64,000 nucleotides of DNA, taken from positions 682-64,681 of the forward strand of contig UQVH01000001.1 of the NCBI GenBank assembly GCA_900544535.1. Reading direction: 5' to 3'. The translations under genes were made by a program, and so were the position numbers. This DNA comes from an uncultured Bacteroidales bacterium (GTDB lineage Bacteria; Bacteroidota; Bacteroidia; Bacteroidales; Muribaculaceae). The notes beneath the pieces are model-generated. The model saw only the letters and a list, made by a program, of their open reading frames with translations. It was not told the origin of the DNA and searched no databases. Shown here piece after piece: positions 1-64,000 of the stretch (the first letter of the stretch is position 1; the number at the start of each line of letters is the position of its first letter).

Positions 1-1263
<1,263 letters not shown>

Positions 1264-1286
1264 GAGAACCCTTATAATCCACATAC

Positions 1287-1318
1287 TGAAAAGGCAGCAC
1301 GGTCAAACACCGCGCTGC
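1287..1318. terminator. Putative bidirectional hairpin terminator between convergent typA (+) and the pilus operon (-)
   Basis: 8-bp stem AAGGCAGC...GCTGCCTT with a 15-nt loop, flanked by T-rich runs on both strands. Confidence 0.35.
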
Positions 1319-1350
1319 CTTCTGTTGTCATGTCCCGAGAAGGGATGGAA

Positions 1351-3198
1351 TCACTTGTCAGGCACAATCTGCCACTTGAACACGCCGTCGGAGATGGCCT
1401 GCCACTTGTAGCCGGTATAGGGCACGAGGGCGCCATGGTCCACGGTAGGCTCGTTGTCATTGCCCGTGACCTGCTTGCCTTGGTCCTCGAAATATCCGCC
1501 CTTGAGCTGCAAGGTGCCGTGGTTGTCCACATAATATACATCAACCTTGCCCTCGGACCAGAAATAGCCTCCGTTCACCACCGCGCTGCCATCGCTGTCA
1601 GCCACATAGAGGGCGTAGAAATTGTCGCTTGAAGAGTATGACGGATGCGTATGGAAATAGCCGCCGTTGATGGTAATGTTGCCGGCGTATGCGCCTACGG
1701 CACCCTGCACGCCTTCCACCTCACCGCCGTTGATTACGATGTTGCAGTCCGGAGTGATAGCGCGAAGCGCATAAGAGAAATTTTGACCTACCTCAGGATC
1801 GGAGGAGCTGTTGGTAGACTTGATCTTGCCACCGTTCATGTTGAATTCACCTTCTACCCAAACGCCGCAATTGGCTGCGGTGACGGTGCCTCCGTTCATG
1901 GTCACGGTTCCACCCGGATTGACAGTGATGGCCGAACCACGCGTCTTGGTGGCGGTCACGAAATTCATGTCCTCCACGGTGAGAGAACCGTTCACATCTA
2001 CAATACGGTTGTCGCCGGAGAGAGTGCCGCCACCTCCGAGCGTGAGGTGAGCGCCTTGGGTCACGACGAAATTGGCAGTGTTCACCTGGCGAGCCGTGGT
2101 GACGGTGGTACCGGAAGGTATGTTGATGACCAGGTCCTTGTCGATGGTCACAACGCCGGACTCCGTAACGTCCACGTCATTGGCGAAATTGATGGCGTCG
2201 CCCGGCTTTGCCTGGGCTATGGCATTCACCAGCTGGTCGGCGGACGCTACCGAGAAGACGTTAACGTTGTAGTCATCCTCCTCATACGCGGGTTTGATGA
2301 TTACCTGCAGGTTGGCCGGGCTGGTGAGCAGCGAGCCGTAGATGTTCGTGCGGTAGTTGCGCTGCACGGGCACGTTGCTCACCGGCAGCGTCTGCGCGTT
2401 GGCCACCGTGCCGTCGTAGAACGTGAAGGTCGCGTCTATGACATCCTTGGACGAGGAGGTCAGGATGTAGTCCATCGAGATCCAGGTGTAAGGATTGGAC
2501 TCCCCGGGGTTCGGGTTGTAGGGGAACGACTCGCCGGAGGTGAGCGTGGCCGCCGCGTTGGCGAAGGTCACCGTCTGCTCGTCGCCGACAGTGCCGTCCG
2601 AGAGGTTCAGGGTGCCGTAGGCCGTCGTGCTCAGGCTAACGCCAAGGCCGTTCGCATAGGCCTTCTTCACGGCGTCGGTGGTCATGTCGTCCGTGCCCAG
2701 GTTCACCTGCGCGAAGGGGCGGCGAAGCTCCACGGTCTCGTTGATGGGGCCCGTAACGTCGAACACGCGCGAGGCGAAGAACGCGTCGCGGCTCTCGTCG
2801 GAGTTCGTCAGGCCCGTGTAGTCGACCTTGATGCTCTTGCTCTCCGGCTTGAACTCGTAGAACGTGTTGCCCGGGGCGTCCGCCCAGAACAGAAGCTCGT
2901 AGCTCTTGCCGTTAACCAGCTTCAGGTCAACGGTGGCCGTCAGAGTCGTGGGGTCGAAGCTCACCTGGTCCTCGCTCAGGGTCACCAGCTCGTCAGTGGC
3001 CTTGTCGTAGACCGCGTAGGTAAGCGTCGAGGCCGTAGTGCCGTCGGAGATGGCGCGCGTGCGCATCTGCTCCGGCAGCTTCACTGTGAAATGCACGTTG
3101 CCGTCGCCGGTGATTCCCGGCTCGTCAATCTCGCTCGAACAGGAGGCCGCGCCGAGCATAAGGGCGGCGGCGCCTGTCATCAATAAAAATTTGTTCAT
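1351..3198 (-). CDS. Fimbrillin-family (Mfa/FimA-like, type V pilus) lipoprotein, paralog A; C-terminal beta-helix-like NGG repeat region
   Basis: Start set at MNKFLLMTGAAALMLGAASCSS (lipobox LGAASC). The upstream part of the six-frame ORF is Arg-rich read-through. An Arg site (PEQMRTR|A..DG) lies ~29 aa after the lipid Cys, as at the FimA Rgp-cleavage site. The N-terminal ~300 aa are shared with paralogs B and C. The C-terminus carries repetitive G/N/T-rich beta-strand repeats. Confidence 0.6.
   Translation of the reverse strand: MNKFLLMTGAAALMLGAASCSSEIDEPGITGDGNVHFTVKLPEQMRTRAISDGTTASTLTYAVYDKATDELVTLSEDQVSFDPTTLTATVDLKLVNGKSYELLFWADAPGNTFYEFKPESKSIKVDYTGLTNSDESRDAFFASRVFDVTGPINETVELRRPFAQVNLGTDDMTTDAVKKAYANGLGVSLSTTAYGTLNLSDGTVGDEQTVTFANAAATLTSGESFPYNPNPGESNPYTWISMDYILTSSSKDVIDATFTFYDGTVANAQTLPVSNVPVQRNYRTNIYGSLLTSPANLQVIIKPAYEEDDYNVNVFSVASADQLVNAIAQAKPGDAINFANDVDVTESGVVTIDKDLVINIPSGTTVTTARQVNTANFVVTQGAHLTLGGGGTLSGDNRIVDVNGSLTVEDMNFVTATKTRGSAITVNPGGTVTMNGGTVTAANCGVWVEGEFNMNGGKIKSTNSSSDPEVGQNFSYALRAITPDCNIVINGGEVEGVQGAVGAYAGNITINGGYFHTHPSYSSSDNFYALYVADSDGSAVVNGGYFWSEGKVDVYYVDNHGTLQLKGGYFEDQGKQVTGNDNEPTVDHGALVPYTGYKWQAISDGVFKWQIVPDK
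2673..3172. repeat. Direct repeat copy 1: ~500 bp identical to 7818-8317 (5' coding module of paralog A)
   Basis: Nucleotide strings such as ggcgtcggtggtcatgtcgtccgtgcccaggttcacctgcgcgaaggggcggcgaagctccacggtctcgttgatgg...gccgttaaccagcttcaggtcaacggtggccgtcagagtcgtggggtcgaagctcacctgg occur identically at both loci. Identity falls to ~85-90% just outside this block. Confidence 0.8.
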
Positions 3199-3224
3199 AT
3201 ATGTATGTATTTTAAAAAATGTTG

Positions 3225-5945
3225 TCAGAAAGGATTGGCGTAATTGCTGGAGGCGGCGGGAGTCACGCCGGTGAGTTCGAACCAATGCTCGGTTACGCCC
3301 ACCTTCTTGTTGCCGCTTACGTTTATCACGGGACGGGCTCCGGAGTCGGATCCCTTGAACAGGATGCCCCACGGCTCTGAGCCGTCAAAGGCCACCATGT
3401 TTTGTGTATTGACAGTGTTGCCGGTCACCGTGAAAGTGTTGTCGGCGCTGAAGCCTACCACGCGTATGCCGTTCTCACCGGCAGAGATCATGTTGCCCGA
3501 CACGGTGACATCGGCATTGTAGTTCTGGACCTTGACACCGTCCTTCTTGGGGTTCACGATTGTGTTGCCGTTGATAAGGGTAGTGGCCGCTGCGTTGGCC
3601 GGAACCGCTCCGCTGGTGGCGGACATGACGAATACACCATGGTACGGGGCGTTGACTATGGTGTTGCCGGTCACAGTGAGCGGGCCGGAGAAGCCGAGCA
3701 GGTACAGGCCGTTGGCCGAGGTGACGGCCGATGGGGAGAAGGAGACGGTGTTGTCCTTGATGGTGACGTTGCCGTGGGCTCCTCCCGCCTGGAAGCTGAC
3801 AGCTGGCTCAATGAGGTTCGTCATGTTGCAGCCCTCGATTACCATGTTCTCGACTACTGTGCCGTTGGAATGGGCCATGTAGACGCCCTTGGTGTCGAGA
3901 TGGACTCCGGACAGGGTCACGTTGGTCATTTCCTTGGGCTGGTTGCCGATCTCAGTCACACGGAAGCCCACAAGCGGTTGGGAGGAAGTAGGCGTGCCCT
4001 TTATGGTAAGGTTGCGCACTGACTGGGTGGGATCCGCCACCCTGAATTGGGGGAAGGCCACGCCGTCGGCCACCTCTATGGTTATGGCCGTGGGGTTGGC
4101 CAGGGTGGTGCCTATGTTCATGGTGGTCACGGGGGCCATCAGCAGCAGGTTCAGGGGCTTGGCGGGGTTCAGGTCAGTAAGGTCCACGAGGTCCGTGGCC
4201 TCGGATATGGTGACGTTGCCGCCCGCCGCAAGCTGCGCGGCCAAGCCGCCGGCACGGTTGGCGTAGGTTATGGTCACGTTAGTGAAGGTATTGCCGGAAC
4301 CGGTGTTGCTGCCGTAGCCAAAGATCTCTCCGATATGTCCCTCTACCTTGCTGTCGTTCTCGGGCTTGTAGCCGTTCTCAAAGTCCTGAATGAGTGTCAC
4401 ATCCTCCACTGTACAGCCTGAGATGGGACCGCCATTGTTGCAATAACCGGCCACGCCGCCAATGTCGCGGTAGCCCTTGACGGTGGTGTTGCGCACCACG
4501 CAATCGGACACCTTGTCGCCACCGTCCATGTAGCCTACGATGCCGCCGACCTTGTCGCCGTTGTCATACTCTCCGTTGAACATCTCAGGGACGCTGACTA
4601 TGGTGAAGTCCTCTACGGTGCAGCCGGAGATTTCCATACCCACGTTTGAGGAGCTGTAGCCGCAAATGGCGCCTGCGTAATGGGTGGAGTTCACCTTGCC
4701 GCCCACCAGGTTGAGGTTCTTGACTTTGCCGGTGAGGGAGCCGAACAGACCGGCCGTGGCATAGGTGGTGCCGGAAGCGTTCGCGTTCAGGTTGTAGATG
4801 GTGTGGCCGTTGCCGTCGAATGTGCCGGAGAAAGTGATAGACGGGTACGACGCAACGTTGCCCGCCGGGGTCCAGGGCTTGCCGGCCAGGTCTATGTCGG
4901 AGGTGAGGGTCACGGTATAGCCGCTGTAGTGCGTGCCGCCGTTCACGGCCTGGGCGAAGCCGGCGAGCTGCGAGGCAGAGCTTACGGTGACTGTCTTGGC
5001 AGCGTCGTCGACCACGGGAGCCTCAGCCGAACCGTCCCATACGCTCAGGCCAGTGCCGCCGCCGAACTCGGAATCGATGGATATGTTCCAGTTTGTGGTG
5101 GAGCTGAGGAGCTGGCCGTAGAGGTTGGTGCGGAAATTGCGCTTCAGGGGCGCGTTGGGCACCTTCACCGTGTGCGCCGGGGTCTGCGAGGCCCCAGAGG
5201 TGTATGAGTTGATGGTCAGGTCAGACACCGAACCCTCGTCGCCCACAAGCATATAGGCCATGGAGAGGTAGCGGTACCCCCCTGCCACAGGGAAGGTCTC
5301 CTGCGCCGAGGCGGGGAGAGTGGCGGGAAGAGTCACCTGCACGGGATTGGCCGCGGAGCCGTCGGTGAGGTCGAGAGTGGTGCACGCCTCGGCGGTCACG
5401 GACGTGTAGACACCTTCCTGATAGGTGGTGGCCACGCTCGCGTTGTTGAGGTCCGAGGTGCCTATGTTGAGCTGGGCGCAGGGGCGGCTCAGCGTCACCG
5501 AGCGGGTGAGGGCTCCGTCAACCTTCACGCCGTTCTCTATGTAGAAGAATGCGTCGCCGTTGTCATTGTTACCGTTCATGCCGGCATAGTTCACGGTCAC
5601 GAGCCTTCCCTCGGCGCTGAAGGTGTACGGACTGTTGTCCGCCTCGGCCCAGAACACGAAGTCGTAAGTGCCGCCGCTGGCCAGGTCTATGTTCACGTTT
5701 GCCGCCTTGTCCGATAAGGTGGCGGAACCCTGGCTCACGAGCGCGCCATTCTGATAGACCGCATATTTCAGGTTCTTGGCCGTGGTGCCGTCGGCGAAGG
5801 CGCGTGTGCGCATACCCTCGGGCAGCTGCACGCTGAAATGCACGTTGCCGTCGCCGGAGACACCGGGCTGGTCAAGGTCGCTCGAGCAGGAGACCGCGCT
5901 TAGCATAAAGAGGGACACTCCTCCTAAGGTCAGTAATTTGTTCAT
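3225..5945 (-). CDS. Fimbrillin-family/tip-adhesin-like lipoprotein, paralog B, with GLUG-motif repeats and a C-terminal parallel beta-helix-like region
   Basis: MNKLLTLGGVSLFMLSAVSCSS lipoprotein signal. N-terminal domain ~50% identical to paralogs A/C (GDGNVHFSVQLPEGMRTRAFADGTTA...). Central GG(I/V)(V/A)GY repeats (GLUG-like). C-terminal NTIVN/TVSGN/TVTGNTV beta-helix repeats. Confidence 0.6.
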   Translation of the reverse strand: MNKLLTLGGVSLFMLSAVSCSSDLDQPGVSGDGNVHFSVQLPEGMRTRAFADGTTAKNLKYAVYQNGALVSQGSATLSDKAANVNIDLASGGTYDFVFWAEADNSPYTFSAEGRLVTVNYAGMNGNNDNGDAFFYIENGVKVDGALTRSVTLSRPCAQLNIGTSDLNNASVATTYQEGVYTSVTAEACTTLDLTDGSAANPVQVTLPATLPASAQETFPVAGGYRYLSMAYMLVGDEGSVSDLTINSYTSGASQTPAHTVKVPNAPLKRNFRTNLYGQLLSSTTNWNISIDSEFGGGTGLSVWDGSAEAPVVDDAAKTVTVSSASQLAGFAQAVNGGTHYSGYTVTLTSDIDLAGKPWTPAGNVASYPSITFSGTFDGNGHTIYNLNANASGTTYATAGLFGSLTGKVKNLNLVGGKVNSTHYAGAICGYSSSNVGMEISGCTVEDFTIVSVPEMFNGEYDNGDKVGGIVGYMDGGDKVSDCVVRNTTVKGYRDIGGVAGYCNNGGPISGCTVEDVTLIQDFENGYKPENDSKVEGHIGEIFGYGSNTGSGNTFTNVTITYANRAGGLAAQLAAGGNVTISEATDLVDLTDLNPAKPLNLLLMAPVTTMNIGTTLANPTAITIEVADGVAFPQFRVADPTQSVRNLTIKGTPTSSQPLVGFRVTEIGNQPKEMTNVTLSGVHLDTKGVYMAHSNGTVVENMVIEGCNMTNLIEPAVSFQAGGAHGNVTIKDNTVSFSPSAVTSANGLYLLGFSGPLTVTGNTIVNAPYHGVFVMSATSGAVPANAAATTLINGNTIVNPKKDGVKVQNYNADVTVSGNMISAGENGIRVVGFSADNTFTVTGNTVNTQNMVAFDGSEPWGILFKGSDSGARPVINVSGNKKVGVTEHWFELTGVTPAASSNYANPF

Positions 5946-6037
5946 GTCGGTAACGATTGGTTTAATATGTGATACTTGTTTGATTGGTGATGGAGCGGGT
6001 TGTCACGCCCGCCCCACCTGAGGGTACGTTTATATTG

Positions 6038-8341
6038 TTATTTCGTCCAGACACCGTTGCGGAAAGTCCACCTTCCTGTCTGACCCGGGAACTCGCTCCA
6101 GCTCGCTCCCTCGGCTATGGTGATAGTCACTCCGCTGGCCGTCTGCTTGTCGGGAGCGCCTATCAGCTCGCCACCTGCCACCGTGAGGTTGGAAATGGCG
6201 GTGGCTCCCTGGTTGCCCATGGTGCCTACGGACACCAGGCCGTCAGCGTAACCGTCGCCTGCGGGAATGGTTATCGTGGCCATCTTGGGGTCGTTGCCTG
6301 TGGTGACGTTGCCCACCTGGCGACCGGCGTATGTGGCCGTTATGGCAGCGGAGCCGCCGTGGCAGTTCACGAGAGTGGCTGTGGCCATGCGGCCTATCAC
6401 GCCGCCCGCCACGGAATTGCTTGCGGTGGCGGTCACGGCTGCGGTATTGTCGCAATCACTGACCGTTCCGGAACCGAGCGCTGCGGAGATACCGCCGGCT
6501 ATCATGACTCCGGTCACGGCCCCGCTGTTGGTGCAATAGCTGATGTCGGTCTGCTGGTACTGGCCGAGCGCGCCGAAGATGCCGCCAGCGTTCTGGCCCT
6601 TGACCGCGCCGCTGTTGGAGCAATGGCCTATGGAAAGCACCTCCTGTGACTGGTGGTAGCCCACTATGCCGCCTGCATAACGCTCGTTGCCGGTACCTAC
6701 GTTGCCCTGGTTGTCGCAATTCGTGACGGAGCCGCCCTTGCCTACATAGCCCAGGATGCCGCCTATGCCGTCCATGCCTCCGGTGAGGTCGCCGGTGTTG
6801 GTGCAGCCGCTTATCTCAGCACCGCCTATGCTGGTGATGCCGGCGATGCTGCCCACCTTCTTGGCTCCGGACACCGCGCCGCTGTTGGTGCAGCCGCTCA
6901 CCTTGTCGGACTGGCCGTACAGACGGCCCACTATGCCGCCGGCGGCCTGCCCGGCGTTGATGGCCACGCCGTTGTTGATGCAGTTCTCGATGGTGCCGCC
7001 CGCCAGGGTAACGCCCACGATGGCTCCGGCATAGTCCTCGGAGGAGACGCTGCCGCCCACTATCTCAACATTCTTCACCGTGCCGCCGCGCACCACGCTG
7101 AACAGGCCTGCTCCGTAGTTGTCGCCGGTGGCCGTCACGTTCAGGTTCATGATCTGATGGCCGGCGCCGTCGAAAGTGCCGGAGAAACCGCCGGTGGAGC
7201 TTGAACGTGCTATGTCGCCTATCGGAGTCCAAGGATGGCCGGCCAGGTCAAGGTCGTCTGCCAGAGTCACCGTATATCCGTCAAACGTGTTGCCGCCGTT
7301 CACCAGCTTGGCAAGGCCGGCGAGCTGCGAGGGAAGGTTCACGGTCACCGTCTTGGCCACATCGTCTATGACGGGGGAGGTGGCCGTAACGCCGTCCCAT
7401 ATCTCCATGAGGTAGTCGTCCTCCTCATATCCGGGAACGATGACTATCTGCAGGTTCGCCGGGCTGGTGAGCAGGGAGCCGTAGATGTTCGTGCGGTAGT
7501 TGCGCTGTACCGGCACGTTGCTCACAGGCAGCGTCTGAGTGTTGGCCACAGTGCCGTTCCAGAAAGTGAACTCAGTGTCGATAACCTGTTTTTCAGACGA
7601 AGTCAGGATGTAATCCATGGAAATCCAAGTGTATGGATTGTTCTGGGAGGGATTCGGGTTGTAGGGGAATGTCTCGCCGGAGGTGAGGGTGGCGAGAGCG
7701 TTGGCGAAGATCACCGTCTGCTCATCGTCGACCGTGCCGTCCGAGAGGTTCAGCGTACCGTAGGCTGTGGTGCTAAGGCTAACGCCCATCCCTGCCGCAT
7801 ATGCCTTCTGCACGGCGTCGGTGGTCATGTCGTCCGTGCCCAGGTTCACCTGCGCGAAGGGGCGGCGAAGCTCCACGGTCTCGTTGATGGGGCCCGTAAC
7901 GTCGAACACGCGCGAGGCGAAGAACGCGTCGCGGCTCTCGTCGGAGTTCGTCAGGCCCGTGTAGTCGACCTTGATGCTCTTGCTCTCCGGCTTGAACTCG
8001 TAGAACGTGTTGCCCGGGGCGTCCGCCCAGAACAGAAGCTCGTAGCTCTTGCCGTTAACCAGCTTCAGGTCAACGGTGGCCGTCAGAGTCGTGGGGTCGA
8101 AGCTCACCTGGTCCTCGCTCAGGGTCACCAGCTCGTCAGTGGCCTTGTCGTAGACCGCGTAGGTAAGCGTCGAGGCCGTAGTGCCGTCGGAGATGGCGCG
8201 CGTGCGCATCTGCTCCGGCAGCTTCACTGTGAAATGCACGTTGCCGTCGCCGGTGATTCCCGGCTCGTCAATCTCGCTCGAACAGGAGGCTGCGCCGAGC
8301 ATAAGGGCGGCAGCGCCTGTGCATAGGAGGATTTTCTTCAT
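6038..8341 (-). CDS. Fimbrillin-family/tip-adhesin-like lipoprotein, paralog C, with GLUG-motif repeats
   Basis: MKKILLCTGAAALMLGAASCSS lipoprotein signal. First ~300 aa nearly identical to paralog A. C-terminal part is rich in AGGIVG/GGILGY/AGGISAA GLUG-type repeats and CxNxG turns. Confidence 0.6.
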   Translation of the reverse strand: MKKILLCTGAAALMLGAASCSSEIDEPGITGDGNVHFTVKLPEQMRTRAISDGTTASTLTYAVYDKATDELVTLSEDQVSFDPTTLTATVDLKLVNGKSYELLFWADAPGNTFYEFKPESKSIKVDYTGLTNSDESRDAFFASRVFDVTGPINETVELRRPFAQVNLGTDDMTTDAVQKAYAAGMGVSLSTTAYGTLNLSDGTVDDEQTVIFANALATLTSGETFPYNPNPSQNNPYTWISMDYILTSSEKQVIDTEFTFWNGTVANTQTLPVSNVPVQRNYRTNIYGSLLTSPANLQIVIVPGYEEDDYLMEIWDGVTATSPVIDDVAKTVTVNLPSQLAGLAKLVNGGNTFDGYTVTLADDLDLAGHPWTPIGDIARSSSTGGFSGTFDGAGHQIMNLNVTATGDNYGAGLFSVVRGGTVKNVEIVGGSVSSEDYAGAIVGVTLAGGTIENCINNGVAINAGQAAGGIVGRLYGQSDKVSGCTNSGAVSGAKKVGSIAGITSIGGAEISGCTNTGDLTGGMDGIGGILGYVGKGGSVTNCDNQGNVGTGNERYAGGIVGYHQSQEVLSIGHCSNSGAVKGQNAGGIFGALGQYQQTDISYCTNSGAVTGVMIAGGISAALGSGTVSDCDNTAAVTATASNSVAGGVIGRMATATLVNCHGGSAAITATYAGRQVGNVTTGNDPKMATITIPAGDGYADGLVSVGTMGNQGATAISNLTVAGGELIGAPDKQTASGVTITIAEGASWSEFPGQTGRWTFRNGVWTK
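7818..8317. repeat. Direct repeat copy 2: ~500 bp identical to 2673-3172 (5' coding module of paralog C)
   Basis: See copy 1. The overlapping antisense ORFs at 3038..3274 and 8181..8387 translate identically, which confirms nucleotide identity. Confidence 0.8.
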
Positions 8342-8379
8342 AGGTAAAGATGTGTTGGTAAATAATATAGATATGAATT

Positions 8380-9405
8380 TTACTTAATCTCGATATTGAA
8401 ATCACCGTCAAAACCCGGATTGATGCCGATACCTCCGTGCGCCTGCGAGGTGAGAAACTCACCCCTGACTATGGTGGCGCGGCCTCGCTCCACGGGGATG
8501 GTGAGCGAGGGAACCGACGATACAAGCTTGCCCTCAGGATCGTAGATGTCTATGGCCACGTTCACACTCGACTCGGCTCCGTTGATGAAGAAATAGTCGA
8601 AGCCCACGAGCACCTCGTCGTTGTTGATAATCTGCATGGCACCGGAAAACGATACGCCGGTGGCGGAGTCTATGGGACGGTTGCGGAATATGCTGTACTC
8701 CACCGGGAGGAACACCGGATAACGCAACACAGCCTTGTAACTGTTGAAATCGATGGCAGGCGCCTGCGACACGTCTGAACTCTCGGTGCTTTTGCGGCGC
8801 GTCTCCTGCTCTATGAACTCGGCCAAATCTGTGGATAGGAAAGCGTATGCGGTGAGCGGTCTCTTGAGCGTGACGTCGAACTCCACGTCCACCAACTCGT
8901 CCACCGACGAGGGCACCGAGGCATGGAACATCCCCTGAAAAGCGTCCTTCAGCTCGCTGTCCCCACGGTACGGGGTCAGCAGCTTTATGGAGGAGAAGAT
9001 GTCCGCGTCGTAGAACAGGCTGCGCTCCGTGGAGGAGTCTATGAAGTCGCTCCATACGTACACGTCATATTCCCCGGCCGGCAGATCGATGCGTGTGGTG
9101 AAGTCCGCCAGAGTGACATCGCTCCTCACCTCTGTGTAGCGTGCCACCGGGACCTCGGTGGTGCCTGCGGGGTACACCTCGTATATGTAGCGTACCGCGA
9201 CGCCGTTCCACACGGAAGGAGCCTCCGCACCAGAACCGTCGCGCGTGTTGTAATAGAAATCGAAGAGTCGCCAGGGCAGCTCGTGGCGCACCACAAGGCG
9301 CGCGCCGCGCATGGCGGGAGGCTCAGGCCACTCATGCACGCATGAGGAAAAGCCGAGCGCCAGCAATACGGCAAGGCATACCATAGTCACAATACGGCGC
9401 ATCAT
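8380..9405 (-). CDS. Lipoprotein, putative FimB/Mfa2-like pilus anchor/accessory subunit
   Basis: Lipobox LGFSSC. About 340 aa. Sits between the DUF3575 gene and the fimbrillin paralogs, as in Bacteroidales Mfa-type operons. ATGA start/stop overlap with the upstream gene at 9402-9405. Confidence 0.4.
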   Translation of the reverse strand: MMRRIVTMVCLAVLLALGFSSCVHEWPEPPAMRGARLVVRHELPWRLFDFYYNTRDGSGAEAPSVWNGVAVRYIYEVYPAGTTEVPVARYTEVRSDVTLADFTTRIDLPAGEYDVYVWSDFIDSSTERSLFYDADIFSSIKLLTPYRGDSELKDAFQGMFHASVPSSVDELVDVEFDVTLKRPLTAYAFLSTDLAEFIEQETRRKSTESSDVSQAPAIDFNSYKAVLRYPVFLPVEYSIFRNRPIDSATGVSFSGAMQIINNDEVLVGFDYFFINGAESSVNVAIDIYDPEGKLVSSVPSLTIPVERGRATIVRGEFLTSQAHGGIGINPGFDGDFNIEIK

Positions 9406-10646
9406 CTCTCACCTCCTTTCTTCTTGCCAAGGTCAAAGAGGTAACTGATGGTGAACGTGGCCTGGTCTATCCCGTAGAAGGTGCGCTGCCTGCGCCCCAC
9501 CAGCAGCCCGTCGGCATGGTTCTGGAACAGGTCGTAGTCCAGCTTGTAGACCCCGAAACCGAGCGAGGCCTCCATCTGCCAGCGGCGGTTGCGGCAGAAA
9601 TGGAAGCGGTAGCCCGCCGCCAAGCCGCCGCCCACGGCAGGGGTGCGCTTCAAGTGGTCCTGGTAACGGTACTCGCCTCCGAAGGCCACGTTGTACCACC
9701 CAAGCCCGAAATGCGCACCGGCGAAGAAACCGGCGTTGTCCTTGCGAGGCCACCACCGGAACTCCGGCTGGAACGCCAGGGTGCGGAACTTGGTGTGGCC
9801 CGTGAAATAATTGAGGCCTGAGTAATAGACAGGCAACGTGAAACTCCAATGAGGGGCCAAGTCCACCTCGACCGCTATGTTGGACCACAGCATGGCCCAC
9901 GCCGGTATGTTGGTCTTGAGATACAGGTGTCGCACCCATCCGGTATCGGAGGTGCCTGGCACTACATCCGCACTCGGAGCCTCCGCTTCCGGCTCGGGAT
10001 TGTCCGTCACCACGGTGCGCGGTTCCTCACCCGGCGACATCGTGGTAGAGAACACCTGGTCCGCCACCAGGTCCACCACGGCAGACCGCTGCAGCGGCAG
10101 CACCTTGTCAGCAAGCCATTTCCACGCCTCGCCGCCGTTTATGCCGCGCAGGGTGGCCTGTATCTCGTCGTGCGTGCCGCCTCGGCGTATGGTCTGAAGC
10201 ACCGGGGCGCGATAGGGAGACACGAGATTGTCGGCGAGTATGAGGGAGTCCACATCCTGCCAGGTGCAGACACGCCATGAGGTGCTCATGAGCCGGGACG
10301 GTACAGCGGTATGGGATTCGAGCCATGAGGCTATCGCATGGGCACGCGCGTCGGCCAGCTCGGCATTGAGCCTCGAGGGGCCCTCTGCGGAAGCATAGGC
10401 CCTGACCTTGACCTTGCGCAGTTCGGACAGGGACATGAGCGAGTCAGCCCTTGCGCCTATCTGGCGCAAGGCCGGTGCCAAAGGGGCTATTCCTGACTCG
10501 CCACATTCGAAATGGGGAGTCGGAACGGTGATGAGCTGCACGGAATCGGCTCTCTGCGGCGACGCCACAGACGGCATGCCGCACGCCAATGCCAACAGCA
10601 TGATACAAAGATGTTTCACAGTCCTGTATGGGTATGACGAGAACAC
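9402..10646 (-). CDS. DUF3575-family outer-membrane protein; first gene of the pilus operon
   Basis: The C-terminal half (LKTNIPAWAMLWSNIAVEVDLAPHWSFTLPVYYSGLNYF...LAFQPEFRWW...GAHFGLGWYNV) matches the DUF3575 beta-barrel-like signature that typically precedes Mfa-like fimbrial genes. N-terminal signal sequence present. Confidence 0.5.
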   Translation of the reverse strand: MFSSYPYRTVKHLCIMLLALACGMPSVASPQRADSVQLITVPTPHFECGESGIAPLAPALRQIGARADSLMSLSELRKVKVRAYASAEGPSRLNAELADARAHAIASWLESHTAVPSRLMSTSWRVCTWQDVDSLILADNLVSPYRAPVLQTIRRGGTHDEIQATLRGINGGEAWKWLADKVLPLQRSAVVDLVADQVFSTTMSPGEEPRTVVTDNPEPEAEAPSADVVPGTSDTGWVRHLYLKTNIPAWAMLWSNIAVEVDLAPHWSFTLPVYYSGLNYFTGHTKFRTLAFQPEFRWWPRKDNAGFFAGAHFGLGWYNVAFGGEYRYQDHLKRTPAVGGGLAAGYRFHFCRNRRWQMEASLGFGVYKLDYDLFQNHADGLLVGRRQRTFYGIDQATFTISYLFDLGKKKGGER

Positions 10647-10960
10647 GGCAACCCCGATAAGGGGCGGTGTTCTTATTTTTTAATAAGTTACGGTAAACTG
10701 TCCAGACACGTGGACTTTCACGGTAGACGACATCCTGCTCTGAGGACTTGTCGGAAGAGGTGGTCGACACGACGGCTGTCGGCGTTGATGATTTATGTCT
10801 GTCAGAAGCCAAGACAATAGGCATGAGTTCACGGTATGAAATCAGGCGCGAGGAGAGACTTCCTTCAGGTTTGATACATAAAAATTTCAAGCCGGAGGCC
10901 GCAGTGCCAATAAACGGCCTCCACTACAATGTTTTTAAGTGCATTACAGTTCAGTTGCGG

Positions 10961-10968
10961 TGCAAAGT
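10961..10968 (-). promoter_or_regulatory. Candidate Bacteroidetes -7 box (TAACTTTG on the minus strand) for the pilus operon, with a ~300-nt leader
   Basis: Plus strand reads caaagtta; the reverse complement matches the TAnnTTTG consensus. Confidence 0.3.
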
Positions 10969-11086
10969 TAACTAAAAATCCGGATATAACACGGACAACC
11001 TGAGTCAATGCCACTAAAATTAAACATTTTTAATATTCCCCCCCGATTTCATTTATTTTTAACACTCTTTAACACATGGGCGCGAC

Positions 11087-12721
11087 TCATGCTTTTTCCG
11101 GTTCTTCGGCTCGGGCAAGCTCTTCTTCCGGGGGGAGCATGAACACGCCACGTATGGTCCGCCGCAATTCCCCCGAGAAGCCGTCACGACATTTCAGCGC
11201 CCCCAGGACTCCGCTTATATACGCGTCCTTGTTTTTGTAGCCCAGGAGCGTGGCCACCTGCGAGTCGGAAAGCATGGGCTTGTAATTGAACACGCGAAGC
11301 ACGGCCCCATAATCCCTGGCCCGGACTATGCTCCGGAACTCTTGCATCAGGCTCTCGTAATGGGTCCGCACATCTATTATGTCAGGCAGGGAGCGCAGAT
11401 GCCGTTCCAGCTCGTCTATGGTGCGCACGCGGGCGTCGCCCCGGCACTCGAGCAGCCGCTTCATGCGGTGACGCACATGCTGAAGCACCTGCTCGCGGAA
11501 ATGCGACTCGAACATCTTCAGCACCGAGTTGCGCACCTTGGAGACGACCTTCTCGGGATTCCTGCCTCGCTTGCGGGCCATGATGCTTATCACTCCCTCC
11601 ATCATGAATATGTTCTCGATCTCGGCCACCTCCGGCACCATCACATTCTTGCGCCGGAGATAGGCCACCTCCTCGTCGCTGCGGCGGTCCCGGTCCACAA
11701 TGCCGTAGCTGTCCAGATGATGGATCTGCTTCATGTCGCAAAACGAGCGGGTGGCCTCTATGACCTTGTTGCACGAGCCGAGCGGCCGCACGCTGTGGAA
11801 CGGGAACACAAGCGGATAGAGCTTGGCGTCGATGCTGTGGGTAGAGTCACCCTCTATGAACAGCACCGGCCTGCGGGTGCCCAACAGGCAGGCGGTGAGG
11901 TCGTCCGGCATGGAGCCGGGCGGCAACACCTCATAGTCCCACGCCTGCGCCGTCGTGTCCTGGGACTTTACCCAGATTATCACATTCTCGGTGCGTGAGT
12001 TCATGAACTCCACATCCGACGAATTGTATACAAACGTGCAGTCGGGACGCAGGCCCTCCACGGCGTTCCACACCACATGAAGCATGGCCGGATGCAGGAA
12101 CAGGCCCGGATTGTCCACGAATATGACACCCTCCTGCGGGGCATACAGCGCGGCGGCTATGTAATACAGCACAGTCTTCTCGGACGAGGACAGCTTGCTC
12201 GTAGAGATGAGGTCCGGCCCCCCGGGAGTCGAGAAGAGCAGTGTGCCTTGCTCGCGCATCACGGTGTTGTCAGGGAATATCTCCTGCCATATCCTCACCA
12301 GCGCGTCGAGCTTCGTAGGCTCCAGCCTCATGCGCCGCCCCTCAATCAAACTCTCCCCCTTCACTGACAGCAGATAGCGGAACTCGTCCTGGAACAGCAT
12401 TATGCCCAGGCGGTCCAGGTCCGTGGCAGGCTCGCCGCCTCCAAGATGCGAGGCGCGTTCCCTGTACAGGGACTCGACACTCCCGCCCGGCTCACAGCTG
12501 ATGGCGCCCAAAGCTGACACAGTGAAAGCTTTCGGTCCGAAAGCCTCCATGAGAGCGTACATGAACCGGGACTTGCCGGCGCCGGCGCCGCCGACTATGG
12601 CTATCTGCCGACTATGGGGAAACGAATCCGGGGCGTTCCCGTCCACACGAGGGGGCAACTTTATTTCATCCATGGCACAGAGAATTGATTCAGCCGTAAA
12701 GTTACAAAAAAAATCACACAA
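11087..12721 (-). CDS. OLD-family-like ABC-type ATPase fused to a DUF4435/Toprim-like domain; likely true start at MDEIK (12674)
   Basis: Walker A IVGGAGAGKS. ABC/OLD signature-like KLSSSEK. Walker B followed by LHP (VIFVDNPGLFLHP; DN instead of the canonical DE). C-terminal PVLFIEGDS...YGIVDRD resembles a Toprim E...DxD. An A8 tract at 12707-12714 lies upstream of the MDEIK start. Confidence 0.5.
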   Translation of the reverse strand: MCDFFCNFTAESILCAMDEIKLPPRVDGNAPDSFPHSRQIAIVGGAGAGKSRFMYALMEAFGPKAFTVSALGAISCEPGGSVESLYRERASHLGGGEPATDLDRLGIMLFQDEFRYLLSVKGESLIEGRRMRLEPTKLDALVRIWQEIFPDNTVMREQGTLLFSTPGGPDLISTSKLSSSEKTVLYYIAAALYAPQEGVIFVDNPGLFLHPAMLHVVWNAVEGLRPDCTFVYNSSDVEFMNSRTENVIIWVKSQDTTAQAWDYEVLPPGSMPDDLTACLLGTRRPVLFIEGDSTHSIDAKLYPLVFPFHSVRPLGSCNKVIEATRSFCDMKQIHHLDSYGIVDRDRRSDEEVAYLRRKNVMVPEVAEIENIFMMEGVISIMARKRGRNPEKVVSKVRNSVLKMFESHFREQVLQHVRHRMKRLLECRGDARVRTIDELERHLRSLPDIIDVRTHYESLMQEFRSIVRARDYGAVLRVFNYKPMLSDSQVATLLGYKNKDAYISGVLGALKCRDGFSGELRRTIRGVFMLPPEEELARAEEPEKA

Positions 12722-12906
12722 ACCCGCCCCCGATCAAAATGAATTGACTAATTTTGCATTCCTTCACACCAATTTAATTCCCGTTACGGCACAAATAGCC
12801 TGACTGCAACAAGAGAAATGAGTGACTTTTCTGATGGGGAACGCGTTGGTCACCGGGATTGTGGAGAGGATAGGGCTGCAGTTGTTGCGCTGGATGTGAC
12901 ATTTTG

Positions 12907-13806
12907 TCACAGCCAGGCGTTCTGGCGCTCGCGAACCGCAAGGGAATCACTGAGAAGGCGGATGAACTCCTGCATGGCCCGCTTGCGATAGGTCCCGCGA
13001 AGGGTGTGGACACACCCGGCCATCTCGTTGCCCGGGAAATCGAGGGGCACGGCCACCACTCCCCTCTCGTTGTGGATGGTGGCCTCGGCAAGCACAGACA
13101 CCAGCGATGTCTGACGTATTATCTTCAGCAAGATGTTGACCTCGTTCATCTCGATCTTTATGCGGAAATCGAGCCCCGGAATCGATATGCCGTCAAAGGC
13201 GGCCCGGGCCTGCAGCCCTTGGGAAGGGAGCGCCAGGTCGCATGCCGCCAGCTCGCTTAGGGTCAGGCTTTTCCTGGCGGCCAACGGATGATTTTCCCTC
13301 ACGATGGCGGCCAGATAGTTCTGGAACAGGATATGTGACTCGATATCGGGCAGCGGGCAGGTCGGCCGGAAGGCGAGCACGAAATCGGCCTTGCGCGTGC
13401 GGAGCATGTCCATAAGCTCCGCCATGGGCTTGTAGTGGATGTTCAGCTTGATGTCCGGATATTGCCTGCGAAATGTGATTATGGTCTCTGTGAGGATAGG
13501 ACTGAACGAATACGTGACGCCGATATTCAGTGTCCCGGTCCTCATGTTCGTGATGTCGGCTATGCGCGTCAGGCACTGGTCGGTGTCCTGGAGCGTGAGC
13601 CGGGCATAGGGAAGCATCTCGCGCCCTGTCTCGGTGAGGGAAACACTGTGGCTGTTACGTATGAAAAGCATAGTGCCCAGCTCCCCTTCCAGCTGCTTCA
13701 CCTGTTGTGAGAGCGTGCTTTGGGTCACGCACATCAGCTTGGCAGCCTCCGAGAAACTGAGCGTCTCGGCCACGCTCACGAAATATTTGAGTTGGCGTAG
13801 TTCCAT
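12907..13806 (-). CDS. LysR-family transcriptional regulator
   Basis: N-terminal HTH MELRQLKYFVSVAETLSFSEAAKLMCVTQSTLSQQVKQLE, followed by a LysR substrate-binding domain. Confidence 0.85.
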   Translation of the reverse strand: MELRQLKYFVSVAETLSFSEAAKLMCVTQSTLSQQVKQLEGELGTMLFIRNSHSVSLTETGREMLPYARLTLQDTDQCLTRIADITNMRTGTLNIGVTYSFSPILTETIITFRRQYPDIKLNIHYKPMAELMDMLRTRKADFVLAFRPTCPLPDIESHILFQNYLAAIVRENHPLAARKSLTLSELAACDLALPSQGLQARAAFDGISIPGLDFRIKIEMNEVNILLKIIRQTSLVSVLAEATIHNERGVVAVPLDFPGNEMAGCVHTLRGTYRKRAMQEFIRLLSDSLAVRERQNAWL

Positions 13807-13815
13807 AGTGCAAAT

Positions 13816-14316
13816 TTACATAATCTTATGGGTCCGGGTAGCCCGGAACGAAATTTTTTCAAACATGAACACCGGAAGCGTAGCTCCGACAGCCATGCTG
13901 AGGAGGATGCAAGCACAGGAGAAGCCGTTGTAGGCGAACTGGTAGAAATAGAAGCCGAAAGCCTCCTGCCCCTGGCTCAGCACGCTCATCGCGAATGCGC
14001 CGAATGTCTTATATGCGTAAATGCCCGGCACCATGGGCAGGAGCGAGGGGAACAGGTATGTCTCGGCCGGGACGGACGCAACCGGCGAGACGAGCACCGC
14101 GAGCACCCCGACCAGGAAAGAGGCCGCGAGAGTCGCGGATATGATGTGCATGTCCAAACCGAACCCCGGACTCATCAGGCAGAAACGCGCCGCATGCCCT
14201 ACGGCCGCTATCAACGCGCACCAGACATACGCCCTGGCCGGGGGACGGCTGATGGAGGAAAAACCGATAGCCGCAATCGCGGCGAACAATGCGTCTTGAA
14301 AAATTTGATTCCACAT
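13816..14316 (-). CDS. Threonine/serine exporter family protein, ThrE C-terminal half (DUF3815-like)
   Basis: Small polytopic membrane protein directly downstream of the DUF1212-like gene, the usual split-ThrE arrangement. Confidence 0.65.
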   Translation of the reverse strand: MWNQIFQDALFAAIAAIGFSSISRPPARAYVWCALIAAVGHAARFCLMSPGFGLDMHIISATLAASFLVGVLAVLVSPVASVPAETYLFPSLLPMVPGIYAYKTFGAFAMSVLSQGQEAFGFYFYQFAYNGFSCACILLSMAVGATLPVFMFEKISFRATRTHKIM

Positions 14317-14356
14317 ATTTTAATTCTCTAAAGAAGATGCGCGACACAAGGGTTAT

Positions 14357-15172
14357 TCAGAACATCCCGACCTGCATAAGCAGCATGGCGGCGCACAGGC
14401 CTCCCGAGAGGCAGCAGGTCATGACCACGGCATCGGCAAAGCGGCTGAAGGCGCATATATAATGCCTGTACAGCATGTCGCTGAACGAATTGAGGAACGG
14501 GATTCCCGGCACCAAATACAGGACGCTGGTGGCCAAGGCTGTCTGCGGTGTCCGGCTCAGCGGGAACAGCAGCCCCGTGCTTCCGAGAACGGCAGACACG
14601 AAAGCGCACACGAACCATATCACCCTGGCATCCACTTTCATGCGTGCCAGGCGACCTTTGAACCACAAGCCTGCCAAGGTGGCGAGGAACACGACAGCCA
14701 TGGCCATGAGATCCCCGCCGAAGAGGCGGCAGAACGCAGCGTTGGCACACGAGGCGAGGGGCAGCATGAGAGGGGACATCGCCTCCTTCTGGGCCTCGCG
14801 CATACGCTCGAGCGCCAAGGCGTAGTCCACATCCCCGTCGGCTATTTCCCAGCTCAGGCGGCTGAGAGACGTGTTGACCTCGTAGCTTATGGGCGAAACG
14901 CTCGTGGCAACGACAGACGTGACACATTCATCATGCCGCATATCCCTTACGCTCAGATGTATATGACGAGGCATAATGCTCATGTCCACCTCCACACGCC
15001 ACGCCGCCGCTATCCGGCTCACGTTTTTCTCCATCCGCACGCATGTGGCCCCGCACCCCAGCAGCAAGGCGCAATACTCGCCCAGGAAGGCCGATACCCG
15101 TGCCACATCAGGTGTTCTCATCATCATGGCTTCCATTGTCCAAGCCGGGCATACGCCGGTCTCCCGGCACAT
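14357..15172 (-). CDS. Threonine/serine exporter family protein, ThrE N-terminal half (DUF1212-like); start may be at MEAMMM (15136)
   Basis: Cytoplasmic N-terminal domain followed by TM helices. Paired with the downstream DUF3815 gene. Confidence 0.65.
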   Translation of the reverse strand: MCRETGVCPAWTMEAMMMRTPDVARVSAFLGEYCALLLGCGATCVRMEKNVSRIAAAWRVEVDMSIMPRHIHLSVRDMRHDECVTSVVATSVSPISYEVNTSLSRLSWEIADGDVDYALALERMREAQKEAMSPLMLPLASCANAAFCRLFGGDLMAMAVVFLATLAGLWFKGRLARMKVDARVIWFVCAFVSAVLGSTGLLFPLSRTPQTALATSVLYLVPGIPFLNSFSDMLYRHYICAFSRFADAVVMTCCLSGGLCAAMLLMQVGMF

Positions 15173-15542
15173 AAAATTCCTCCGCCTGGTCTCCGAGTGA
15201 GAAAATAGAGCGCCACCATTTTAATCTGGAGGCCAACGCACGCGCCAGCACGATTGCCGGCATCAGAAAGGACAGACCCGCCACGACACCCCATGTAATC
15301 CAGGAGATGACCGATACCGTGTGTAAAAGTATACTCATGTCAGTCACAATTTTAATTACGGTGCAAAGTTAGGAGCAATCCCCCTCTCGAAGGTTGCGCG
15401 GCCTACGAAATATACGATAGCGGCTATCGGCTTATGTCAACAAGTACTTTAAGCCGGAGACACGATGCAGCGGAGCCAGCGGAGAAATAATCCCTGTCTT
15501 GATTTTTCTCCGGTCATTACATGAATCTCAGATTTTTGTTGT

Positions 15543-15550
15543 AATTTTGC
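15543..15550 (+). promoter_or_regulatory. -7 box TAATTTTG, promoter for the riboswitch-led transcript
   Basis: Matches TAnnTTTG about 40 nt upstream of the riboswitch core. Confidence 0.4.
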
Positions 15551-15589
15551 AGCGCTGCCGGTGGCATTTCCGCCGGCAGATGCGTTGCA

Positions 15590-15830
15590 GGAGAGGCATC
15601 GCGCCGGACGGCTCCAGGGCCGTCCAGGGAACCGGGTGAGAATCCCGGACAGACCCGCTACTGTAAGTCCGCCAAGGCTCCGCGGAGGGAATGAGAATCG
15701 TTCCTCACCTCCACAGCGCCAACATGGCAACAGCTTCACGGCAATTTTTTATGGTCACTGCAAAAGCCCCCTTGCGAGGGCTGCGGGAAGGCCGCCGCGA
15801 AAGCCGGATAAGTCAGGAAACCTGCCGAAA
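15590..15830 (+). ncRNA. Cobalamin (B12) riboswitch
   Basis: Conserved core elements in the canonical order: AGGGAACCGGGTGAGAATCCCGGACAGACCCGCTACTGTAAG (15617-15658), GGTCACTGC...CGGGAAGGC (15750-15792) and the B12-box AAGTCAGGAAACCTGCC (15809-15826). This tracks E. coli btuB AGGGAAtCCaGTGcgAATCtgGaGCTGAC...CACTG...GGGAAG...GACCTGCC. Confidence 0.7.
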
Positions 15831-16068
15831 CAGACATCCCCCTGATTGCAGCTTTCGTGGACTAAAGCCGGCAACATCACTTTCACAAGCCCCTCCCGCC
15901 CCGCAGACCTCCGGATCTCTTCGTGCGGGCGGCCGCATGCACAGACGCCCTGATAAGGCTCTGCGGCGCACGACCGCCATTGGTTGCTTCCGATGCCGTC
16001 ACCCCGACTATCTGTAAAATCACGGATGTCAGAGTGGCGACCGTTTTTTATTAACCAATATCAATCAC

Positions 16069-19000
16069 ATGAAGATCAAATCTTTACTTCCTCTTTCCCT
16101 GACGCTGTTTGCCGCAGGGTGGGCTTCGGCTACCGACGTCACCGTGACGCTCAACACGACAAGCAAGGCGATGACATTCACCCCGGTTGCGGGCGGCGAG
16201 GCCGTGAACACCGGCGAACCGTCGACAGCATCCAGCCCGGTCTACAAATTCAGCTGCGATCCGGGCGACTATCTCGTCAGCCTCACCGATGCCGCCGGGG
16301 TTCCGACAGGCTCGATCGTGCTGACCGTCGAAGGCGAGTCGCAGAGCACCCGTATCTACAATGTCACTTTCTATGCGGCCAACAAGACCGACGGCGTAGA
16401 GTGGAAGCTCGGCACCGACTATGACATACCCTTCGATCGTATCAGCATCTCAGCCCAAAAAGGAGGCGCCCGCACCGTCACTCCGGTGAAATACACCACC
16501 TCCGCCCGCACAAGCGTGACCGTCCCCGCCCTTCAGGGCGACACCTATCAGGCTGTCTTCATCCCGCTCGGAGCAAATGCGGAAACCAACGCTCCAAGCA
16601 CCCAGAGCGGTACGGTAACGGGCAACCGATCTGTCTCCTGCACTCTGCCCGCTTACGTGAAATTCTCGCTGACAGCACCGAAAGACGCTGCTGTTGTCGT
16701 GGCCGAGAAACCCGGTTCGCGCCACTATGTCCCCTTCACCGAGTATGACCCCGTCTCAGCCATCGAATCGGGCAATGACATGGTCTATACTTACAGTCTG
16801 CCTCAGTCAAGCAACTACAACTACCGTGTATCGCGCAAAGGCAGCATCACCACAGCCGGAATTTTCGATCCCTCGAAGGGCGACATCACTGTCAGCGAAG
16901 CCGAGCTGAGCGCCTATACCTCGGATTATTACAATCACGACGTAACTGCCAACAGCGGCTACAACTATGCCGACATCTATCTCAACATCAATCCGCAGGG
17001 CCATCTTTTCATGAAGCCCGACGGAGAGTTTCACCTCGTCAACCTGCGCACATGGCAGCTGACCAACAGCGTGACAGCCAACTATTTCCTTGAACCTGAC
17101 TATCATTACACTGTGCTCAACACCGAATTCAAGCCCGACAACTCAGTGGTTGAGATCAGCGAAAAAGGTTTGCTGAAAGCCAAATCGGAGGGCACGGCCA
17201 TCGTGCAGGTGCATTACGATGCCATGAACGCCGAACTTGCAGGCGGTAAGCTCTGGAGCTGTATATGGGCCGAAAACGTCGGTACATTCGTCGTCACCGT
17301 AGGCGACAAGGCCGAGGGGATCAAGAGCAACATGAAGCTCCCCTACGAACAGCCCAACCGCACGGGCGAGATCGACGCCGAACATGATATTTTCTATTAT
17401 CCCGAAGGCGGCGACGGTTTCGACTTCACTTTCACCCCCGAAGGCGTATCGGCTGTGACAGTAGCCAATCCCTCGGTCGATCTCACTGCCAACACCCTCT
17501 CCTACCCCGACGGATTCTCGGCCAAAAACGTCACCAAGAACGCTGACGGCTCATATACGGTACATCTGACCTATGGCCGCAATATCGTCTGCCTGACTGA
17601 CGGCGCAGGCAAGAGCATCTATCAGGTAATGTCGGCCAAGCCCGTAAGCTATACTTACGGTCAGGAGATCCGCAATGACAAATATATCCTCCCCGGCGAC
17701 AAAGTTGTCGTGAACTACAAGGGTCTCTATCACGATGCAGGCAAACTTGCAGCCATCTACAACCAGGGGTGTACTCCGCAATATACCACAATTCCCGAAG
17801 GCTACGACAGCAAGAGTGTGGCAGGTTCAGGAGGACAGTATAATTTCGCCGCCCTGCAAAAGACCACCGTTACTCTCAAACCCGACCAGAAAGCAGGCAA
17901 ATTCGAACTCCGCGACGGACGTCTGACATTCGGCGGTTTCGGCGACAAACTCGGCGGCCACCGCGACATCGACTATCTGACGGGCCGCAACCCCAACTTC
18001 ACCGCTTCGGCACAAAGCCAGCTCGCGGGTGTGATCCCCGACATCTCGTTTGATACCGACGACTTCACTGACGGCATGGAGCTTTCCCTGCGCCTCGAAT
18101 ACGGCAAAAACGCCACTCCGGTGTCATTGGCCGCAGCCAAAGTGTTTCTCGGCGATGATATGACCATCACAAGCTCCGATGAAAAGGTGGCTACCGTGGA
18201 CGCCAACGGCAAGGTCGTTGCTGTCAAGGACGGCACGACAGTCATCACCTATTCAAGCGCCGCGGGCGACAAGAAATTCACCTGCAAAGTTGAAGTCTGG
18301 AGCGTCAAGGTCGAGGGAATCGCATTCAAAGATCCGGTATTTGAGGCCAAGGCATCGGCAACAGGTTACTCATCCATCAATCTCGGAGTGGTATGGACTC
18401 CGGCCAACGCGTCCAACAAAAATGTGACCTACAAGCTCTCCAACCCCGATGTCGTCGAACTGCGCGACGGAAGATATTTCTATACCCTCAAAGGGGTTGC
18501 CGGAGAAACCGAAGTGACGGCAACATCCGAGGACGGAGGCTATACAGCCTCATGCCGACTGATAGTCCGCATGAGCCTCAACAAACTTTCGCTTGACAAA
18601 TCCGAGGCCACTCTGACCGTCGGCGAGACTCTGACCCTCAATCCGGTGTACAAGCCTGAAAACACCGATCCGAAGTTCAGGGGCGTCATCTGGACTTCGA
18701 GCGATCCGAAAGTGGCAAACGTGGATGAAAACGGTCTTGTGACCGCTCTTGCAGAAGGTACAGCGACCATTCAGGCTACATCCGACCAAAGCTCTTACAA
18801 ATATGCCCGCGCCACCGTCACCGTGGTCAAGGACGAATCGGGTATCAAGAACGTCAGCACCGCCACGGTTGTCAAGGCCTGGCCGAACCCGTTCACCGAT
18901 TATATTATGGTGGAAAGCCCAGTGGCTGCTACCGCAGAGGTCTACAATCTCCAGGGCGCGCTGCTGATCAGCACCGGGATCGAGGCCGGACAGAACCGCA

Positions 19001-19077
19001 TCGACACCTCGGCTCTCGCACCGGGTCTCTACCTCGTGCGCATCGGCTCAGAAACCGTGAAGATGATACGCAAGTAA
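16069..19077 (+). CDS. Secreted cell-surface protein with tandem Big_2 (bacterial Ig-like) domains and a T9SS C-terminal sorting domain
   Basis: Signal peptide MKIKSLLPLSLTLFAAGWASA. Three Big_2-like repeats at ~aa 680-870. C-terminal AWPNPFTDYIMVE...VYNLQGALLI...LAPGLYLVRI...KMIRK matches the T9SS type A CTD. Confidence 0.75.
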   Translation: MKIKSLLPLSLTLFAAGWASATDVTVTLNTTSKAMTFTPVAGGEAVNTGEPSTASSPVYKFSCDPGDYLVSLTDAAGVPTGSIVLTVEGESQSTRIYNVTFYAANKTDGVEWKLGTDYDIPFDRISISAQKGGARTVTPVKYTTSARTSVTVPALQGDTYQAVFIPLGANAETNAPSTQSGTVTGNRSVSCTLPAYVKFSLTAPKDAAVVVAEKPGSRHYVPFTEYDPVSAIESGNDMVYTYSLPQSSNYNYRVSRKGSITTAGIFDPSKGDITVSEAELSAYTSDYYNHDVTANSGYNYADIYLNINPQGHLFMKPDGEFHLVNLRTWQLTNSVTANYFLEPDYHYTVLNTEFKPDNSVVEISEKGLLKAKSEGTAIVQVHYDAMNAELAGGKLWSCIWAENVGTFVVTVGDKAEGIKSNMKLPYEQPNRTGEIDAEHDIFYYPEGGDGFDFTFTPEGVSAVTVANPSVDLTANTLSYPDGFSAKNVTKNADGSYTVHLTYGRNIVCLTDGAGKSIYQVMSAKPVSYTYGQEIRNDKYILPGDKVVVNYKGLYHDAGKLAAIYNQGCTPQYTTIPEGYDSKSVAGSGGQYNFAALQKTTVTLKPDQKAGKFELRDGRLTFGGFGDKLGGHRDIDYLTGRNPNFTASAQSQLAGVIPDISFDTDDFTDGMELSLRLEYGKNATPVSLAAAKVFLGDDMTITSSDEKVATVDANGKVVAVKDGTTVITYSSAAGDKKFTCKVEVWSVKVEGIAFKDPVFEAKASATGYSSINLGVVWTPANASNKNVTYKLSNPDVVELRDGRYFYTLKGVAGETEVTATSEDGGYTASCRLIVRMSLNKLSLDKSEATLTVGETLTLNPVYKPENTDPKFRGVIWTSSDPKVANVDENGLVTALAEGTATIQATSDQSSYKYARATVTVVKDESGIKNVSTATVVKAWPNPFTDYIMVESPVAATAEVYNLQGALLISTGIEAGQNRIDTSALAPGLYLVRIGSETVKMIRK

Positions 19078-19104
19078 ACACCTATGTGAATATATATAAA
19101 GAAG

Positions 19105-19130
19105 AAGGCTGTCTCACGACAGCCTTTATT
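19105..19130 (+). terminator. Rho-independent terminator after the T9SS cargo gene
   Basis: AGGCTGTCtcacGACAGCCT hairpin followed by TTTATT. Confidence 0.5.
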
Positions 19131-19372
19131 CATTTAATAAACCAATCATTATCACATTTCTTGCAATGGAAAAAGTAATTTTGCTATGTACTTATTAAAC
19201 GCATGGCCGGAGCAATGGTTCACCGAAAATCAAAAAAATTTCTATTTATTTTTAATTTTTTTGCCAACATCCCTAAAAATCGCTAACTTAGCAATCTGAA
19301 AAAATCGGCGGAGAGGGCTATGTTTAACTCATTTTAGCACATATGTGCACGGTTATTGCCCGACCTCCGCAT

Positions 19373-19380
19373 TAACTTTG
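19373..19380 (+). promoter_or_regulatory. -7 box TAACTTTG for recA
   Basis: TAnnTTTG consensus ~38 nt upstream of the recA ATG. Confidence 0.4.
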
Positions 19381-19417
19381 CATCATAAACAATTAGACCA
19401 TAGAAACAAAAACCGAC

Positions 19418-20629
19418 ATGGAAAAGAAAAAGACTCCCATCAAGGCCCCGAAGGACAAAGAGCTCGACCCGATGAAGGCGAAACTCAATGCCCTCAACCA
19501 GGCGCTTGGAAACATAGAGAAAAACTTTGGCCGCGGGGCAATCATGAAACTCGGCGATGAAAACATCGAGGATGTGGAAGTGATCCCCACCGGCTCCATC
19601 GGACTTAACTACGCCTTGGGCGTCGGCGGCTATCCGCGCGGCCGAATCATCGAGATCTACGGTCCGGAATCGTCAGGCAAGACGACCCTTGCCATCCATG
19701 CCATAGCCGAGGCTCAGAAAGCGGGCGGAATCGCCGCCATCATCGACGCCGAACATGCCTTCGACCGCTTCTATGCCGAGAAATTAGGCGTGGACGTCAA
19801 CAACCTTTTCATGGCCCAGCCCGACAACGGCGAGCAGGCTTTGGAGATCGCCGAGCAGCTGATCCGCTCATCGGCTATCGACATACTCGTGATCGACTCC
19901 GTGGCCGCACTGACTCCCAAGAGCGAGATCGACGGCGATATGGGCGACAAGAACGTGGGTGTGCAGGCGCGTCTGATGTCGCAGGCCATGCGCAAGCTGA
20001 CCGGCACCATCTCCCGCACTAACACAACCTGTATATTCATCAATCAGCTGCGCGAGAAGATCGGCGTGATGTTCGGTCCGTCGGAAACGACCACCGGCGG
20101 CAACGCGCTGAAATTCTATGCTTCGGTGCGCATCGACATCCGTCCGAGCACAGCGATAAAGGACGGCGACGACGTCCTCGGCAAGCTGACCAAGGTGAAG
20201 GTGGTGAAGAACAAGGTTGCGCCTCCATTCAAGCGTGCCGAATTCGACATCATGTTCGGCGAGGGCATCTCGCGCAGCGGCGAGATCATCGACCTGGGTG
20301 TAGATCTCGGTATCATCAAGAAGAGCGGCTCATGGTTCTCGTATAACGACACCAAACTTGCCCAGGGACGCGACGCGGCCAAGCGCGTGATCCGCGACAA
20401 TCCTGAACTTGCCGACGAGCTGGAAGCCCTGATCATGGAGGCCCTCAAGGAGAAGGGGGGCAACCCCGCGGCCAGCAAGAAAAAAGCGGCCTCTGCCGAC
20501 AAGAAAGGCGCCTCAAAGGATAAGGATGATGCCGACGAACCCACAGCCGACGACATCAACGCCATTGCCGACGGCCTTTTTGACGACGAGGATCTCCCCG
20601 ACGATTTCTCGATCGAAGAAGACATCTAA
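19418..20629 (+). CDS. recA: Recombinase RecA with a long acidic C-terminal tail; alternative start at MKAKLN (19472)
   Basis: [23 protein letters not shown] Walker A, L1/L2 loops, and the [15 protein letters not shown] motif. Confidence 0.95.
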
Positions 20630-20654
20630 GAGAAACACACACATACCGAAAAAT

Positions 20655-20976
20655 GTGCTGACGCGAACGGAATCACCCGCGTCAGCGGTTAAAAAGAACG
20701 TGCTGACGCACACGGGCCACGCTGCCCACGTCAGCGGTCGAAAAGAATGTGCTGATGCACACAGGGCCCGCTCGGCCGCGTCAGCGGTCGGAAGAATCCA
20801 GGCCACTGCAAGGGCGCCGTAGGTGTCCGCAGCTGTGGTAAAACAGGACATTACAATCAAAATGAAGCTCCGTAGGAGTGAAACAAGCTGATAAAGTTTC
20901 ACTCCTACGGAGCTTTGTTTTCAAAAACGGATAAATAACCACAGCTGCGGACCGCGATGCGGCCCTTGCAGTGGCC
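20655..20976. repeat. Structured intergenic repeat element, copy 1: three ~48-bp hairpin units plus a large nested hairpin
   Basis: Units are gtgctgacgc...gcgtcagcgg. Then GGCCACTGCAAGGGCGCCGTAGGTGTCCGCAGCTGTGGT ... inner stem agctccgtaggagtgaaac/gtttcactcctacggagct ... ACCACAGCTGCGGACCGCGATGCGGCCCTTGCAGTGGCC. The same element recurs at 61378-61645. Confidence 0.7.
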
Positions 20977-21038
20977 TGAAATCGCCGCACCGCTAACGCG
21001 GCGCCGACGCAACAGGAGGATGTGACGGGTGCCCCGAA

Positions 21039-21992
21039 TCAATAGATCTCTTTTGCGACGCGGCGGACGGATTCGGAGGCCATGAGGGTGTAGAAGTGGA
21101 TACTGGGCACTCCGCGGGCTATCAGTTCGCGACACTGGCCTATGCACCATTCCACGCCCACCTCGCGCACAGCCGCATCATCCTTGCACTTGCGCAGCTC
21201 CGAGGCAAACGGTTCGGGAATGTCTGACCGGAACACGCGCGGAAGCACGTTGAGCTGGTTGGCGAAGACCACGGGCTTGATTCCGGGAATGATCGGCACG
21301 GTGATTCCGGCCTGACGGCAGCGGTCGACGAAGTCGAAATACTTGCTGTTGTCGAAAAACATCTGCGTCACCAAGTAACCGGCCCCGTTGTCGACCTTCT
21401 GCTTGGCATAATAGAGGTCAGAGTCCATGTTGGGGGCCTCCTCGTGCTTTTCGGGATAGCAGGCCATGCCGTAGCTGAAAGGGGTCTCGTTTGGCTCGAA
21501 ACGCTCGCCGTCGGCATAGATGCCGAGGTTGAAGTCATTGACCTGAGCCTGGAGATCGGTGGCATGGAGATTGATTTTCGACGGATCGTCGGACTTCTCA
21601 GGCCCCTTGATGTCGCCGCGGAGCAGCAGCAGGTCGTGGACGCCGAGGAAATTGAGGTCGATCAGGGCATATTCGGTCTCGTCGCGGGTGAAACCCTTAC
21701 AGATGATATGCGGAACGGCGGTTATGCCGTATTTGTTCTGTATGGCCGAGGCTATCGCCACCGAACCGGGGCGCTTGCGCATCTTCTGCGGGCGGAAACT
21801 GCCGTCGGGCATCTCCTTGAAAATCATCTCGCTGTGGTGGGAGGTGATGTTGATATACTTCGGATCAAAATCGCGGAGTTTGTCGATGATGTTGTAGACT
21901 TTCTCGATGCTGTTGCCCTTGAGAGGAGGCAGAATCTCGAAAGAGAAAGCCGTGTGGCCGGGATTGGCCTTAAGATGATCAATTACTCTCAT
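21039..21992 (-). CDS. metF: 5,10-methylenetetrahydrofolate reductase
   Basis: Family-typical N-terminus FSFEILPPLKG and TIM-barrel motifs. Confidence 0.9.
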   Translation of the reverse strand: MRVIDHLKANPGHTAFSFEILPPLKGNSIEKVYNIIDKLRDFDPKYINITSHHSEMIFKEMPDGSFRPQKMRKRPGSVAIASAIQNKYGITAVPHIICKGFTRDETEYALIDLNFLGVHDLLLLRGDIKGPEKSDDPSKINLHATDLQAQVNDFNLGIYADGERFEPNETPFSYGMACYPEKHEEAPNMDSDLYYAKQKVDNGAGYLVTQMFFDNSKYFDFVDRCRQAGITVPIIPGIKPVVFANQLNVLPRVFRSDIPEPFASELRKCKDDAAVREVGVEWCIGQCRELIARGVPSIHFYTLMASESVRRVAKEIY

Positions 21993-22058
21993 ACGTGTGT
22001 ACTATTTCTATTCTATATCCTATCTTTATTCTATCTCTGTTCTGCAATTTCAATCATC

Positions 22059-23333
22059 TCAGCGACGTGTCCATCTGCCGAGCCCGAATAGGCGCCGTCG
22101 GAAAAGTGCCTTGTTGGATGACGCCTCCCTGCATCCGCGGACTATCGCCTTGTCAAAATATCCGATGGCCAGGTCGATGTTCTCGCCGGTGCCGCGGCCA
22201 AATCCGTAGGCCACGCCGAGAGCGTTGAGCACAAGGCCGCACAGAGGGTCCTGAAGCTCGTCGGCATGGGGTCCGGCTTCGGAGAGGTAACGGAAGGCCT
22301 GCGAGTCGTCCCGCGACGTTCCCAGACCGTTCTGAAAGAGGATTCCCAACACTGCGGCCGTCTGCCGGGAAATTTCCTCCGTGCATTCCTCATTGCTGCG
22401 GGCCATAGTCACCCAGCGGTAGGCCTGAGCATAGTCGCACGAGAGATTGCCGCGTCCCTCGAAATAGAAATTTCCCACCTGGAACTGGGCTTTCGGATGG
22501 CCTTCGCGGGCGGCGAGCAGATAGCACTCGAAGGCCTTGTCGAGATCCTCGTCGACACCGTAGCCGCGACCGTAGCAGCAACCGACCTCGTAGGCCGACC
22601 GCTGGTCGCCGAGTTCTACGGCCCGGCGATAGTATTCGAACGCATGAACGTCGTCGTACTCCTCTTCAAGCCACCGGCCGTAGTCGTTGCAGAGCAGCGG
22701 ATCGCCGCTGTCGGCAAGCATCTCCATGTGTTCCTCAAACACGCTGCTGTCCATGTCGGTCAGACCGGACTGATAGATAGTGCGGTAGTTGGCAAAACCG
22801 TAGCTCAGACCGGCTTCGAACGACTGCTGGTAATAGTCGGCCGCTATGGGATAGGCATAGCGCTTGTAGTCGGTCTCGGTGGCGAATTCACCGGCCTTTT
22901 CGGGATCTACACGGCGGTAATCACCCCAGAACATGACGTTGCCGATCATGTAGAGGCAGAAGGCATCACCGTCTTCAGCCTGACCCAGAACCTCGTCATA
23001 GGCCTCCCGAAGCGACCCGAATGGCATCACCTCGCAGACATCAGTCGAAAGCAAGCCGCTGCACAGAGCGCAGAGCACTGCCGAAGCACTGCCGAGCTTC
23101 ACGGCCTTTTCAAGCAGCCTGGCAGCCAAAGCCTCGTCAACCGGGAATCCCGCTCCGCTCCAGACATATCTTTTGCCCAGATGACAGCGGGCAAAATAGC
23201 AGATGGCGTCAGCGTCTCCGGCCTCGGAGGCCCTGCGCAGTATCTCATAGCCCTCGCGCATCTGGCGGGGACTATGGCTCAGCCATATTTTCTGGATAGC
23301 TCTCGCTACTTCGGTTGAGTATCGTCCGTTCAT
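22059..23333 (-). CDS. Sel1-like repeat (TPR-like) protein
   Basis: Multiple Sel1 repeats (A..YG.G.GV..D...A...Y..AA..G...AQ). Confidence 0.65.
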   Translation of the reverse strand: MNGRYSTEVARAIQKIWLSHSPRQMREGYEILRRASEAGDADAICYFARCHLGKRYVWSGAGFPVDEALAARLLEKAVKLGSASAVLCALCSGLLSTDVCEVMPFGSLREAYDEVLGQAEDGDAFCLYMIGNVMFWGDYRRVDPEKAGEFATETDYKRYAYPIAADYYQQSFEAGLSYGFANYRTIYQSGLTDMDSSVFEEHMEMLADSGDPLLCNDYGRWLEEEYDDVHAFEYYRRAVELGDQRSAYEVGCCYGRGYGVDEDLDKAFECYLLAAREGHPKAQFQVGNFYFEGRGNLSCDYAQAYRWVTMARSNEECTEEISRQTAAVLGILFQNGLGTSRDDSQAFRYLSEAGPHADELQDPLCGLVLNALGVAYGFGRGTGENIDLAIGYFDKAIVRGCREASSNKALFRRRLFGLGRWTRR

Positions 23334-23526
23334 ACGTGTGTGAGTTCAGCAGTTATTTATTGCACCGGGTAAATGTGTCGTTCAATTCTGACAAAATTAC
23401 TAAAATCCCCACGTCTGACGAACTCCTGAGCCATAATCCTGCACGTTTGTAACCGAATTTTCACAGCTGTAACCGCATTGCAACATCGCCCCGCCTCCAG
23501 CAGTTGGAGACGGGGCGACCGTTCAG

Positions 23527-24051
23527 TTAGAGCGGGCTTATCTCAGCTAAACCGAAACATGGCAAGAGCAGATAGACAGCGCCGATTATACAGATCCCGA
23601 CAATCCCGTCAACAACGGATGCCACTCGACTGTTTTTGATCCATTGCTTACTCTTCCAGTGGGTCCAATATAGAAGCGGAACATCAATACATGCCCAGAT
23701 GACAGCCGTAAAAGATCCGCTGTCAAATATCTTATCCAGCCCGATGAAAGCAGCTGAAAGTATTATAATACCGATTTCGCAAATCATAATCTTAAGACAT
23801 ATGGCGTTCCGCAACTTATCGAATCTCGATTTTTCTGCCATAGTCTCAGGGCTACTCGTCCGCTCGACGAGATAAGCGGTCAAGACTGGCCGTCCAAAAA
23901 TGATTGTTATGATCAGCACACTAACGATAATGACACACAGTTTCAAAATATTTTCTACGACATCTGTTTCTGTATTAGGTTCATATTCTGAACAGGAAGA
24001 GAACAGGAGTCCAGTCAAGACTCCCAAAAGGACAAGTTTTTTCATTTGCAT
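23527..24051 (-). CDS. Hypothetical membrane lipoprotein; paralogous C-terminus with the 24471..24887 product
   Basis: Lipobox LLFSSC, 4 predicted TM helices, AT-rich codon usage. A TAATTTTG-type -7 box (minus) at ~24083-24093. Confidence 0.4.
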   Translation of the reverse strand: MQMKKLVLLGVLTGLLFSSCSEYEPNTETDVVENILKLCVIIVSVLIITIIFGRPVLTAYLVERTSSPETMAEKSRFDKLRNAICLKIMICEIGIIILSAAFIGLDKIFDSGSFTAVIWACIDVPLLYWTHWKSKQWIKNSRVASVVDGIVGICIIGAVYLLLPCFGLAEISPL

Positions 24052-24254
24052 AATGTTTTAATGAATTATTAAATTATTCAATGCAAAATTAGGTCTTCAC
24101 AGACATAAAACTGTTGTCTTTTCAATATTTCATTTGGTTTATAAAAGTCATAAAGCGCTATCTATCAAGCATGATTGTGTTAATTCATCGCCAATTGTTG
24201 TTTTTTATGCCATCCACCTGTATCACCGTCTTTAAATAAGACAGAAGAGCATCT

Positions 24255-24455
24255 TCACGCAAGTGTGCCTTCAAAAATCCAGTCCATTACAAGCACAAAT
24301 CCAAAACAGAAGACAACCCAGATCAAAAGGGTGAGCAAATAATATAGATATGGGCTTTTACAACGACTCTTAATTATCGGCTCTATATACCAAATTATAA
24401 ATAACGACGGTATCAGACTTATAATTATACCGACACATTCTTGATCATTAGACAT
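24255..24455 (-). CDS. Small 2-TM membrane protein (66 aa); paralog of 25031..25228
   Basis: Shared IIWYIEPIIKSRCK / ITHYIEPKIKSRYK and WIF(D/E) motifs. Confidence 0.35.
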   Translation of the reverse strand: MSNDQECVGIIISLIPSLFIIWYIEPIIKSRCKSPYLYYLLTLLIWVVFCFGFVLVMDWIFEGTLA

Positions 24456-24470
24456 CGGACTCCACTATTT

Positions 24471-24887
24471 TTATAATTCTGCGAAACCCAGGGAGGTAAG
24501 CAGGAAATAGATCAGCACTATCAGAGCCAATCCGCCAATATGACTGACGGCTTCCCTTGACAATTTCTTCCGGATCAGGCGCTTCATCCAGTGGTCAAAG
24601 GCTATTCCGAGGGGAGTGGAAAGACTCGCGCAGACAACGATTGTAAAGTATTTGTTGTGGAAAATCCGGTCTGTGCCTACAAGGAAGCCCGTACCGAGAA
24701 TAACGGCTGCGTCCACAACAACACAGAGCAGGATGGTCATCCACAACAGTTTGCGGACATTGATCGTCTCACCATGTTCAGCAATTACCCTCTCCGCTCT
24801 CAGCAGTCCGGTCCTTAAAATCGGTCCGCAGACCAAAAGCATCAGGCAGACGCACAGCGCAGTTATTAAAAACAGATTATAAGCCAT
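24471..24887 (-). CDS. Hypothetical polytopic membrane protein (138 aa)
   Basis: C-terminal half is homologous to the 174-aa lipoprotein (DRIF..YFT.V.CAS...PL...DHW...LIRKKL.....S.IGG.ALI....LL...GFAEL). A -7 box (minus) at ~24918-24930. Confidence 0.4.
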   Translation of the reverse strand: MAYNLFLITALCVCLMLLVCGPILRTGLLRAERVIAEHGETINVRKLLWMTILLCVVVDAAVILGTGFLVGTDRIFHNKYFTIVVCASLSTPLGIAFDHWMKRLIRKKLSREAVSHIGGLALIVLIYFLLTSLGFAEL

Positions 24888-25030
24888 AACTTTTGAATGA
24901 AATAATTTAGTTTCTCATTGCAAAATTACCTAATTATCCTACCCGACCCCCTTGTTTTTTCAATATTTATCTTGGTTTTCACGCGCTTTAAACGGCTGAT
25001 TTTCAAGCGTAACAATGTTAAATAAATTCA

Positions 25031-25228
25031 TCATTCTGTCTTCCAGTCAAAGATCCACAACAGCAGAAGAAAAACGACCGCAAAATTGACGGCCTCAACC
25101 AAAAAGATGGCGGCATAGCGATGGAGCCGCTTTTTATATCGCGATTTGATTTTAGGCTCGATGTAGTGTGTAATAAATTCAGCCGGCACCATGCTGAGAG
25201 CGGCGTTTATCCAGATAAAATCACTCAT
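25031..25228 (-). CDS. Small 2-TM membrane protein (65 aa); paralog of 24255..24455
   Basis: See the paralog. Confidence 0.35.
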   Translation of the reverse strand: MSDFIWINAALSMVPAEFITHYIEPKIKSRYKKRLHRYAAIFLVEAVNFAVVFLLLLWIFDWKTE

Positions 25229-25276
25229 AACGACAGGTTGATATAATTGTTCGGTTAATAATTTGACTGAATAAAA

Positions 25277-26044
25277 TTACAGATATTCCAGATAGGCGCT
25301 GATGGCCGAGGGATCAGGCAACTGGCGGATCTTGGTTTTGAGGCGGCGCTTGCGGTTGTAGACCGACTCGATTTTTTCGGCTTTCAGAAATACGGCGATA
25401 GCCGTGCTTGAAAATCCGAGGATCGAGTAGAGAAAGAGCTTGTAATCGTCGGCTTTCAGATCGGGAAGATCGCGGCGGAAACGCTCCATGACGCCGGACT
25501 GATAGCGGTTGACGGTTTCTTCAAGTTCAGCAATCCGGTCGGCAGACGAAAGGCGCTCGACAAGTTCGACGGCCTCGTTCGAGAGATTTTTGCGGGTCTG
25601 AGGAGAGGATTTTTCGTAATACTCGCGGCATTTTTCGTCCATTACGCGATATTCCTTGGTCAGCAGCTCGCGCAACAGGCTGTTGACCGCCGCGCTGTCG
25701 CGCTGACGGAGTTCGGTGATCTCACGTATGTTCTGACCGATCTGAAAATAATATTCGTCACGACGCAATTTGCGCCTGTACAAGATGATCCCAAAGGCCA
25801 CGGCACCGGAAAGGTAAATGACTTCAAGGGCTATCGTGAGACGGCGGATCATCCGCGAATGAGCGGCGCGTGTCTCGGTCAGCTCCCGCCGCAGACTTTC
25901 GATATCCATCGACTGTTGCTCCGGAGTGAGGGCGCCGGAATTTTCATCAGGCGCGCAAGAGACCATCCCGACCAACAGAAGCAGACAGATCAAGAACAGA
26001 CGGAAACGTTTCAATAGTGATATTTCGGCAGACGTCAAGCACAT
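25277..26044 (-). CDS. Hypothetical membrane-anchored coiled-coil protein with a possible C-terminal HTH; start revised to MCLTSAEIS...
   Basis: The six-frame ORF extends to 26362 as a Pro/Arg-rich stretch overlapping the GT2 gene. An internal ATG at 26044 gives an N-terminal hydrophobic signal/anchor (LFLICLLLLVGMVSC). The TAATTTTG -7 box (minus) at 26052-26059 is only ~8 nt upstream. Confidence 0.4.
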   Translation of the reverse strand: MCLTSAEISLLKRFRLFLICLLLLVGMVSCAPDENSGALTPEQQSMDIESLRRELTETRAAHSRMIRRLTIALEVIYLSGAVAFGIILYRRKLRRDEYYFQIGQNIREITELRQRDSAAVNSLLRELLTKEYRVMDEKCREYYEKSSPQTRKNLSNEAVELVERLSSADRIAELEETVNRYQSGVMERFRRDLPDLKADDYKLFLYSILGFSSTAIAVFLKAEKIESVYNRKRRLKTKIRQLPDPSAISAYLEYL

Positions 26045-26118
26045 ATCGGTTGCAAAATTACGAATAGATTTCCAAATACAGAAATCTTTCTGTGTAGAAC
26101 CCCGTAGGGATTCGGGAG

Positions 26119-27060
26119 TCAGATCAGACGGCGGACTAAGGGGAAGAGGTGCAGGCGCAGGAGGGTTTTCACGAGGGCTTCGCCGGGACCGGTGCTGCGG
26201 TGGGCGGAGAAAGAGGCGCGGACGAGGGGATGGCGGAGGGTCTGACGGGCCGAACAGTCGTCGGAAAAGCGCAGGAAGCGCAGGATCAGCGCCATGTATT
26301 GCGGATAGATCAGGCGGTCGACATCGCGGCTCAGCGAGAGGTCGAAACGGTCGCGCAGCCAACGGTGAAGTTCTTCGTAGTTGCCGACTGCTTCCATATC
26401 GGCCCGCGAGGTTTCGGAACCGAGGCGGTGGACGTAGTGATAGGTGGCTTTGTCAGCCATGCTGACCGAGCGGCACAGTTCGAGGTAGCGGAAGTTGAAG
26501 CTGACGTCTTCAAGCAGCCTGAGCGGCGGGAAACGCAGCCGGGCGGAGCGGATCAGCGGCAGAGAGTATAGCTTGCCGACGGGGGGATTGAAGGCCCCTC
26601 CGCTCAGCGAGGCGAGGAAGCCGGGATTGTCCCAGAACGAGGTGAAGCGCCGCGCGGTGAGCTTCTGGGACTCGGTGCGCCCGTCGGGCCAGTGATGACA
26701 GAGCGCCGTGACGGCAAGATCGCCTCCGGCTGCAAGGAGCGCGGACAGATAATCGGGATCTACATAGTCGTCGGAGTCCACGAAGCAGACGTGAGAGGCA
26801 TCCGCGGAGCAATTGTCGAGTCCGAAATTGCGCGCCGAGGCGGGACCGCCGTTCTCCTTTGAAAGAACCCGCACACGCGGGTCGGTGAATGAGTGGGCCA
26901 CTGAGAGGGTGGAGTCCGTCGAGCCGTCGTCGACAATCAGCAGTTCGAAGGCCTCGTAATCCTGCGCAAGTATGCTCTCCACGCAGGGGTGCAGAGTCGC
27001 GGCGCAGTTGTAGGCCGGGACGATTACCGATATGAGCGAACGGGCGGACATGGAACTCAC
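26119..27060 (-). CDS. Glycosyltransferase family 2
   Basis: ISVIVPAYNCAATL...LLIVDDGSTD...DSDD (GT2 DXD). Confidence 0.8.
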   Translation of the reverse strand: MSSMSARSLISVIVPAYNCAATLHPCVESILAQDYEAFELLIVDDGSTDSTLSVAHSFTDPRVRVLSKENGGPASARNFGLDNCSADASHVCFVDSDDYVDPDYLSALLAAGGDLAVTALCHHWPDGRTESQKLTARRFTSFWDNPGFLASLSGGAFNPPVGKLYSLPLIRSARLRFPPLRLLEDVSFNFRYLELCRSVSMADKATYHYVHRLGSETSRADMEAVGNYEELHRWLRDRFDLSLSRDVDRLIYPQYMALILRFLRFSDDCSARQTLRHPLVRASFSAHRSTGPGEALVKTLLRLHLFPLVRRLI

Positions 27061-27075
27061 AGCGTTAAGAGATGG

Positions 27076-28062
27076 TCAGAGATAAATCAGTTTGAAAAGA
27101 CGCTCATAGAGCGTCCACCAGTGCAGACAGCCGCAGAAATCGAAGAAAAACGGCAGATTGGGCCGGTACGTCGCCGGAGAAAGTCGGCGGCGGATGGTAT
27201 CGTAACAACTGTAACGGATCTTGCGGGTCAGAGTCGGCGAGGTGCTGCGGGCATCGCGCGACAGTGTGGCCAGGAGCCCGTCGAGATAGTGCGACTCGAC
27301 CTTCCGGCGGATTTCCGGCCTGTCGAAGTCCCCCGCCGAGACAACGTCTAAAAAACGGTTCAGCCCGGCGAGGCGCGAGGCGGCCGATGCGGAGAATGCC
27401 AGCGACGAATGGTCGGCGCTGCGGACGTAGAAATAGCCGGATTCCGGAGAGAGATGGCAGAGGCTCACAAGGCGGAAATAGGAGAAACAGAAGATGCCGT
27501 CCTCGCCGAAAGTGATGTCGCGGTCGAAACGCAGTCCGGCTGAGCCGAGGATGTCGCGCCGGAAAAGTTTACCCCAGACAAAGCCTAAGGAATAGGCGCT
27601 GAAAGCCGCAAGCATCTCTTCCGTCCGGCATATGCCTCCGCTGCCAGGAAGAGGCTTTCCCTCCAACACGTCGACAGGCTGCGGCTGCGAGCCGGGATTG
27701 ACCACCGAATAGCCTGAGATCGAAAATTCGGCGTCCTCGGCACCTGTCAGGAGATCGGCCAGATAGCCGGGAGCCACATAGTCGTCGGCATCGACGAACG
27801 TCAGCCATTTTCCCTGCGCCGCCTCTATCCCGCAGTTGCGGGCTGCGGAGACTCCGCCGTGGCCTGGAGTCAGAAGCCGCACACGCTGATCGCGGGCGGC
27901 ATAGTCGCCGACCACTTCCCGCGAGCCGTCCGAACTGCCGTCGTCAACGGCTATAAGTTCGAAATCGGCGAATGTCTGGGCAAGCAGACTGTCGATACAG
28001 CGCCGGAGAGTGGTTTCCGCATTATAGACGGGAATGATTATGGAGACAATAGGAAATGGCAT
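27076..28062 (-). CDS. Glycosyltransferase family 2
   Basis: VSIIIPVYNAETTL...LIAVDDGSSDGS...FVDADD. Confidence 0.8.
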   Translation of the reverse strand: MPFPIVSIIIPVYNAETTLRRCIDSLLAQTFADFELIAVDDGSSDGSREVVGDYAARDQRVRLLTPGHGGVSAARNCGIEAAQGKWLTFVDADDYVAPGYLADLLTGAEDAEFSISGYSVVNPGSQPQPVDVLEGKPLPGSGGICRTEEMLAAFSAYSLGFVWGKLFRRDILGSAGLRFDRDITFGEDGIFCFSYFRLVSLCHLSPESGYFYVRSADHSSLAFSASAASRLAGLNRFLDVVSAGDFDRPEIRRKVESHYLDGLLATLSRDARSTSPTLTRKIRYSCYDTIRRRLSPATYRPNLPFFFDFCGCLHWWTLYERLFKLIYL

Positions 28063-28116
28063 CAGAATAAGGTTTGTTTTGAGTTTTAAAGCACAGCCGG
28101 AGAGAGGGCATCTGCG

Positions 28117-28722
28117 TCACAATCGGTCGAGGTAGAGGACGGATTCGGGGCCGAGGTTGAAGATCAGGTCGATGACCGAAAGGTCCTGTATAAAGCCCAA
28201 TTTATCGGCGCGGACCTGCCAGTAGGGCGGAAGCTCGATGTCGGAAGGCGGACAAAAGCGGGAGGCTGAGACAGGCGCCGGCTGCGGAATTTCGAGCACC
28301 CGTCTGATCCATGAATCCCAGGCTCCGGCAAGGTCTTTGAGCAGCGGATAACGCCCGCAGACTCCGGGAGTGAGCATCGGCAGCAGACGGTCGATGTAAA
28401 ACTCGAAATATGGCGTGCGGCCATAGGCGCTTTCGAGGGCTACGCGGTGGACATCCCACCACTCTCCGTGTTCCGAAATCCGTATCTCGTCCCAGCGGCA
28501 GCGCGAAGTGTGCGGCTTGGCTATCGGCACCGTCAGCTCCAGACGTCCGCGGGTGTCGGCGATGGCGAAACGGTGGCTGTCCTTGAAGCGCTTGTCGAAA
28601 GGAGCGCTCCAGTCAAAGCGGGCCTTGCCGCCCGACTTGTGGATGCGGGCATAGACCCCTACCGGCGCGCAGAGCATCGGCGGGAGGAGCAGAACCGGGT
28701 CCGGAGTCAGGGCCTCACTCAT
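28117..28722 (-). CDS. WbqC-family protein (polysaccharide biosynthesis)
   Basis: Family-typical ~200-aa architecture in a GT cluster. 8-nt overlap with lepB. Confidence 0.6.
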   Translation of the reverse strand: MSEALTPDPVLLLPPMLCAPVGVYARIHKSGGKARFDWSAPFDKRFKDSHRFAIADTRGRLELTVPIAKPHTSRCRWDEIRISEHGEWWDVHRVALESAYGRTPYFEFYIDRLLPMLTPGVCGRYPLLKDLAGAWDSWIRRVLEIPQPAPVSASRFCPPSDIELPPYWQVRADKLGFIQDLSVIDLIFNLGPESVLYLDRL

Positions 28723-30193
28723 ACTTCGGCTTGTCGGGATTGGCGTTCATGAGGATGCGGTTCCAGCGAATGCCGCCGTTGAAGAGCGAGCGGTCTTTGT
28801 CGAAGGATATGAGCACCCGTTCGGGACGTCCGACGATATGATCCTCAGGCACGAGTCCCCAGAAGCGCGAGTCGAGCGAATTGTCGCGGTTGTCGCCCAT
28901 CATGAAGTAATAGTCCATCTTGAAGGTGTAGCTGTCCTGCGGCTGCCCGTTGATATAGAGCTTGCCGTCGCGGAATTCAGCGTCGGAATTGCCTTCGTAG
29001 ACTCGGATCACGCGGCCATAGATATCCCAGGCACGCGGCCCCATCTTGAGTGTGGCTCCCTTGCGCGGAATCCAGATCTCGCCGTAGTCCGATGGGGTCC
29101 ACCCGGCGCTGACAGCTTCGGGGAAGAGCGGTTCGGGAGTGAATGAGGGAACCTTCATCACTTTGGCCACCGCCGGATCGGCTTCAAGGTTTTTGACCAT
29201 CGCGGGGGTGAGCGGGGAGATATAGACCGGGGGCACGGTGCCGTCGGGGTTGACTGTGAAACCGAGGATACGGAGTCCAGAGACGTCGTCGGGGGTGACG
29301 GTGACCGTGTGGCGGTCATCAGCGGCTATGCCAAGCTCATCCCAGCGCGCGTCGGTCATAGCGCCCTCCTTGAGCTGGAAATAATAGTTGAACTGTACAT
29401 TCTCAGGCTGCGGGATCGGCTCTCCGTTGATGTAGATGACACCGTCGACAATCTTGAGCCACTCGCCGGGGAGGCCGACAGCGCGCTTGACATAGTTCTC
29501 GCGGCGGTCGACAGGGCGATAGACAACCTCGCCGAAAGTCTGCGGGTTGTTGAGTATGTTCTCGCGGCCATAGGCGCGCACCAAGGAATAGTAGTCGGGA
29601 TTTGTCACTTTGGTAGCCACGGTGTCACCCGCGGGGAAGTTGAACACCACGATGTCGCCGCGCTCGACCGAACCCAGCCCCTTGAGGCGGTGATAGTTCC
29701 ACTGCGGGTTTTCGAGATATGACTTGGTGTTGATGACCGGGAAGGTGTTCTGCACCAGGGGGAAATGGACCGGAGTCATCGGCACTCGCGGTCCGTAGGC
29801 CATCTTGTTGACCCACAGATAGTCGCCGACTAACAGCGATTTCTCTAAGGAAGAGGAGGGAATCTGATAGTTCTGCCCGATGAAAGTGAAGACAAAGTAG
29901 ACAAGAATCAGCGCGTAGACAATGGCGTCGACCCAGCTCATGACCGTGCGGACCGCGGCATTCTTCGAGCGTTTCCACCAGGTCAGCGGAATGTAGCCGG
30001 TGATGTAGATGTCGAAAAGCAGGAACCAGAAGAGCGCCACCCACCAGCTTCCGAGCCATGCGACCCAGAGGAAGAAGATGAGCGAGACGATCGCAAAGCG
30101 CACCCAGCGCGAGGTGCGGTTTTCGGCTACGCGGCGGCGGAAATCTTCGGCGAAACTTCCGGCCTGAGCGGCCTTGTCGGTATTTGTTGTCAT
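28715..30193 (-). CDS. lepB: Signal peptidase I
   Basis: N-terminal TM segments and the GDNRDNSLDSRFWGLVP box E motif. Confidence 0.85.
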   Translation of the reverse strand: MTTNTDKAAQAGSFAEDFRRRVAENRTSRWVRFAIVSLIFFLWVAWLGSWWVALFWFLLFDIYITGYIPLTWWKRSKNAAVRTVMSWVDAIVYALILVYFVFTFIGQNYQIPSSSLEKSLLVGDYLWVNKMAYGPRVPMTPVHFPLVQNTFPVINTKSYLENPQWNYHRLKGLGSVERGDIVVFNFPAGDTVATKVTNPDYYSLVRAYGRENILNNPQTFGEVVYRPVDRRENYVKRAVGLPGEWLKIVDGVIYINGEPIPQPENVQFNYYFQLKEGAMTDARWDELGIAADDRHTVTVTPDDVSGLRILGFTVNPDGTVPPVYISPLTPAMVKNLEADPAVAKVMKVPSFTPEPLFPEAVSAGWTPSDYGEIWIPRKGATLKMGPRAWDIYGRVIRVYEGNSDAEFRDGKLYINGQPQDSYTFKMDYYFMMGDNRDNSLDSRFWGLVPEDHIVGRPERVLISFDKDRSLFNGGIRWNRILMNANPDKPKYE

Positions 30194-30246
30194 AAGTGTC
30201 GTTTAACGGGGTGATAAGAGAGGAGGAAATACTAAGACGGTTCGTT

Positions 30247-31038
30247 TCAGAGCAGTTCCTGCATCATTGTGTCGATGGTGAAAATGCCTTTGCGTCCGGC
30301 GATCCACTCGGCGCCCATCACGGCTCCGAGGGCAAAACCGTCGCGGCTCTTGGCGCGGTGGGTGATCTCGATGGTGTCGACCGGCGAATCCCACTCGATC
30401 GTGTGGGTTCCGGGCACCTCGCCCTCGCGCAGACTCAGCACGGGAAGAGTGTCGGGGGCCATCACGGGTTTCTCCAGTCCGGCGGCGATCTGAGCGGGAG
30501 TCAGGGAGCAGTTGCTCTCATCGACGCTGACCATCCCCTCGTCGGCCCAGGAATTGACGCGCTCGTTCTCGGCGATGATCCCTTCGGCAAGGGTGATGGC
30601 AGTGCCTGAGGGATGGTCGAGCTTGTGGACGTGGTGGGTCTCATACATGTGCGGCCTGTACTGCGGCAGATGGCTCATGAGACGGGCGAGCTTGCGGTTG
30701 ACGATGTTGAACACATTGACGCCGATGCTGAAATTGCTCGAAGCCAGCAGAGCGCCGCCAAGCTCGGTGACACGCTTCTCGACCTCGGCGCGACGTGCGG
30801 CCCAGCCGGTCGATCCGCAGATGACGGGCACACCTGCCGCCGCAGCGCGCATCACATTGTCGGGGGCGGTCGAGGGAGTCGTGAACTCTATGGCAGCGTC
30901 GGCCGAAGCGAAAGCCTCGCCGTCGATATCGGCATTGTTATCCACATCAATGATCGCGACAATCTCATGGCCGCGTTCACGGGCGATGCGCTCGATGGCG
31001 TGACCCATCTTCCCGTAACCTATAAGGGCAATTTTCAT
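30247..31038 (-). CDS. dapB: 4-hydroxy-tetrahydrodipicolinate reductase
   Basis: Start at MKIALIGYGKMG (NAD-binding GxGxxG). The upstream extension of the six-frame ORF is unlikely. A -7 box (minus) at ~31110-31120. Confidence 0.9.
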   Translation of the reverse strand: MKIALIGYGKMGHAIERIARERGHEIVAIIDVDNNADIDGEAFASADAAIEFTTPSTAPDNVMRAAAAGVPVICGSTGWAARRAEVEKRVTELGGALLASSNFSIGVNVFNIVNRKLARLMSHLPQYRPHMYETHHVHKLDHPSGTAITLAEGIIAENERVNSWADEGMVSVDESNCSLTPAQIAAGLEKPVMAPDTLPVLSLREGEVPGTHTIEWDSPVDTIEITHRAKSRDGFALGAVMGAEWIAGRKGIFTIDTMMQELL

Positions 31039-31230
31039 AATGATCCGTAGAGAGTAAAATATCTGATTCTGACGGCCGATCCGGCCAGTCCGGACCGCAC
31101 CGGATGCAAAATTACACAAAATCTCCAATTTCAGCAATTTTCTTGACCGCCGGTCAGGGATATGTTGCATAACATATTTTCTGTGAGCGTTTTTTCGTGC
31201 GAAACGTTGTGAATTTAAAAAATTATCCCC

Positions 31231-31238
31231 TATCTTTG
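31231..31238 (+). promoter_or_regulatory. -7 box TATCTTTG for the SPFH operon
   Basis: TAnnTTTG ~95 nt upstream of the ATG at 31332. Confidence 0.35.
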
Positions 31239-31331
31239 CGTCGGTAGTCGATTTGATACTGTATATCAGTGACTTTTACATTTCTGCAACACACCGCACA
31301 CACCACTCTGTAAACCACAAACCAATCACCT

Positions 31332-32669
31332 ATGGCCATAATCGATCTTGTCAGCTGGCAGCCCACAGGCAATATCACCACCTATGCCTGGCGCTTTCCG
31401 GAAACCAATCTCAGCACCTATACTCAGCTGATCGTTGCCGAATCGCAGGAAGCCGTCCTCTTCTCGAAAGGACAGCTCATGGGCAAATTCGGGCCCGGAA
31501 AACACACGCTCAACACCGAGAACCTTCCCGTGCTCCGCAGCCTTTTCGGTATTCCTTTCGGAGGAAAAAACCCGTTCACGGCCGAGATATGGTTTGTCAA
31601 CAAGGTCCAGGTGTTCAACATCGACTGGCATGCGGGCAACATAAAGAACCACGACGCCGAATACAATGCGATGGTGCCGATCTACGCCGCCGGACAGTAC
31701 GGCCTGCGCATCACCGACACCGAGAAATTTCTCATCAAGTTCGTGGGCCGCAAGGAGGTCTTCACCGAAAACGACATGACCGAGCAGGGCCGCGGCGAAT
31801 TCATGAGCAAGGTCAAATCGGCCCTCATCAGCTTCATGCGCCAGAACAACCTCGGCATCAAGAGCATCGCGGCCTATCAGGACCAGCTCTCGACCTATCT
31901 ACACGGACAGATGAAAGCCTTCTGGGAAGACCTCGGACTGGAGCTTACGAAATTCTACATCAACGAGATCGACATCGACGACACCACGCCCGAAGGCGAA
32001 CGCGCCCGCGAAGCCATAGCCCAGCAGAGCGCCATGTCCATCACCGGCCACACCTGGCAGCAGGAACAGATGTTCGACACCGCCAACAATGCCATCGGTT
32101 CCATGGCCGGAGGCTTCGGCACCGGGGGCGACGGCTCGCTCCTCGGCGGCATCATGGCCATCAACATGATGAACGGTATGATGGGCGGTGGCGGCCGCAA
32201 CGGCGGTGGCCAGATGGGCCAGAGCATGATGAACCCGCAGTTCGAACAGCCCAATTTCCGCCCCGCCGCGGCTCCCGACTTCGGCGCGCAGCACACACAG
32301 GCACCGCGCCACGAGGGATCAGGCCCCGACCAGTCAGTCAAGATGGTCTACTGCTCAAACTGCGGAAAGAAATATCCCAACACCTCGCGTTTCTGTCCCA
32401 ACTGCGGCAACGAATATCACCCCTGTCCGAAATGCGGCACCGACAACAATCCCCACGCCAAACGCTGCGTAAGCTGCGGCACCCAGCTCGGCGCGGGAAC
32501 CTCCGGCGGACAGACCTGCCCGGCGTGCAACGCGCCCTTAGTCCCCGGAAGTGCTTTCTGCGGCAACTGCGGCCAGCGCATAGCCTCGTCGGACAACTGT
32601 CTGCGCTGCGGCGCTCCTCTGCCGCCCAACGTGAAATTCTGTCCCAAGTGCGGCAACCGGCGCTCGTGA
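31332..32669 (+). CDS. SPFH/Band-7 (COG4260, YdjI-like) domain protein fused to a Gly/Met-rich linker and four C-terminal zinc ribbons
   Basis: The N-terminal ~260 aa look like the virion-core-protein-like SPFH family (Band_7_1). C-terminal CSNCGKKYPNTSRFCPNCG, CPKCG...CVSCG, CPACN...CGNCG and CLRCG...CPKCG give 8 CxxC pairs (4 ribbons). Confidence 0.7.
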   Translation: MAIIDLVSWQPTGNITTYAWRFPETNLSTYTQLIVAESQEAVLFSKGQLMGKFGPGKHTLNTENLPVLRSLFGIPFGGKNPFTAEIWFVNKVQVFNIDWHAGNIKNHDAEYNAMVPIYAAGQYGLRITDTEKFLIKFVGRKEVFTENDMTEQGRGEFMSKVKSALISFMRQNNLGIKSIAAYQDQLSTYLHGQMKAFWEDLGLELTKFYINEIDIDDTTPEGERAREAIAQQSAMSITGHTWQQEQMFDTANNAIGSMAGGFGTGGDGSLLGGIMAINMMNGMMGGGGRNGGGQMGQSMMNPQFEQPNFRPAAAPDFGAQHTQAPRHEGSGPDQSVKMVYCSNCGKKYPNTSRFCPNCGNEYHPCPKCGTDNNPHAKRCVSCGTQLGAGTSGGQTCPACNAPLVPGSAFCGNCGQRIASSDNCLRCGAPLPPNVKFCPKCGNRRS

Positions 32670-32719
32670 CACCCACTCTCACCTCTTACTCCTCACAACC
32701 TAACCGTTGACTCTGCCTT

Positions 32720-33427
32720 ATGAAAAACTGGAATCTTCTTACCTGGATCTTGTTCATTGTCGGCGAAGCTCTCGTCATAGCCGGATTCTGCCTCTTCGGA
32801 CGCGGACTGCCCGACAATGTCTATTATCTCGACCTCACGGTCTCGACAGTGGTCTACATACTGCTGTTTCTCAACTTCGGGCGCCCGATGGTCAGCCTCA
32901 GCGACGAGAGCGGCAAAGATGTCGGCTCGCTCGGCATCAACTGGACCTTCTCGACGGCCTACGCCTTTCTGTCCGTGGCATGCATGATCGCACTTCCCTA
33001 CTGGGAACTCGGCTTTAAATACCAGTTCATCGCCCAGGCCGTATTGCTGTTCTTTCTGATCATGGGCATGGTTTTCGGACGTGAATCCGCTGACAAGGTC
33101 GGCGAGGTCTACCGCCGGGAGCAGGCCATGACCGGAGGACTCGACGCAGTGCGCCGTCAGATGCGCCGCCTCAACGACACTCTGGCCGTAAGCCGCGACA
33201 TCTCTCCCGACGTGCGCGGGCGCCTCGACCGTATCGGCGAATCGCTGCGCTATCTTGCTCCGTCCGACAATCCGGAAGCCGCGGAACTTGAAAAGGATAT
33301 GGCGGCAGCCATCGCCGACATTGACCGCGCGCTCCCCGACGCAGCACTCAACCGCGATCTGATCGACCGGCGCCTCACCGCCCTCGAACGCTACTGCGAA
33401 AACCGCCGCAACATCTACTCCCGATAA
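32720..33427 (+). CDS. Membrane protein (about 4 TM helices plus a cytoplasmic helical domain), possibly YdjH-like
   Basis: Hydrophobic N-terminal half and an Arg-rich helical C-terminal half. Sits between the SPFH gene and the coiled-coil genes. Confidence 0.45.
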   Translation: MKNWNLLTWILFIVGEALVIAGFCLFGRGLPDNVYYLDLTVSTVVYILLFLNFGRPMVSLSDESGKDVGSLGINWTFSTAYAFLSVACMIALPYWELGFKYQFIAQAVLLFFLIMGMVFGRESADKVGEVYRREQAMTGGLDAVRRQMRRLNDTLAVSRDISPDVRGRLDRIGESLRYLAPSDNPEAAELEKDMAAAIADIDRALPDAALNRDLIDRRLTALERYCENRRNIYSR

Positions 33428-33548
33428 AACCCGACACCCCGACGGCCGACGCCCCGAACCGATAGCGCCGGCCACTGATCCCACACCCTGACAATACCTT
33501 AAAAAACAACCGACTTTAATCCCCCTAAAAACCTATCAGACAAATCCT

Positions 33549-35750
33549 ATGAGTGGAAAAATCTTTCCCAGCTCAAGCAACATCTATCAGGATGAAGCTA
33601 AGATCTTGTTCAACTACTACAAGATGGCCGCAGAAAAAATCGTGAGCGAGGAGGAACGCATCGAGAGCGAGATCTCCGACCTGGAATCGCAACGCTCCGG
33701 CTATGAAGAACAGCTGTCGAAAGCCTGGTACTGGCTGCTGACAATCATTCTCTTCTTCATGTACTTCATCAAGAAGAAAGAATTTACTGAAAAGATCGAA
33801 GAAGTTGACGCAGAGATCAGCCGCAAGCGCAAGGAACACGCCGACATCTTCCGCGACTACAAGATCAGCCGCATGGGCGTGGCCTACGTCCCCGTGGCCG
33901 ATCAGGTGAAATATGACGACAAGAGCTTCATCGTCGACTTCACCGGCGAAGTCCCCGACAGCGAGGTGACTCTCCAGCTCCCCCGTCAGAACGAACTCCT
34001 CGTGGAGACCATCGGCAAAATCGAGAAACTCTCCACCGAAGCCCCGCTCGTCGAAACCTCGGAAGACACCGAGTCGATCGAGACCGACGACTACTCGACA
34101 TCCATACAGACAATCAACGAGCACGACTATCTCGGCGCCCTCGAACGCTCGTTGCGCACAGTCTCCTACTGCATGGAGGACATCGACACCGTCTCGGTGG
34201 CCCTTCCGCTCGTGCAGCGCGGCAGCCGCTATCTCGACTTCATCGAGGAATACTCCACCCGCACGGTACCCGAAGGCGCCCCGGTCATCAATGTGTTCGA
34301 CTCAGAGCGTTACGCCGAACGCATCAACCGCTTCCGCGAACTCAACAAACTGAAAGACTCGCTTTCGACCAAGACCCAGCAGTTCGAGGACGTCATCAAA
34401 TCGCTGATGAGCACAATGGCCGCCTCCGTGCAGGCCATCTCCGCACTGAAGATCGCGTCGGTCGACAAGGTGGTCTTCGAATCGAACCGCCTGCTCTACA
34501 ACATCCTGAAAGCACCCTACAACCACTACTCTCCCCTGCTCGAATACGACGAGATCCAGCGCATACGCAACGAGCGCTTCGATTACAGCCAGGACGTGCA
34601 GGACTACGAGCCTTTCAACCTGCGTCCCAGCTCGCGCGTGAGATTCAACCTCGTCACCGGCATGTGGACCGCCGAGGACGGCAACGTCACTTCAATGCCT
34701 TTCGGCATCCATCAGATCTACGAGGAGATCATGTCGCCCGTGGTCCAGAGCCTCATGGAAGAGAACCGCATCGAACGCCTGCGCATCTACAACCACATCA
34801 AGGACCAAAAGATCTCCTACCTCAACAAATGGCATCAGGACACCGACGCATTCTATCGCGCCAACCGTGCCGAAGGAGCCGACATCATCAATCTCATGCA
34901 GGAAAGCCTGCGTGAATACGTCGCCGCCTACAACACCCTAATCTCCCTCAGGAAAACCGAGGACTCGATGGCACAGAGCGGCGAGAATCTCGACGCCACA
35001 GTTGTCAATACCGTCGACAACACCGAAGAATCGATCGCCGCGTTCGAACTTCAGTCGCAGGAATTCCAGAAAGTACAGCAGGAGTTCGAGGAATATATGG
35101 ACCGCCTGAAAGAGGACATCGACCGCCGCGCCGAGGAGTTCGGCCATGTCGAATATTACGATGCCAAACTCCGCGACGGCCATTCCAACGAAGCCGCCGT
35201 GGCCGCAGGTGAGGTCCACGACCTCGACGAGCGCCGCCAGCCTCTCGCTGCCATCAACCCGCTCTTCGCCAAATCATCGCAGCTGCCCCCGCAGCCGAAG
35301 GTGGAGGACATCACTTTCGAGCACATTGCGCTCAATCTTCCGGCCATCTCCCGCGAGGCTCTGGCTTCGCTCGTTGAAATGGAAGAAAATCTCACAGCCG
35401 AAACTGAGGCAGCCGCCCGTCAGACTCCGCCGGCCGTACATGTCGCCGAGGAAGAAGAATCCGATGAAGAGGAACTCGATGACGAAGAACTCGACAACGA
35501 GGAACTCGACGAAGAGGAAGAACTCGACAACGAAGAGCTTGACGACGAAGAGCTTGACGAGGACGACGAGGAATACGATGAGGAGGAAGAGGACGAGATC
35601 GATGTTGTCGGCGATGACGAAGAGATCGGCGAATTTGACGCCGAAATCGGAGTCTTCGGCGAAGATGACGACAAGCCCTCAGGCGCCTGCCCCCCGCCAC
35701 TCCCTCCCGATGCCGACAAAGGCAATAACCAGTCTGATAACCAACCTTAA
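33549..35750 (+). CDS. Single-pass membrane coiled-coil protein (733 aa) with a polyacidic EELD-repeat C-terminal tail
   Basis: TM segment AWYWLLTIILFFMYFI near aa 60. Long helical regions. C-terminus EEEESDEEELDDEELDNEELDEEEELDNEELDDEELDEDDEEYDEEEEDEIDVVGDDEE. Confidence 0.5.
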   Translation: MSGKIFPSSSNIYQDEAKILFNYYKMAAEKIVSEEERIESEISDLESQRSGYEEQLSKAWYWLLTIILFFMYFIKKKEFTEKIEEVDAEISRKRKEHADIFRDYKISRMGVAYVPVADQVKYDDKSFIVDFTGEVPDSEVTLQLPRQNELLVETIGKIEKLSTEAPLVETSEDTESIETDDYSTSIQTINEHDYLGALERSLRTVSYCMEDIDTVSVALPLVQRGSRYLDFIEEYSTRTVPEGAPVINVFDSERYAERINRFRELNKLKDSLSTKTQQFEDVIKSLMSTMAASVQAISALKIASVDKVVFESNRLLYNILKAPYNHYSPLLEYDEIQRIRNERFDYSQDVQDYEPFNLRPSSRVRFNLVTGMWTAEDGNVTSMPFGIHQIYEEIMSPVVQSLMEENRIERLRIYNHIKDQKISYLNKWHQDTDAFYRANRAEGADIINLMQESLREYVAAYNTLISLRKTEDSMAQSGENLDATVVNTVDNTEESIAAFELQSQEFQKVQQEFEEYMDRLKEDIDRRAEEFGHVEYYDAKLRDGHSNEAAVAAGEVHDLDERRQPLAAINPLFAKSSQLPPQPKVEDITFEHIALNLPAISREALASLVEMEENLTAETEAAARQTPPAVHVAEEEESDEEELDDEELDNEELDEEEELDNEELDDEELDEDDEEYDEEEEDEIDVVGDDEEIGEFDAEIGVFGEDDDKPSGACPPPLPPDADKGNNQSDNQP

Positions 35751-35762
35751 AACTCCCCGACC

Positions 35763-36686
35763 ATGAAAAGTTTCGACTGTGTCATAGACACCCAACCGAT
35801 GGCCAGGGAGCTGGACCGCGTTTCGCAGCACGTCAACGGGACAACCACGGCGGTTGTCGGCATGAAAGTGGCCGTGCTCAAAGCCGAGGCGGACGCCGCC
35901 GACAATGTCTGCCGCAACGTCAACCGCGGATTCTATTCGCTCATCCACTCGCAGATCTCGCAGAAGATAGCCAAGTGGAAAAGCGAAGTGGACTCTCTGC
36001 TGCTTCAGCTCAACCAGCAGCGCCGCCAGATCAACAACATAAAGGGGCAGATGGAGCGCGACTACGGCTCGATCACCGCCCGCTATACCAAACTGTTCAC
36101 CTCGCTCAACCGCGCCCTCAGGCGCCGCGTCTACGAGCTTGACAAACCCGCTTTCAAGTTTGCCGTCACCGAGATCGACACCCTCTCCAACCGCACCCTT
36201 CAGCTCTCGGCCACCGTGCCTGTCTCCCAGAACGAGTCGCTGCTGACGTCGCAAAAAATCATGGCCTCCAACCTGAAATACCGCGGCAGCCGTGTGATCT
36301 CGCTGATGAAGGATTTTCTCACCGACCTCAACCGCCAGAAGGCAATGACGGGCCGTGTGCTGCTCGACAAGGGCATTTCCACCGGCCTTGAAAACCGGCT
36401 GATCCCCGTGATCGTCTGGGAGGGCTGCGGCGGACGTCTCGAAGGTGATCTTGAGCATTTCACCATGCCTGAGACCTGCCTTTCGGACCGTACACGCAAC
36501 GCCATCACCAACCACATCGCCACATCCAACGTGCAGTTCCCCTGGACGGATGCCGCCGACCCCGACAAGCGCGTGGCCGACGGCTTCAAGGCCATGCTCG
36601 GCGATTTCGAGGCCACCGACCGCATCAAGGAGACGATGGGGCGCCTTTTCGAAGCTAACCGGATTCAAACCTTCAACGCCCGATAG
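35763..36686 (+). CDS. Hypothetical coiled-coil protein (307 aa), paralog 1
   Basis: Shares RQ(I/M)...DYG...ARYTK(L/I)FT.LN..L..RV(Y/F)ELDK.(A/V)F with the next gene. 13-nt gap from the upstream gene. Confidence 0.5.
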   Translation: MKSFDCVIDTQPMARELDRVSQHVNGTTTAVVGMKVAVLKAEADAADNVCRNVNRGFYSLIHSQISQKIAKWKSEVDSLLLQLNQQRRQINNIKGQMERDYGSITARYTKLFTSLNRALRRRVYELDKPAFKFAVTEIDTLSNRTLQLSATVPVSQNESLLTSQKIMASNLKYRGSRVISLMKDFLTDLNRQKAMTGRVLLDKGISTGLENRLIPVIVWEGCGGRLEGDLEHFTMPETCLSDRTRNAITNHIATSNVQFPWTDAADPDKRVADGFKAMLGDFEATDRIKETMGRLFEANRIQTFNAR

Positions 36687-36689
36687 CCT

Positions 36690-37700
36690 ATGAGTTACAG
36701 CAGATCAATCACGGTAGACATCGCGATCCCCTACTCCGGCTCCGTGAGCAACAAGGCGGGCACCATGTACTATTCGGGCACGGCCCGCGAGACGGTGCGC
36801 TTCAATGTCGAGGTCGACACGAGAGCCTTCGACAGCTCGGTCGACAGCTGCACGCACCACGTCAACGCCCTGACCGAATCGGTCGTGGCAACCGAAGTGG
36901 CCCAGGTAGCTTCGATCCATAAAAACGCCGACACTGTCGGGCAGACCATCATCTCAGGCTTCTTCAAGACCGTCCGCTCGGAACTCAGCCAGCAGATGAT
37001 GCAGCTCAAAAGTTCCATCGACGCCACCCTGCTCCATCTCAACCAGCTGTCGAAACGCTGTCTCGACAAGCGCCGCCAGATGGAGACCGACTACGGGCGC
37101 GTGGCCGAACGCTACACCAAGATCTTCACCGAGCTTAACAAGGAGCTTGAAAACCGCGTGTTCGAGCTGGACAAGGCCGTGTTCCACATCGAGGATGAGT
37201 GCCGCGACTGCTCCGAACGCTCCGTCAGTTCCGGTCTTGCGGGCGACGCCGCCGTGGCCTCGGCCGAAAACAGCCGCCTCCAGGCCATTCTCGGCGCCAC
37301 GCTTGCCAAACGCCGCGCCCTCGACACGCTCCGCCGCGCCCGCACCTTTCTGGAGCGCCAGGTGGCCACCAAGACGCTGATCAACAACAGTCTCCGCGAC
37401 TCCGGCGAGGCATCGTCGATCTATGTGCCCCTCTGCGTCGTATGCTCCGAGGGCGCAGGCGGCAAGATATCCGCCGAGGTTTATCAGAACCCGCAGATGC
37501 CCACCGACGACAACCGCGACATCATCGCCTTCATGGACGCCCGCCGGTGGCACCCTATGCCTGAGAGCGAGATGAACATCATCAGAAAGTTCTACGCCCA
37601 TCAGGTCAGCGGCGCAATCACCACTGACAGTCCCCACGACAGCCGCGTCCGCGCTTATCTCAACAAATTTATCAACGAAAACACTATTTCCTGTGTCTGA
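36690..37700 (+). CDS. Hypothetical coiled-coil protein (336 aa), paralog 2
   Basis: See paralog 1. 4-nt intergenic gap. Confidence 0.5.
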   Translation: MSYSRSITVDIAIPYSGSVSNKAGTMYYSGTARETVRFNVEVDTRAFDSSVDSCTHHVNALTESVVATEVAQVASIHKNADTVGQTIISGFFKTVRSELSQQMMQLKSSIDATLLHLNQLSKRCLDKRRQMETDYGRVAERYTKIFTELNKELENRVFELDKAVFHIEDECRDCSERSVSSGLAGDAAVASAENSRLQAILGATLAKRRALDTLRRARTFLERQVATKTLINNSLRDSGEASSIYVPLCVVCSEGAGGKISAEVYQNPQMPTDDNRDIIAFMDARRWHPMPESEMNIIRKFYAHQVSGAITTDSPHDSRVRAYLNKFINENTISCV

Positions 37701-37706
37701 ACCATC

Positions 37707-38675
37707 ATGAAAGAATTAACCGAAATCCGTGTCAACGGAACTGACATACATCTTCAGGACAACCTCGTGCGCAGCTCGATCCTGCCTGAAAAAACCGCGG
37801 AACTCAGCCGCAACATCATCTTCAAAGGCAACACCATTGTCGAAGGTCCCGTCTTCGGCAACCGCATCGAAGTGCGGCAGGGTCCGCTCGAAATCCAGGG
37901 AGCGGCCTTCACGCAGAACGAGCTTTATGTGGCCGGAGACGCCGAAGGCGAGATCACCTTCAAAAAATGTGTAGGCTCGGCCAACTCCATCGTCTCGCGC
38001 GGCGACAAGGCCCGGCTGATGTTTCTCGCCGACATCAACGCCAAGAGCGTGGCGCTGACCAACGCCTTTGTGGCCGGCAGCATCTATGCCGACGACATCA
38101 CGCTGGAAAACTGTGTGGTGATCGGCGGTGTCTTCGCCACGCAGGACGCCGACATCCGCAATTCGATGGTCGGCACCTTCAACGCTCCCTCCGTGCGCCT
38201 CTCAGGCATAAACTACCTGCTGTTGCCGAGCGCCTTCTCAGTCGAACCGGTAAGCGCCACCCCCGCCACCATGCTGTTCAATCTCAGCCTCGCCGACCTC
38301 GGCGCCCTCTACAAGCAGCTGCCCCAGGCCGAAGATTCGGGCAAGATCCTCATCGACCTCACAGTCGACGAGCTTCTCTCGACCCTCGCCAACGAGGAAG
38401 TCACCAAAGTGCTCCGCAGCTACACGGTGATCGGCAAGGTCCTTGCCGCCGACCTGGTCAATACCGACAAGTTCCAGAACCACTTCCTTCTGACCGCCGC
38501 CGCCCTCGGCCCGCAGCTGTTGAAATCGTATGACCTCGGCACCGGCCGCGACGGCAAACCCGCAGTGCTCACCGTCGAGAAGATCCGCGACTTCCTCTTC
38601 GACATCCTCCACGGCAAAATCGAAGTGCGCACCATGTCCGGCTCGTTCAACATCTCCGACATCACCGGCAGATAA
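37707..38675 (+). CDS. Beta-helix repeat protein (bactofilin/Toastrack-like)
   Basis: N-terminal 200 aa show ~18-20-residue repeats with alternating hydrophobics and Gly/Asn/Asp turns (NIIFKGNTIVEGPVFGNRIEVRQGPLEIQGAAF...VAGSIYADDITLENCVVIGGVFATQDADIRNSMVGTF). Confidence 0.45.
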   Translation: MKELTEIRVNGTDIHLQDNLVRSSILPEKTAELSRNIIFKGNTIVEGPVFGNRIEVRQGPLEIQGAAFTQNELYVAGDAEGEITFKKCVGSANSIVSRGDKARLMFLADINAKSVALTNAFVAGSIYADDITLENCVVIGGVFATQDADIRNSMVGTFNAPSVRLSGINYLLLPSAFSVEPVSATPATMLFNLSLADLGALYKQLPQAEDSGKILIDLTVDELLSTLANEEVTKVLRSYTVIGKVLAADLVNTDKFQNHFLLTAAALGPQLLKSYDLGTGRDGKPAVLTVEKIRDFLFDILHGKIEVRTMSGSFNISDITGR

Positions 38676-38923
38676 TCACTGCAAAACCACCGGATAATCA
38701 CCCCAAAACGCTCTCCGCCACCTTTATTTTTTATTGGAAGATGTTGCAAAACCGGTTACATACCTGGCCCTTGCGACATCACCTGATCTCAATCTCTGAT
38801 AGTAACACAATTATAATTTTCCAGATATATAAAATAGACTTCCTCATCTAAGACGGAGAGACGAAAGAGAGAGACAGACGCCCCAAAGCCTCTGTCTCTC
38901 TTGCTTTTCACAACTTCTTAGAG

Positions 38924-39616
38924 TTATATCTGCAATTTTCTTGTTAGGTAATTATTATTTATTCTTAGCCTTAAAACACATATACCTTTAGGTAACATAT
39001 ATTTATCTATTGTTATCCGAGGCTCGGTGTGCTTTGTCGAATAAACCAATTGCCCTTGCATGTTATAAATTTCAACATTTGCCAACTTTTCCGAGGGATT
39101 ATCTATAATAACCGACACATCCGTAACAGTTATTTCAAAATCATCGCAGACGGATTCTATTTTGCTTTGGCCTAACAAGAGTTCCTTGTCTGCCTCCAAG
39201 ACATAATCATTGGAACATACCGGTATAAACCGAGCTAATAACTCGTTTCTCAATGAATCCTTATAACAGTCAAATCTAAAATATGTGCCCCACGAAACAT
39301 CCACATATTCAGTCTCAATTATTTCATTATCTATTTTTAAATCACGCGCAGATACATATTTTATTGATTCTATATCATTTTGATAGGGACGAGATTTTAA
39401 AATTACGATCCTTTGGGCTCCCTTAATAGAAAATTTCATTTTTAAGCGGCCCTCAATAGAGTATATTTTACCAGGTATAATATCCTCATTATTATAGTTA
39501 TAATCAACCTCCAGCATCTCAAAATCAAAACCATCCGGAAAGTGTTGATTTTGTCCATAAATATTGAGGATGCTACACAAAACAGACAGTATTGATACTA
39601 TTGCACGACCGACCAT
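38924..39616 (-). CDS. Small secreted protein with a T9SS C-terminal sorting domain, in an AT-rich islet
   Basis: Signal peptide. C-terminus VEIYNMQGQLVYSTKHTEPRITIDKYMLPKGICVLRLRINNNYLTRKLQI matches the T9SS CTD pattern. GC is much lower than in the flanks. Confidence 0.5.
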   Translation of the reverse strand: MVGRAIVSILSVLCSILNIYGQNQHFPDGFDFEMLEVDYNYNNEDIIPGKIYSIEGRLKMKFSIKGAQRIVILKSRPYQNDIESIKYVSARDLKIDNEIIETEYVDVSWGTYFRFDCYKDSLRNELLARFIPVCSNDYVLEADKELLLGQSKIESVCDDFEITVTDVSVIIDNPSEKLANVEIYNMQGQLVYSTKHTEPRITIDKYMLPKGICVLRLRINNNYLTRKLQI

Positions 39617-39863
39617 ATAATAATCTTCTTTATTTTTACTGAATTATTTACATCCGTTATTTAATAATAACAACGCGGTTTCATACGATTTTATTAGCAT
39701 TTTCGCAAATATAATGACTATTATCAACATATTTACCCTCTATTCTTATAATTATATATCAATTACTACAAATATTAATAAAATACTCCATAAATATTCA
39801 CGTCAATAACTGTCTTCTGAGGATTGAGTCCAAATTTTATTTCGCGGGAGGGAGAATTTGTGT

Positions 39864-39871
39864 TAAATTTG
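39864..39871 (+). promoter_or_regulatory. -7 box TAAATTTG for the transglutaminase-like gene
   Basis: TAnnTTTG ~100 nt upstream of the ATG at 39973. Confidence 0.3.
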
Positions 39872-39972
39872 CAGACGGGCCGCGGGGAGCGGTCCGCCAC
39901 GGTTGACTTTGTGTCTGTCTGACCGGCTGAATTATCCATAACCTGAACCATAACCTGTCACTGTCCATCGCA

Positions 39973-41349
39973 ATGAAAAGTTTTCTGAAACTGCCGCTTC
40001 TGTGTGCGGTCATGTGCGCCGCTTTGTCCGGCGAGGCAAAATCCTATGTCCACGATACCAAATATGACTGGAGCGGACTCGCCAACTCCATCACGTCGCC
40101 GTCGAAACCGGACTATGAGAAAGCCCGCGACATCTACACATGGCTGACGAAAAACATCTCCTACGATACAAGCTATTCAATCCATACCGCCGACGAGACT
40201 TACGAACAGAAGCGCGGCGTCTGCCAGGGCTACTGCGAGATGTTCTACCGCCTGGGCGAGGCCGTAGGGCTGCGGACTGACATCATCTTCGGCAAATCGA
40301 AAAACCACGATGGAACAGTCAGCGACATGGGCCACGCATGGCTCTTCGTCTATGTCGACGGCAATTCCGGTATACTCGTAGACCCCACCTGGGGCGCCGG
40401 AGGTGTGGATGACGGCAAATTCAAGAGCGAACCGACCGACGCCTGGTTTAACGTCAGCCCCGAATGGCTCATATTCAGCCATTTCCCCGACGAGGCGGAA
40501 TATCAGCTACTTGACTCGCCCCTGAGTTTCGACAGCTTCCGGAGAATATCCTATCTCCACCCCGCGCTGCGCGACTACGGCCACAACGGCAAGGAACTGC
40601 TCGCCTCGTCGCTCAACGGCCACACGCCACAGCTTCCCGAATATTACTCTTCGGCCATCGCGAGAAACACCACCGGCATAAAGATGCCGACCGAGAAAGA
40701 GCTGAGAGTCGGAACTCCCTACGAATTCTATGTACTCCCCACCGGACAGAACGATTTCGTGATCATCAACGGCGAGGAATATGACACCGACTGGGTGCGC
40801 TCAGGCAAACAGGCCGCCATCCGCTTCATACCCGCCGCGCCAGGTCCGCTGACCGTCGGCGTAAGCACGGGCGACTCGAATTATTCCAGCCTTGTGAAGT
40901 ACACCGTAGCCCAACCCACCGCGCAGGACATCGCTAGACTTGAAGAGGCCACCCCGCTGCGCTCGCCAAGCCTCACGGGCCTGACGAACTACAACCGCAA
41001 GACACTTGAAAACTGGGGTATAGATCCGCACAAACTGCTCGCTGCTGTGAAAGCCGAAGGGATTTCGGCGCTGCCGAGATTCAACGCCAATATCGAAAGC
41101 CGGGCGGTCGACGTCCCCCTCAACGGACGGCTGAAAACCGGCGCGACCTACACCTTCCGCTTCACACCCGGCAAAGGACGCGATTTCGCGGCCATCAACG
41201 ACAAGATCTGGGTCAAGGACTGGACGCAGAACCCCGACGGCAGCATCTCCATCACCGTCACCCCCACCGTCGCCGGCGAACTGAAAATCTCAGCCGTCAT
41301 CGACGACACCAACAGCTTCTGGCCCATCCTCACCTACACCGTCGACTGA
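39973..41349 (+). CDS. Secreted transglutaminase-like cysteine peptidase domain protein
   Basis: Signal peptide. Catalytic Cys in GVCQGYCEMFYRL, His in GHAWLFVYVDG, and downstream Asp (LVDPTWG). Ig-like C-terminal domains. Confidence 0.7.
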   Translation: MKSFLKLPLLCAVMCAALSGEAKSYVHDTKYDWSGLANSITSPSKPDYEKARDIYTWLTKNISYDTSYSIHTADETYEQKRGVCQGYCEMFYRLGEAVGLRTDIIFGKSKNHDGTVSDMGHAWLFVYVDGNSGILVDPTWGAGGVDDGKFKSEPTDAWFNVSPEWLIFSHFPDEAEYQLLDSPLSFDSFRRISYLHPALRDYGHNGKELLASSLNGHTPQLPEYYSSAIARNTTGIKMPTEKELRVGTPYEFYVLPTGQNDFVIINGEEYDTDWVRSGKQAAIRFIPAAPGPLTVGVSTGDSNYSSLVKYTVAQPTAQDIARLEEATPLRSPSLTGLTNYNRKTLENWGIDPHKLLAAVKAEGISALPRFNANIESRAVDVPLNGRLKTGATYTFRFTPGKGRDFAAINDKIWVKDWTQNPDGSISITVTPTVAGELKISAVIDDTNSFWPILTYTVD

Positions 41350-41534
41350 TTTCTTTGTGACGGAGGTGCGAAAAGTCATGATTTTGTTGTAATTTTGCCG
41401 TGAGGATAGGGAAGCGCCGGTGTGAAATCACCGGGGAGGTGACGGAGTGAACTTACGTGGTTTACAGGCGTTACTCTTCTGACGGAGCACATCAAAGGTG
41501 TGTCCACAGACTATCCCCTCTTTACAGCAGAATT

Positions 41535-42398
41535 ATGAAAAAGGCAATCTACATCGGAGAACTCTCACTCAACATATCGGTCTGTCCCGACGGCTCGGCG
41601 CAGACTGGAGTGGGCGACTGGGCCGTGAACGCGGCTCTGCTTGACGGACGCATGGAAGTCCCGACCGTATGGGTCGGCGAGGCTGCCGCAGGAACCGTCG
41701 GCGACCTCATCGTGAAGACACTGGAAAACGCCCGCGTGGATGTAGCCTCGATCGACCGTTTCACCGAGGGTGTGAGTCCCGTCAGAATCTTCGCCGAGGG
41801 TGACGACAGCACCAAAGTGGACCACAGCCGTTTTCCCGCCGAACCTGTCAACGCCATCTGGCCGCGGATCGACGAAGGCGACATCGTCGTCTACGGGTCC
41901 TACATGGCCCTTGAGGACCGCAACCACGCGCGTCTGCTCGATCTGCTGCGCCATGCCAAAGCCCGCAAGGCCTTCCTGGTCTACCTGCCATATTTCGAAT
42001 CGCATCAGGTTCCGAGGATCACACGCGTGATGCCCTCGGTCTTCGACTGTCTCGAACTGGCGGACCTCATCGTGGCCCGCGACGCCGACATCCGCGCCGT
42101 CTTCGCAGGCAAGGACACCGACGCCATCTTCAAGGACCATCTGCTCTTCTACTGCCGCCGCTTCCTCCACATAGATCCGGCCGAAAAGAAACTGCGCTTC
42201 TTCGACGGAGATGAATCCTGGAGTCTCCTCTGCCACAAGACGGACAACACCGAGCTGCAATGGAGCGCTGGGGTACTCGCAGGCGCCGTCAGGGCGCTCA
42301 CCGAAGGTAAGCGCGATCCGGACGAGATCATGAACTTCGCCAACGAGACGGCCCACAGCGACCTCGCCGCCGGCATCAGCCATCCCTGCTCGCGCTGA
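41535..42398 (+). CDS. PfkB-family carbohydrate kinase (ribokinase-like)
   Basis: Start at MKKAIYIGE, with TAATTTTG at 41383-41390. C-terminal anion-hole-like motif in AGVLAGAVRALTEG. Confidence 0.55.
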   Translation: MKKAIYIGELSLNISVCPDGSAQTGVGDWAVNAALLDGRMEVPTVWVGEAAAGTVGDLIVKTLENARVDVASIDRFTEGVSPVRIFAEGDDSTKVDHSRFPAEPVNAIWPRIDEGDIVVYGSYMALEDRNHARLLDLLRHAKARKAFLVYLPYFESHQVPRITRVMPSVFDCLELADLIVARDADIRAVFAGKDTDAIFKDHLLFYCRRFLHIDPAEKKLRFFDGDESWSLLCHKTDNTELQWSAGVLAGAVRALTEGKRDPDEIMNFANETAHSDLAAGISHPCSR

Positions 42399-42448
42399 GA
42401 CCGGAACCCACGCCATCAAACCTCATCCCGAACCTACCGACAAGTCAG

Positions 42449-43471
42449 ATGAAAGCCATATCCTTAGAACCTGTCTTCGCTCCGACCACGACCGACACCA
42501 CCCCGCTCAAAAGTCTGCTCAGACGCAACCGCACCATGTCGGAAATCCGCCATGCCATCGGCGATGCGGACTTCAACACCGCCTATGACTTTCTGCGGTC
42601 GACCGCAGTGGAGATGGTCGACAAGGGTGAGACCGAGCGCGCCATCAGCGACGTCCGCGAGATCGACGAACTCATCAGCCGCAACGGCGAGGAGGAGCGC
42701 CACCTGCTCGACATCCACGCCGCCCTGATGCAGATACTCACGGCGCTCTATATAGAGAAAGGTGACAACGACGCGGCCATGACCACCGCGGCATCGGCCC
42801 TCTCGCTCTTAGCGCAGGAACCGCGCCGAAAGGACGAGCCTTTCTTAGCAATCCTCGGCGCGCTGCTCTACGATATAGCCTATCTCCACACCGAACGCAA
42901 GGAGTACAAGCAGGCCGAGCGCGAACTGGCCAAATCGCTCAAGATTTTCGAACGCCTCGCAAAGACCGATCCGGCCCGCTATGCCTCGCCCCACGTCATG
43001 GCGCTGAACTCCGCGACCGCCACCTACCGCAACCGTGTACGCCAGGCCGAACTCCTCGCACACTATCAGGCCGTGACCTCCACCTATCTCCAGATGGTCA
43101 GCGCCGGAGTGAACGTAGAGGAAGCCACGGGACGACTGATTGACTCGATCACCGCCGAAGGTGACACACTCGTGCAGATGGGACGCCACCGCGAGGCCGT
43201 GCAGTACTACACCCGCGCGCTGAAATATCTGACCAAGATCGAAAGCCAGTTCACTCTGCGCCAGCTGCGCCTGTCGATAGCCCTCGGCGAGTCGATGCTG
43301 CGCATCAGCGCCATGAAGGACAAGGGCATCCATCTGCTCAACACCATGCTCCACAAGGCCACGAAAATAAATGCCACCGACGAGCACCGCCGCATTGTCG
43401 ACATCCTCTACAACGCCAAAAGCTCCTCGCTTGACATCCTCGGCCTCTGGCACAAAGTATTTCCGAAATAA
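42449..43471 (+). CDS. Hypothetical helical (TPR-like) protein
   Basis: Codon usage consistent with the flanks. No recognisable catalytic motif. Confidence 0.35.
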   Translation: MKAISLEPVFAPTTTDTTPLKSLLRRNRTMSEIRHAIGDADFNTAYDFLRSTAVEMVDKGETERAISDVREIDELISRNGEEERHLLDIHAALMQILTALYIEKGDNDAAMTTAASALSLLAQEPRRKDEPFLAILGALLYDIAYLHTERKEYKQAERELAKSLKIFERLAKTDPARYASPHVMALNSATATYRNRVRQAELLAHYQAVTSTYLQMVSAGVNVEEATGRLIDSITAEGDTLVQMGRHREAVQYYTRALKYLTKIESQFTLRQLRLSIALGESMLRISAMKDKGIHLLNTMLHKATKINATDEHRRIVDILYNAKSSSLDILGLWHKVFPK

Positions 43472-43495
43472 CCAATCAAAGCACAGAATAAAACA

Positions 43496-43975
43496 ATGTC
43501 ACAGCACACCCCGACCAGCTCTCTTCCCCGCATCGAAGATTTCAGAATAGCGATAGCCGTAGCCGAATGGAACGGCCACATCACCGGCGCCCTGCGCGAC
43601 GGCGCACTCAAGACCCTGCGCGACTACGGCATGCCCGACAAGGACGTGACAGTGGTCACCGTCCCCGGTGCCGTCGAACTGACCTTCGCCGCATCGAAAC
43701 TCATAGAGACCGGCTCATTTGACGCCATCATCATCATCGGCTGCGTCATCAAAGGCGACACCCCGCACTTCGACTACGTATGCCAGAGCGTCACCCAGGG
43801 CATGACGGCGCTCAACGCCGACTGCGACGTGCCCGTGATCTTCGGCGTGCTGACCGTCAACGAAGAGCAGCAGGCTCTCGACCGCGCCGGCGGCTCTTTA
43901 GGCAACAAAGGCTCCGAGGCAGCCGAGACAGCCATCAAGATGGTGGCCCTCAACCGCCACATCGACGAGCTTTAA
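43496..43975 (+). CDS. ribH: 6,7-dimethyl-8-ribityllumazine synthase
   Basis: RIAIAVAEWNGHIT...PGAVELTFAA...IGCVIKGDTPHFDYV motifs. Confidence 0.9.
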   Translation: MSQHTPTSSLPRIEDFRIAIAVAEWNGHITGALRDGALKTLRDYGMPDKDVTVVTVPGAVELTFAASKLIETGSFDAIIIIGCVIKGDTPHFDYVCQSVTQGMTALNADCDVPVIFGVLTVNEEQQALDRAGGSLGNKGSEAAETAIKMVALNRHIDEL

Positions 43976-44028
43976 GCCACCACTTCCAAACTTCCTCTTT
44001 CCCCAACCTCTCTCAACTCACTACTTCG

Positions 44029-45315
44029 ATGGAACGCCTGATGCAATACGTGTGGCAGCACCGTCTGTTGGAACCGACGGACATGGTCACTGTCGACGGG
44101 CGAAAAATAACAGTCCTGGATCCCGGTCGGCTCAACACCGATGCGGGGCCTGACTTTTTCAACGCCAAAATAAAAATAGGCGAGGCCATGTGGGCCGGCG
44201 ATGTCGAGATTCATGTCAGGGCAAGCGACTGGCACCGCCACGGCCATGCTGCGGACCGAGCCTACGATTCAGTAGTGCTCCACGTCGTAGACCGCGATGA
44301 CACGGCCATAAAGCGTCACAACGGGGAAGTGATAGCACAGATGGTGATGAGATGCGAGCCGGAGTTTCACGTGCGCTACCACGAGCTTGTCGACCGCGCG
44401 GACATAGACCTGCCATGCTCCGGAGAGATAAAATCCATGGATACGCTGCGCCTCACCGACTGGCTGACGGCCCTGGCTTACGAGCGCGTCTATTCGAAGA
44501 CGGCCCGCATCGAGGAGTTGCTGCACCAATATACCGGCGACTGGGAGCAGACCTGCTACGTGGTCCTTGCCCGCGCCCTCGGCTTCAGCACCAACTCCGA
44601 ACCGATGGAGCGCCTGGCCATGTCGCTGCCGCTGCATTTCCTGCGCAAGCACAGCGACTCGCTGACGGCAATCGAAGCCCTGTTTTTCGGTCAGGGAGGC
44701 TTCTTAGACAACGCGCCGAAAGCCGATCCATATGTCGATCAGCTTGTCAGGGAGCACAAGTTCTTCGCCCACAAATTTTCATTGCCCCCCTTGCAGCCAT
44801 TGGGGTGGAAGATGGCGCGGATGCGGCCACACAACTTTCCGCACCGCCGCATAGCCCTGCTTGCACAACTCGTCAGCTCGGACACGCGCCTTGTCAGCCG
44901 CATCACCGGAGCGGAGAGCATCGACGCCCTACGCGAGATTTTCCGGCAGCCGCTCACAGGCTACTGGGCGCGTCACTTCACCTTCGGACCCGAAAGCGAG
45001 CGCAGCTATGAAACGCTAAGCCGGAACTCGGCCGACATTCTGATCATCAACACGGCGATTCCGCTGATGATGGCCTACGGCGCCGCGCACGGCGACGAGG
45101 AGATGGGGCGCCGGGCCATGGAGTGGCTTCAGGAACTTCCGGCGGAAAACAATTCGGTGGTCAGTCTCTTCGTCAACGCCGGGATCGGCTGCAAGGACTC
45201 GTTCACATCGCAGGCGCTCATTCAGCTGAGGCGGCGCTACTGCGAGGAGCGGAAATGTCTCTACTGCCGCCTGGGCCACACGCTGCTTGCCTCGCGGGCC
45301 AAAAGGCGCCGCTGA
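44029..45315 (+). CDS. DUF2851-family protein
   Basis: Start at MERLMQYVWQH. The upstream Arg-rich extension overlapping ribH is rejected. Confidence 0.55.
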   Translation: MERLMQYVWQHRLLEPTDMVTVDGRKITVLDPGRLNTDAGPDFFNAKIKIGEAMWAGDVEIHVRASDWHRHGHAADRAYDSVVLHVVDRDDTAIKRHNGEVIAQMVMRCEPEFHVRYHELVDRADIDLPCSGEIKSMDTLRLTDWLTALAYERVYSKTARIEELLHQYTGDWEQTCYVVLARALGFSTNSEPMERLAMSLPLHFLRKHSDSLTAIEALFFGQGGFLDNAPKADPYVDQLVREHKFFAHKFSLPPLQPLGWKMARMRPHNFPHRRIALLAQLVSSDTRLVSRITGAESIDALREIFRQPLTGYWARHFTFGPESERSYETLSRNSADILIINTAIPLMMAYGAAHGDEEMGRRAMEWLQELPAENNSVVSLFVNAGIGCKDSFTSQALIQLRRRYCEERKCLYCRLGHTLLASRAKRRR

Positions 45316-45383
45316 CGGCCGTTTTCAGGACGGGAATTCGGGCAAAAGAAAAACATCGCAGCGAAAAAGTCACGGAAACGGCC

Positions 45384-46538
45384 CTAAAATCGCCGCAAAG
45401 GGAGATAACGCAAGATTGCGTAGATTGCGGCGACGAGGGCGACAGCGCCGCCCACAAAGCCTATATCGGCCATCATTCCGTGGTCGCAGACAATGCCGCC
45501 TACAAAGGCCCCGCCGCCGATGCCGAGATTGAAGATTCCGGAGTAGATACTCATGGCCACCGCCGAGTTGCGCGGCGCGAGCACGATGATCTCGTTCTGG
45601 AAGGCGATATTGTAGACGGTGATGGCCAGTCCCCACAGAATACACAGCAGCGCGAGGAGCCAGACGGAAAGAGAGGCCACGGGCAGAAGCAACAGAAGCA
45701 TCACCGGCAGACCGAGACAGGCGACCGAGATGATGCGTCGGGGATAGCGCGGAAACCAGCGGGTCATCAGCGCGCTTCCGAAAAGTCCGGCCACACCGAA
45801 GAGGGCGAGGGTAAGAGTGATGGCCCTGGGCTGCATCCCGACCACGCGGTCCATGAAAGGCTCGACGTAGCTGTAACCCGTGTAGTGGCCCGTGACGATG
45901 ACGGCGGTGATGAAGTAGACCATCAGCAGCGGACGGCAGCCGAGAACGTCGCGGAGCATGTCGCCGCGCGATTCATCCTCGCCGTTGCGCGGCAGGGAGG
46001 GGAAGAAGCGGAAAAGTCCGACGAGGATCAGTCCGGCAAGCAGACCGAGGGCTCCGAAAGTCACACGCCATCCCGCGAGAAGTCCGAGCATACGTCCGAG
46101 GGGCAATCCGGCCACAAGAGCAATGCCGCCGCCAGCGACGAGGGCGCTGAGAGCCGTCGAGCGTTTGCCGTCGGGGGTGACGGCGACAGCCATCGGGGGA
46201 GCGATGGACCAGAAAAGGGAATGGGCGCAGGCCACGCCAATTCGCGAGGCAAGCAGTGACCAGTAGCCGGTCGACAGCACCGATCCGATGTGGCTGACGA
46301 AAAACACGCCGAGGATGATCAGCAGGAGGCGCCGGAAATCCATACGCGCGCACCACAGCATCAGCGGGAGCGACAACAGGGCGACAACCCAAGCATAGAT
46401 CGAGATGAGCATTCCGGCTTTAGCCTCGCTGACGCCGAAGTCGGCGGCTATGTCGCTCAGAAGCCCGATCGGGGTAATTTCGGAGGTATTGAAAGTGAAT
46501 CCTGCGACTGTCAGCAGGATCAGCGGCATCCATTTCAT
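45384..46538 (-). CDS. MFS transporter
   Basis: 12 predicted TM helices. MFS loop motif GRMLGLLAGWRV. A -7 box (minus) at ~46613-46623. Confidence 0.8.
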   Translation of the reverse strand: MKWMPLILLTVAGFTFNTSEITPIGLLSDIAADFGVSEAKAGMLISIYAWVVALLSLPLMLWCARMDFRRLLLIILGVFFVSHIGSVLSTGYWSLLASRIGVACAHSLFWSIAPPMAVAVTPDGKRSTALSALVAGGGIALVAGLPLGRMLGLLAGWRVTFGALGLLAGLILVGLFRFFPSLPRNGEDESRGDMLRDVLGCRPLLMVYFITAVIVTGHYTGYSYVEPFMDRVVGMQPRAITLTLALFGVAGLFGSALMTRWFPRYPRRIISVACLGLPVMLLLLLPVASLSVWLLALLCILWGLAITVYNIAFQNEIIVLAPRNSAVAMSIYSGIFNLGIGGGAFVGGIVCDHGMMADIGFVGGAVALVAAIYAILRYLPLRRF

Positions 46539-46717
46539 AAAAACAAGCTTTCTAAACCTTATAAATTATTGGAAAACAGCAAACTGCACTAACAGACTGA
46601 CATTTTAAGGCTGCAAAATTAGCTAAAATCCGAGAGGAGACCAATTTTTCTTGCTAATTTTGTGGAAAGTGCGTTTTTTCACAGAATTCTTCATCTAATT
46701 CTTCTTAAAGAATCATT

Positions 46718-47467
46718 ATGACCGTCATCTATTTCAGCGCCACGGGCAATTCCTTAGCTGTGGCAAAACGGATCTCCGGCAAGTGCGTGAGCGCCGTCAG
46801 ACTTCTGCGCGGAGAGGGCCCGATCGAGCTGAGCGATCCGGAAGAGATCGGCATCGTCGCGCCCGTATATTTCGGACAGCTTCCGGCGCCGGTCAGCGAG
46901 CTGCTCGGACGCGCGAAGCTGAACGCGCCTTATCTTTTCGCGGTGCTGACCTACGGCGAACTTGCGGGCCGCGCTGCGCGCCACATACGCCGGGAAGGGG
47001 AGCGCAACGGCATCCGTTTCGACTATATCCGCACGATCAAAATGGTCGACAACAATTTCACGATTGTCAACGTGGAGAAGCAGGTGAGGAATGCCGGACG
47101 CAAAAAAATCCCCGCGCATATGGAGGCCATTGCGGGGGATATCAAACTACGAAAAACCAATATTGAAAGGCCGGGCCTCGCGGACCGGATAGTGGGGATT
47201 GCCGAGGAGCTGCTGCCTCAAAAGCGGAATTTCGACAGCGGTTTCCGTGTGGAAGCCGACCGCTGCAACGGCTGCGGCACCTGCGCGAAGGTGTGCCCGA
47301 ACGGCAATATCAGGCTGATCGGCGGGAGGCCGCAGTGGCAGGGCGATTGCCTGAAGTGCACGGGCTGCTATCACAATTGCCCGCAGGAGGCGATCAGATA
47401 TCGCGGCGAGCGCAGCCGGTTTTGCTTCAGAAATCCGGAGATTGGGTTGAGGGAACTAATTTGTTAG
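46718..47467 (+). CDS. EFR1-family flavodoxin-like / 4Fe-4S ferredoxin-domain protein
   Basis: N-terminal MTVIYFSATGNS flavodoxin-like fold. C-terminal CNGCGTCAKVCP and CLKCTGCYHNCP ferredoxin motifs. TAATTTTG at ~46656. Confidence 0.6.
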   Translation: MTVIYFSATGNSLAVAKRISGKCVSAVRLLRGEGPIELSDPEEIGIVAPVYFGQLPAPVSELLGRAKLNAPYLFAVLTYGELAGRAARHIRREGERNGIRFDYIRTIKMVDNNFTIVNVEKQVRNAGRKKIPAHMEAIAGDIKLRKTNIERPGLADRIVGIAEELLPQKRNFDSGFRVEADRCNGCGTCAKVCPNGNIRLIGGRPQWQGDCLKCTGCYHNCPQEAIRYRGERSRFCFRNPEIGLRELIC

Positions 47468-47523
47468 TTTTGGGGGCTGGGAGTTCTGGGAGGACTGGGA
47501 GTTTTAGGAGTTTTTAGACCAAG

Positions 47524-47949
47524 CTATTTGCGGCGGGTGAAAAGCCCGGTGGGGAAGCGCGAGAGGAGGTCGGAAAGGAGGGTGGCGGCGCGGCGGAGAT
47601 CGCCTTTGTCCTCGGCTTTTTCGCAGATGCTCTTGACTTCGATCAGGGCCAGTGAGAGTGCGCCGAAGGTGGTCAGAAAGGGGAACTCCGGAAGCGACAG
47701 CGAGCCGGAATCGTGAAGAAGAATGAAGGCGGCGATGGCCATGAAATCGACGAGCGTCAGAGCTAAGAGGGCGAGGTAGTAGCGCAGGAGTTTGTCGACC
47801 GAACGGCGGAGGCCCCAGGATGTGCATGGCTCACCGCGCGAACGAGATTTGCGCAGCCCGCTGACAAGATCGGCGATGACGGCAAAGAAGACTCCGGTGT
47901 ACTCTACACTCAGAAGAATAAGGACTGGGAAAATGCGTGTGAGATTCAT
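47524..47949 (-). CDS. Small membrane protein (possibly a holin-family protein); start at MNLTRIFP
   Basis: Three hydrophobic segments, 141 aa. Confidence 0.3.
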   Translation of the reverse strand: MNLTRIFPVLILLSVEYTGVFFAVIADLVSGLRKSRSRGEPCTSWGLRRSVDKLLRYYLALLALTLVDFMAIAAFILLHDSGSLSLPEFPFLTTFGALSLALIEVKSICEKAEDKGDLRRAATLLSDLLSRFPTGLFTRRK

Positions 47950-48108
47950 GTTGCAATGTCGGTTTAAAACAGGGTTGGACGATGGTGTTGACTGTCGGGT
48001 GTGACGACATTGCAAAGATACGCTCCGCAAGGTGGCAATTTAGTGCGATAATGCGGAGAGAGGCAAAAAAATTTTCAGAGACCGTGACCGGGGTTTAGAA
48101 ACGACCTC

Positions 48109-49920
48109 TTATTCCGAGGCGTGAAGGGCGCCGTAGACAATCGAGGCTTTGGCCGGGCCGACCACCTCGGCGATGGTGTCGATGTCGGCCTCGCGGAGGC
48201 GCTTGACGCTCTTGAAATGCGTCAGCAGAGCCGTGCGGGTTTTCTCTCCGACACCCTTTATGCCGTCGAGTTCGGAGACCGCCTGCGACTTGCTGCGGCG
48301 GTCGCGGTGGTGGGTGATGCCGAAACGGTGGGCCTCGTCGCGCAGCTGCTGGACCACTCGCAGAGTCTCGCTGTTTTTGTCGATATAAAGCGGAATACTA
48401 TCGCCGGGAAAGTAGATTTCCTCAAGCCTTTTCGCAATGCCCACGACGGCTATCGTGCCGCGCAGTCCCATGTCGTCGAGAGCCTCGACAGCCGCCGAAA
48501 GCTGCCCCTTGCCGCCGTCGACAACGATGAGCTGGGGAAGCTCGCGGCCCTCGTTGACAAGACGCGTGTAGCGGCGCGTGAGCACCTCTTTCATCGAGGC
48601 GAAATCGTCGGGCCCGACCACTGTCTTGATGTTGAAATGGCGGTAGTCCTTCTTGCTCGGACGGGCGTCCTTGAAGACCACGCAGGAGGCCACGGGATTC
48701 GTGCCCTGGATGTTCGAGTTGTCGAAACATTCGATATGACGCGGCAGTTCCGAGAGGTGGAAATCAGACTGCATACGCTTAAGAATCCTGTCGGTGCGCG
48801 TCTCAGGATTGCGCTTCTCCATAGTCTTGATCTTATCGACACGATGCTGCCGAGCGTTCTTCTGCGAGACCTCAAGCAACTTGGCCTTGTCGCCGCGCTG
48901 AGGGATGACGAAGCGCACATCGGGCATCTCCACGTCAGGCTCCTCGGCCACCACGACATCATTGTAGACCACGCCGAGCGTCTCGGAGATCTCCGACATC
49001 GCATAGCCCAAAAGCTGCGCTCTGGACTCGTCGAGACGGCGCTTGAATTCAAGCGTCACGGACTTCACGACGGCCCCGTGGCGCACGTGCATATAATTTA
49101 TATAGACATCGCTGTCCTCGTCGTCTATGCCGAAGACGTCGATATCCTCGATGGTCTGCGACACGATGACGCTTTTGGCCTGATAACGTTTGATCAGATC
49201 GTACTGCTCCTTCAGCTCCTGCGCCTCCTCGAAACGCATCTCCAAGGACAGCTTCTCCATCTCGCCGCGCAGATAGGCAAGCAGTTCGCTTATGTCGCCG
49301 CGAAGGATGGCGCGCACCTTGTCGATGTCGCGGCAATAATCCTCCGACGAGATCAGTCCCGTGCAGCATCCCCTGCAGCGCTTGAGATGATAGTCGAGGC
49401 AGAGTCGCCCCTTGCCCGCGCGCACCCATTCGAGGGTCATCGGCTGACGGCACGAGCGGATAGAATAGAGCTTTTTCAGCAGATCGAGAGTGGCCCGCGC
49501 GCTGCCCGTGTCGGTGTACGGGCCGTAGTATTTCGAGCCGTCCTTGATGCGCTGACGGGTCATGAAAACCCGCGGATAAGGTTCATTGGTCACAACAATC
49601 CAGGGGTAAGACTTGTCGTCCTTGAGGAGCACATTGTAGCGCGGCTGATACTCCTTGATCATCGAGGCTTCGAGATTGAGGGCGTCCTGCTCGGTGGGGA
49701 CCACGATGTAGCTCATGTCGGTGATGGCGCGCACGAGAAGATTGGTGCGCAGGCTGTCGTGGGTGCGGTTGAAATAGGAGCTGACTCGGCGCTTGAGGTT
49801 CTTTGCCTTGCCGACATAAATCACCGTACCCTCGGCGTCGTAGTACATATAGACGCCGGGGGTATCGGGAAGGATTGATATTTTTTCGGTCAGAGAGGCC
49901 GATTTCTTGTGTTTGGCCAA
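48109..49920 (-). CDS. uvrC: Excinuclease ABC subunit C
   Basis: GIY-YIG N-terminus (GVYMYYDAEGTVIYVGKAKNLKRRV), UvrBC domain, and C-terminal HhH. Confidence 0.95.
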   Translation of the reverse strand: MAKHKKSASLTEKISILPDTPGVYMYYDAEGTVIYVGKAKNLKRRVSSYFNRTHDSLRTNLLVRAITDMSYIVVPTEQDALNLEASMIKEYQPRYNVLLKDDKSYPWIVVTNEPYPRVFMTRQRIKDGSKYYGPYTDTGSARATLDLLKKLYSIRSCRQPMTLEWVRAGKGRLCLDYHLKRCRGCCTGLISSEDYCRDIDKVRAILRGDISELLAYLRGEMEKLSLEMRFEEAQELKEQYDLIKRYQAKSVIVSQTIEDIDVFGIDDEDSDVYINYMHVRHGAVVKSVTLEFKRRLDESRAQLLGYAMSEISETLGVVYNDVVVAEEPDVEMPDVRFVIPQRGDKAKLLEVSQKNARQHRVDKIKTMEKRNPETRTDRILKRMQSDFHLSELPRHIECFDNSNIQGTNPVASCVVFKDARPSKKDYRHFNIKTVVGPDDFASMKEVLTRRYTRLVNEGRELPQLIVVDGGKGQLSAAVEALDDMGLRGTIAVVGIAKRLEEIYFPGDSIPLYIDKNSETLRVVQQLRDEAHRFGITHHRDRRSKSQAVSELDGIKGVGEKTRTALLTHFKSVKRLREADIDTIAEVVGPAKASIVYGALHASE

Positions 49921-50273
49921 TGAACAGAAGGGTGTTTAAGAGGTTGTTTAAAAACAAATGTGAAAGCCGGAGTCCATTCTCTTGAGGTGGATTTCGGAAT
50001 GAATCGAAGGAGCAATGCTGTGGCATTGTGACTGAGATTCAGCACGAAAGACACCCAAGAGAATGGATGCGACAAAGCATTTAATAACCTCGACAGATAG
50101 ATTTATAATGAATATAAATATTAAAGAAAGTTACCATAGGCTGCATGGATGTCTTTTTGGCTCCCCTGTCCCTAATCTTCAGTCACCATGCCACAGCATG
50201 GCTCCTTCAGATTATGAACAGGTTAGCTCAAAAATCCACCCACTCCGGCTTCACATTTGTTATTAAACAACCT

Positions 50274-50792
50274 CTAATATGTGATCAGCGAGGTGACTTC
50301 GGCGTCGGCGGGGAGATTGGCACGACCGTTGAGCGCCGAGAGTTCGATGATGAAATTGATGTAGATTTTTTTCGGGTTCATGGACTTGACAAGCTCGTAG
50401 GCAGCAGCCATTGTTCCGCCGGTTGCGAGCACGTCGTCATGAAGCACCACAATGTCATCGGGGGTGATGGCGTCGCGGTGAATCTCGATCACGTCCTTGC
50501 CGTATTCCTTGTCGTAAGAAGCCTGGATGGTGTCGGCGGGGAGCTTGCCGGGCTTGCGTACAGGCACGAAACCTGCGCCGAGTTCAAAAGCGAGGATTGA
50601 GCCCCCGATGAAACCGCGCGATTCGATGCCCACCACTTTAGTAACACCTTTGTCGCGGTAAAGTTGAGAGAGGTCCCAGCCGATGATGTGGAGGCCGCGG
50701 GGATCTTTGAAGAGAGTGGTCAGATCCTTGAAGACAATACCCTTTTTGGGGAAGTCATAGACGTCGCGGATACGTTGTTTCAGATATTCCAT
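50274..50792 (-). CDS. apt: Adenine phosphoribosyltransferase
   Basis: PRPP-binding VVLHDDVLATGGT motif. Confidence 0.9.
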   Translation of the reverse strand: MEYLKQRIRDVYDFPKKGIVFKDLTTLFKDPRGLHIIGWDLSQLYRDKGVTKVVGIESRGFIGGSILAFELGAGFVPVRKPGKLPADTIQASYDKEYGKDVIEIHRDAITPDDIVVLHDDVLATGGTMAAAYELVKSMNPKKIYINFIIELSALNGRANLPADAEVTSLITY

Positions 50793-50870
50793 GATAATGT
50801 TGTGCTATGGTTTTTATATTTGTTTTTCAGATTGATTCGGTCGATTTGTTCCACGTGAAACAATTATTTT

Positions 50871-52751
<1,881 letters not shown>

Positions 52752-52783
52752 TTGATTTTTGTTATTCTCTTGGAGCCTGTTTT

Positions 52784-53227
52784 TTAAAGAAGCTCTTTTC
52801 TTATTTCGTCAAGCAATGCAAGTGCTTGGTTTTCAAAGCTTTCCATTATCTCGCGTTCTCCAGGGCCTTTGTCGTTTATACCGCAGAGGTGGAGGACTCC
52901 GTGGATGATGACTCTCAGAAGCTCACGCTCGTAAGTGGCGCCGACAAGTTCGGAGTTGGAGAGAACCGTGTCAAGCGAGATAAACATATCGCCTGAGACC
53001 ATGCGCCCGCGCGAGTAGTCAAAGGTGATGATGTCGGTGAAATAGTCGTGGTTCAGGAACTGACGGTTGACCTCTATGATCTTGGGGTCGTCGCAGAAAA
53101 TATATGTGAGGGGCCCGACTATACGGTTGTGTGTTTTCGCCACCGCCGCTATCCACTTTTCCAAAAGCGGGGCGTCGATGTCAGGCATAGGGGTCTTGCC
53201 GTCGGTCAGCCACTCAATTTTGTTCAT
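52784..53227 (-). CDS. ybeY: rRNA maturation RNase YbeY
   Basis: HGVLHLCGINDKGPGE (H3xH5xH metal site). Confidence 0.9.
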   Translation of the reverse strand: MNKIEWLTDGKTPMPDIDAPLLEKWIAAVAKTHNRIVGPLTYIFCDDPKIIEVNRQFLNHDYFTDIITFDYSRGRMVSGDMFISLDTVLSNSELVGATYERELLRVIIHGVLHLCGINDKGPGEREIMESFENQALALLDEIRKELL

Positions 53228-53460
53228 ATTGCAAAGTTAAGGATTTTTTCGGTGTCGGTCAAAAATTTTATTTGCTCCCCGCACCGGGAATCAAAAATCG
53301 GCAATAATTCACTATGAATAAACCGATTGTCCCGATTTAAACCCGCTGAGAATAAAAAATTCACGCCCGTCAAGCCGGACGGACGTGAATTTTTAAAAGA
53401 TTTTGGCTTAAAGAGAGCGTCTACACCCGACCTCGCAGCCGGAGCGGCGGCTCCTCTCCC

Positions 53461-54378
53461 CTACCCCACCGGTGTGAGGACAGCTGAATTTTTTTCGACG
53501 TCGAGACGGACGGTCGACGAGCAGACGAGCGGGACATTGTGGTCGACGTGACCGAAGGGAATCCCGTAAGCGACCGGACAGGAACAGTCGGCCATCATGC
53601 GCGAGATCATCTCCTCCATCGAAGCTGAACCGCGGTCGGGTGCGTAGTCGGTGAAACGTCCGACCACCAAGCCGGCCAGCTTGCCCAACACTCCGCTCAG
53701 GCGGAGAGTGTAGAGAATCCGCTCCACCTTATAGATAGGTTCGGCTATGTCTTCAATGAATAATATGCGGCCGGGGCGGATGACGTCGAAGGGTGTACCG
53801 ATCAATCCGGCGATCACCGCGAGGTTGCCCCCGACGAGCAGACCCTCGGCCGAACCGGGCCGGTTGAGACTGTGGCCCCCGGCGCGCAGGTCGGGAGTGG
53901 CGCCTGAAAGGATTTCGAAGAGACGGCGCGAGTCGGCGTCGCGTCCGCGGTTTTCGGAAATGTGTTTGGTCATCGGCGCATGGACCGACTTGATGCCGTG
54001 GCGGGTCATCAGAGCGTGGAGAGCCGAGATGTCGCTGTAACCGACGATCCACTTCGGATCGTCGCGCAGAGGCAGACGGTCGAGGCGGTCGAGAAGATGG
54101 ACCGCACCATAGCCGCCGCGCGAACAGATGATGGCGCGCGTATCCGGATCGAGCAGCGCCGCCTCAAGGTCGGAATAGCGCTCGTCGTCCGTACCGGCGA
54201 ATGTGCCGTAGCGTCCGAAAGTATTGGCGCCGACATAGGGCACCCAGCCGCAGTCGGCAAGCACGGGAAGCGAATTGTAGACGACCTGTGGCTTGATGAT
54301 CCCCGCCGGGGAGACGATGGCCACACGGTCGCCGCTTACGAGCGGACGCGGAGTCAGTATGGGACGTTCCTCGCTCAT
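53461..54378 (-). CDS. LD-carboxypeptidase (peptidase S66)
   Basis: GDRVAIVSPAG N-terminus and catalytic Ser in GYSDISALH. Confidence 0.8.
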   Translation of the reverse strand: MSEERPILTPRPLVSGDRVAIVSPAGIIKPQVVYNSLPVLADCGWVPYVGANTFGRYGTFAGTDDERYSDLEAALLDPDTRAIICSRGGYGAVHLLDRLDRLPLRDDPKWIVGYSDISALHALMTRHGIKSVHAPMTKHISENRGRDADSRRLFEILSGATPDLRAGGHSLNRPGSAEGLLVGGNLAVIAGLIGTPFDVIRPGRILFIEDIAEPIYKVERILYTLRLSGVLGKLAGLVVGRFTDYAPDRGSASMEEMISRMMADCSCPVAYGIPFGHVDHNVPLVCSSTVRLDVEKNSAVLTPVG

Positions 54379-55154
54379 GCCACCTGAATTTTGATTCCCG
54401 TCGCGTCGACTATGCGGCGCCCTATCGCTTCAAGTTCCTCACGGGAGACTTTTTCAAGCCCCTCGGCGGGTGTCTTGCGGTCGATGGAATAGATCATGAT
54501 CTCGCGCGGACGGATGCGTCGGTAGGCTTCGATGAGCGCGTCGACCTCGGCGGCTGTGGTGTTGTCGATCCTCACGCCCTCGTACTCGCCGCGCAGAAAC
54601 ATGGTCTGGATGATGCACTCGCCACCGAAACGGCAGAGGTCGGCAATAGCTTTTTCCGAAGTGAATGCCGGACTGTTGGGGCGGTCGATCGCCTGCATCG
54701 TGGCCGTTACGGCCGAGTCGAGTTTGAGGATATTGTTGTCGACCCGGCGCAGTGCGGCCTCCACTTCAGGGCGGTCGATGCGGGTCGAATTGCTCAGAAC
54801 GCTGACCTTGGCATCGGGATAATAGCGGTCGCGCAGGCGCAGGGTGTCATCGATCACAGCCGGAAATTCGGGGTGAAGCGTCGGTTCGCCGTTGCCCGAA
54901 AAGGTGATCACGTCAAGCGGCTCGCCCGCCTCGCTCATATTGCGCAGGCGCGATTCGAGCATACGGGCCACCCGTTCGCGCGGCGGAAAACCGGTCGTGC
55001 CGGGTCCCTGCGCGTTGAAACCGGCCTCGCAGTAGAGGCAGTCGAACGTACAGATCTTGCCGTCGTCAGGAGTCAGATTGACTCCTAACGATACGCCGAG
55101 ACGCCTCGACCTGATCGGGCCGAAGATGGTCGAGTGAAAGAGTACGGTCTGCAT
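54375..55154 (-). CDS. Radical SAM protein
   Basis: CTFDCLYCE (CxxxCxxC) near the N-terminus. 4-nt overlap with the downstream gene. Confidence 0.65.
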   Translation of the reverse strand: MQTVLFHSTIFGPIRSRRLGVSLGVNLTPDDGKICTFDCLYCEAGFNAQGPGTTGFPPRERVARMLESRLRNMSEAGEPLDVITFSGNGEPTLHPEFPAVIDDTLRLRDRYYPDAKVSVLSNSTRIDRPEVEAALRRVDNNILKLDSAVTATMQAIDRPNSPAFTSEKAIADLCRFGGECIIQTMFLRGEYEGVRIDNTTAAEVDALIEAYRRIRPREIMIYSIDRKTPAEGLEKVSREELEAIGRRIVDATGIKIQVA

Positions 55155-55711
55155 CAGACAGTCAGGATCTCCTTTTCCTTGGCAGCGAAGAGATCGTCGA
55201 TTTTCTTGAGATATTTGTCGTGGAGCTTCTGCACATCGTTTTCGGCATCCTTCTCAACGTCTTCGCTCATGCCCTGCTTGATAGCCTTCTTGAGACCTTC
55301 AATGGCATCGCGGCGGGCGTTTCGGACGCTGACTTTGGCATTCTCGGCCTCGGCTTTCGACTGCTTCACCAGCGCGCGGCGGCGTTCCTCGGTCAGCGGG
55401 GGAATGGAGAGGCGGATCACTTCGCCGTTGTTCTCAGGAGTGATGCCAAGCTCGGAGTTGATGATGGCTTTTTCGATCTCCTTGAACATGGCTTTTTCCC
55501 AGGGAGTGATGGCGATGGTGCGGGCGTCGGGGACAGACACGTTGGCCACCTGCGAGACGGGCACGTTGGTGCCGTAGTAGCTCACACGCACTGAGTCAAG
55601 AATCTTCGGATTGGCTTTGCCGGCGCGGATGTGGGCCAGCGATTCGTCAAGATAAGCCACGGCCATCTCCATTTTTTCTTCGGCCGGAATGAGGTAATCG
55701 GAGGGTTCCAT
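55154..55711 (-). CDS. frr: Ribosome recycling factor
   Basis: Full-length RRF similarity (…[12 protein letters not shown]…). Confidence 0.95.
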
Positions 55712-55766
55712 AGAGGGTTATATTTAATGTGATTTTTTGATTCTGTAAGTTTAATATTTATCCTGA

Positions 55767-56477
55767 TCAGTACACCAGCGTACCGATGTTCTCGCCGCAG
55801 ATGACCTTGAGCAGATTGCCCGGAGTGTCCATATCGAAGACGACGATAGGCAGATGGTTTTCCTTGCAGAGGGCGGTGGCGGTGAGATCCATCACCTTGA
55901 GGCCGCGGTTGTAGACCTCGTCATAGGTGATCTTGTCAAACTTGACGGCTGTCGGGTCCTTTTCGGGATCGGCGGTGTAGATGCCGTCGACGCGGGTGCC
56001 CTTGAGCATCACGTCGGCCTCCACCTCAATGCCGCGCAGGGCGCTGCCGGTGTCGGTGGTGAAGAAGGGGTTGCCTGTGCCTCCGGCAATGATGGCCACC
56101 TCTCCGCGGTCGAGGGCCTCGATGGCCACACGGTTGGAGTAGTAGTCGCCGATCGGATACATATTAAGTGCGGTAAGCACCTTGGCGGGCTGTCCGATCG
56201 CCTCAAGAGCCGACGAAAGAGCCAGCGAATTGATGACAGTGGCAAGCATACCCATCTGGTCGCCCTTTACTCGGTTGAAACCTTTGGCTGCGCCTGAAAC
56301 GCCGCGGAAAATGTTGCCGCCGCCGATGACAATGGCAACCTGCACACCCATAGAACAAATCTCCATGATCTGCGAGGCATATTCCGAAAGACGGTCGGTG
56401 TCGATTCCGTAGCCCTGCTTTCCCATCAGCGACTCTCCGCTGAGCTTGAGCAACACTCTTTTGTATTTTGCTTCCAT
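55767..56477 (-). CDS. pyrH: UMP kinase
   Basis: YKRVLLKLSGESL and IVIGGGNIFRG motifs. Confidence 0.95.
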   Translation of the reverse strand: MEAKYKRVLLKLSGESLMGKQGYGIDTDRLSEYASQIMEICSMGVQVAIVIGGGNIFRGVSGAAKGFNRVKGDQMGMLATVINSLALSSALEAIGQPAKVLTALNMYPIGDYYSNRVAIEALDRGEVAIIAGGTGNPFFTTDTGSALRGIEVEADVMLKGTRVDGIYTADPEKDPTAVKFDKITYDEVYNRGLKVMDLTATALCKENHLPIVVFDMDTPGNLLKVICGENIGTLVY

Positions 56478-56692
56478 TTACTTGTGCTTATATAATATAT
56501 GTGTCTGTGTTCTTGTTTTCAACAAAGGTAAGGATTATTCCTTTAAAAAATGACAATTCCATTTCAAAAGTCACACAATTCTGTTACAAATTTTACAGAT
56601 TTTGCAAAATCTTGGTATATTTGCTCTCAGAATTTCTCTCATCCTCACGTTTTCTACCTGAAACTATTTGCAATATTAAGTAGCATTTTTTA

Positions 56693-57391
56693 TTGAGTGT
56701 GACACCTTCGATATTAATCGTAGACAATGACACCGGCATTACCTCACTTCTGACAGAAAATCTTCGTAGCGAGGGATATGATGTCACGGCTGTAAGCCGG
56801 GCAGAAGAAGCTCTGACTCTTCCGCTCGACACTTTTCAGCTTGTCATTTCCGAGGTGGCACTCCCCGGTGAAATCGACGGTCTCGAACTGCTCGAACGCA
56901 TGAAGGAAGACCGCATGACTTTCCACATACCACTTATGTTCTGCACCGTCCGCGACGGGGAGCGCGACATCATCGCGGGCCTCAACGCCGGTGCCGACGA
57001 CTATGTCACCAAGCCTTTCTCGCTTCGCGAATTCATGGCGCGCATCCGATCCGTGATGCGCCGTCACCGCAACTTCGCCCCCGCCGCCACCCAGCGGACA
57101 ATCGAATACCGCACACTGATCCTCAACATCGAATCGCGCACTCTGATCATCGACGGCGAATCCGTGGCTCTGTCGCCAACCGAATTCACCATACTGACGA
57201 TGCTCATGCGCTCGCGCAACAAACTTTTCCCCCGCGAGGAAATTTTCGCCTCCACCTGGCCCGGCGAAGAGATGACCAATCCGCGTCTTGTCGATGTCAA
57301 CATCTCGCGTCTGCGTAAAAAACTCGGATCATACGGCCAGCATATCGTCAACCGTTCGGGCCTCGGCTATGGATTTATGGACACGATATGA
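56693..57391 (+). CDS. OmpR-family winged-helix response regulator with an atypical receiver (phospho-acceptor Asp replaced by Glu)
   Basis: Receiver LIVDND...LVISEVALPGEIDG...YVTKPF. The C-terminal wHTH is family-typical (SPTEFTILTMLM...VNISRLRKKLG). No sensor kinase is adjacent. TATATTTG at ~56628. Confidence 0.75.
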   Translation: MSVTPSILIVDNDTGITSLLTENLRSEGYDVTAVSRAEEALTLPLDTFQLVISEVALPGEIDGLELLERMKEDRMTFHIPLMFCTVRDGERDIIAGLNAGADDYVTKPFSLREFMARIRSVMRRHRNFAPAATQRTIEYRTLILNIESRTLIIDGESVALSPTEFTILTMLMRSRNKLFPREEIFASTWPGEEMTNPRLVDVNISRLRKKLGSYGQHIVNRSGLGYGFMDTI

Positions 57392-58017
57392 AAAAACTGC
57401 CGGCGCCTCTGCCCTCCTCCACCACACCCTTCATTCTTGAAGCCGGATGCGACGAAGCCGGCCGCGGATGCCTGGCGGGACCGGTCTTTGCAGCGGCTGT
57501 GATTCTCCCCGACGGCTATTCCAATCCCCTGCTCAACGACTCGAAAAAGCTCACCGAAAAGCAGCGCGAAGAGCTGCGCCCCGTCATCGAACGCGATGCC
57601 GTCGCCTGGGCCGTGGCCACCGCCGACCATGAGGAGATAGACCGCATCAACATACTCAACGCCTCGATCCTTGCAATGCACCGTGCGCTCGACGCCCTCG
57701 GAGTGGAGCCGGGAGGAATAGCGGTCGACGGCAACCGTTTCAAGCAGTACAGAGACATCAGGCATGTGACGGTGGTCAAGGGTGACGGCAAATACGGCAA
57801 CATCGCCGCAGCCTCGATCCTTGCCAAGACACACCGCGACGAGTTCATGCGTGAGGCCGCCCGAAAATATCCCGGCTACAACTGGGAGGTCAACAAGGGT
57901 TATCCCACACGCGACCACCGCGCGGCAATCGCCGCTATCGGCCCCTCGCCGATCCACCGCATGACTTTCCGCCTCCTCCCCGACAGCAGTCAGGAAGAAG
58001 AGGACGATGCAAAATAA
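57388..58017 (+). CDS. rnhB: Ribonuclease HII
   Basis: EAGCDEAGRGCLAGPV catalytic DEAGRG motif. 4-nt overlap with the upstream gene. Confidence 0.9.
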   Translation: MKKLPAPLPSSTTPFILEAGCDEAGRGCLAGPVFAAAVILPDGYSNPLLNDSKKLTEKQREELRPVIERDAVAWAVATADHEEIDRINILNASILAMHRALDALGVEPGGIAVDGNRFKQYRDIRHVTVVKGDGKYGNIAAASILAKTHRDEFMREAARKYPGYNWEVNKGYPTRDHRAAIAAIGPSPIHRMTFRLLPDSSQEEEDDAK

Positions 58018-58022
58018 AAAAA

Positions 58023-58775
58023 TCATTTTTTCAGTTTTCTCGCCGCTGTGTAGGCAAGCATCTCGGCCCTGTAAGACTGGCGTGAAATCTCGCGGCCCAC
58101 TTTACCCTCGAAAATTCCGCCCTTTCTGACATATGTTTTCCAGAAAGCTTTCAGGCCGTGGACGAAGGGCGACAGTGCGCCGATTTCATCATCCTTGGCC
58201 GCAAGCACCTTTGCTTTCATCTTGGCGTGAGAGTTTACCACTGCCTCATATTGCTGCGGAGTGTCGCAACGGTGGTGCAGGATGTCACCGTCGACCAGAG
58301 CCGGACGCACCGAGTCGCGGAAAATCACCGTCTCGGCCACGTCACGCAGATTCCAGTTGGCATAGCGCTTGTCAAAGAGGCGTATCTGGCGGTCGGGGTA
58401 CCATCCGCAGTGTCTCACCGGAAAACCACAATAGAAATTCAGGCGCGACATGCTGTAAACCCTGTGGCCGAAACCTTCTTCCTTAAGGCGCAGAATCGAC
58501 TCCTGGAGGGCAGGCGAGAGCACCTCATCGGCGTCGATCGAAAGAACATACTGATGGGTTGTGAGGGAGGTGGCATACTGACGCTGTGCACCGAATCCGT
58601 CAAACTTGCGCAGGCAGATCCGGCAACCGTACTCCTCGCAGATTTCAACCGTGCGGTCGGTCGATCCGGAATCAACCACTATTATTTCATCCGCTATTCC
58701 GCGCAATGATTCCAGACAGGCACCGACGTGCCTCTCTTCATTAAATGCAAGAATAGTTGCTGAAATTTTTTTCAT
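58023..58775 (-). CDS. Glycosyltransferase family 2
   Basis: ISATILAFNEERH...IIVVDSGSTD...SIDADE. Confidence 0.8.
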   Translation of the reverse strand: MKKISATILAFNEERHVGACLESLRGIADEIIVVDSGSTDRTVEICEEYGCRICLRKFDGFGAQRQYATSLTTHQYVLSIDADEVLSPALQESILRLKEEGFGHRVYSMSRLNFYCGFPVRHCGWYPDRQIRLFDKRYANWNLRDVAETVIFRDSVRPALVDGDILHHRCDTPQQYEAVVNSHAKMKAKVLAAKDDEIGALSPFVHGLKAFWKTYVRKGGIFEGKVGREISRQSYRAEMLAYTAARKLKK

Positions 58776-59220
58776 CTGCTAATAATAATAGACCTATGTT
58801 TATCGTTCTCTAATTTGGAACGCCGAATTCATCTCGGCATAGGCGTTACAAATGTAGGACAAAAAATTTATTTTTTCAAAACTCTTTTTTTGGCAAATCC
58901 GACAAACTGACTAAAAAAGAGCAAAAAGATACCGAAAACACCCCCATTAACTAATTTTAACCATTGGGGGGGGGTAAAATTGAAAGATAAATATTACTTT
59001 TGTACCACAACTATTAGCGCCAAAAGACTTATAGCTACTATCAAAGCAACGCATAACACAAAGTCAACTAAAAAAGTTAGGTTAAGGGAATAGAGAGACC
59101 GTGAGGTTTCTCTATTTTCTTTATCCCCCCTAAAGAAAAATATTTATTTTATCGGCGTAAAAATCTCACGTTTTATCTATATTTGCGAAATAATTAAAAC
59201 CTTTTAAGAGTCGCTTCATC

Positions 59221-61239
59221 ATGAAATCTTTGCTTCATCTTTGTGTCATTGCGTTAGTTATATTTTTCTTCCCGTTCAAGAACGCAACGGCCTATACATT
59301 GTCATCCAAATCGGCTGTTGCGCATCTGAAAGATCTTGAGAATGAGAATAAGGATATTATGAAATCATTAGGCAAGGAATACAAAGCTAAAGTATCTATC
59401 GAACAGTGGAACGACGGCAAAAATTATTTCATATTGCACCGCAATCTGGAGTTTGCCCGCGCCGACATGAATGGAAACATCATTTCTTATCTCAACCCCG
59501 ACGGCAATAAAGAGATATTCTTCTACGACTGTCAGTATGTCAGCGATGAAAATTCCCCAGAATCTTACTATATGGTTCTCCGCAAACTCGGAAACGGCAA
59601 GCAGATATGGAGCGCGGTACTGAAAGACGGACATATTCCATGCAATCTGCCATTAACGAAAGTTTCCAATATCGAAGGTAAACGCTACTTCGCTCACGAC
59701 ACCTCTGATCCAAGAAATAAATATGTGATTTACGACTACGCCGGTACGCTCCTTACCCCTACACCCTGTAATGATTTTACATTCATCTCAGGCGATGGAA
59801 AGGGAAAGATTCTCACTGACAAGCAAAAGCAGTCTATTACATTCAACTGGCCCGATATGCCGTTCCATATCACAGGTAAAACCGCCGGTCAACCGCTGCC
59901 ATATACTGTCTATGGTCCCGGTAAAGGTCAGACAAGAAATTGTCAGAATGTGATAGGACGTCTGTGCACCGGCACACCGGCCGACGGCAAGTCAATCGCA
60001 AAAGATTCCAGGTATGTGCGCGTGCTGCGTCACTACGACAATAAAGGCGCGCTCATCAGCAAAGACACGGTGATGGTGGTCAACTTTACCAAACCCGTCG
60101 ACGTGATGCGCACCGACAACGGCGATGTGCTCGCACACAATGTCCGGGAAATACGCCTCATAAACAACTCCGGTTCGTTCTATTATGTACAGTACAACTT
60201 GTCCGACTGGCGCCGATATGTAGGTCTGGTCAATATGGCTGACACTGCCAAGAATGTGCCTCCCGTGTTCGCCGATGTGGCTTGGACAGGCGACGATAGA
60301 GGCGCATTGGTGCAAAAGAGTATCTACGAGCCTTTCAGCCAATATACCCCCGGAACCATCTGTACTCCCTTCATCCCCTCCGAAGAGGAAAAAAATATCC
60401 GTAAAGGCTCGCGGGCCTATGTCAATACTTCAAAGGAAAAAATAACCGACAGCATCGCCGGTCTTAACCCCGAAGAAATAAAGATCGTACAGGCTGATCT
60501 CATATGGTGTCTCGCAAAGGACATCGACATGCTCGAAACCAACATACGCCTCGCAGAAGCTGATGTCTCCCCCCTTGCCGGTGGTCACGGCCATACTATT
60601 TTTTCGCAGAAAAACGGTCAGTGCATATCAGCTTTTGCCCGCATTCTTCCACGATTTAAAGTTTATGCCGATGTTCTTTCAAAAAATGCCGCTGACAGCG
60701 ATCTCACGTCCAACCTGCAAAAGATGATTGCTTCAGCCGAAAACTTTGAAAAGCAGGCGTTCGACTGTGCATCCGCTTATTACGACCGCCGTAACATGAA
60801 AGATGCCGAAATAGCCGAAAGAAAACGTATAGAAGCCGCAAAGAAAGAACGGTTGAGAAAAACTCTTGAAACTTCCCAGGAGTTCACTGATCAGATTAAT
60901 GAAGCACAAGCCATAGTCCGCGAAGGCGAACAGCGCATAGCAGCTAAAAAAGCGGCCCGCAAAGCAGCTGAAAGCGGATACTCTTCCCAAAGCACATCCA
61001 CATCTTCGGCAGCCTCGACCGGCGAAGACAAATCCGGACGCAAAGCCTTCCTGAAAGGCCAGATCATCGAATGGAAAAATAAATTGAAAAAAGCCGAACA
61101 GTCGCTCGAAAGTGAATTGGCATCCGGCAACAATGACGACTGGCATAAACAACAGGTTGTCGAAAGCAAACGCAATACCGTCAATGAATGTCTGCAAATG
61201 ATTCGTCAGTATGAGGAAGAACTCAACTCATTGAAATAG
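59221..61239 (+). CDS. Secreted hypothetical protein (672 aa) with a C-terminal Lys/Glu-rich coiled coil, in an AT-rich segment
   Basis: Signal peptide MKSLLHLCVIALVIFFFPFKNATA. TATATTTG -7 box at 59178-59185. Lower GC than the flanks. Confidence 0.45.
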   Translation: MKSLLHLCVIALVIFFFPFKNATAYTLSSKSAVAHLKDLENENKDIMKSLGKEYKAKVSIEQWNDGKNYFILHRNLEFARADMNGNIISYLNPDGNKEIFFYDCQYVSDENSPESYYMVLRKLGNGKQIWSAVLKDGHIPCNLPLTKVSNIEGKRYFAHDTSDPRNKYVIYDYAGTLLTPTPCNDFTFISGDGKGKILTDKQKQSITFNWPDMPFHITGKTAGQPLPYTVYGPGKGQTRNCQNVIGRLCTGTPADGKSIAKDSRYVRVLRHYDNKGALISKDTVMVVNFTKPVDVMRTDNGDVLAHNVREIRLINNSGSFYYVQYNLSDWRRYVGLVNMADTAKNVPPVFADVAWTGDDRGALVQKSIYEPFSQYTPGTICTPFIPSEEEKNIRKGSRAYVNTSKEKITDSIAGLNPEEIKIVQADLIWCLAKDIDMLETNIRLAEADVSPLAGGHGHTIFSQKNGQCISAFARILPRFKVYADVLSKNAADSDLTSNLQKMIASAENFEKQAFDCASAYYDRRNMKDAEIAERKRIEAAKKERLRKTLETSQEFTDQINEAQAIVREGEQRIAAKKAARKAAESGYSSQSTSTSSAASTGEDKSGRKAFLKGQIIEWKNKLKKAEQSLESELASGNNDDWHKQQVVESKRNTVNECLQMIRQYEEELNSLK

Positions 61240-61377
61240 ATCACTATTATCCTCCCACCTGTCGCAGACACGGTCACATTTGTCTTGCCTGTTCATTCAA
61301 ACTATCAATATCAGGTTGGTTGCAGACCTCGCATGTAGGCCGACCACGTTAAGTAATATCAGACCTTGCATATAGCC

Positions 61378-61645
61378 TGGCCGCGTCAGCGGTCAGGAGA
61401 ATCCAAGAAGATACGTTGCAGGCTGGCCGCGTCAGCGGTCAGGAGAATCCAGGCCACTGCAAGGGCGCCGTAGGTGTCCGCAGCTGTGGTGAAAAAGATG
61501 TTATAATATTTAAAAGCTCCGTAGGAGCGAAACAATAGAGACAAAGTTTCACTCCTACGGAGCTTTTTGAAGGGAGGGGGATACCGGTAACCACAGCTGC
61601 GGACCGCGATGCGGCCCTTGCAGTGGCCTGGATTCCTCCAACCGC
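61378..61645. repeat. Structured intergenic repeat element, copy 2 (MITE-like; ~24-bp terminal inverted repeats GGAGAATCCAGGCCACTGCAAGGG)
   Basis: Same outer and inner hairpin arms as copy 1. Flanked by cgcgtcagcggtcaggagaatcca units. Confidence 0.7.
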
Positions 61646-61648
61646 TAC

Positions 61649-61780
61649 GCGGTTAGCCTGATGCTGTCATTGAAACCATCCCAGATATGTTCGCGGTCAG
61701 CCTGATGCTGTCATTGAAACCATCCCAGATATATTCGCGGTTAACCTGATATTGGCGGCTTGGGATGGTGCTAATCTATG
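61649..61780. repeat. 44-bp tandem repeat (~3 units), the third partly complementary to the first two
   Basis: gcggt(t/c)agcctgatgctgtcattgaaaccatcccagatat(g/a)ttc appears twice, followed by gcggttaacctgatattggcggcttgggatggtgctaatc. Confidence 0.6.
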
Positions 61781-61811
61781 CAAATCCATCACGACTCCAT
61801 ATCTGATTCTA

Positions 61812-63461
61812 TCAGAAATTGCCGTGGATCTTGCCCCGGCCTGCGCAGGACACACACTTTCCGCGGCCCTTGCACAGACTGCATTTGCTCTTGTTGTCAT
61901 TGACCAAGCCGCTACCACCGCAATGCTGACAAAGGCCGCTGCCGTTGCAACCGCGGCACTGTGCCTCATGACGGTTGTAATTGCTGCCGTTATTGGTCGA
62001 CTGACCGTTTGAAACGGAGCTTTCAGGAACATACCCTCCGGCAACCGCCGCACCCATCACCTCGTCGGAAACATGAGTCTTGTCAATCATCCGACCACCT
62101 GTCGCGGGCACCGTCACATTCGTTTTGCTCGACGATGAACCGGAATTTCCGCCGAGATAATTTGCGAAAATTCCGAGAACCGAACCCAACATGCGGGCCT
62201 GACGGGCCTCGGCTTCGGAGGTCACCATCGCCGCATGACCGCGCACATTATTGTAACGCTGCACATATTCTGCCATCTGTGTCGATCTATATTGCACCTG
62301 TGAAAGATAGCTTTCAGCTTCGGATCTGAACGAACTGTCACCGCTGCCTATATATGCCTTGAGAAGATTTCCCGACATATTCAGAGATTGCAGTATCAGA
62401 TTGGCATCCGACACGACATTTTCCTCGTTTGCCGGCAAGCCCGACCCGCTTTCCATAGACTCCACGATGATTCTGTATCTCATCTGCGAAGATATGATTT
62501 TCTCCATCAGAGCGGCGCCTGCATAGAACTTGGCCCAAGGAGCTTCGATCCCCTCGCGCGAGTAGAAATCCACAACCTCGTCAAACTTGCGGTTGGCAAA
62601 GAGAGCCTCACCCTTGTCGCGGTAAGTAGTGTTGTAGGCTTTGGTCGGCACGTAAGTTTTGGCATAATCGTCGGTCGCGCGCGCACGCACCTTCCATTCG
62701 TTCTGATAATTGTAAACTTCATAGAACTCAGCGGGAATGTCGAAGTCGGAATTGTCGAGACATTTCATACCCTTAACCTTCGCACCCATGTCGTTAGTAG
62801 TCTCGTAGACAGTACATTTGGCATTGGAGACTATTTCAATGTAGTCAGCCTTGTCGATAACCACTGCCCCGTCGCCACGGACCAATTTGCCCGATTCATA
62901 GCCTTTACCGGCATACAGCGACAGATAAACGATAGATCCTGACTTCTTATGCGGATATTCGTAAGCCATGGTCAGCGGCGAATCCGAAAGATAAACATAA
63001 TTACCGTTGAAAACAGCGAAATTATGCTTCGGGAACTTCGCGGTCGATTGTCCCTGCCGGTCGAATACTTCGGCTCCGTCATTCTTGGTAAAACCCCAGA
63101 ATCCATCTGCCGATGGCTGCGTGACCACAGCGACCGTTTCACCCGTCGGTTTATCCTTGTCATTTACGAGATTTACGGTGAAACGGTCCGACGTAAGTTC
63201 GGGAATATATATCACAGCCTCATATTTCAAGGGCAAGATAAGATTGCCATCCTTATCGGCTATTCCGCACTTGTAATCTTTATCCGTGACACGGTAAAAA
63301 GGAGATTCGGGTGCATTTTCAAAAACCTCGACCAACTTTGCGCCGAGGTTTTTCTTGAGAGTCTTACACACCTCTTTCTGTTCTTTTGAAATTTTCGGTC
63401 CGGCATATACCGCCGAAACGCAACCGAACAGCAGAGTCAGTGCAATCAGCAATTTTTTCAT
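61812..63461 (-). CDS. Secreted lipoprotein with a C-terminal DnaJ-type (CxxCxGxG)x4 zinc-finger tail
   Basis: Lipobox LLFGCVS. C-terminus CRGCNGSGLCQHCGGSG...CSLCKGRGKCVSCAGRGKIHGNF. Confidence 0.5.
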   Translation of the reverse strand: MKKLLIALTLLFGCVSAVYAGPKISKEQKEVCKTLKKNLGAKLVEVFENAPESPFYRVTDKDYKCGIADKDGNLILPLKYEAVIYIPELTSDRFTVNLVNDKDKPTGETVAVVTQPSADGFWGFTKNDGAEVFDRQGQSTAKFPKHNFAVFNGNYVYLSDSPLTMAYEYPHKKSGSIVYLSLYAGKGYESGKLVRGDGAVVIDKADYIEIVSNAKCTVYETTNDMGAKVKGMKCLDNSDFDIPAEFYEVYNYQNEWKVRARATDDYAKTYVPTKAYNTTYRDKGEALFANRKFDEVVDFYSREGIEAPWAKFYAGAALMEKIISSQMRYRIIVESMESGSGLPANEENVVSDANLILQSLNMSGNLLKAYIGSGDSSFRSEAESYLSQVQYRSTQMAEYVQRYNNVRGHAAMVTSEAEARQARMLGSVLGIFANYLGGNSGSSSSKTNVTVPATGGRMIDKTHVSDEVMGAAVAGGYVPESSVSNGQSTNNGSNYNRHEAQCRGCNGSGLCQHCGGSGLVNDNKSKCSLCKGRGKCVSCAGRGKIHGNF

Positions 63462-63513
63462 GATCTTTTTATGATATTACGGAATGTGTCAAAATACCTC
63501 TTCCAAGATTCCG

Positions 63514-64000
63514 TCAGAAATTGCCGTGGATCTTGCCCCGGCCTGCGCAGGACACACAGGTTCCGCGGCCGTGACAGAGGCTGCATTTGCTCTTATAGTT
63601 GTTGACCCAACCGCTGCCGCCGCAATGCTGGCAACGACCTGTTCCGTTACAGCCGCGGCACTGTGCCTCATGACGGTTGTAGTTGCTGCCGGAATTATTG
63701 TTGTTATAACTGCCCGATCCGCCGCTGTAACCGCCGCTGTAATCTGAGGCGACAGTCTGAAACACTATGACATTATCGGCAAACGTGTGTGGGCGTACTT
63801 CCTTGTACTGATTAACACAACGCGAATTCTGATATTGCTGAGCGTAGACTTCTCCGCTCGGAGTCACATACCACAGATTTCCGTTAGTGAAATTGAAATT
63901 TGAATCAAAGCCATATCCGGCTGAAAGAGTCACGTATTTTTCTCCGCTCGGTTTGGTGAGAGTACCCGTATAAGAGACGTTGTTCACTTGACCGTTACAT
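63514..64000 (-). CDS. Secreted(?) protein with the same C-terminal (CxxCxGxG)x4 zinc-finger tail; N-terminus probably beyond the window end
   Basis: C-terminal 55 aa nearly identical to the upstream gene. The first ~46 nt of the 3' ends (61812-61857 / 63514-63559) are identical. No signal peptide follows the first in-window Met. Confidence 0.4.
   Translation of the reverse strand, partial: CNGQVNNVSYTGTLTKPSGEKYVTLSAGYGFDSNFNFTNGNLWYVTPSGEVYAQQYQNSRCVNQYKEVRPHTFADNVIVFQTVASDYSGGYSGGSGSYNNNNSGSNYNRHEAQCRGCNGTGRCQHCGGSGWVNNYKSKCSLCHGRGTCVSCAGRGKIHGNF

Follow-up and report, generated by a model that had tools for sequence, protein, structure and literature searches.

Likely recent gene conversion between the N-terminal pilin modules of tandem DUF6562 genes in an uncultured Muribaculaceae bacterium

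Described systems and organization of the locus

In the Fim and Mfa type V pili of P. gingivalis, the pilins are cleaved after an Arg residue, between R46 and A47 in FimA and between R49 and A50 in Mfa1 (PMC13655056). The genes A, B and C described here share with the type V pili of Bacteroidia the lipobox Cys of the precursors, two transthyretin-like domains and an N-terminal anchor strand after which the beta1-beta2 loop contains an Arg (here R46/R48, before A49), and the anchor-like D resembles their separate subunit without a conserved Arg (PMC13655056). This likeness is known from the sequence and the predicted fold, and polymerization and cleavage are putative here. Unlike Fim and Mfa, the operon begins with a DUF3575 protein and has no recognizable FimA/Mfa1-type stalk gene. 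In addition, its Arg-bearing subunits A, B and C run 300–600 aa beyond the pilin fold, with beta-helix/GLUG extensions where the donor strand would end the protein, and the last strands of the fold are therefore internal.

Some P. gingivalis strains carry the tandem accessory or tip-pilin genes mfa5-1 and mfa5-2 within a single type V pilus locus, in which one half is conserved and the other is variable between genotypes (PMC8313007). The present genes are likewise tandem pilin paralogs with one constant and one variable half. However, in Mfa5 the C-terminal half, which includes a T9SS sorting domain, is the conserved one and the N-terminal half varies, whereas here the constant part is N-terminal and the heads are C-terminal; moreover, no gene conversion is described for the mfa5 locus (PMC8313007). 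Our literature search found no paper treating gene conversion together with type V pili, and a full-text search found none mentioning DUF6562. Papers on DUF3575 merely list the protein.

Outside this family, the outer-membrane adhesin genes babA, babB and sabA of Helicobacter pylori undergo RecA-type non-reciprocal recombination, with near-identical end segments, different functional regions and mosaic identity profiles. Those paralogs lie scattered over the chromosome, and it is their variable region that conversion moves, with a change in expression or binding; here, in contrast, the paralogs are adjacent in one operon and it is the constant module that is homogenized. The pilE/pilS system of Neisseria also combines pilin genes with gene conversion, by transferring variable segments from silent, truncated cassettes to one expressed locus with a dedicated initiator. 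None of these traits is found in our locus, where the constant module is the part homogenized, and the pilin types, type IV and type V, are unrelated. In the Rhs and CdiA systems, a constant N-terminal part is combined with diverse tandem C-terminal modules, and recombination at the repeat is able to exchange heads, as could be the case here. However, the orphan modules of Rhs and CdiA lack a start and an export signal, retain only a little of the constant part and encode toxins with immunity genes, whereas every gene here is complete and the heads are of the beta-helix/GLUG kind.

The features of the locus are collected in Table 1, in the coordinates of the window, the whole 64-kb stretch of DNA analyzed. 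The five genes constitute an operon in the order E-D-C-B-A, in which E is the first gene and overlaps D by 4 nt. The hairpin after A probably marks the operon end, as judged from its sequence, and the intergenic region upstream of E is presumed to hold the promoter; the inverted repeats in that region are weak and none is convincing. Further upstream lie DUF4435/AAA and LysR genes. Two 414-aa ORFs, 19-1263 and 9402-10646, were considered as inverted copies flanking the array, but they are unrelated (TypA and DUF3575, respectively).

Table 1. Coordinates of the operon, its flanking elements and the tracts compared in the text
Feature	Position	Strand	Description
Gene A	1351..3198	-	615 aa lipoprotein; DUF6562 pilin module, aa 1-~315, and 300-aa right-handed beta-helix-like head
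Gene B	3225..5945	-	906 aa; DUF6562 module, GLUG-type region common with C, Pfam Beta_helix
Gene C	6038..8341	-	767 aa; DUF6562 module and GLUG-repeat head
Gene D	8380..9405	-	341 aa; short DUF6562 lipoprotein, E 5e-70
Gene E	9402..10646	-	414 aa; DUF3575 and sub-threshold OmpA-like match
Terminator-like hairpin and T-run	1294..1313	-	directly after A stop codon; consensus match only
Intergenic region upstream of E	10647..11086	-	AT-richer, GC 0.49
Likely conversion tract, A copy	2668..3177	-	codons 8-177; exact over 2668-3147
Likely conversion tract, C copy	7811..8320	-	direct repeat 5143 nt from A copy
Rest of A pilin module (second beta-sandwich domain), diverged	2269..2667	-	dS 0.59, dN 0.12 against C
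Rest of C pilin module, diverged	7412..7810	-	homologous to A 2269..2667
B patch	5755..5908	-	154 nt, 80-81% identical to A/C; codons ~13-63

The initial annotation had proposed cassette exchange and antigenic variation at this locus. As formulated, this proposal does not hold: A, B and C stand in one operon, each a full-length gene possessing an ATG, a signal peptide and a lipobox, and neither silent cassettes nor a recombinase nor an invertible promoter was found near the operon. A shufflon or invertible promoter is likewise not indicated, the repeats being direct, the upstream genes including no recombinase and the inverted repeats being weak. Programmed cassette switching is thus not supported. 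A deletion between the direct repeats of A and C would just lose the C and B heads.

Pilin module and heads

The description of A, B and C as three tandem fimbrillin paralogs is borne out by both family and fold. With Pfam PF20200 (DUF6562), A scores 60.8, B 34.1, C 54.4 and D 236.7 bits, all above the gathering threshold of 25 bits. C alone matches NCBIfam NF038041 (Mfa1-family major subunit), with 21.7 bits over the signal-peptide region, far below the cut-off of 130 bits. The signal-peptide and lipobox sequence is MNKFLLMTGAAALMLGAASC in A and ends in FMLSAVSC in B, LMLGAASC in C and LALGFSSC in D, and C20 is invariant in an alignment of 35 sequences.

The AF2 model of the common module (pLDDT 83, pTM 0.78) is all-beta, with two blocks spanning residues 34-169 and 185-314. 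Among the 23 PDB matches found by Foldseek with E at or below 3e-5, 22 are Bacteroidales pilins or adhesins, including 3up6, 3ufi, 3r4r, 3gf8, 4qdg, 4rdb, 3pay, 4gpv, 4k4k, 3sy6, 3t2l, 4h40 and Mfa4 (5dhm), and the exception is the leucine-rich-repeat protein 4ecn. The first 20 matches have E values from 7e-11 to 6e-6 and TM scores of 0.40-0.50; the anchor types to which these pilins presumably belong were given no weight as evidence. By this model, the module of A, B and C has the type V pilin fold, composed of two transthyretin-like beta-sandwich domains. Strand 34-40 is followed by PEQMRTR and then A, and R48, which at least 90% of the aligned sequences share, occupies a position like that of FimA R46 and Mfa1 R49. 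R48 is the predicted site of cleavage, lying in the beta1-beta2 loop as in stalk and accessory type V pilins.

With the last strands of their fold internal, A, B and C may be tip-like. In the family of D, no Arg is conserved downstream of the lipobox, and the C-terminus is conserved, suggesting that D is an anchor-pilin-like partner. The end of D coincides with the conserved last strands, its C-terminal strand being GINPGFDGDFNIEIK.

The heads differ from one another. The 300-aa head of A was modeled with a pLDDT of 92, and the fold search returned weak beta-helix matches (best E 0.06), namely PL6 lyases, the L. reuteri SRRP and tailspikes; the fold class predicted by the model is clearly a beta-helix, from which a function is not assignable. 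PDB sequence searches with all three C-terminal heads gave chance-level matches only, such as antibody light chains with E > 0.005. Residues ~300-514 of C resemble B, the identity being 42.6% over 533 aa with the N-module included. A and C are unrelated in their C-terminal halves, as the initial annotation had noted, with no similarity at the DNA or protein level. Heads of the same type recur in other taxa on quite different N-modules: P0121 and P0123 have an A-type head at 47-52% identity, and L012_2 has a B-type head at 37%.

The tract shared by A and C

The nucleotide comparison revealed an exact run of 480 nt between A and C (2668-3147 = 7811-8290), which extends to a tract of 510 nt with 99.6% identity. 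Its two mismatches, at 3148 and 3169, are both synonymous. The initial annotation had reported 100% identity over 500 bp between 2673-3172 and 7818-8317. The repeat itself is real, but this registration is 2 nt off, giving 23.6% identity at that offset and 99.6% against 7816-8315 at the true offset of 5143 nt, and the 500 bp are near-identical rather than identical. In A, the tract encodes the signal-peptide core, the lipobox Cys20, the anchor strand, the Arg46/Arg48 loop and the entire first beta-sandwich domain.

Diverged homologous sequence bounds the tract on both sides. On the 3' side, the rest of the module has 72 mismatches over 399 nt and thus 82% identity, slightly lower than the 85-90% claimed previously, and on the 5' side 10 of the 21 nt of codons 1-7 are different, which makes the tract an internal patch. 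Because homology ends only 7 codons beyond the 5' edge, this second flank is weak. The silent sites show a clean contrast: dS is 0.016 and dN 0 over codons 8-177, against 0.59 and 0.12 over codons 178-310.

A chance origin of the 480-nt run is excluded. The A/C alignment comprises 930 columns with 84 mismatches, and the longest run in 20,000 shuffled alignments was 131, with none reaching 480; an analytic estimate gives a chance of ~1e-17. The permutation ignores uneven constraint along the gene, which matters for runs of ~50 nt and not for 480. The 64-kb window contains no third copy of the tract.

The initial annotation gave ~50% identity for the module of B. A related module is indeed present, and its measured identity to A/C is 58% in nucleotides and 39% in protein. 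Within it, the 154-nt B patch has a dS of 0.41, against 0.92 across the remaining module, and could represent either an earlier tract of conversion or the segment under the strongest constraint in the module. Within the family, protein conservation is highest in the 5' part of the module.

Recurrence in related arrays, alternative explanations and significance

Exact-sequence look-ups of proteins A and C found no record, and neither single-protein scans of genome and metagenome contigs nor a wobble-tolerant DNA pattern from the tract, searched in metagenome contigs, found a close relative. The best database homologs show 44-45% aa identity, and the closest relative, the fragmented, syntenic Muribaculaceae MAG RGIG9146, shows 63-66%. 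The block is thus not conserved in all homologs, a possibility that the initial annotation had itself raised against recent conversion. Since homologs are mostly ~45% identical and dS is 0.016 in the tract against 0.59 beside it, the identity of A and C reflects recent homogenization rather than conservation.

Among 77 related loci, 2-5 such genes often stand in tandem, and their DNA homology is usually limited to the N-module. Exact tracts between tandem N-modules elsewhere measure 876, 713, 495, 488, 317, 293, 257, 191 and 177 nt, and 13 tandem pairs gave 0/5000 in the run-length permutation. At least 12 independent assemblies, produced by different projects, show the mosaic pattern. The silent-site homogenization seen in A and C is repeated in four other genomes, where dS is 0 inside the exact tract and outside it 1.45 (L039), 0.48 (L069), 0.31 (L073) and 0.38 (L012). 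In these loci, homologous DNA extends only over the module, ~850-900 nt long. Several tracts are internal to the module (256-743 in L073, 130-422 in L069 and 499-631 in L029). In the syntenic loci L027, L029 and L037, the genes L027_2, L029_3 and L037_4 have orthologous heads with 84-90% identity, and their N-modules are 94% and 92% identical to in-genome paralogs, against 81-86% among each other. N-modules are therefore closer to their paralogs than to their orthologs, which indicates concerted evolution.

Array size also varies between syntenic loci, with 3, 4 and at least 5 paralogs in one set and 2 and 3 in another. Together with homology limited to the N-module, this agrees with the earlier proposal that the N-module repeats can drive duplication and deletion. 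E-D stands upstream of the array in 39 of the 58 loci with enough flank. The mosaic and the expansion and contraction of arrays were seen in Muribaculaceae, Alistipes, Porphyromonadaceae-type and other gut MAGs. A candidate head swap between strains (L001 and L004, 539 and 429 aa) proved to be a truncated gene beside a ~2-kb insertion, with the same head.

We consider it likely that the A/C block is a recent ectopic gene-conversion tract of ~510 bp between N-terminal pilin modules of the same operon. The contrast in dS and the diverged homologous flanks on both sides agree with the earlier reading of the sharp boundary as recent gene conversion or recombination. Another explanation is that a very recent duplication made the N-modules of A and C identical and that the 3' module part and head of one copy were later replaced from a diverged allele or paralog of another strain or locus, leaving the block as a remnant. 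The same two-level identity profile would be expected; the occurrence of the same head types on different N-modules indicates that modules do recombine, and array content differs between syntenic loci. However, a simple remnant does not predict an internal patch behind strongly diverged first codons, tracts elsewhere are often module-internal like classical conversion patches, and the window contains no second copy of B or other duplication scar. We therefore regard this course of events as unlikely.

The tract identity is read from one assembly, in which similar but non-identical copies might have been given one consensus path by repeat smoothing or collapse. An exact repeat of 480 nt is longer than the usual k-mer sizes, and the RGIG9146 assembly breaks inside the same module, with an exact 141-nt overlap, indicating that such modules trouble assemblers. 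Nevertheless, a direct repeat of the form U-R-X-R-V has a single linear path using all segments, and the gene order is thus genuine; smoothing needs copies that are already near-identical, which would still contrast with the adjoining 82%. Given also the two differences kept within the tract and the same mosaic in the independent assemblies, an artefact appears quite improbable. Purifying selection at the nucleotide level, for example on an embedded regulatory RNA or promoter, could in principle hold the blocks identical without recombination, and the protein-level conservation of the 5' part is nothing specific to it. This is hardly credible, as B in the same operon is ~58% identical, protein homologs elsewhere are 45-66% identical and the identical tracts occupy differing positions of the module in other genomes.

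Under gene conversion, the segment for the signal-peptide core and first beta-sandwich domain would have been copied between A and C by RecA-type homologous recombination between adjacent, already similar modules; RecA dependence is assumed by us. Copying would have wiped the silent-site differences in the tract and left the second domain ~18% diverged. The tract would then be one case of a family-wide concerted evolution, in which the N-modules of Bacteroidales arrays are repeatedly homogenized in patches while the heads remain different, and arrays may grow and shrink through unequal recombination between N-modules. As to function, D may serve as anchor, and A, B and C, which would be tip-like and cleaved at Arg48, may take the C-terminal strand of D, so that the heads would be displayed on the cell surface. 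Homogenization is evidently not needed for function, since B, which lies between A and C and shares D with them, is just 39% identical.

Conversion between tandem surface-protein paralogs is a well-known process, and the A/C tract is in itself unsurprising; it provides a clean, quantifiable silent-site contrast in an uncharacterized Bacteroidales family. The near-identical modules break short-read assemblies, the closest relative being split exactly there, and arrays of this family are therefore probably under-counted in metagenome catalogs. More speculatively, and with rather low confidence, the DUF3575-DUF6562 operons might encode a putative minimal type V pilus of a "socket-and-plug" kind, in which the lipid-anchored D donates its C-terminal strand to the Arg-cleaved A, B and C, conversion keeps the plugs compatible with the socket, and unequal recombination shuffles, adds or removes heads. 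If true, this would be a recombination-driven modular surface display, widespread in gut Bacteroidales, with varied beta-helix and GLUG heads. The recurrence of the pattern across gut Bacteroidales points to a general route by which diverse surface heads are carried on a constant pilin-like handle.

The tract shared by genes A and C

The long DUF6562 pilin-like genes A, B and C are long open reading frames arranged head to tail on the minus strand, each with an N-terminal pilin module (N-module) and a differing C-terminal part (head). Together with the short DUF6562 gene D and the DUF3575 gene E, and with spacers of 38 nt (D/C), 92 nt (C/B) and 26 nt (B/A), this layout fits a single E-D-C-B-A operon. 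The intergenic region preceding E has a lower GC content, and a convergent typA fragment flanks A. When called mechanically, the ORF of A runs 58 codons further upstream to a GTG at 3372 (3199-3372, minus strand), overlapping the end of B; judging by its signal peptide and its homology with C, the true start is the ATG at 3198.

Features of the pilin-like operon and its surroundings, in window coordinates
Feature	Position	Strand	Length	Remarks
Gene A	1351-3198	-	615 aa	counted from the ATG aligning with the paralogues
Gene B	3225-5945	-	906 aa	
Gene C	6038-8341	-	767 aa	
Gene D	8380-9405	-	341 aa	upstream of C
Gene E	9402-10646	-	414 aa	4-nt overlap with D
Terminator-like hairpin	1313-1294			after gene A
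DUF4435 protein	11087-12721	-	544 aa	sub-threshold AAA-type ATPase match; next to the operon's presumed promoter region, on the upstream side
LysR regulator	12907-13806			next after the DUF4435 gene
Large surface/secreted protein	16069-19077	+	1002 aa	Big_2 Ig-like domains and T9SS C-terminal sorting domain (Por_Secre_tail)
recA, full-length	19418-20629	+		~9 kb from the array

Base-by-base comparison revealed that A and C are exactly identical over 480 nt (2668-3147 = 7811-8290), and that the tract extends to 3177/8320 (510 nt) when mismatches at 3148 and 3169 are allowed. The repeat described in the initial annotation therefore exists, with its second coordinate displaced by 2 nt: identity is 23.6% in the register first proposed and 99.6% at an offset of 5143. 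On the gene-3' side, ungapped homology continues to 2269/7412 at 82% identity (72 mismatches in 399 nt), past which A and C show no similarity at the DNA or protein level. On the gene-5' side, 10 of the 21 nt in codons 1-7 (MNKFLLM versus MKKILLC) mismatch, and the intergenic spacers 5' of A and C, which are AT-rich, are unrelated. The tract spans the signal-peptide core and the entire first beta-sandwich domain, ending in the short inter-domain helix; the window holds no third copy. The A/C alignment has 84 mismatches in 930 columns, and its longest identical run of 480 nt compares with a maximum of 131 in 20,000 shuffles and an analytic expectation of ~1e-17.

Nei-Gojobori counts on the ungapped A/C codon alignment gave a dS of 0.016 and a dN of 0 for codons 8-177 (2 synonymous differences), and a dS of 0.59 and a dN of 0.12 for codons 178-310, equal in both halves of that segment. 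Since silent sites show this ~37-fold drop, constraint at the protein level cannot be the cause. Nor is the block invariant across the family: the best identity among 1005 homologues drawn from 5.8 billion proteins is 44-45%, and in the closest genome found, a Muribaculaceae MAG that shares the E-D-...-typA synteny and has a 93% identical TypA, the module is 63-66% identical. Identity of the B module to those of A and C is 39% in protein and 58% in nucleotide sequence. A 154-nt patch of B (5755-5908, codons ~13-63) reaches 79-81%, against 54% for the rest of the module, with a dS of 0.41 versus 0.92. This patch may represent an earlier conversion tract that has since decayed, or else no more than the segment under the strongest constraint, comprising the signal peptide, anchor strand and Arg loop.

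A pilin fold carrying different heads

All four DUF6562 assignments (A-D) score above the Pfam gathering threshold; B additionally matches Beta_helix, and C the GLUG motif. E matches DUF3575 and, below threshold, an OmpA-like family; among NCBIfam models, Mfa1 matches C only, far below threshold. An AlphaFold model of the N-module built from a 35-sequence alignment (pLDDT 83, pTM 0.78) predicts two beta-sandwich blocks, residues 34-169 and 185-314. Its PDB matches with E <= 3e-5 number 23, of which 22 (Mfa4 among them) are type V pilins or 'putative adhesins' of Bacteroidales; the top 20 have E-values of 7e-11 to 6e-6 and TM scores of 0.40-0.50. Three hallmarks of type V pilins are the Cys of a lipobox, an anchor strand at the N-terminus, and a beta1-beta2 loop containing the Arg at which cleavage occurs, such as R46|A47 in FimA and R49|A50 in Mfa1 (PMC13655056). 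By sequence, the N-module has all three: C20, strand 34-40 and then PEQMRTR48|A49; R48 is shared by at least 90% of relatives. The description of these genes as fimbrillin paralogues is thus borne out at the fold level, and structurally A, B and C belong with the type V pilins.

In the D family (51 homologues from related loci), a conserved CVHEFP follows the lipobox, the stretch corresponding to the R48 region lacks a conserved Arg, and the conserved C-terminus stops exactly at the end of the pilin fold. A, B and C run on past this fold into heads of 300-600 aa. The head of A is confidently predicted (pLDDT 92) as a right-handed beta-helix-like solenoid, and its structure matches, to PL6 lyases, the L. 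reuteri SRRP adhesin and phage tailspikes, are all weak. D would accordingly be an anchor, and A, B and C tip-like display subunits. The 1002-aa protein, encoded near the operon, is likewise large and either surface-located or secreted, and the DUF4435 protein is possibly a defence-type ATPase.

Concerted evolution in related loci

A profile scan with one genome per species yielded 77 loci, and seven metagenome loci brought the set to 84 besides the window. In 39 of the 58 loci with enough flank, the first long paralogue is immediately preceded by E-like and D-like genes, and 32 of the 84 have two or more module matches (2-5 per locus, a few being fragments at contig ends). In seven loci (L012, L039, L073, L069, L029, L027 and L036), DNA homology between neighbours is limited to the ~850-900-nt N-module. 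Exact runs common to tandem modules measure 876, 713, 495, 488, 317, 293, 257, 191 and 177 nt, and for 13 pairs the run-length permutation gave 0/5000. L039, from Muribaculum, reproduces the situation in the window almost completely: its modules are 83% identical and share an exact tract at nt 16-510. The dS inside versus outside the tract is 0 versus 1.45 in L039, 0.48 in L069, 0.31 in L073 and 0.38 in L012. Tract position varies between genomes, and tracts frequently lie inside the module, which is what conversion patches should look like. The earlier proposal of recent gene conversion is therefore supported by the silent-site contrast and extends to other genomes.

Concerted evolution can be tested directly in L027, L029 and L037, which are syntenic and have 82-92% identity in their flanks. 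The heads of L027_2, L029_3 and L037_4 (suffixes give the gene number) are orthologous, at 84-90% over 473 aa; their N-modules are 94% and 92% identical to those of neighbours with unrelated heads, versus 81-86% mutually. Paralogue counts differ (L027 3, L029 4, L037 at least 5; L069 3, L043 2), and L037 contains a 97% identical 3.2-kb duplication (10014-13241 versus 14834-18061) comprising the whole of gene 1 and the N-module of gene 2. Its ends in N-modules, together with head orders of a,b,a,d,e (L037), a,b',d,e (L029) and b,d,e (L027), are evidence of unequal recombination at the modules, and the counts and duplication indicate that the repeats also mediate whole-gene gain and loss. The suggestion that the repeats drive duplication or deletion evidently holds for other genomes of the family. 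Its extension to cassette exchange and antigenic variation, a switching reading, is unsupported: the genes are complete, co-oriented and in one operon without silent cassettes. Deletion between the A/C repeats would simply fuse the first codons of C to A, losing two heads.

Two side observations concern these loci. The metagenome loci L004 and L001, elsewhere 97-99% identical, are distinguished by an insertion of ~2 kb that follows the long DUF6562 gene (L004 11706-13714). It includes an ArdA-like ORF (seen in L005) and repeats 192 nt of the sequence upstream of the DUF3575 gene; where it is present, the long gene encodes 429 aa rather than 539 aa. Bacteroidales-type lipoprotein pilin genes also occur on short contigs in records labelled Firmicutes or Actinobacteria (L038 and L060, Roseburia faecis bins; L059, Agathobaculum; L061, Senegalimassilia; L048, Clostridium sp.), most likely through bin contamination rather than horizontal transfer.

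Mechanism and known systems

The best supported explanation, and in our judgement a probable one, is RecA-type ectopic gene conversion between adjacent N-modules, which would be one episode in a continuing concerted evolution of this constant pilin module. The closeness of recA to the array is almost certainly coincidental housekeeping; its presence means that the organism has the recombinase that this mechanism would require. Neither a recombinase nor a convincing invertible element was found near the operon, where the upstream genes are DUF4435/AAA and LysR. The identical block could instead be what remains of a very recent duplication in which a diverged allele then took over the 3' part, but this is made unlikely by the divergence of codons 1-7 and by the tracts that lie internally in modules of other genomes. 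Smoothing of two copies by the assembler is less likely still: U-R-X-R-V is the sole linear path, two differences persist inside the tract, and the same pattern recurs in at least 12 independent assemblies. In its favour, the assembly of the closest relative, RGIG9146, breaks inside the module, where the end of one contig (L009 10001-10552) and the start of another (L013 1-534) share an exact 141-nt overlap (residues 139-185) near the position of the window's tract end. This split suggests that a repeat caused the assembly graph to branch there and that the genome has hidden paralogues. Selection at the nucleotide level, contradicted by B and all homologues, is very improbable.

Adhesin paralogues of the H. 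pylori bab/sab type undergo gene conversion, and the A/C tract resembles such cases. A pilE/pilS-type system, a shufflon and an Rhs-type orphan array were each rejected by feature-by-feature comparison. The nearest described type V case is the tandem pair mfa5-1/mfa5-2 of P. gingivalis, in which one half is conserved and the other variable; its polarity is opposite to that of A, B and C, and no conversion was reported there (PMC8313007). Our literature search found no paper on DUF6562 and none joining gene conversion with type V pili; the phenomenon is of a known kind, and the family itself is uncharacterised.

That B shares the same D at only 39% identity suggests that homogenisation is not needed for function, and it may be a neutral by-product of proximity. 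The main value of these findings lies in the family-wide pattern of a constant handle with a variable head, and in its consequences for assembly.

Follow-up and report, generated by a model that had tools for sequence, protein, structure and literature searches.

A riboswitch-linked, putatively secreted protein family as a probable new component of vitamin B12 scavenging in Bacteroidales

Gut communities are shaped in part by rivalry for vitamin B12, and what is understood of its uptake by Bacteroides, a relay of BtuB, G, H, J, K and L, comes almost wholly from Bacteroides thetaiotaomicron, where the system is lipoprotein-based. Among its riboswitch-controlled extracellular accessories, BtuJ (DUF4465/PF14717) is a proven B12 binder (PMC13616437, PMC13398666), an augmented beta-jellyroll lipoprotein that a review places at the first capture step, whereas BtuG and BtuK are seven-bladed beta-propeller lipoproteins (DUF5074-related). 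BtuH2 is a large surface protein in which three PKD/Ig domains serve as a stalk for a C-terminal B12-binding domain (PDB 7BIZ), and BtuL is a large, repetitive lipoprotein built of receptor L-domains. Neither BtuL nor BtuK2 binds cobamides, although both are under riboswitch control. The original prediction for the locus described here took btuB, btuFCD or the lipoproteins BtuG and BtuH to be the normal targets of B12 riboswitches in Bacteroidota, and a precedent for a riboswitch driving accessory genes alone does exist in the btuK1-btuK2-btuH1 cluster of B. thetaiotaomicron (PMC13616437). Within the limited full-text set that we searched, no cargo of the type IX secretion system (T9SS) was found under a cobalamin riboswitch or in a Btu system, and queries pairing cobalamin riboswitches with T9SS, or btuG with Muribaculaceae, returned nothing relevant.

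The window, by which we mean the whole 64,000-nt stretch of Muribaculaceae DNA that was analysed, holds a single Rfam match, a cobalamin riboswitch aptamer (RF00174) at 15586-15843 on the plus strand (cmscan, 48.9 bits where the gathering score is 31.5; E 3.5e-9). The match spans the full model (1-189) with mismatches flagged in P1, and a purpose-built covariance model scored the aptamer at 147.8 bits. In the B12 box and core junction, relatives vary neither in the core GGGAACCGGGUGAGAAUCCCGG...CCCGCUACUGUAAG nor in the 3' AGUCAGGAAACCUGCC. The first long open reading frame 3' of the aptamer begins 225 nt downstream (16069-19077, plus strand) and encodes 1002 aa, with no btuB-like or other gene in between. 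Smaller reading frames at 15561-15845, 15691-16017 and 15984-16424 were rejected as genes because each of them lies partly across the aptamer or leader; poor conservation of the leader spacer (15875-15990) in relatives also counts against them. The original prediction was thus right that a B12 riboswitch match lies on the plus strand with no intervening gene, and its description of the protein also held, such that the only part of this picture to fall was the claim that the riboswitch is well formed, since the aptamer is a hybrid with P1 mismatches (see below).

Reading along the protein, the N-terminus (MKIKSLLPLSLTLFAAGWASA followed by TD) shows by eye the n-h-c pattern of a putative Sec type-I signal peptide at aa 1-21 (16069-16131, plus strand, as are all features below), cleaved after ASA. 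Cysteine is absent from aa 1-35, so the protein lacks the lipobox that marks the surface lipoproteins BtuG, H, J, K and L; four related species (L001-L004) conserve both start codon and N-terminus, and homologs mostly carry SPI-type N-termini. The mature protein opens with a module in two parts, for which aa 22-665 gave zero matches to Pfam or NCBIfam models. The first part (aa 22-284; 16132-16920) comprises three beta-sandwich domains in an AF2 model (pLDDT about 90), the first two of which are missing in some homologs, and many homologs begin at about aa 195 by BLAST coordinates. The second, family-defining part is a conserved 381-aa core (aa 285-665; 16921-18063), a rigid all-beta unit by structure model and alignment. 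Three Big_2 Ig-like domains, likely a stalk, follow at about aa 670-925 (18076-18843; PF02368 in three stretches, 74.8 bits against a gathering score of 22.8, E 5.3e-21; PDB Big_2 match 7quz). The protein ends in a type-A T9SS C-terminal sorting domain (CTD; aa 938-1002 plus stop, 18880-19077), matched over aa 938-1001 of 1002 by PF18962 (Por_Secre_tail; 42.4 bits, cutoff 27) and TIGR04183 (45, cutoff 23), and also matching the CTD of PDB 7pzj. This order, with a putative Sec signal peptide, Ig-like domains and then PF18962/TIGR04183, is that of type-A T9SS cargo. One other reading frame in the window carries such a CTD (38924-39616).

By its sequence, the window aptamer joins parts of two riboswitches into a hybrid, RS-A (the ThrE-side riboswitch, giving the 5' arm) and RS-B (the module gene's own, giving the 3' part), whose junction, placed by matches to independent assemblies, is a 39-nt conserved aptamer core at 15626-15664 (GGGAACCGGGUGAGAAUCCCGGACAGACCCGCU...). 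Up to 15664 the window is 99.8-99.99% identical to three contigs (L085, L086 and L087), in which the match stops at that position and the 5' arm is part of another cobalamin riboswitch beside ThrE. From 15626 on it is 100% identical to contigs L081 and L088 and to five short contigs, with L081-L084 matching solely from 15626-15637 onward, also at 100%; L085 and L081 have only the 39-nt core in common (97%). In its native setting RS-A scores 70.2 bits (RF00174, L085) and drives a 533-aa gene and a BtuK-like gene. The hybrid reaches only 48.9 bits against about 70 for both native riboswitches, and its P1 closing helix lacks cognate strands, the 5' strand coming from the other riboswitch, whereas a cognate P1 is present in the native copy on L081 and in the four related species. 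Duplex energies were tried as a further test and rejected: the strong native P1 of RS-A (-27.1 kcal/mol) is lost in the hybrid, but the native P1 of RS-B is itself short and weak (-8.9), so that this comparison is indecisive and gives no clean separation. The case for a hybrid is made by identity to independent assemblies and by Rfam scores, not by P1 energies.

How the hybrid arose bears on what the window can say about regulation. The hybrid may be an assembly artefact, and we think it rather likely that the adjacency of riboswitch and gene here is a chimera in which two riboswitch loci were joined through the identical 39-nt core, such that the flanks of this core (left of about 15626, right of about 15664) would be non-contiguous in the real genome. 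This fits breakpoints that are exact at 15626 and 15664 against at least six independent contigs, a junction that is absent from 8 of 8 protein-bearing and 3 of 3 ThrE-bearing contigs, short-k assemblies that end exactly at it, and the fall in score with the loss of the RS-A P1. A true recombination (deletion or inversion) between the two cores in one strain would, however, give the same sequence, and the k-mers of common assemblers, at their largest, exceed a 39-nt repeat in length. Should the junction be genuine, the foreign 5' arm may impair regulation in the source strain. In practice, this is a warning that conserved riboswitch cores can behave as repeats, mis-joining or recombining loci.

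Despite the hybrid, the direct pairing of riboswitch and gene is real, because the native contig and the four related species show the same arrangement. On L081, a canonical riboswitch (70.8 bits) with canonical P1, P2 and P3 immediately precedes an identical copy of the gene, and L001-L004 have riboswitches directly upstream of the orthologous gene that score 77.6-85.4 bits with Rfam and 196-203 bits with the purpose-built model. One of these, Duncaniella muris DSM 103720 (L003), encodes an ortholog of 70% identity under a canonical riboswitch. Immediately 3' of the aptamer, a hairpin (GCUUU-CGUGGACU-AAAGC, 15851-15868) is near-invariant in the window and these four relatives. Its loop GUGGAC (15857-15862) is, read from the sequence, complementary to GUCCGC (15667-15672), tentatively a candidate L5-L13 kissing loop; this complementarity holds in the window and L003 with no clear compensation in L001, and so carries little weight. 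Further down the leader, a hairpin at 15997-16039 (-18.8 kcal/mol) is followed by six U (16044-16049), the whole element (15997-16049) ending 19 nt before the ATG. The same hairpin and T-run lie 19-22 nt 5' of the ATG in L001 and L003, with a similar terminator in L074. Of 20 pairs in this hairpin, 18 stay standard in all five orthologous leaders, and nine of these 18 vary, two of the pairs (15994/16043 and 16010/16027) having changed on both sides; we regard hairpin and U-tract as a candidate intrinsic terminator or expression platform.

On the other side of the gene, a terminator-like hairpin (19104-19127; 10-bp stem, T-rich tail) directly follows the stop codon, and the gene therefore forms a single-gene unit. 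It overlaps an element of about 153 nt (19095-19247), a second copy of which, at 86% identity, sits just 5' of the native riboswitch in L081 and L088, so that the riboswitch-plus-gene unit is bracketed by direct repeats. The repeat accounts as well for the short contigs breaking off at 19163.

Linkage across species places the protein in a wider family. The N-terminal module of about 640 aa occurs in at least 374 species, and among 80 species-representative loci of the module gene, a cobalamin riboswitch lies upstream on the same strand at 72, btuB and a BtuG gene stand between riboswitch and module gene at 58, and a DUF4465 (BtuJ) domain is fused or adjacent at 50 (btuB was called by TonB_dep_Rec plus Plug, and BtuG by matches to PDB 8BAZ, 8BMY and 8BLW at E about 1e-13). 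The module gene takes third place in btuB-btuG operons in most sampled species of Prevotella/Prevotellaceae, Muribaculaceae and Paludibacteraceae. The usual home of the family is therefore the btuB-btuG operon, and module genes without an adjacent btuB are limited to a Muribaculaceae sub-lineage, such that the original contrast with BtuB holds for this sub-lineage alone and fails for the family as a whole. A 54%-identical ortholog of the Big_2 type even lies within a btuB-btuG-module-module operon (L005), where a 734-aa gene joins P0058, P0086 and P0099 as proteins made of the module only. In the window itself we found no other B12 genes, and several of its long reading frames have no Pfam match. 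A type-A CTD was detected in 68 of 120 homologs, but in many of those fused to DUF4465 no such CTD could be detected and a lipobox is likewise missing, such that surface exposure is only putative for the family as a whole. Viral contigs were also scanned for relatives and gave none, which argues against a phage association of the family.

The model of the core is compact and rigid (pLDDT 92.2, pTM 0.92), and a core search returned 314 representatives at E<=1e-30, almost all aligned end to end. Across an alignment of 78 sequences that are merely 41-52% identical to the query core, 35 columns are invariant, including N306, N308, R327, W329, W400, E402, N403, D436, D440, Y443, H555, K559, N565, Y591, H631, R632 and N643; the review describes known Btu binders as touching corrin amides through residue types like the Asn, Tyr, Trp, His, Asp and Arg found here. 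Sequence and structure searches gave the core no PDB counterpart: phmmer and profile hmmsearch of the PDB returned nothing for aa 1-665 at E<=1, and Foldseek with the whole module returned generic multi-Ig chains at TM below 0.2, with no Btu chain among the best 50-60 structural matches listed. The resemblance to BtuG or BtuH folds for which the original prediction had proposed looking did not appear, as the predicted structure is instead a string of Ig-like beta-sandwiches. In hhalign, module against BtuG/BtuK gave 0.6-1%, against 72% for a BtuG-versus-BtuK control, and neither a propeller fold nor homology to these proteins was found; core or whole module against the DUF4465 alignment gave 0.5-0.7% (core 0.5%), and PF14717 was absent from the 1002-aa protein at E<=0.1. 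The globular domain of BtuH (PDB 7BIZ) was matched neither by phmmer or hmmsearch of the PDB nor among the structural matches listed. As judged from these alignments and models, neither homology nor a shared fold could be detected between the module and BtuG, BtuH, BtuJ or BtuK. NCBIfam gave no named family for seven diverse homologs, the C-terminal extensions of two operon homologs lacking DUF4465 (L049 and L019) matched nothing in PDB or Pfam, and the Btu literature examined, including a September 2026 review, does not contain the module family.

We propose, with a probability of roughly 0.7, that the 1002-aa protein is secreted, is not a lipoprotein and belongs to a so far uncharacterised family of corrinoid-uptake accessories that extends across the Bacteroidales and most likely helps to capture corrinoids or to hand them to BtuG-BtuB. 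Linkage to the riboswitch and to btuB and btuG across species is what marks the Btu regulon, and it supports assigning the protein to B12 acquisition. The original idea of a new corrinoid-capture factor stands to that extent, and no characterised function covers the protein; corrinoid binding itself is something that we infer. Under our proposal, low intracellular cobamide would leave the gene on and high cobamide would turn it off through the native riboswitch, a direction taken from the behaviour of this class in Bacteroides and from the leader hairpin and U-tract. Shut-off would most likely proceed by premature termination, or by occlusion of the start region, at the hairpin and U-tract 19 nt 5' of the ATG. 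Because the module in this Muribaculaceae lineage runs on into a likely stalk of three Big_2 domains and then a type-A CTD, the protein would be expected to leave the cell by Sec and then T9SS, ending up displayed on the surface or released. The second CTD-bearing reading frame of the window and the CTDs of 68 of 120 homologs lend indirect support to a host with T9SS machinery. Outside the cell, the module would most likely capture corrinoids or pass them to BtuG-BtuB partners encoded elsewhere in the source genome, either binding the corrinoid itself or docking or presenting other Btu components.

Among the closest described proteins, BtuJ is fused to or neighbours the module in most relatives, but the window protein has no DUF4465 and is instead a predicted T9SS cargo with many Ig-type domains and no lipobox. 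BtuG and BtuK share operons (btuB-btuG-module) and riboswitch control with the module yet are propellers rather than beta-sandwiches. BtuH2 is likewise a large, Ig-type surface protein with a conserved unit, encoded in a B12 riboswitch locus, and BtuL is likewise large, repetitive, extracellular and co-regulated with B12 uptake, though its L-domains and lipid anchor, as the review describes them, set it apart from an Ig-type T9SS cargo.

What the module does within this family is less certain. That it binds corrinoid itself is our preferred sub-hypothesis, if a tentative one, and that the core is a new corrinoid-binding fold, unrelated to BtuG, BtuH, BtuJ, BtuK or BtuF and the first class delivered by T9SS, we advance with still more reserve; by analogy with BtuL and BtuK2, a riboswitch-controlled Btu protein need not bind B12. 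A module that acts as a non-binding scaffold, either a rigid Ig stalk distancing BtuJ-type domains or a docking unit for BtuG-BtuB, seems to us rather unlikely. Under such a role the Big_2/CTD version would have degenerated or would serve as an adaptor, for instance tethering vesicles or partner proteins. A scaffold would suit the Ig-like beta-sandwich nature of every module domain, usual in stalks and adhesins, the bona fide B12-binding DUF4465 domains with which most homologs could do the binding, and the precedents of the BtuH2 stalk and the non-binding accessory BtuL. Stalks, however, are seldom so conserved, with 35 invariant columns and a rigid 380-aa arrangement, and the existence of module-only proteins, together with a window protein that has its own riboswitch and no DUF4465 or other known B12 binder, suggests a self-sufficient, B12-related activity of the module. 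B12 riboswitches also regulate non-transport genes such as metE and nrd, and the adhesin-like architecture (Ig-like domains, Big_2 and CTD) without adjacent btuB or btuG in the window's lineage could point to a B12-responsive surface adhesin or other non-uptake factor, one that binds neighbouring B12 producers, B12 carriers of the host or vesicles, for example, or that has a B12-sparing function with B12 as a mere regulatory cue. Such a role is improbable, being hard to square with a family whose genes sit so often in btuB-btuG operons and beside or fused to BtuJ.

Taken as a corrinoid-uptake accessory, this large family, present almost throughout the gut Bacteroidales, probably represents a further component of their B12 scavenging. 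If the module does bind or relay corrinoids, it would bring a new class of protein into B12 scavenging and, with T9SS, another way of exporting one, which would matter in the groups that predominate in the rumen, the mouse gut and non-Western human microbiomes. If its core is a new binding fold, the extracellular relay model would reach past Bacteroides to Prevotella, Muribaculaceae and Paludibacteraceae.

Scanning the whole window against Rfam 15 (cmscan, gathering threshold 31.5 bits) revealed a cobalamin riboswitch (RF00174) on the plus strand at 15586-15843, which covered the whole model at 48.9 bits (E 3.5e-9) and was the sole above-gathering Rfam match in the window. The first substantial open reading frame (ORF) after the aptamer lies at 16069-19077 (+) and encodes 1002 aa, and the 225-nt gap between the two held no btuB-like gene, in agreement with the original prediction of a significant plus-strand riboswitch with no gene between it and this ORF. 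Small ORFs in the gap were rejected as genes because they overlap the aptamer or the leader, whose spacer (15875-15990) is weakly conserved. The protein anatomy was as anticipated, with three Big_2 stretches and a Por_Secre_tail at aa 938-1001 (Pfam), a TIGR04183 score of 45 bits (NCBIfam, cutoff 23), and an N-terminus (MKIKSLLPLSLTLFAAGWASA/TD) that by inspection resembles a type-I signal peptide and is without a lipobox cysteine, while aa 22-665 had zero matches in Pfam and NCBIfam. Minus-strand ThrE, ThrE_2 and LysR genes upstream, and RecA followed by MTHFR and Sel1 downstream, have no relation to B12 transport, and no further B12-uptake genes were found among the window's long ORFs. Because a terminator-like 10-bp hairpin (19104-19127) follows the stop codon, we consider the gene a single-gene unit.

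The aptamer had been described as well formed, which comparison with public contigs did not sustain. The exact 1002-aa protein is present on eight public contigs. A 162-kb human-gut metagenome contig (L081/L088) matches the window from 15626 to 22077 at 100% identity and is wholly unlike it upstream of 15626, and five short contigs start at 15626-15637 and stop at 19163. ThrE-carrying contigs L085, L086 and L087 match the window at 99.8-99.99%, up to 15664 only. These two contig sets (L081-L084 and L088-L090 from 15626; L085-L087 up to 15664) share one 39-nt stretch (15626-15664), the universally conserved aptamer core GGGAACCGGGUGAGAAUCCCGGACAGACCCGCU, and because they meet only there the species has two cobalamin riboswitches. 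The one beside ThrE (RS-A) scores 70.2 bits; the other (RS-B), downstream of CysS and a mechanosensitive (MS) channel gene, scores 70.8 bits and has a canonical P1/P2/P3 5' arm. The native target of RS-B is the gene under study, and those of RS-A are a 533-aa protein without family assignment and a 683-aa DUF5074 protein that matches PDB 9S6C, identified as BtuK1 in PMC13616437. The RS-A locus (L085 1288-5317, minus, locus coordinates), the native continuation of the window at about 15664, is a second accessory-only, btuB-less B12 unit, after which a riboflavin synthase-like gene follows.

The window's aptamer thus consists of the RS-A 5' arm joined to the RS-B 3' part, which explains both its P1 mismatches and its low score relative to the roughly 70 bits of either native element. 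RS-A's strong P1 (-27.1 kcal/mol) is missing in the hybrid; since the native P1 of RS-B is itself short, this energy comparison does not decide the matter on its own. The junction was found in none of eleven independent contigs, and we favor an assembly chimera via the 39-nt repeat (probability of about 0.6) over real recombination in the strain, which would give the same junction. Whichever origin applies, the pairing of riboswitch and gene holds, because a canonical cobalamin riboswitch lies directly upstream of the gene both on its native contig and in each of four related species (L001-L004, among them Duncaniella muris DSM 103720), whose riboswitches score 77.6-85.4 bits in Rfam and whose proteins are 69-77% identical to the window's. 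Every element of the predicted arrangement is present, the intactness of the aptamer in the window being the part that did not survive.

Abundant cobamide causes the cobalamin riboswitches of Bacteroides to repress Btu genes (PMC13616437), and the gene under study would be repressed in the same manner. A conserved hairpin follows the aptamer at 15851-15868, and its loop is complementary to 15667-15672, tentatively its kissing-loop partner. Nearer the gene, a leader hairpin (15997-16039) precedes a U6 run (16044-16049) that ends 19 nt before the ATG; the position of this hairpin-U6 element is conserved in L001-L004, 18 of its 20 pairs are standard in all five leaders, and among these kept pairs nine vary between leaders, two of the nine on both sides. 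Such a conserved hairpin with its U6 may act through ligand-dependent termination or start-site occlusion.

Orthologs at 70-77% identity sit in neighborhoods that differ by species, and the native riboswitch-plus-gene unit, located between the MS-channel gene and recA, has copies of a 153-nt direct repeat (86% identity) on both sides (window 19095-19247; L088 5300-5451 and 9027-9179). Given these varying neighborhoods and the bracketing repeat, the unit behaves as a relocatable cassette, and the repeat suggests that it was inserted or duplicated into the MS-channel/recA intergenic region. Other repeats were also seen. One of about 235 nt (82% identity) is common to the recA-MTHFR region (L081 7702-7933, equal to window ~20770-21001) and to a stretch far from it in the window (61422-61652). 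At 1351-10646 (-), four DUF6562 paralogs lie beside a DUF3575/OmpA-like gene; Beta_helix or GLUG occurs in some of these paralogs, and two of them share a ~900-nt stretch that is 90% identical (L085 12581-13493, equal to window ~7400-8300, also matching window 2269-3180).

Searching 5.8 billion proteins revealed more than 300 relatives, in which the conserved portion spans aa about 20-660, with some homologs starting at about aa 195, and the C-terminal appendages vary among Big_2 plus CTD, one or two DUF4465, FN3, GLUG, or none. AlphaFold2 (67-sequence alignment) confidently modeled the module as an all-beta multidomain structure (pLDDT 89.5, pTM 0.80), with its most conserved part, a core at aa 285-665, forming one rigid unit (pLDDT 92.2, pTM 0.92). 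Across 78 sequences this core has 35 invariant columns, many occupied by Asn, Tyr, Trp, His, Asp or Arg; N306, N308, W329, W400, E402, N403, D436, D440, Y443, H555, K559, N565, Y591, H631, R632 and N643 belong to them. When 1.84 billion representatives were scanned exhaustively with HMMER, 314 clusters were returned at E<=1e-30, and because the core was nearly always matched end to end in proteins of 460-3,700 aa, it behaves as a discrete domain. None of seven diverse family members carried a curated NCBIfam name. We found no structural counterpart of the module: Foldseek against PDB gave just generic multi-Ig chains with TM below 0.2, PDB sequence and profile searches had zero matches for aa 1-665, and hhalign of the core gave 0.5% against DUF4465, 0.6% against BtuG and 1.0% against BtuK-like proteins, as opposed to 72% for the control pairing of BtuG with BtuK-like. 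The fold is unlike those of BtuG and BtuH, with which the original prediction had proposed to compare it.

Among the GTDB species representatives scanned, 374 genomes encode a relative, and the 80 loci retrieved from these nearly all carry the name of Bacteroidales or of one of its families (Prevotella/Prevotellaceae, Muribaculaceae, Paludibacteraceae and others). Rfam placed a same-strand cobalamin riboswitch at 7 of 8 sampled loci, and our own covariance model, built from the riboswitches of those sampled loci, detected such a riboswitch ahead of the module gene at 72 of 80; of the remaining eight, most retain an upstream btuB or run into a contig end. By a rough estimate, cobalamin riboswitches in Bacteroidales number about one per few hundred kb, so that chance same-strand co-occurrence within 8 kb would be about 1% per locus. 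At 58 of 80 loci, btuB (called by TonB_dep_Rec plus Plug) and a BtuG gene (called by matches to PDB 8BAZ, 8BMY and 8BLW, E about 1e-13) stand between riboswitch and module gene, such that the proposed control of this protein rather than BtuB applies to one sub-lineage and fails family-wide. DUF4465, which is BtuJ, a high-affinity B12 binder by experiment (PMC13616437, PMC13398666), forms a fusion with the module protein or is encoded by the gene next to it at 50 of 80.

Nine loci (L001-L004, L014, L038, L044, L060 and L074) share the window's arrangement, with the riboswitch directly before the module gene and without nearby btuB or btuG, and eight of these nine possess a T9SS CTD. The next gene at stand-alone loci encodes DUF4988 plus DUF4465, or DUF4465 alone (L038 9889-11607; L060 10554-12290; L044 7281-8273), indicating that BtuJ-type binders travel with the module even when unfused. 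The stand-alone and operon arrangements are bridged by L005, where a Big_2-type ortholog (54% identical) is the fourth gene of an operon after btuB, btuG and a 734-aa module-only gene. Tandem module-family genes occur in some operons (L005 7-8003; L019 8001-14804), the two L019 paralogs being 1121 and 1139 aa with ~400-aa C-terminal regions that matched nothing in Pfam, NCBIfam or PDB. Three loci (L016, L029 and L057) each carry two same-strand cobalamin riboswitches, which recalls the dual-riboswitch operon 1 of B. thetaiotaomicron.

The protein would be exported by its Sec signal peptide and then by the T9SS via its type-A CTD, with the Big_2 domains presumably forming a stalk. The window contains another CTD-bearing ORF (230 aa, 38924-39616, minus; type-A T9SS CTD, 31 bits with our own CTD profile), which suggests, from sequence, that the organism uses T9SS; beside it is a plus-strand cluster of four ORFs (33549-38675; 733, 307, 336 and 322 aa) with zero Pfam matches at E<=1e-5. 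Among homologous proteins P0056-P0094, most Prevotella-type module-DUF4465 fusions have an SPI-type signal peptide, with neither a lipobox cysteine nor a type-A CTD detected.

By association, the protein would be an extracellular corrinoid-acquisition accessory that feeds a BtuG-BtuB encoded elsewhere, which keeps the original interpretation's link to B12 uptake, now strong, and sets it on a fold unlike BtuG/BtuH. That the core itself binds corrinoid is a reading that we rate somewhat below even odds; module-only proteins exist, and the window protein, although DUF4465-less, keeps its own riboswitch, both of which count for autonomous activity. Caution comes from BtuL and BtuK2, two proteins under riboswitch control that lack cobamide binding (PMC13616437), and the core might instead be a docking or presentation scaffold, which we regard as slightly less probable than binding.

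The Btu literature covered here, which includes a September 2026 review (PMC13616437), the BtuJ1 preprint and the DUF4465 family paper, deals with BtuB, G, H, J, K, L and FCD; its accessories are all lipoproteins, and it mentions neither the module, nor T9SS cargo, nor the Prevotella/Muribaculaceae architectures. Full-text search of a limited library, joining 'cobalamin riboswitch' with T9SS, returned nothing relevant. A precedent for the gene under study is the btuK1-btuK2-btuH1 cluster of B. theta, where a riboswitch drives accessory genes only (PMC13616437). Riboswitch-controlled extracellular B12-scavenging accessories are already known as a system; the protein family, the fold arrangement and the predicted export route would be new. 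These observations provide a testable lead to an additional component of a very active field, for which a cultivable organism exists.

Follow-up and report, generated by a model that had tools for sequence, protein, structure and literature searches.

Six adjacent genes in a 64,000-nucleotide stretch of DNA from an uncultured Bacteroidales bacterium (hereafter, the window) constitute one real operon that is conserved across the phylum Bacteroidota. Judged from their sequences, the operon joins a known type of membrane-organising protein, an SPFH domain carrying four zinc ribbons (ZnR), with five proteins from undescribed families. Its features are the following.

31231-31238, + strand: -7 promoter box of the Bacteroidota type, TATCTTTG, 93 nt upstream of g1
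31332-32669, + strand: g1, 445 aa, soluble SPFH protein that has a low-complexity linker rich in Gly and Met and ends in four zinc ribbons
31389-31985, + strand: SPFH domain of g1 (aa 20-218; Pfam Band_7_1)
32343-32657, + strand: zinc-ribbon array of g1 (aa 338-442; four ribbons with eight CxxC; Pfam Zn_Ribbon_1)
32720-33427, + strand: g2, 235 aa, protein with four transmembrane (TM) segments, from its hydrophobic segments, and a cytoplasmic helical C-terminal domain of ~115 aa, motif LRYLSPxNNxEA
33549-35750, + strand: g3, 733 aa, large membrane-anchored cytoplasmic protein with a conserved core of 610 aa and a variable polyacidic tail
33714-33770, + strand: hydrophobic membrane segment in g3, aa 56-74, with KKK after it
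35448-35672, + strand: polyacidic tail of g3 (aa 634-708), imperfect repeats with a 15-nt period
35763-36686, + strand: g4, 307 aa, long-helix protein and core member, paralogous to g5 but lacking its N-terminal beta-hairpin
36690-37700, + strand: g5, 336 aa, paralog of g4
36696-36815, + strand: amphipathic beta-hairpin conserved in g5 (aa 3-42) and missing in g4
37707-38675, + strand: g6, 322 aa, predicted right-handed beta-helix (aa 1-180) with an alpha/beta C-terminal domain

A six-gene operon conserved across Bacteroidota

The preliminary description of this region had placed six co-directional genes at 31332-38675, and open reading frames g1 to g6 were found there on the + strand, separated in order by 50, 121, 12, 3 and 6 nt. 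The single upstream -7 box that it proposed is likewise present, TATCTTTG being the sole + strand occurrence of TAnnTTTG within 31001-38950, with none in the internal gaps. Since shuffled sequences yielded 0.54 such motifs per region by chance, the position of the box supports a promoter, but the box count does not. The proposal of one operon held when gene neighbourhoods were compared across Bacteroidota: all six genes kept the same order and strand in 55 of the 60 loci with enough upstream sequence to be tested, an arrangement conserved far beyond chance. These loci come from many orders, the carriers including Bacteroidales, Flavobacteriales, Chitinophagales, Sphingobacteriales and Marinilabiliales. 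At another three loci the divergence of g2 precluded its detection, and an ORF of 232-234 aa occupied its position. Median intergenic gaps across loci ranged from 5 to 24 nt.

When genomes of different orders were compared, nucleotide identity of 87-90% was restricted to a unit of 7.5-7.8 kb; this cassette of ~7.5 kb has been transferred from one order to another. The flanks of the operon are unrelated, the 105 immediate neighbours being housekeeping or metabolic genes that span 149 Pfam families, with neither a defence gene nor an integrase among the 25 most frequent of these families. Matches were found in at least 222 of 185,579 species genomes, a lower bound given by a pattern-limited search, and the operon was not found in phage, plasmid or IMG/VR collections.

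The encoded proteins and their nearest counterparts

Pfam bore out the reading of g1 as a Band_7_1 SPFH domain fused to a quadruple zinc ribbon (Band_7_1, 5.6e-37; Zn_Ribbon_1, 5.1e-23 over four stretches), and scores of 127.9 bits for Band_7_1 versus 27.7 bits for Band_7 proper point to the former subfamily rather than the latter. No TM-like segment was found in g1. Its identity within the 80 loci is 51-86%; the eight CxxC of the four ribbons are kept in 63 of 65 orthologs, and the part from aa 301 onward, which includes them, carries a net charge of +8 and is basic in every one of the 65 (+4 to +10). With its soluble Band_7_1 SPFH domain connected through a low-complexity linker to zinc ribbons at the C-terminus, g1 has the architecture of Bacillus subtilis YdjI (SamI), which is described as a soluble SPFH protein that likewise ends in a zinc ribbon after a low-complexity linker (PMC8581546).

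Among the closest known systems is the envelope-stress operon PspA-YdjGHI of B. subtilis, renamed PspA-SamGHI. According to two reports, two membrane proteins recruit the soluble YdjI, which itself recruits a polymer, and loss of YdjG/H delocalises peptidoglycan synthesis, which provides a phenotypic link to the localisation of this process (PMC8581546; bioRxiv 10.64898/2026.02.06.704340). Besides the architecture of the SPFH protein, both systems share zinc ribbons (also in YdjG in B. subtilis) and an SPFH gene adjoining those of integral membrane partners and of a cytoplasmic protein that forms polymers, the latter being putative here. However, no PspA gene was found nearby, as the preliminary description had remarked; g1 carries four ribbons instead of one; the putative polymer parts, g3 to g6, come from undescribed families; and g2 shows neither the TPM domain of YdjH nor the ZnR/NTF2 architecture of YdjG. 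The protein g2 is the least conserved of the six (24-38% identity beyond its closest relatives), and nearly all of 23 aligned orthologs are 236 aa long. It had been described as YdjH-like. YdjH is defined by its TPM domain (PMC11237479) and neither this domain nor any Pfam family was found in g2, so that with its four TM segments and 115-aa cytoplasmic helical domain g2 is not YdjH-like.

Flotillins FloA/FloT with NfeD and the HflK/C-FtsH cages also encode an SPFH domain with a dedicated membrane partner and have a presumed membrane-microdomain or cage role. In contrast to them, g1 is of the Band_7_1 type, lacking a TM or hairpin anchor and the flotillin coiled-coil tail, and the window operon contains no NfeD or FtsH partner.

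No match to g3 was found in Pfam or PDB. It had been taken for a single-pass coiled-coil protein, of which the hydrophobic segment and the polyacidic tail were recovered, but it is not essentially a coiled coil; over residues 1-610 identity across orders is 57-79%, with many invariant aromatic motifs. The tail varies among orthologs from 0 to 222 aa in length and from +2 to -115 in charge. A short Trp-rich amphipathic stretch replaces the hydrophobic segment in L048, L052, L054, L066 and L086, and distant homologs have two TM helices. In such distant homologs a CPxC...CPxC pattern aligns with YNHYSPxLE...WTAEDG in the window protein, whose core embeds a degenerate zinc ribbon.

That g4 and g5 are paralogs, as first proposed, was confirmed by 33% identity (E 2e-34). 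No known family was found for g4, which is matched by a 320-aa homolog in L005 at E 5e-6. The predicted fold of g5 comprises an N-terminal amphipathic beta-hairpin of 2x19 residues, a helix of 135 residues, a return helix of 50 residues and a small C-terminal alpha/beta domain; the model has a low pTM (0.27) and matches nothing specific, the best Foldseek matches being non-significant (E >= 0.45) stem hairpins of beta-barrel pore-forming toxins.

Identity of g6 is 61-91% in the 80 loci and 61-75% across orders. Its predicted right-handed beta-helix agrees with the bactofilin-like part of the earlier assignment; the Toastrack part fell away, no DUF4097 match being found in g6. The residues conserved throughout the family are mostly Gly, Pro and hydrophobic, which together with the predicted helix fits a structural rather than catalytic role. 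Bactofilin cytoskeletons position cell-wall enzymes, as BacA/CcmA do with peptidoglycan hydrolases. On the other hand, g6 scores 14 bits against a Pfam Bactofilin cut-off of 27.9, its predicted helix is about twice as long and capped by a conserved alpha/beta domain of 140 aa, it has obligatory partners in g3 and g4/g5, and its polymerisation is putative. Proteins g2 to g6 had no significant match in Pfam, NCBIfam, PADLOC, PHROGs or PDB sequences and a literature search found no paper on this system, in agreement with the initial impression that no characterised system has this architecture.

A three-gene core with interchangeable companions

Genes g3, g4/g5 and g6 constitute an older three-gene core, newly recognised here, that also occurs entirely without an SPFH protein, a further difference from PspA-SamGHI. 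In L005, L006, L008, L089 (candidate division KSB1), L090, L091, L093, L094 and the P0368 locus, the homologs of g3, g4 and g6 lie side by side in this sequence. Accessory genes around this triad are interchangeable, with zinc-ribbon proteins as its constant companion: many g6-like proteins carry ribbons at the C-terminus, L074 has them in its g3 tail and distant g3-like proteins embed them, and genes 3' of the triad in L005, L093 and L094 begin with N-terminal ribbons. After the triad come runs of ZnR-TM proteins whose periplasmic domains differ (Fib_succ_major, YARHG, SH3_3), and a TPR-2xAAA ATPase of the CbbX/SpoVK/EccA type (AAA_lid_6) precedes it in three loci, which fits an assembly that might be built and taken apart.

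Peptidoglycan enzymes recur as well. Genuine insertions into the six-gene operon are limited to a ZnR-TM-SH3_3 protein with a YkuD L,D-transpeptidase in L037 and a VanY carboxypeptidase in L061; downstream of the triad stand Peptidase_M15_4 in L005 and L008, a Transgly gene in L089 and a kinase with SH3_3 in L008. Neither the window operon nor 58 of the 60 complete six-gene loci contain such enzymes, so the peptidoglycan link rests on five loci. The preliminary description had missed the SPFH-less core, the constant zinc-ribbon partner and the peptidoglycan enzymes beside or inside the module.

There is precedent for small cytoplasmic ribbons of membrane proteins, those of ZitP-PopZ in Caulobacter and of GltJ in Myxococcus focal adhesions docking membrane proteins onto a cytoplasmic scaffold or regulator (PMC11135422). 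Here, N-terminal ZnR-TM proteins, the ribbon-bearing g1 and g6-like proteins always accompany the scaffold genes; docking is putative, an SPFH protein bears the ribbons as a fourfold array, and no PopZ, MglA/B or GYF domain is present.

Possible functions

We tentatively favour a reading in which the six proteins would form one complex at the cytoplasmic face of the inner membrane, serving cell-envelope maintenance. Its core would be the old three-protein module, with g3 as a membrane anchor bearing a large cytoplasmic domain, the duplicated long-helix proteins g4/g5 probably as a heteromeric coiled coil, and the bactofilin-like beta-helix of g6 probably as the lattice- or polymer-forming unit. 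Proteins with small zinc ribbons would dock on this core: in the Bacteroidota version g1, which g2 and/or g3 might retain at the membrane much as YdjG/H do with YdjI, and in other versions the ZnR-TM proteins with periplasmic domains, where the TPR-AAA+ ATPase would probably remodel the assembly. The assembly might serve to organise a patch of membrane and, above it, the enzymes that remodel peptidoglycan. Against this stands the hydrophobic anchor of g3, which is not universal among orthologs. Rarity and horizontal transfer would also be atypical of an envelope function of the housekeeping kind and are commoner among accessory systems.

The same cassette transfer between orders, with the low count of 222 species genomes in the pattern-limited search, could speak for an anti-phage or abortive-infection module, in which the scaffold would sense infection at the membrane and an effector, for example the g5 beta-hairpin assembled via its coiled coil, would permeabilise the inner membrane. 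Distant triads adjoin a type I R-M system and DUF3800 (L008), RelE/HTH toxin-antitoxin and AbiEi genes (L090) and transposases and integrases (L005); the exchange of accessory modules, here an AAA+ ATPase or a kinase matching PADLOC PD-T4-6 kinase models at 2.5e-32, is a typical trait of conflict systems, the tail of g3 is hypervariable and the best Foldseek matches of g5 are to pore-toxin stems. Nevertheless, those matches are non-significant, g3 and g6 are very highly conserved across orders, and no meaningful PADLOC match was obtained for g1 to g6 or for the triad proteins of L005 and L008. Nuclease, NADase, protease and other classical effector domains are not present either and, with the housekeeping or metabolic neighbours and the absence from the phage, plasmid and IMG/VR collections, a defence role seems unlikely.

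We consider quite unlikely the Psp-like membrane repair put forward initially, whereby the SPFH protein would recruit g4/g5, as functional or very divergent ESCRT-III/PspA analogues, to coat and seal damaged membrane. It draws on the likeness of g1 to YdjI/SamI, the recruiter of PspA, on the predicted long helical hairpins of g4/g5 and on known PspA partners, which include Band-7 proteins, zinc ribbons and AAA+ ATPases (PMC11237479). The helical proteins encoded with a repeat-domain AAA+ ATPase in three related loci are reminiscent of ESCRT-III with Vps4 and of PspA with AAA+ proteins, and this suggests ATP-driven remodelling of the assembly. However, g4/g5 resembled neither ESCRT-III nor PspA when compared by sequence, profile or fold, and the ATPase, unlike Vps4, is of the AAA_lid_6 type with TPR in place of MIT and is absent from the window operon.

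That ATPase at the head of three triad loci, and the ZnR-TM runs after the triad, could also be read as a trafficking or assembly machine, such as a chaperone platform or an apparatus that exports membrane proteins tagged with zinc ribbons, with the scaffold and an EccA/SpoVK-like double AAA+ ATPase handling these clients. Band-7 proteins are thought to be assembly chaperones (PMC11237479). This appears improbable, as the six-gene version contains neither the ATPase nor obvious client genes, and no channel-forming or secretion family was found. Finally, the idea that the genes share no joint function and are neighbours by accident of annotation or synteny, for which nothing specific speaks beyond five of the six proteins being unannotated, is effectively refuted by the conserved order in several orders amid unrelated flanks, the tight gaps and the joint transfer as one 7.5-kb unit.

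Organisation of the operon and its gene products

The preliminary description of this region had proposed six co-directional genes sharing one upstream -7 box, and both points were borne out by our analyses. All six genes were recovered as + strand open reading frames with exactly the boundaries proposed, separated from g1 to g6 by gaps of 50, 121, 12, 3 and 6 nt, and a single Bacteroidota-type -7 box (TAnnTTTG) lies ahead of g1. The operon is flanked upstream by housekeeping genes (DapB, signal peptidase I, WbqC-like protein and glycosyltransferase), and downstream by genes for a T9SS-tail protein and a transglutaminase-like protein, here counted with the housekeeping flanks.

Features of the operon (window coordinates) and range of protein identity to the window in related loci, closest relatives left out
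31231, + strand: -7 box TATCTTTG upstream of g1, sole copy on the + strand in 31001-38950
31332-32669, + strand: g1, 445 aa, SPFH domain and zinc ribbons; 51-71%
32720-33427, + strand: g2, 235 aa, membrane protein; 24-38%
33549-35750, + strand: g3, 733 aa, protein with polyacidic tail; 57-79% (aa 1-610)
35763-36686, + strand: g4, 307 aa, paralog of g5; 42-64%
36690-37700, + strand: g5, 336 aa, paralog of g4; 29-49%
37707-38675, + strand: g6, 322 aa, predicted beta-helix protein; 61-75%

The description of g1 as an SPFH domain fused to four zinc ribbons was confirmed by Pfam, with Band_7_1 (PF13421) matching aa 20-218 at 127.9 bits (cut-off 24, E 5.6e-37) and, beyond a Gly/Met-rich linker, Zn_Ribbon_1 matching in four stretches. 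No TM-like segment was found in g1, and eight CxxC motifs occur in 63 of 65 orthologs. The closest characterised system to the operon is PspA-YdjGHI/SamGHI of B. subtilis, in which YdjI is described as a soluble protein without membrane anchor, bearing a stretch of low complexity and, C-terminally, a zinc finger or ribbon (PMC8581546). The g1 protein has this YdjI/SamI architecture, being an anchorless SPFH protein with a low-complexity linker and C-terminal zinc ribbons, but differs from it in that no operon is shared with PspA. In agreement with the earlier claim that PspA is missing, PspA_IM30 was absent from the Pfam matches of g1-g6, and tblastn with E. coli PspA, a search of low sensitivity, matched neither the 64-kb window nor any of 94 related loci.

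The proposal that g2 resembles YdjH/SamH, a TPM-domain membrane protein, was rejected, since Pfam gave no TPM match and only DUF7553 (E 0.028). The g2 product appears as a four-TM protein with hydrophobic N-terminal helices and a cytoplasmic helical C-terminal domain.

The g3 protein carries a single hydrophobic segment (aa 56-74; window 33714-33770) and a polyacidic tail. Its anchor is replaced by a short Trp-rich stretch (SSWWNRIKLWFQGKLKK) in five orthologs (L048, L052, L054, L066 and L086; L-numbers denote related loci from other genomes), and distant g3-like proteins carry two TM helices together with a CPxC...CPxC motif, so that the mode of membrane attachment of g3 seems not to be fixed. 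At the positions of this motif, Bacteroidota g3 proteins show an invariant YNHYSPxLE...WTAEDG, which, as read from the aligned sequences, is a putative degenerate embedded zinc ribbon. The tail (window 35448-35672; columns 650-900 of the g3 ortholog alignment) is hypervariable, ranging from 0 to 222 aa with net charges from +2 to -115. Capnocytophaga and some Muribaculaceae lack it altogether; in about eight orthologs it terminates in a conserved helix-extended-helix-like motif (weak Rho_N match, E 0.026), in L074 it bears three zinc ribbons, and in the window it is encoded by imperfect repeats of 15-nt period (35447-35644). An electrostatic pairing of this acidic tail with the basic C-terminal part of g1 was considered and rejected, given that their charges showed no correlation (r 0.13, 65 loci) and that the tail is dispensable.

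The preliminary description had named a TelA-type module as one case that would undo its proposal, and Pfam gave no TelA, TerB or TerB_C match for the six proteins or for 27 g3 orthologs. A UniRef record labels the Dysgonomonas termitidis ortholog of g3 (P0466) as a 'TerB-C domain-containing protein', a name rejected after hmmscan against Pfam at E<=1 gave no TerB match and which probably stems from the acidic tail. Searches of PDB with a 27-sequence g3 profile, and with the g3, g4, g6 and g1 sequences, returned only ribosomal-type zinc ribbons and acidic-tail noise, while the matches listed in a profile search with g3 and its distant homologs were close orthologs only.

The paralogs g4 and g5 share 33% identity (E 2e-34). 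Their suggested kinship to PspA or ESCRT-III was rejected: neither protein matched PspA_IM30 or Snf7 in Pfam at E<=1, hhalign of a 76-sequence g5 profile against E. coli PspA, a query which itself matches PspA_IM30 at 9e-49, gave a probability of 0.27% (E 0.22), and the ESCRT-III fold, in which alpha3-alpha5 come after an alpha1-alpha2 hairpin, was recognised in neither protein. At its N-terminus, g5 carries a hairpin (aa 3-42; window 36696-36815) that is amphipathic and strongly conserved, with one aromatic/hydrophobic face and one Ser/Thr/Gly-rich face (motifs YSGSVS and SYSGTA). Its top Foldseek matches, all non-significant, are pore-toxin stems, and the hairpin could extend a beta-sheet of g6 or insert into the membrane. 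For g6 itself, the proposed beta-helix held as regards the fold, a right-handed beta-helix of bactofilin type being predicted, but not as regards family, the Bactofilin profile (PF04519) remaining below threshold in Pfam (14 bits, cut-off 27.9, E 0.061) and Toastrack (DUF4097) being absent from the matches at E<=1.

Overall, g2-g6 showed no significant family in Pfam, NCBIfam, PADLOC or PHROGs. Their homologs are all named 'hypothetical protein' and none carries a precomputed Pfam domain; in PHROGs only the zinc ribbons of g1 found matches among g1-g6, and no description of the six-gene operon was found in the literature.

Conservation and transfer of the operon

For two g5 homologs that we looked up, one in Parabacteroides and one in a second Muribaculaceae lineage, the neighbourhood comprises the same six genes, with differing flanks. 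A scan with the g6 alignment (one genome per species) found 222 genomes, a count that depends on exact peptide patterns. All 80 retained loci belong to Bacteroidota, with carriers among abundant gut lineages (Muribaculaceae/Duncaniella, Alistipes, Parabacteroides, Barnesiella), oral Capnocytophaga and environmental Bacteroidota; the list further includes Tannerellaceae, Dysgonomonas, termite-gut Prevotellaceae, Draconibacterium, Labilibaculum, Saccharicrinis, Lutibacter, Chitinophaga, Sphingobacteriales and Lentimicrobium. Conservation of gene order, which had been suggested as a check, was confirmed with the six window proteins as tblastn queries: of 60 loci with enough upstream sequence, 55 contain all six genes in the same order, with median gaps of 5-24 nt. 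Three of the other five loci have a right-sized ORF at the position of g2, which is diverged there, and g1 is missing from the remaining two.

The flanks of the window operon recur only in the two MAGs closest to it, one from Duncaniella and one from Muribaculaceae. In the other loci, 105 immediate neighbours span 149 Pfam families, each in no more than five neighbours, and no defence or integrase family occurs among the 25 most frequent. The g6 protein is 98-100% identical among loci labelled Chitinophagales, Dysgonomonadaceae and Bacteroidales and the isolate Labilibaculum filiforme, and 96-98% identical among one Lutibacter, one Sphingobacteriales and one other Bacteroidota locus. At the nucleotide level, identity reaches 87-90% from ~290 bp upstream of g1 to ~360 bp downstream of g6, and the sequence beyond these borders is unrelated between genomes. 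Because identity is confined to the operon and the flanks are unrelated, the operon appears to move as a self-contained cassette of 7.5-7.8 kb, which points to recent horizontal transfer between orders or classes. These high-identity copies (L054, L056, L057 and L060, and also L071, L076 and L082) come from different orders or classes, MAG taxonomy labels being possibly imperfect and L060 being an isolate.

No recognisable mobility gene is present in the cassette. Its borders, examined for structured RNAs and tRNA att sites, showed no Rfam match, and the only tRNA is a tRNA-Ser located downstream, in L082. An origin from phages, plasmids or viruses was rejected, since tblastn with g6 found no match among 50,697 phage records and 72,556 plasmids, and IMG/VR contained no relative. 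L054, a Chitinophagales MAG, has 191-nt direct repeats of 85% identity (2396-2586 and 10027-10217), one on either side of the operon; the downstream copy contains a -7-box-like TAAAACTTTG and is kept in L060, L057 and L056. No tRNA, Rfam family or convincing ORF accounts for these repeats, for which no counterpart was found in the window or in most other loci.

The window also differs from its relatives downstream of g6. Whereas in L009 (Duncaniella) and L010 (Muribaculaceae) the conserved downstream gene lies ~300-430 bp after g6, here it occupies 41457-42398, behind ~2.7 kb of extra sequence (38676-41456) encoding the T9SS-tail protein (38924-39616, - strand) and the transglutaminase-like protein (39973-41349). 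The 38001-40000 bin has a GC content of 44% against ~58% around it, and this low GC, together with the absence of the stretch from the closest relatives, indicates that it is probably a recent insertion. Two further stretches of low GC (24001-26000 and 58001-60000; 45% against a background of ~58%) may be other recently acquired segments.

The core triad and its companions

An exhaustive search with g6 yielded 298 representative clusters. The distant members, one of them from candidate division KSB1, share ~30% identity and the beta-helix, and often end in a zinc ribbon. Their neighbourhoods always contain three genes in the same order, coding for a protein of 540-680 aa, one of 300-336 aa and the g6-like protein, and BLASTP related these, in that order, to g3 (E 3e-15 over 459 aa), g4 (E 5e-6) and g6 (E 1e-26). 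The recurrence of these ordered homologs beside distant g6 indicates that g3, g4/g5 and g6 form an older core; judged by sequence similarity, the six-gene form is this core triad with g1, g2 and a duplicated coiled-coil gene apparently added.

Zinc ribbons always accompany the core, whether in g1, at the C-termini of many g6-like proteins (including the L006 variant, which has no SPFH gene immediately upstream), in the L074 g3 tail or in proteins encoded after the triad. Those directly following it in L005, L093 and L094 start with N-terminal zinc ribbons, and several combine them with a TM helix and periplasmic domains (Fib_succ_major, YARHG). A TPR and double AAA+ ATPase (AAA_lid_6) is encoded directly upstream of the triad in three loci.

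Other companions relate to the cell wall. The only real insertions within the six-gene operon occur in two loci, both between g2 and g3 and both encoding cell-wall proteins, namely a zinc ribbon-TM-SH3_3 protein with a YkuD L,D-transpeptidase in Draconibacterium and a VanY carboxypeptidase lipoprotein in a Prevotellaceae MAG. After the triad, L005 and L008 both carry Peptidase_M15_4, L089 a monofunctional transglycosylase, and L008 also a Ser/Thr kinase with SH3_3, the association with peptidoglycan being based on five loci.

The surroundings of some distant triads are defence-like or mobile: L008 has type I R-M and DUF3800, L090 has toxin-antitoxin and AbiEi genes, and L005 has transposases. 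Directly after the L090 triad (11438-15071), an AAA_5 (MoxR-like) ATPase, a 235-aa protein and a DUF2201_N putative metallopeptidase are encoded, with SAM synthetase and an AbiEi-like gene further downstream and a RelE/HTH pair and RecBCD upstream; these post-triad genes may be either an alternative set of accessories or a defence system lying next to the triad.

Candidate roles of the operon and the triad

Since g1 shares the YdjI/SamI architecture of PspA-SamGHI, we propose, tentatively and as a possibility worth weighing, that the six genes encode a sub-membrane scaffold organising a membrane patch and cell-wall enzymes, a reading in which only gene content, conservation, predicted folds and the statistics on neighbouring genes are more than inference. 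According to this proposal, g1 would be held at the membrane by g2 and/or g3, a sub-membrane lattice would be built of g3 with g4/g5 and g6, partners would attach to it through zinc ribbons acting as docking tags, and the assembly would organise the membrane patch together with the overlying cell-wall enzymes. In B. subtilis, YdjI is reported to be recruited by two membrane proteins and itself to recruit the polymer PspA, and peptidoglycan synthesis is reported to be mislocalised when YdjG/H are lost (PMC8581546; bioRxiv 10.64898/2026.02.06.704340). Docking through zinc ribbons has precedents in ZitP-PopZ and GltJ (PMC11135422).

It is conceivable, though rather doubtful, that the triad represents an unrecognised class of bacterial sub-membrane cytoskeleton or organiser, a self-contained spreading cassette older than Bacteroidota, as the KSB1 member could suggest. 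Its lattice would combine a zinc-ribbon protein anchored in the membrane with a coiled-coil and a beta-helix protein. Diverse partners might plug into this lattice via small zinc ribbons, be it an SPFH ring, periplasmic proteins that bind or modify peptidoglycan, or a kinase, and in some lineages an AAA+ ATPase might remodel it.

A role of the operon in anti-phage defence or abortive infection appears unlikely. PADLOC-DB 2.0 gave no meaningful match of g1-g6 to defence-system models: g4 alone scored, weakly and through its coiled coil, against the ZorA tail (8.5e-4, 16 bits) and PbeC (0.011), and the L005 and L008 triad proteins likewise gave only weak ZorA-tail matches (E 6.8e-4 to 0.037). 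Transfer of the cassette between genomes, the few genomes that carry it, its modular accessories and the defence-island contexts of some distant triads would suit such a role, but this absence of a PADLOC signal, the very high sequence conservation, the housekeeping flanks and the lack of a recognisable effector argue against it. The Psp/ESCRT-III analogy drawn for g4/g5 in the preliminary description was negative in every test of family membership that was run; it is improbable, though conceivable as a functional analogy.

The principle of an SPFH protein working with membrane partners and a cytoplasmic polymer is already known; the novelty lies at the level of the parts, the five families g2-g6 and the core triad being undescribed. 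These families have hundreds to thousands of members each (226 to >2,000 matches in the searches run), and g3 and g6 are 57-79% and 61-75% identical across orders, yet all five lack a name, and no Pfam model, solved relative or paper was found for them. Should the scaffold proposal hold, SPFH proteins would work with polymers other than PspA, the very common and unexplained N-terminal zinc ribbons of bacterial membrane proteins would be docking tags, and a handle would be gained on the coupling of membrane and cell-wall maintenance in Bacteroidota. A defence role would instead mean a new membrane-acting immune system in the dominant gut phylum, and both readings are directly testable with existing Bacteroidota genetics.

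A further association was observed in L094, a Bacteroidota contig. Three genes past its triad, following the zinc-ribbon protein and a Peptidase_M50B-like protein, a 221-aa protein (6170-6835) carries the third and fourth domains of GldM (E 1e-8 and 3e-9), which makes a link of this triad to the periplasmic gliding/T9SS machinery possible.
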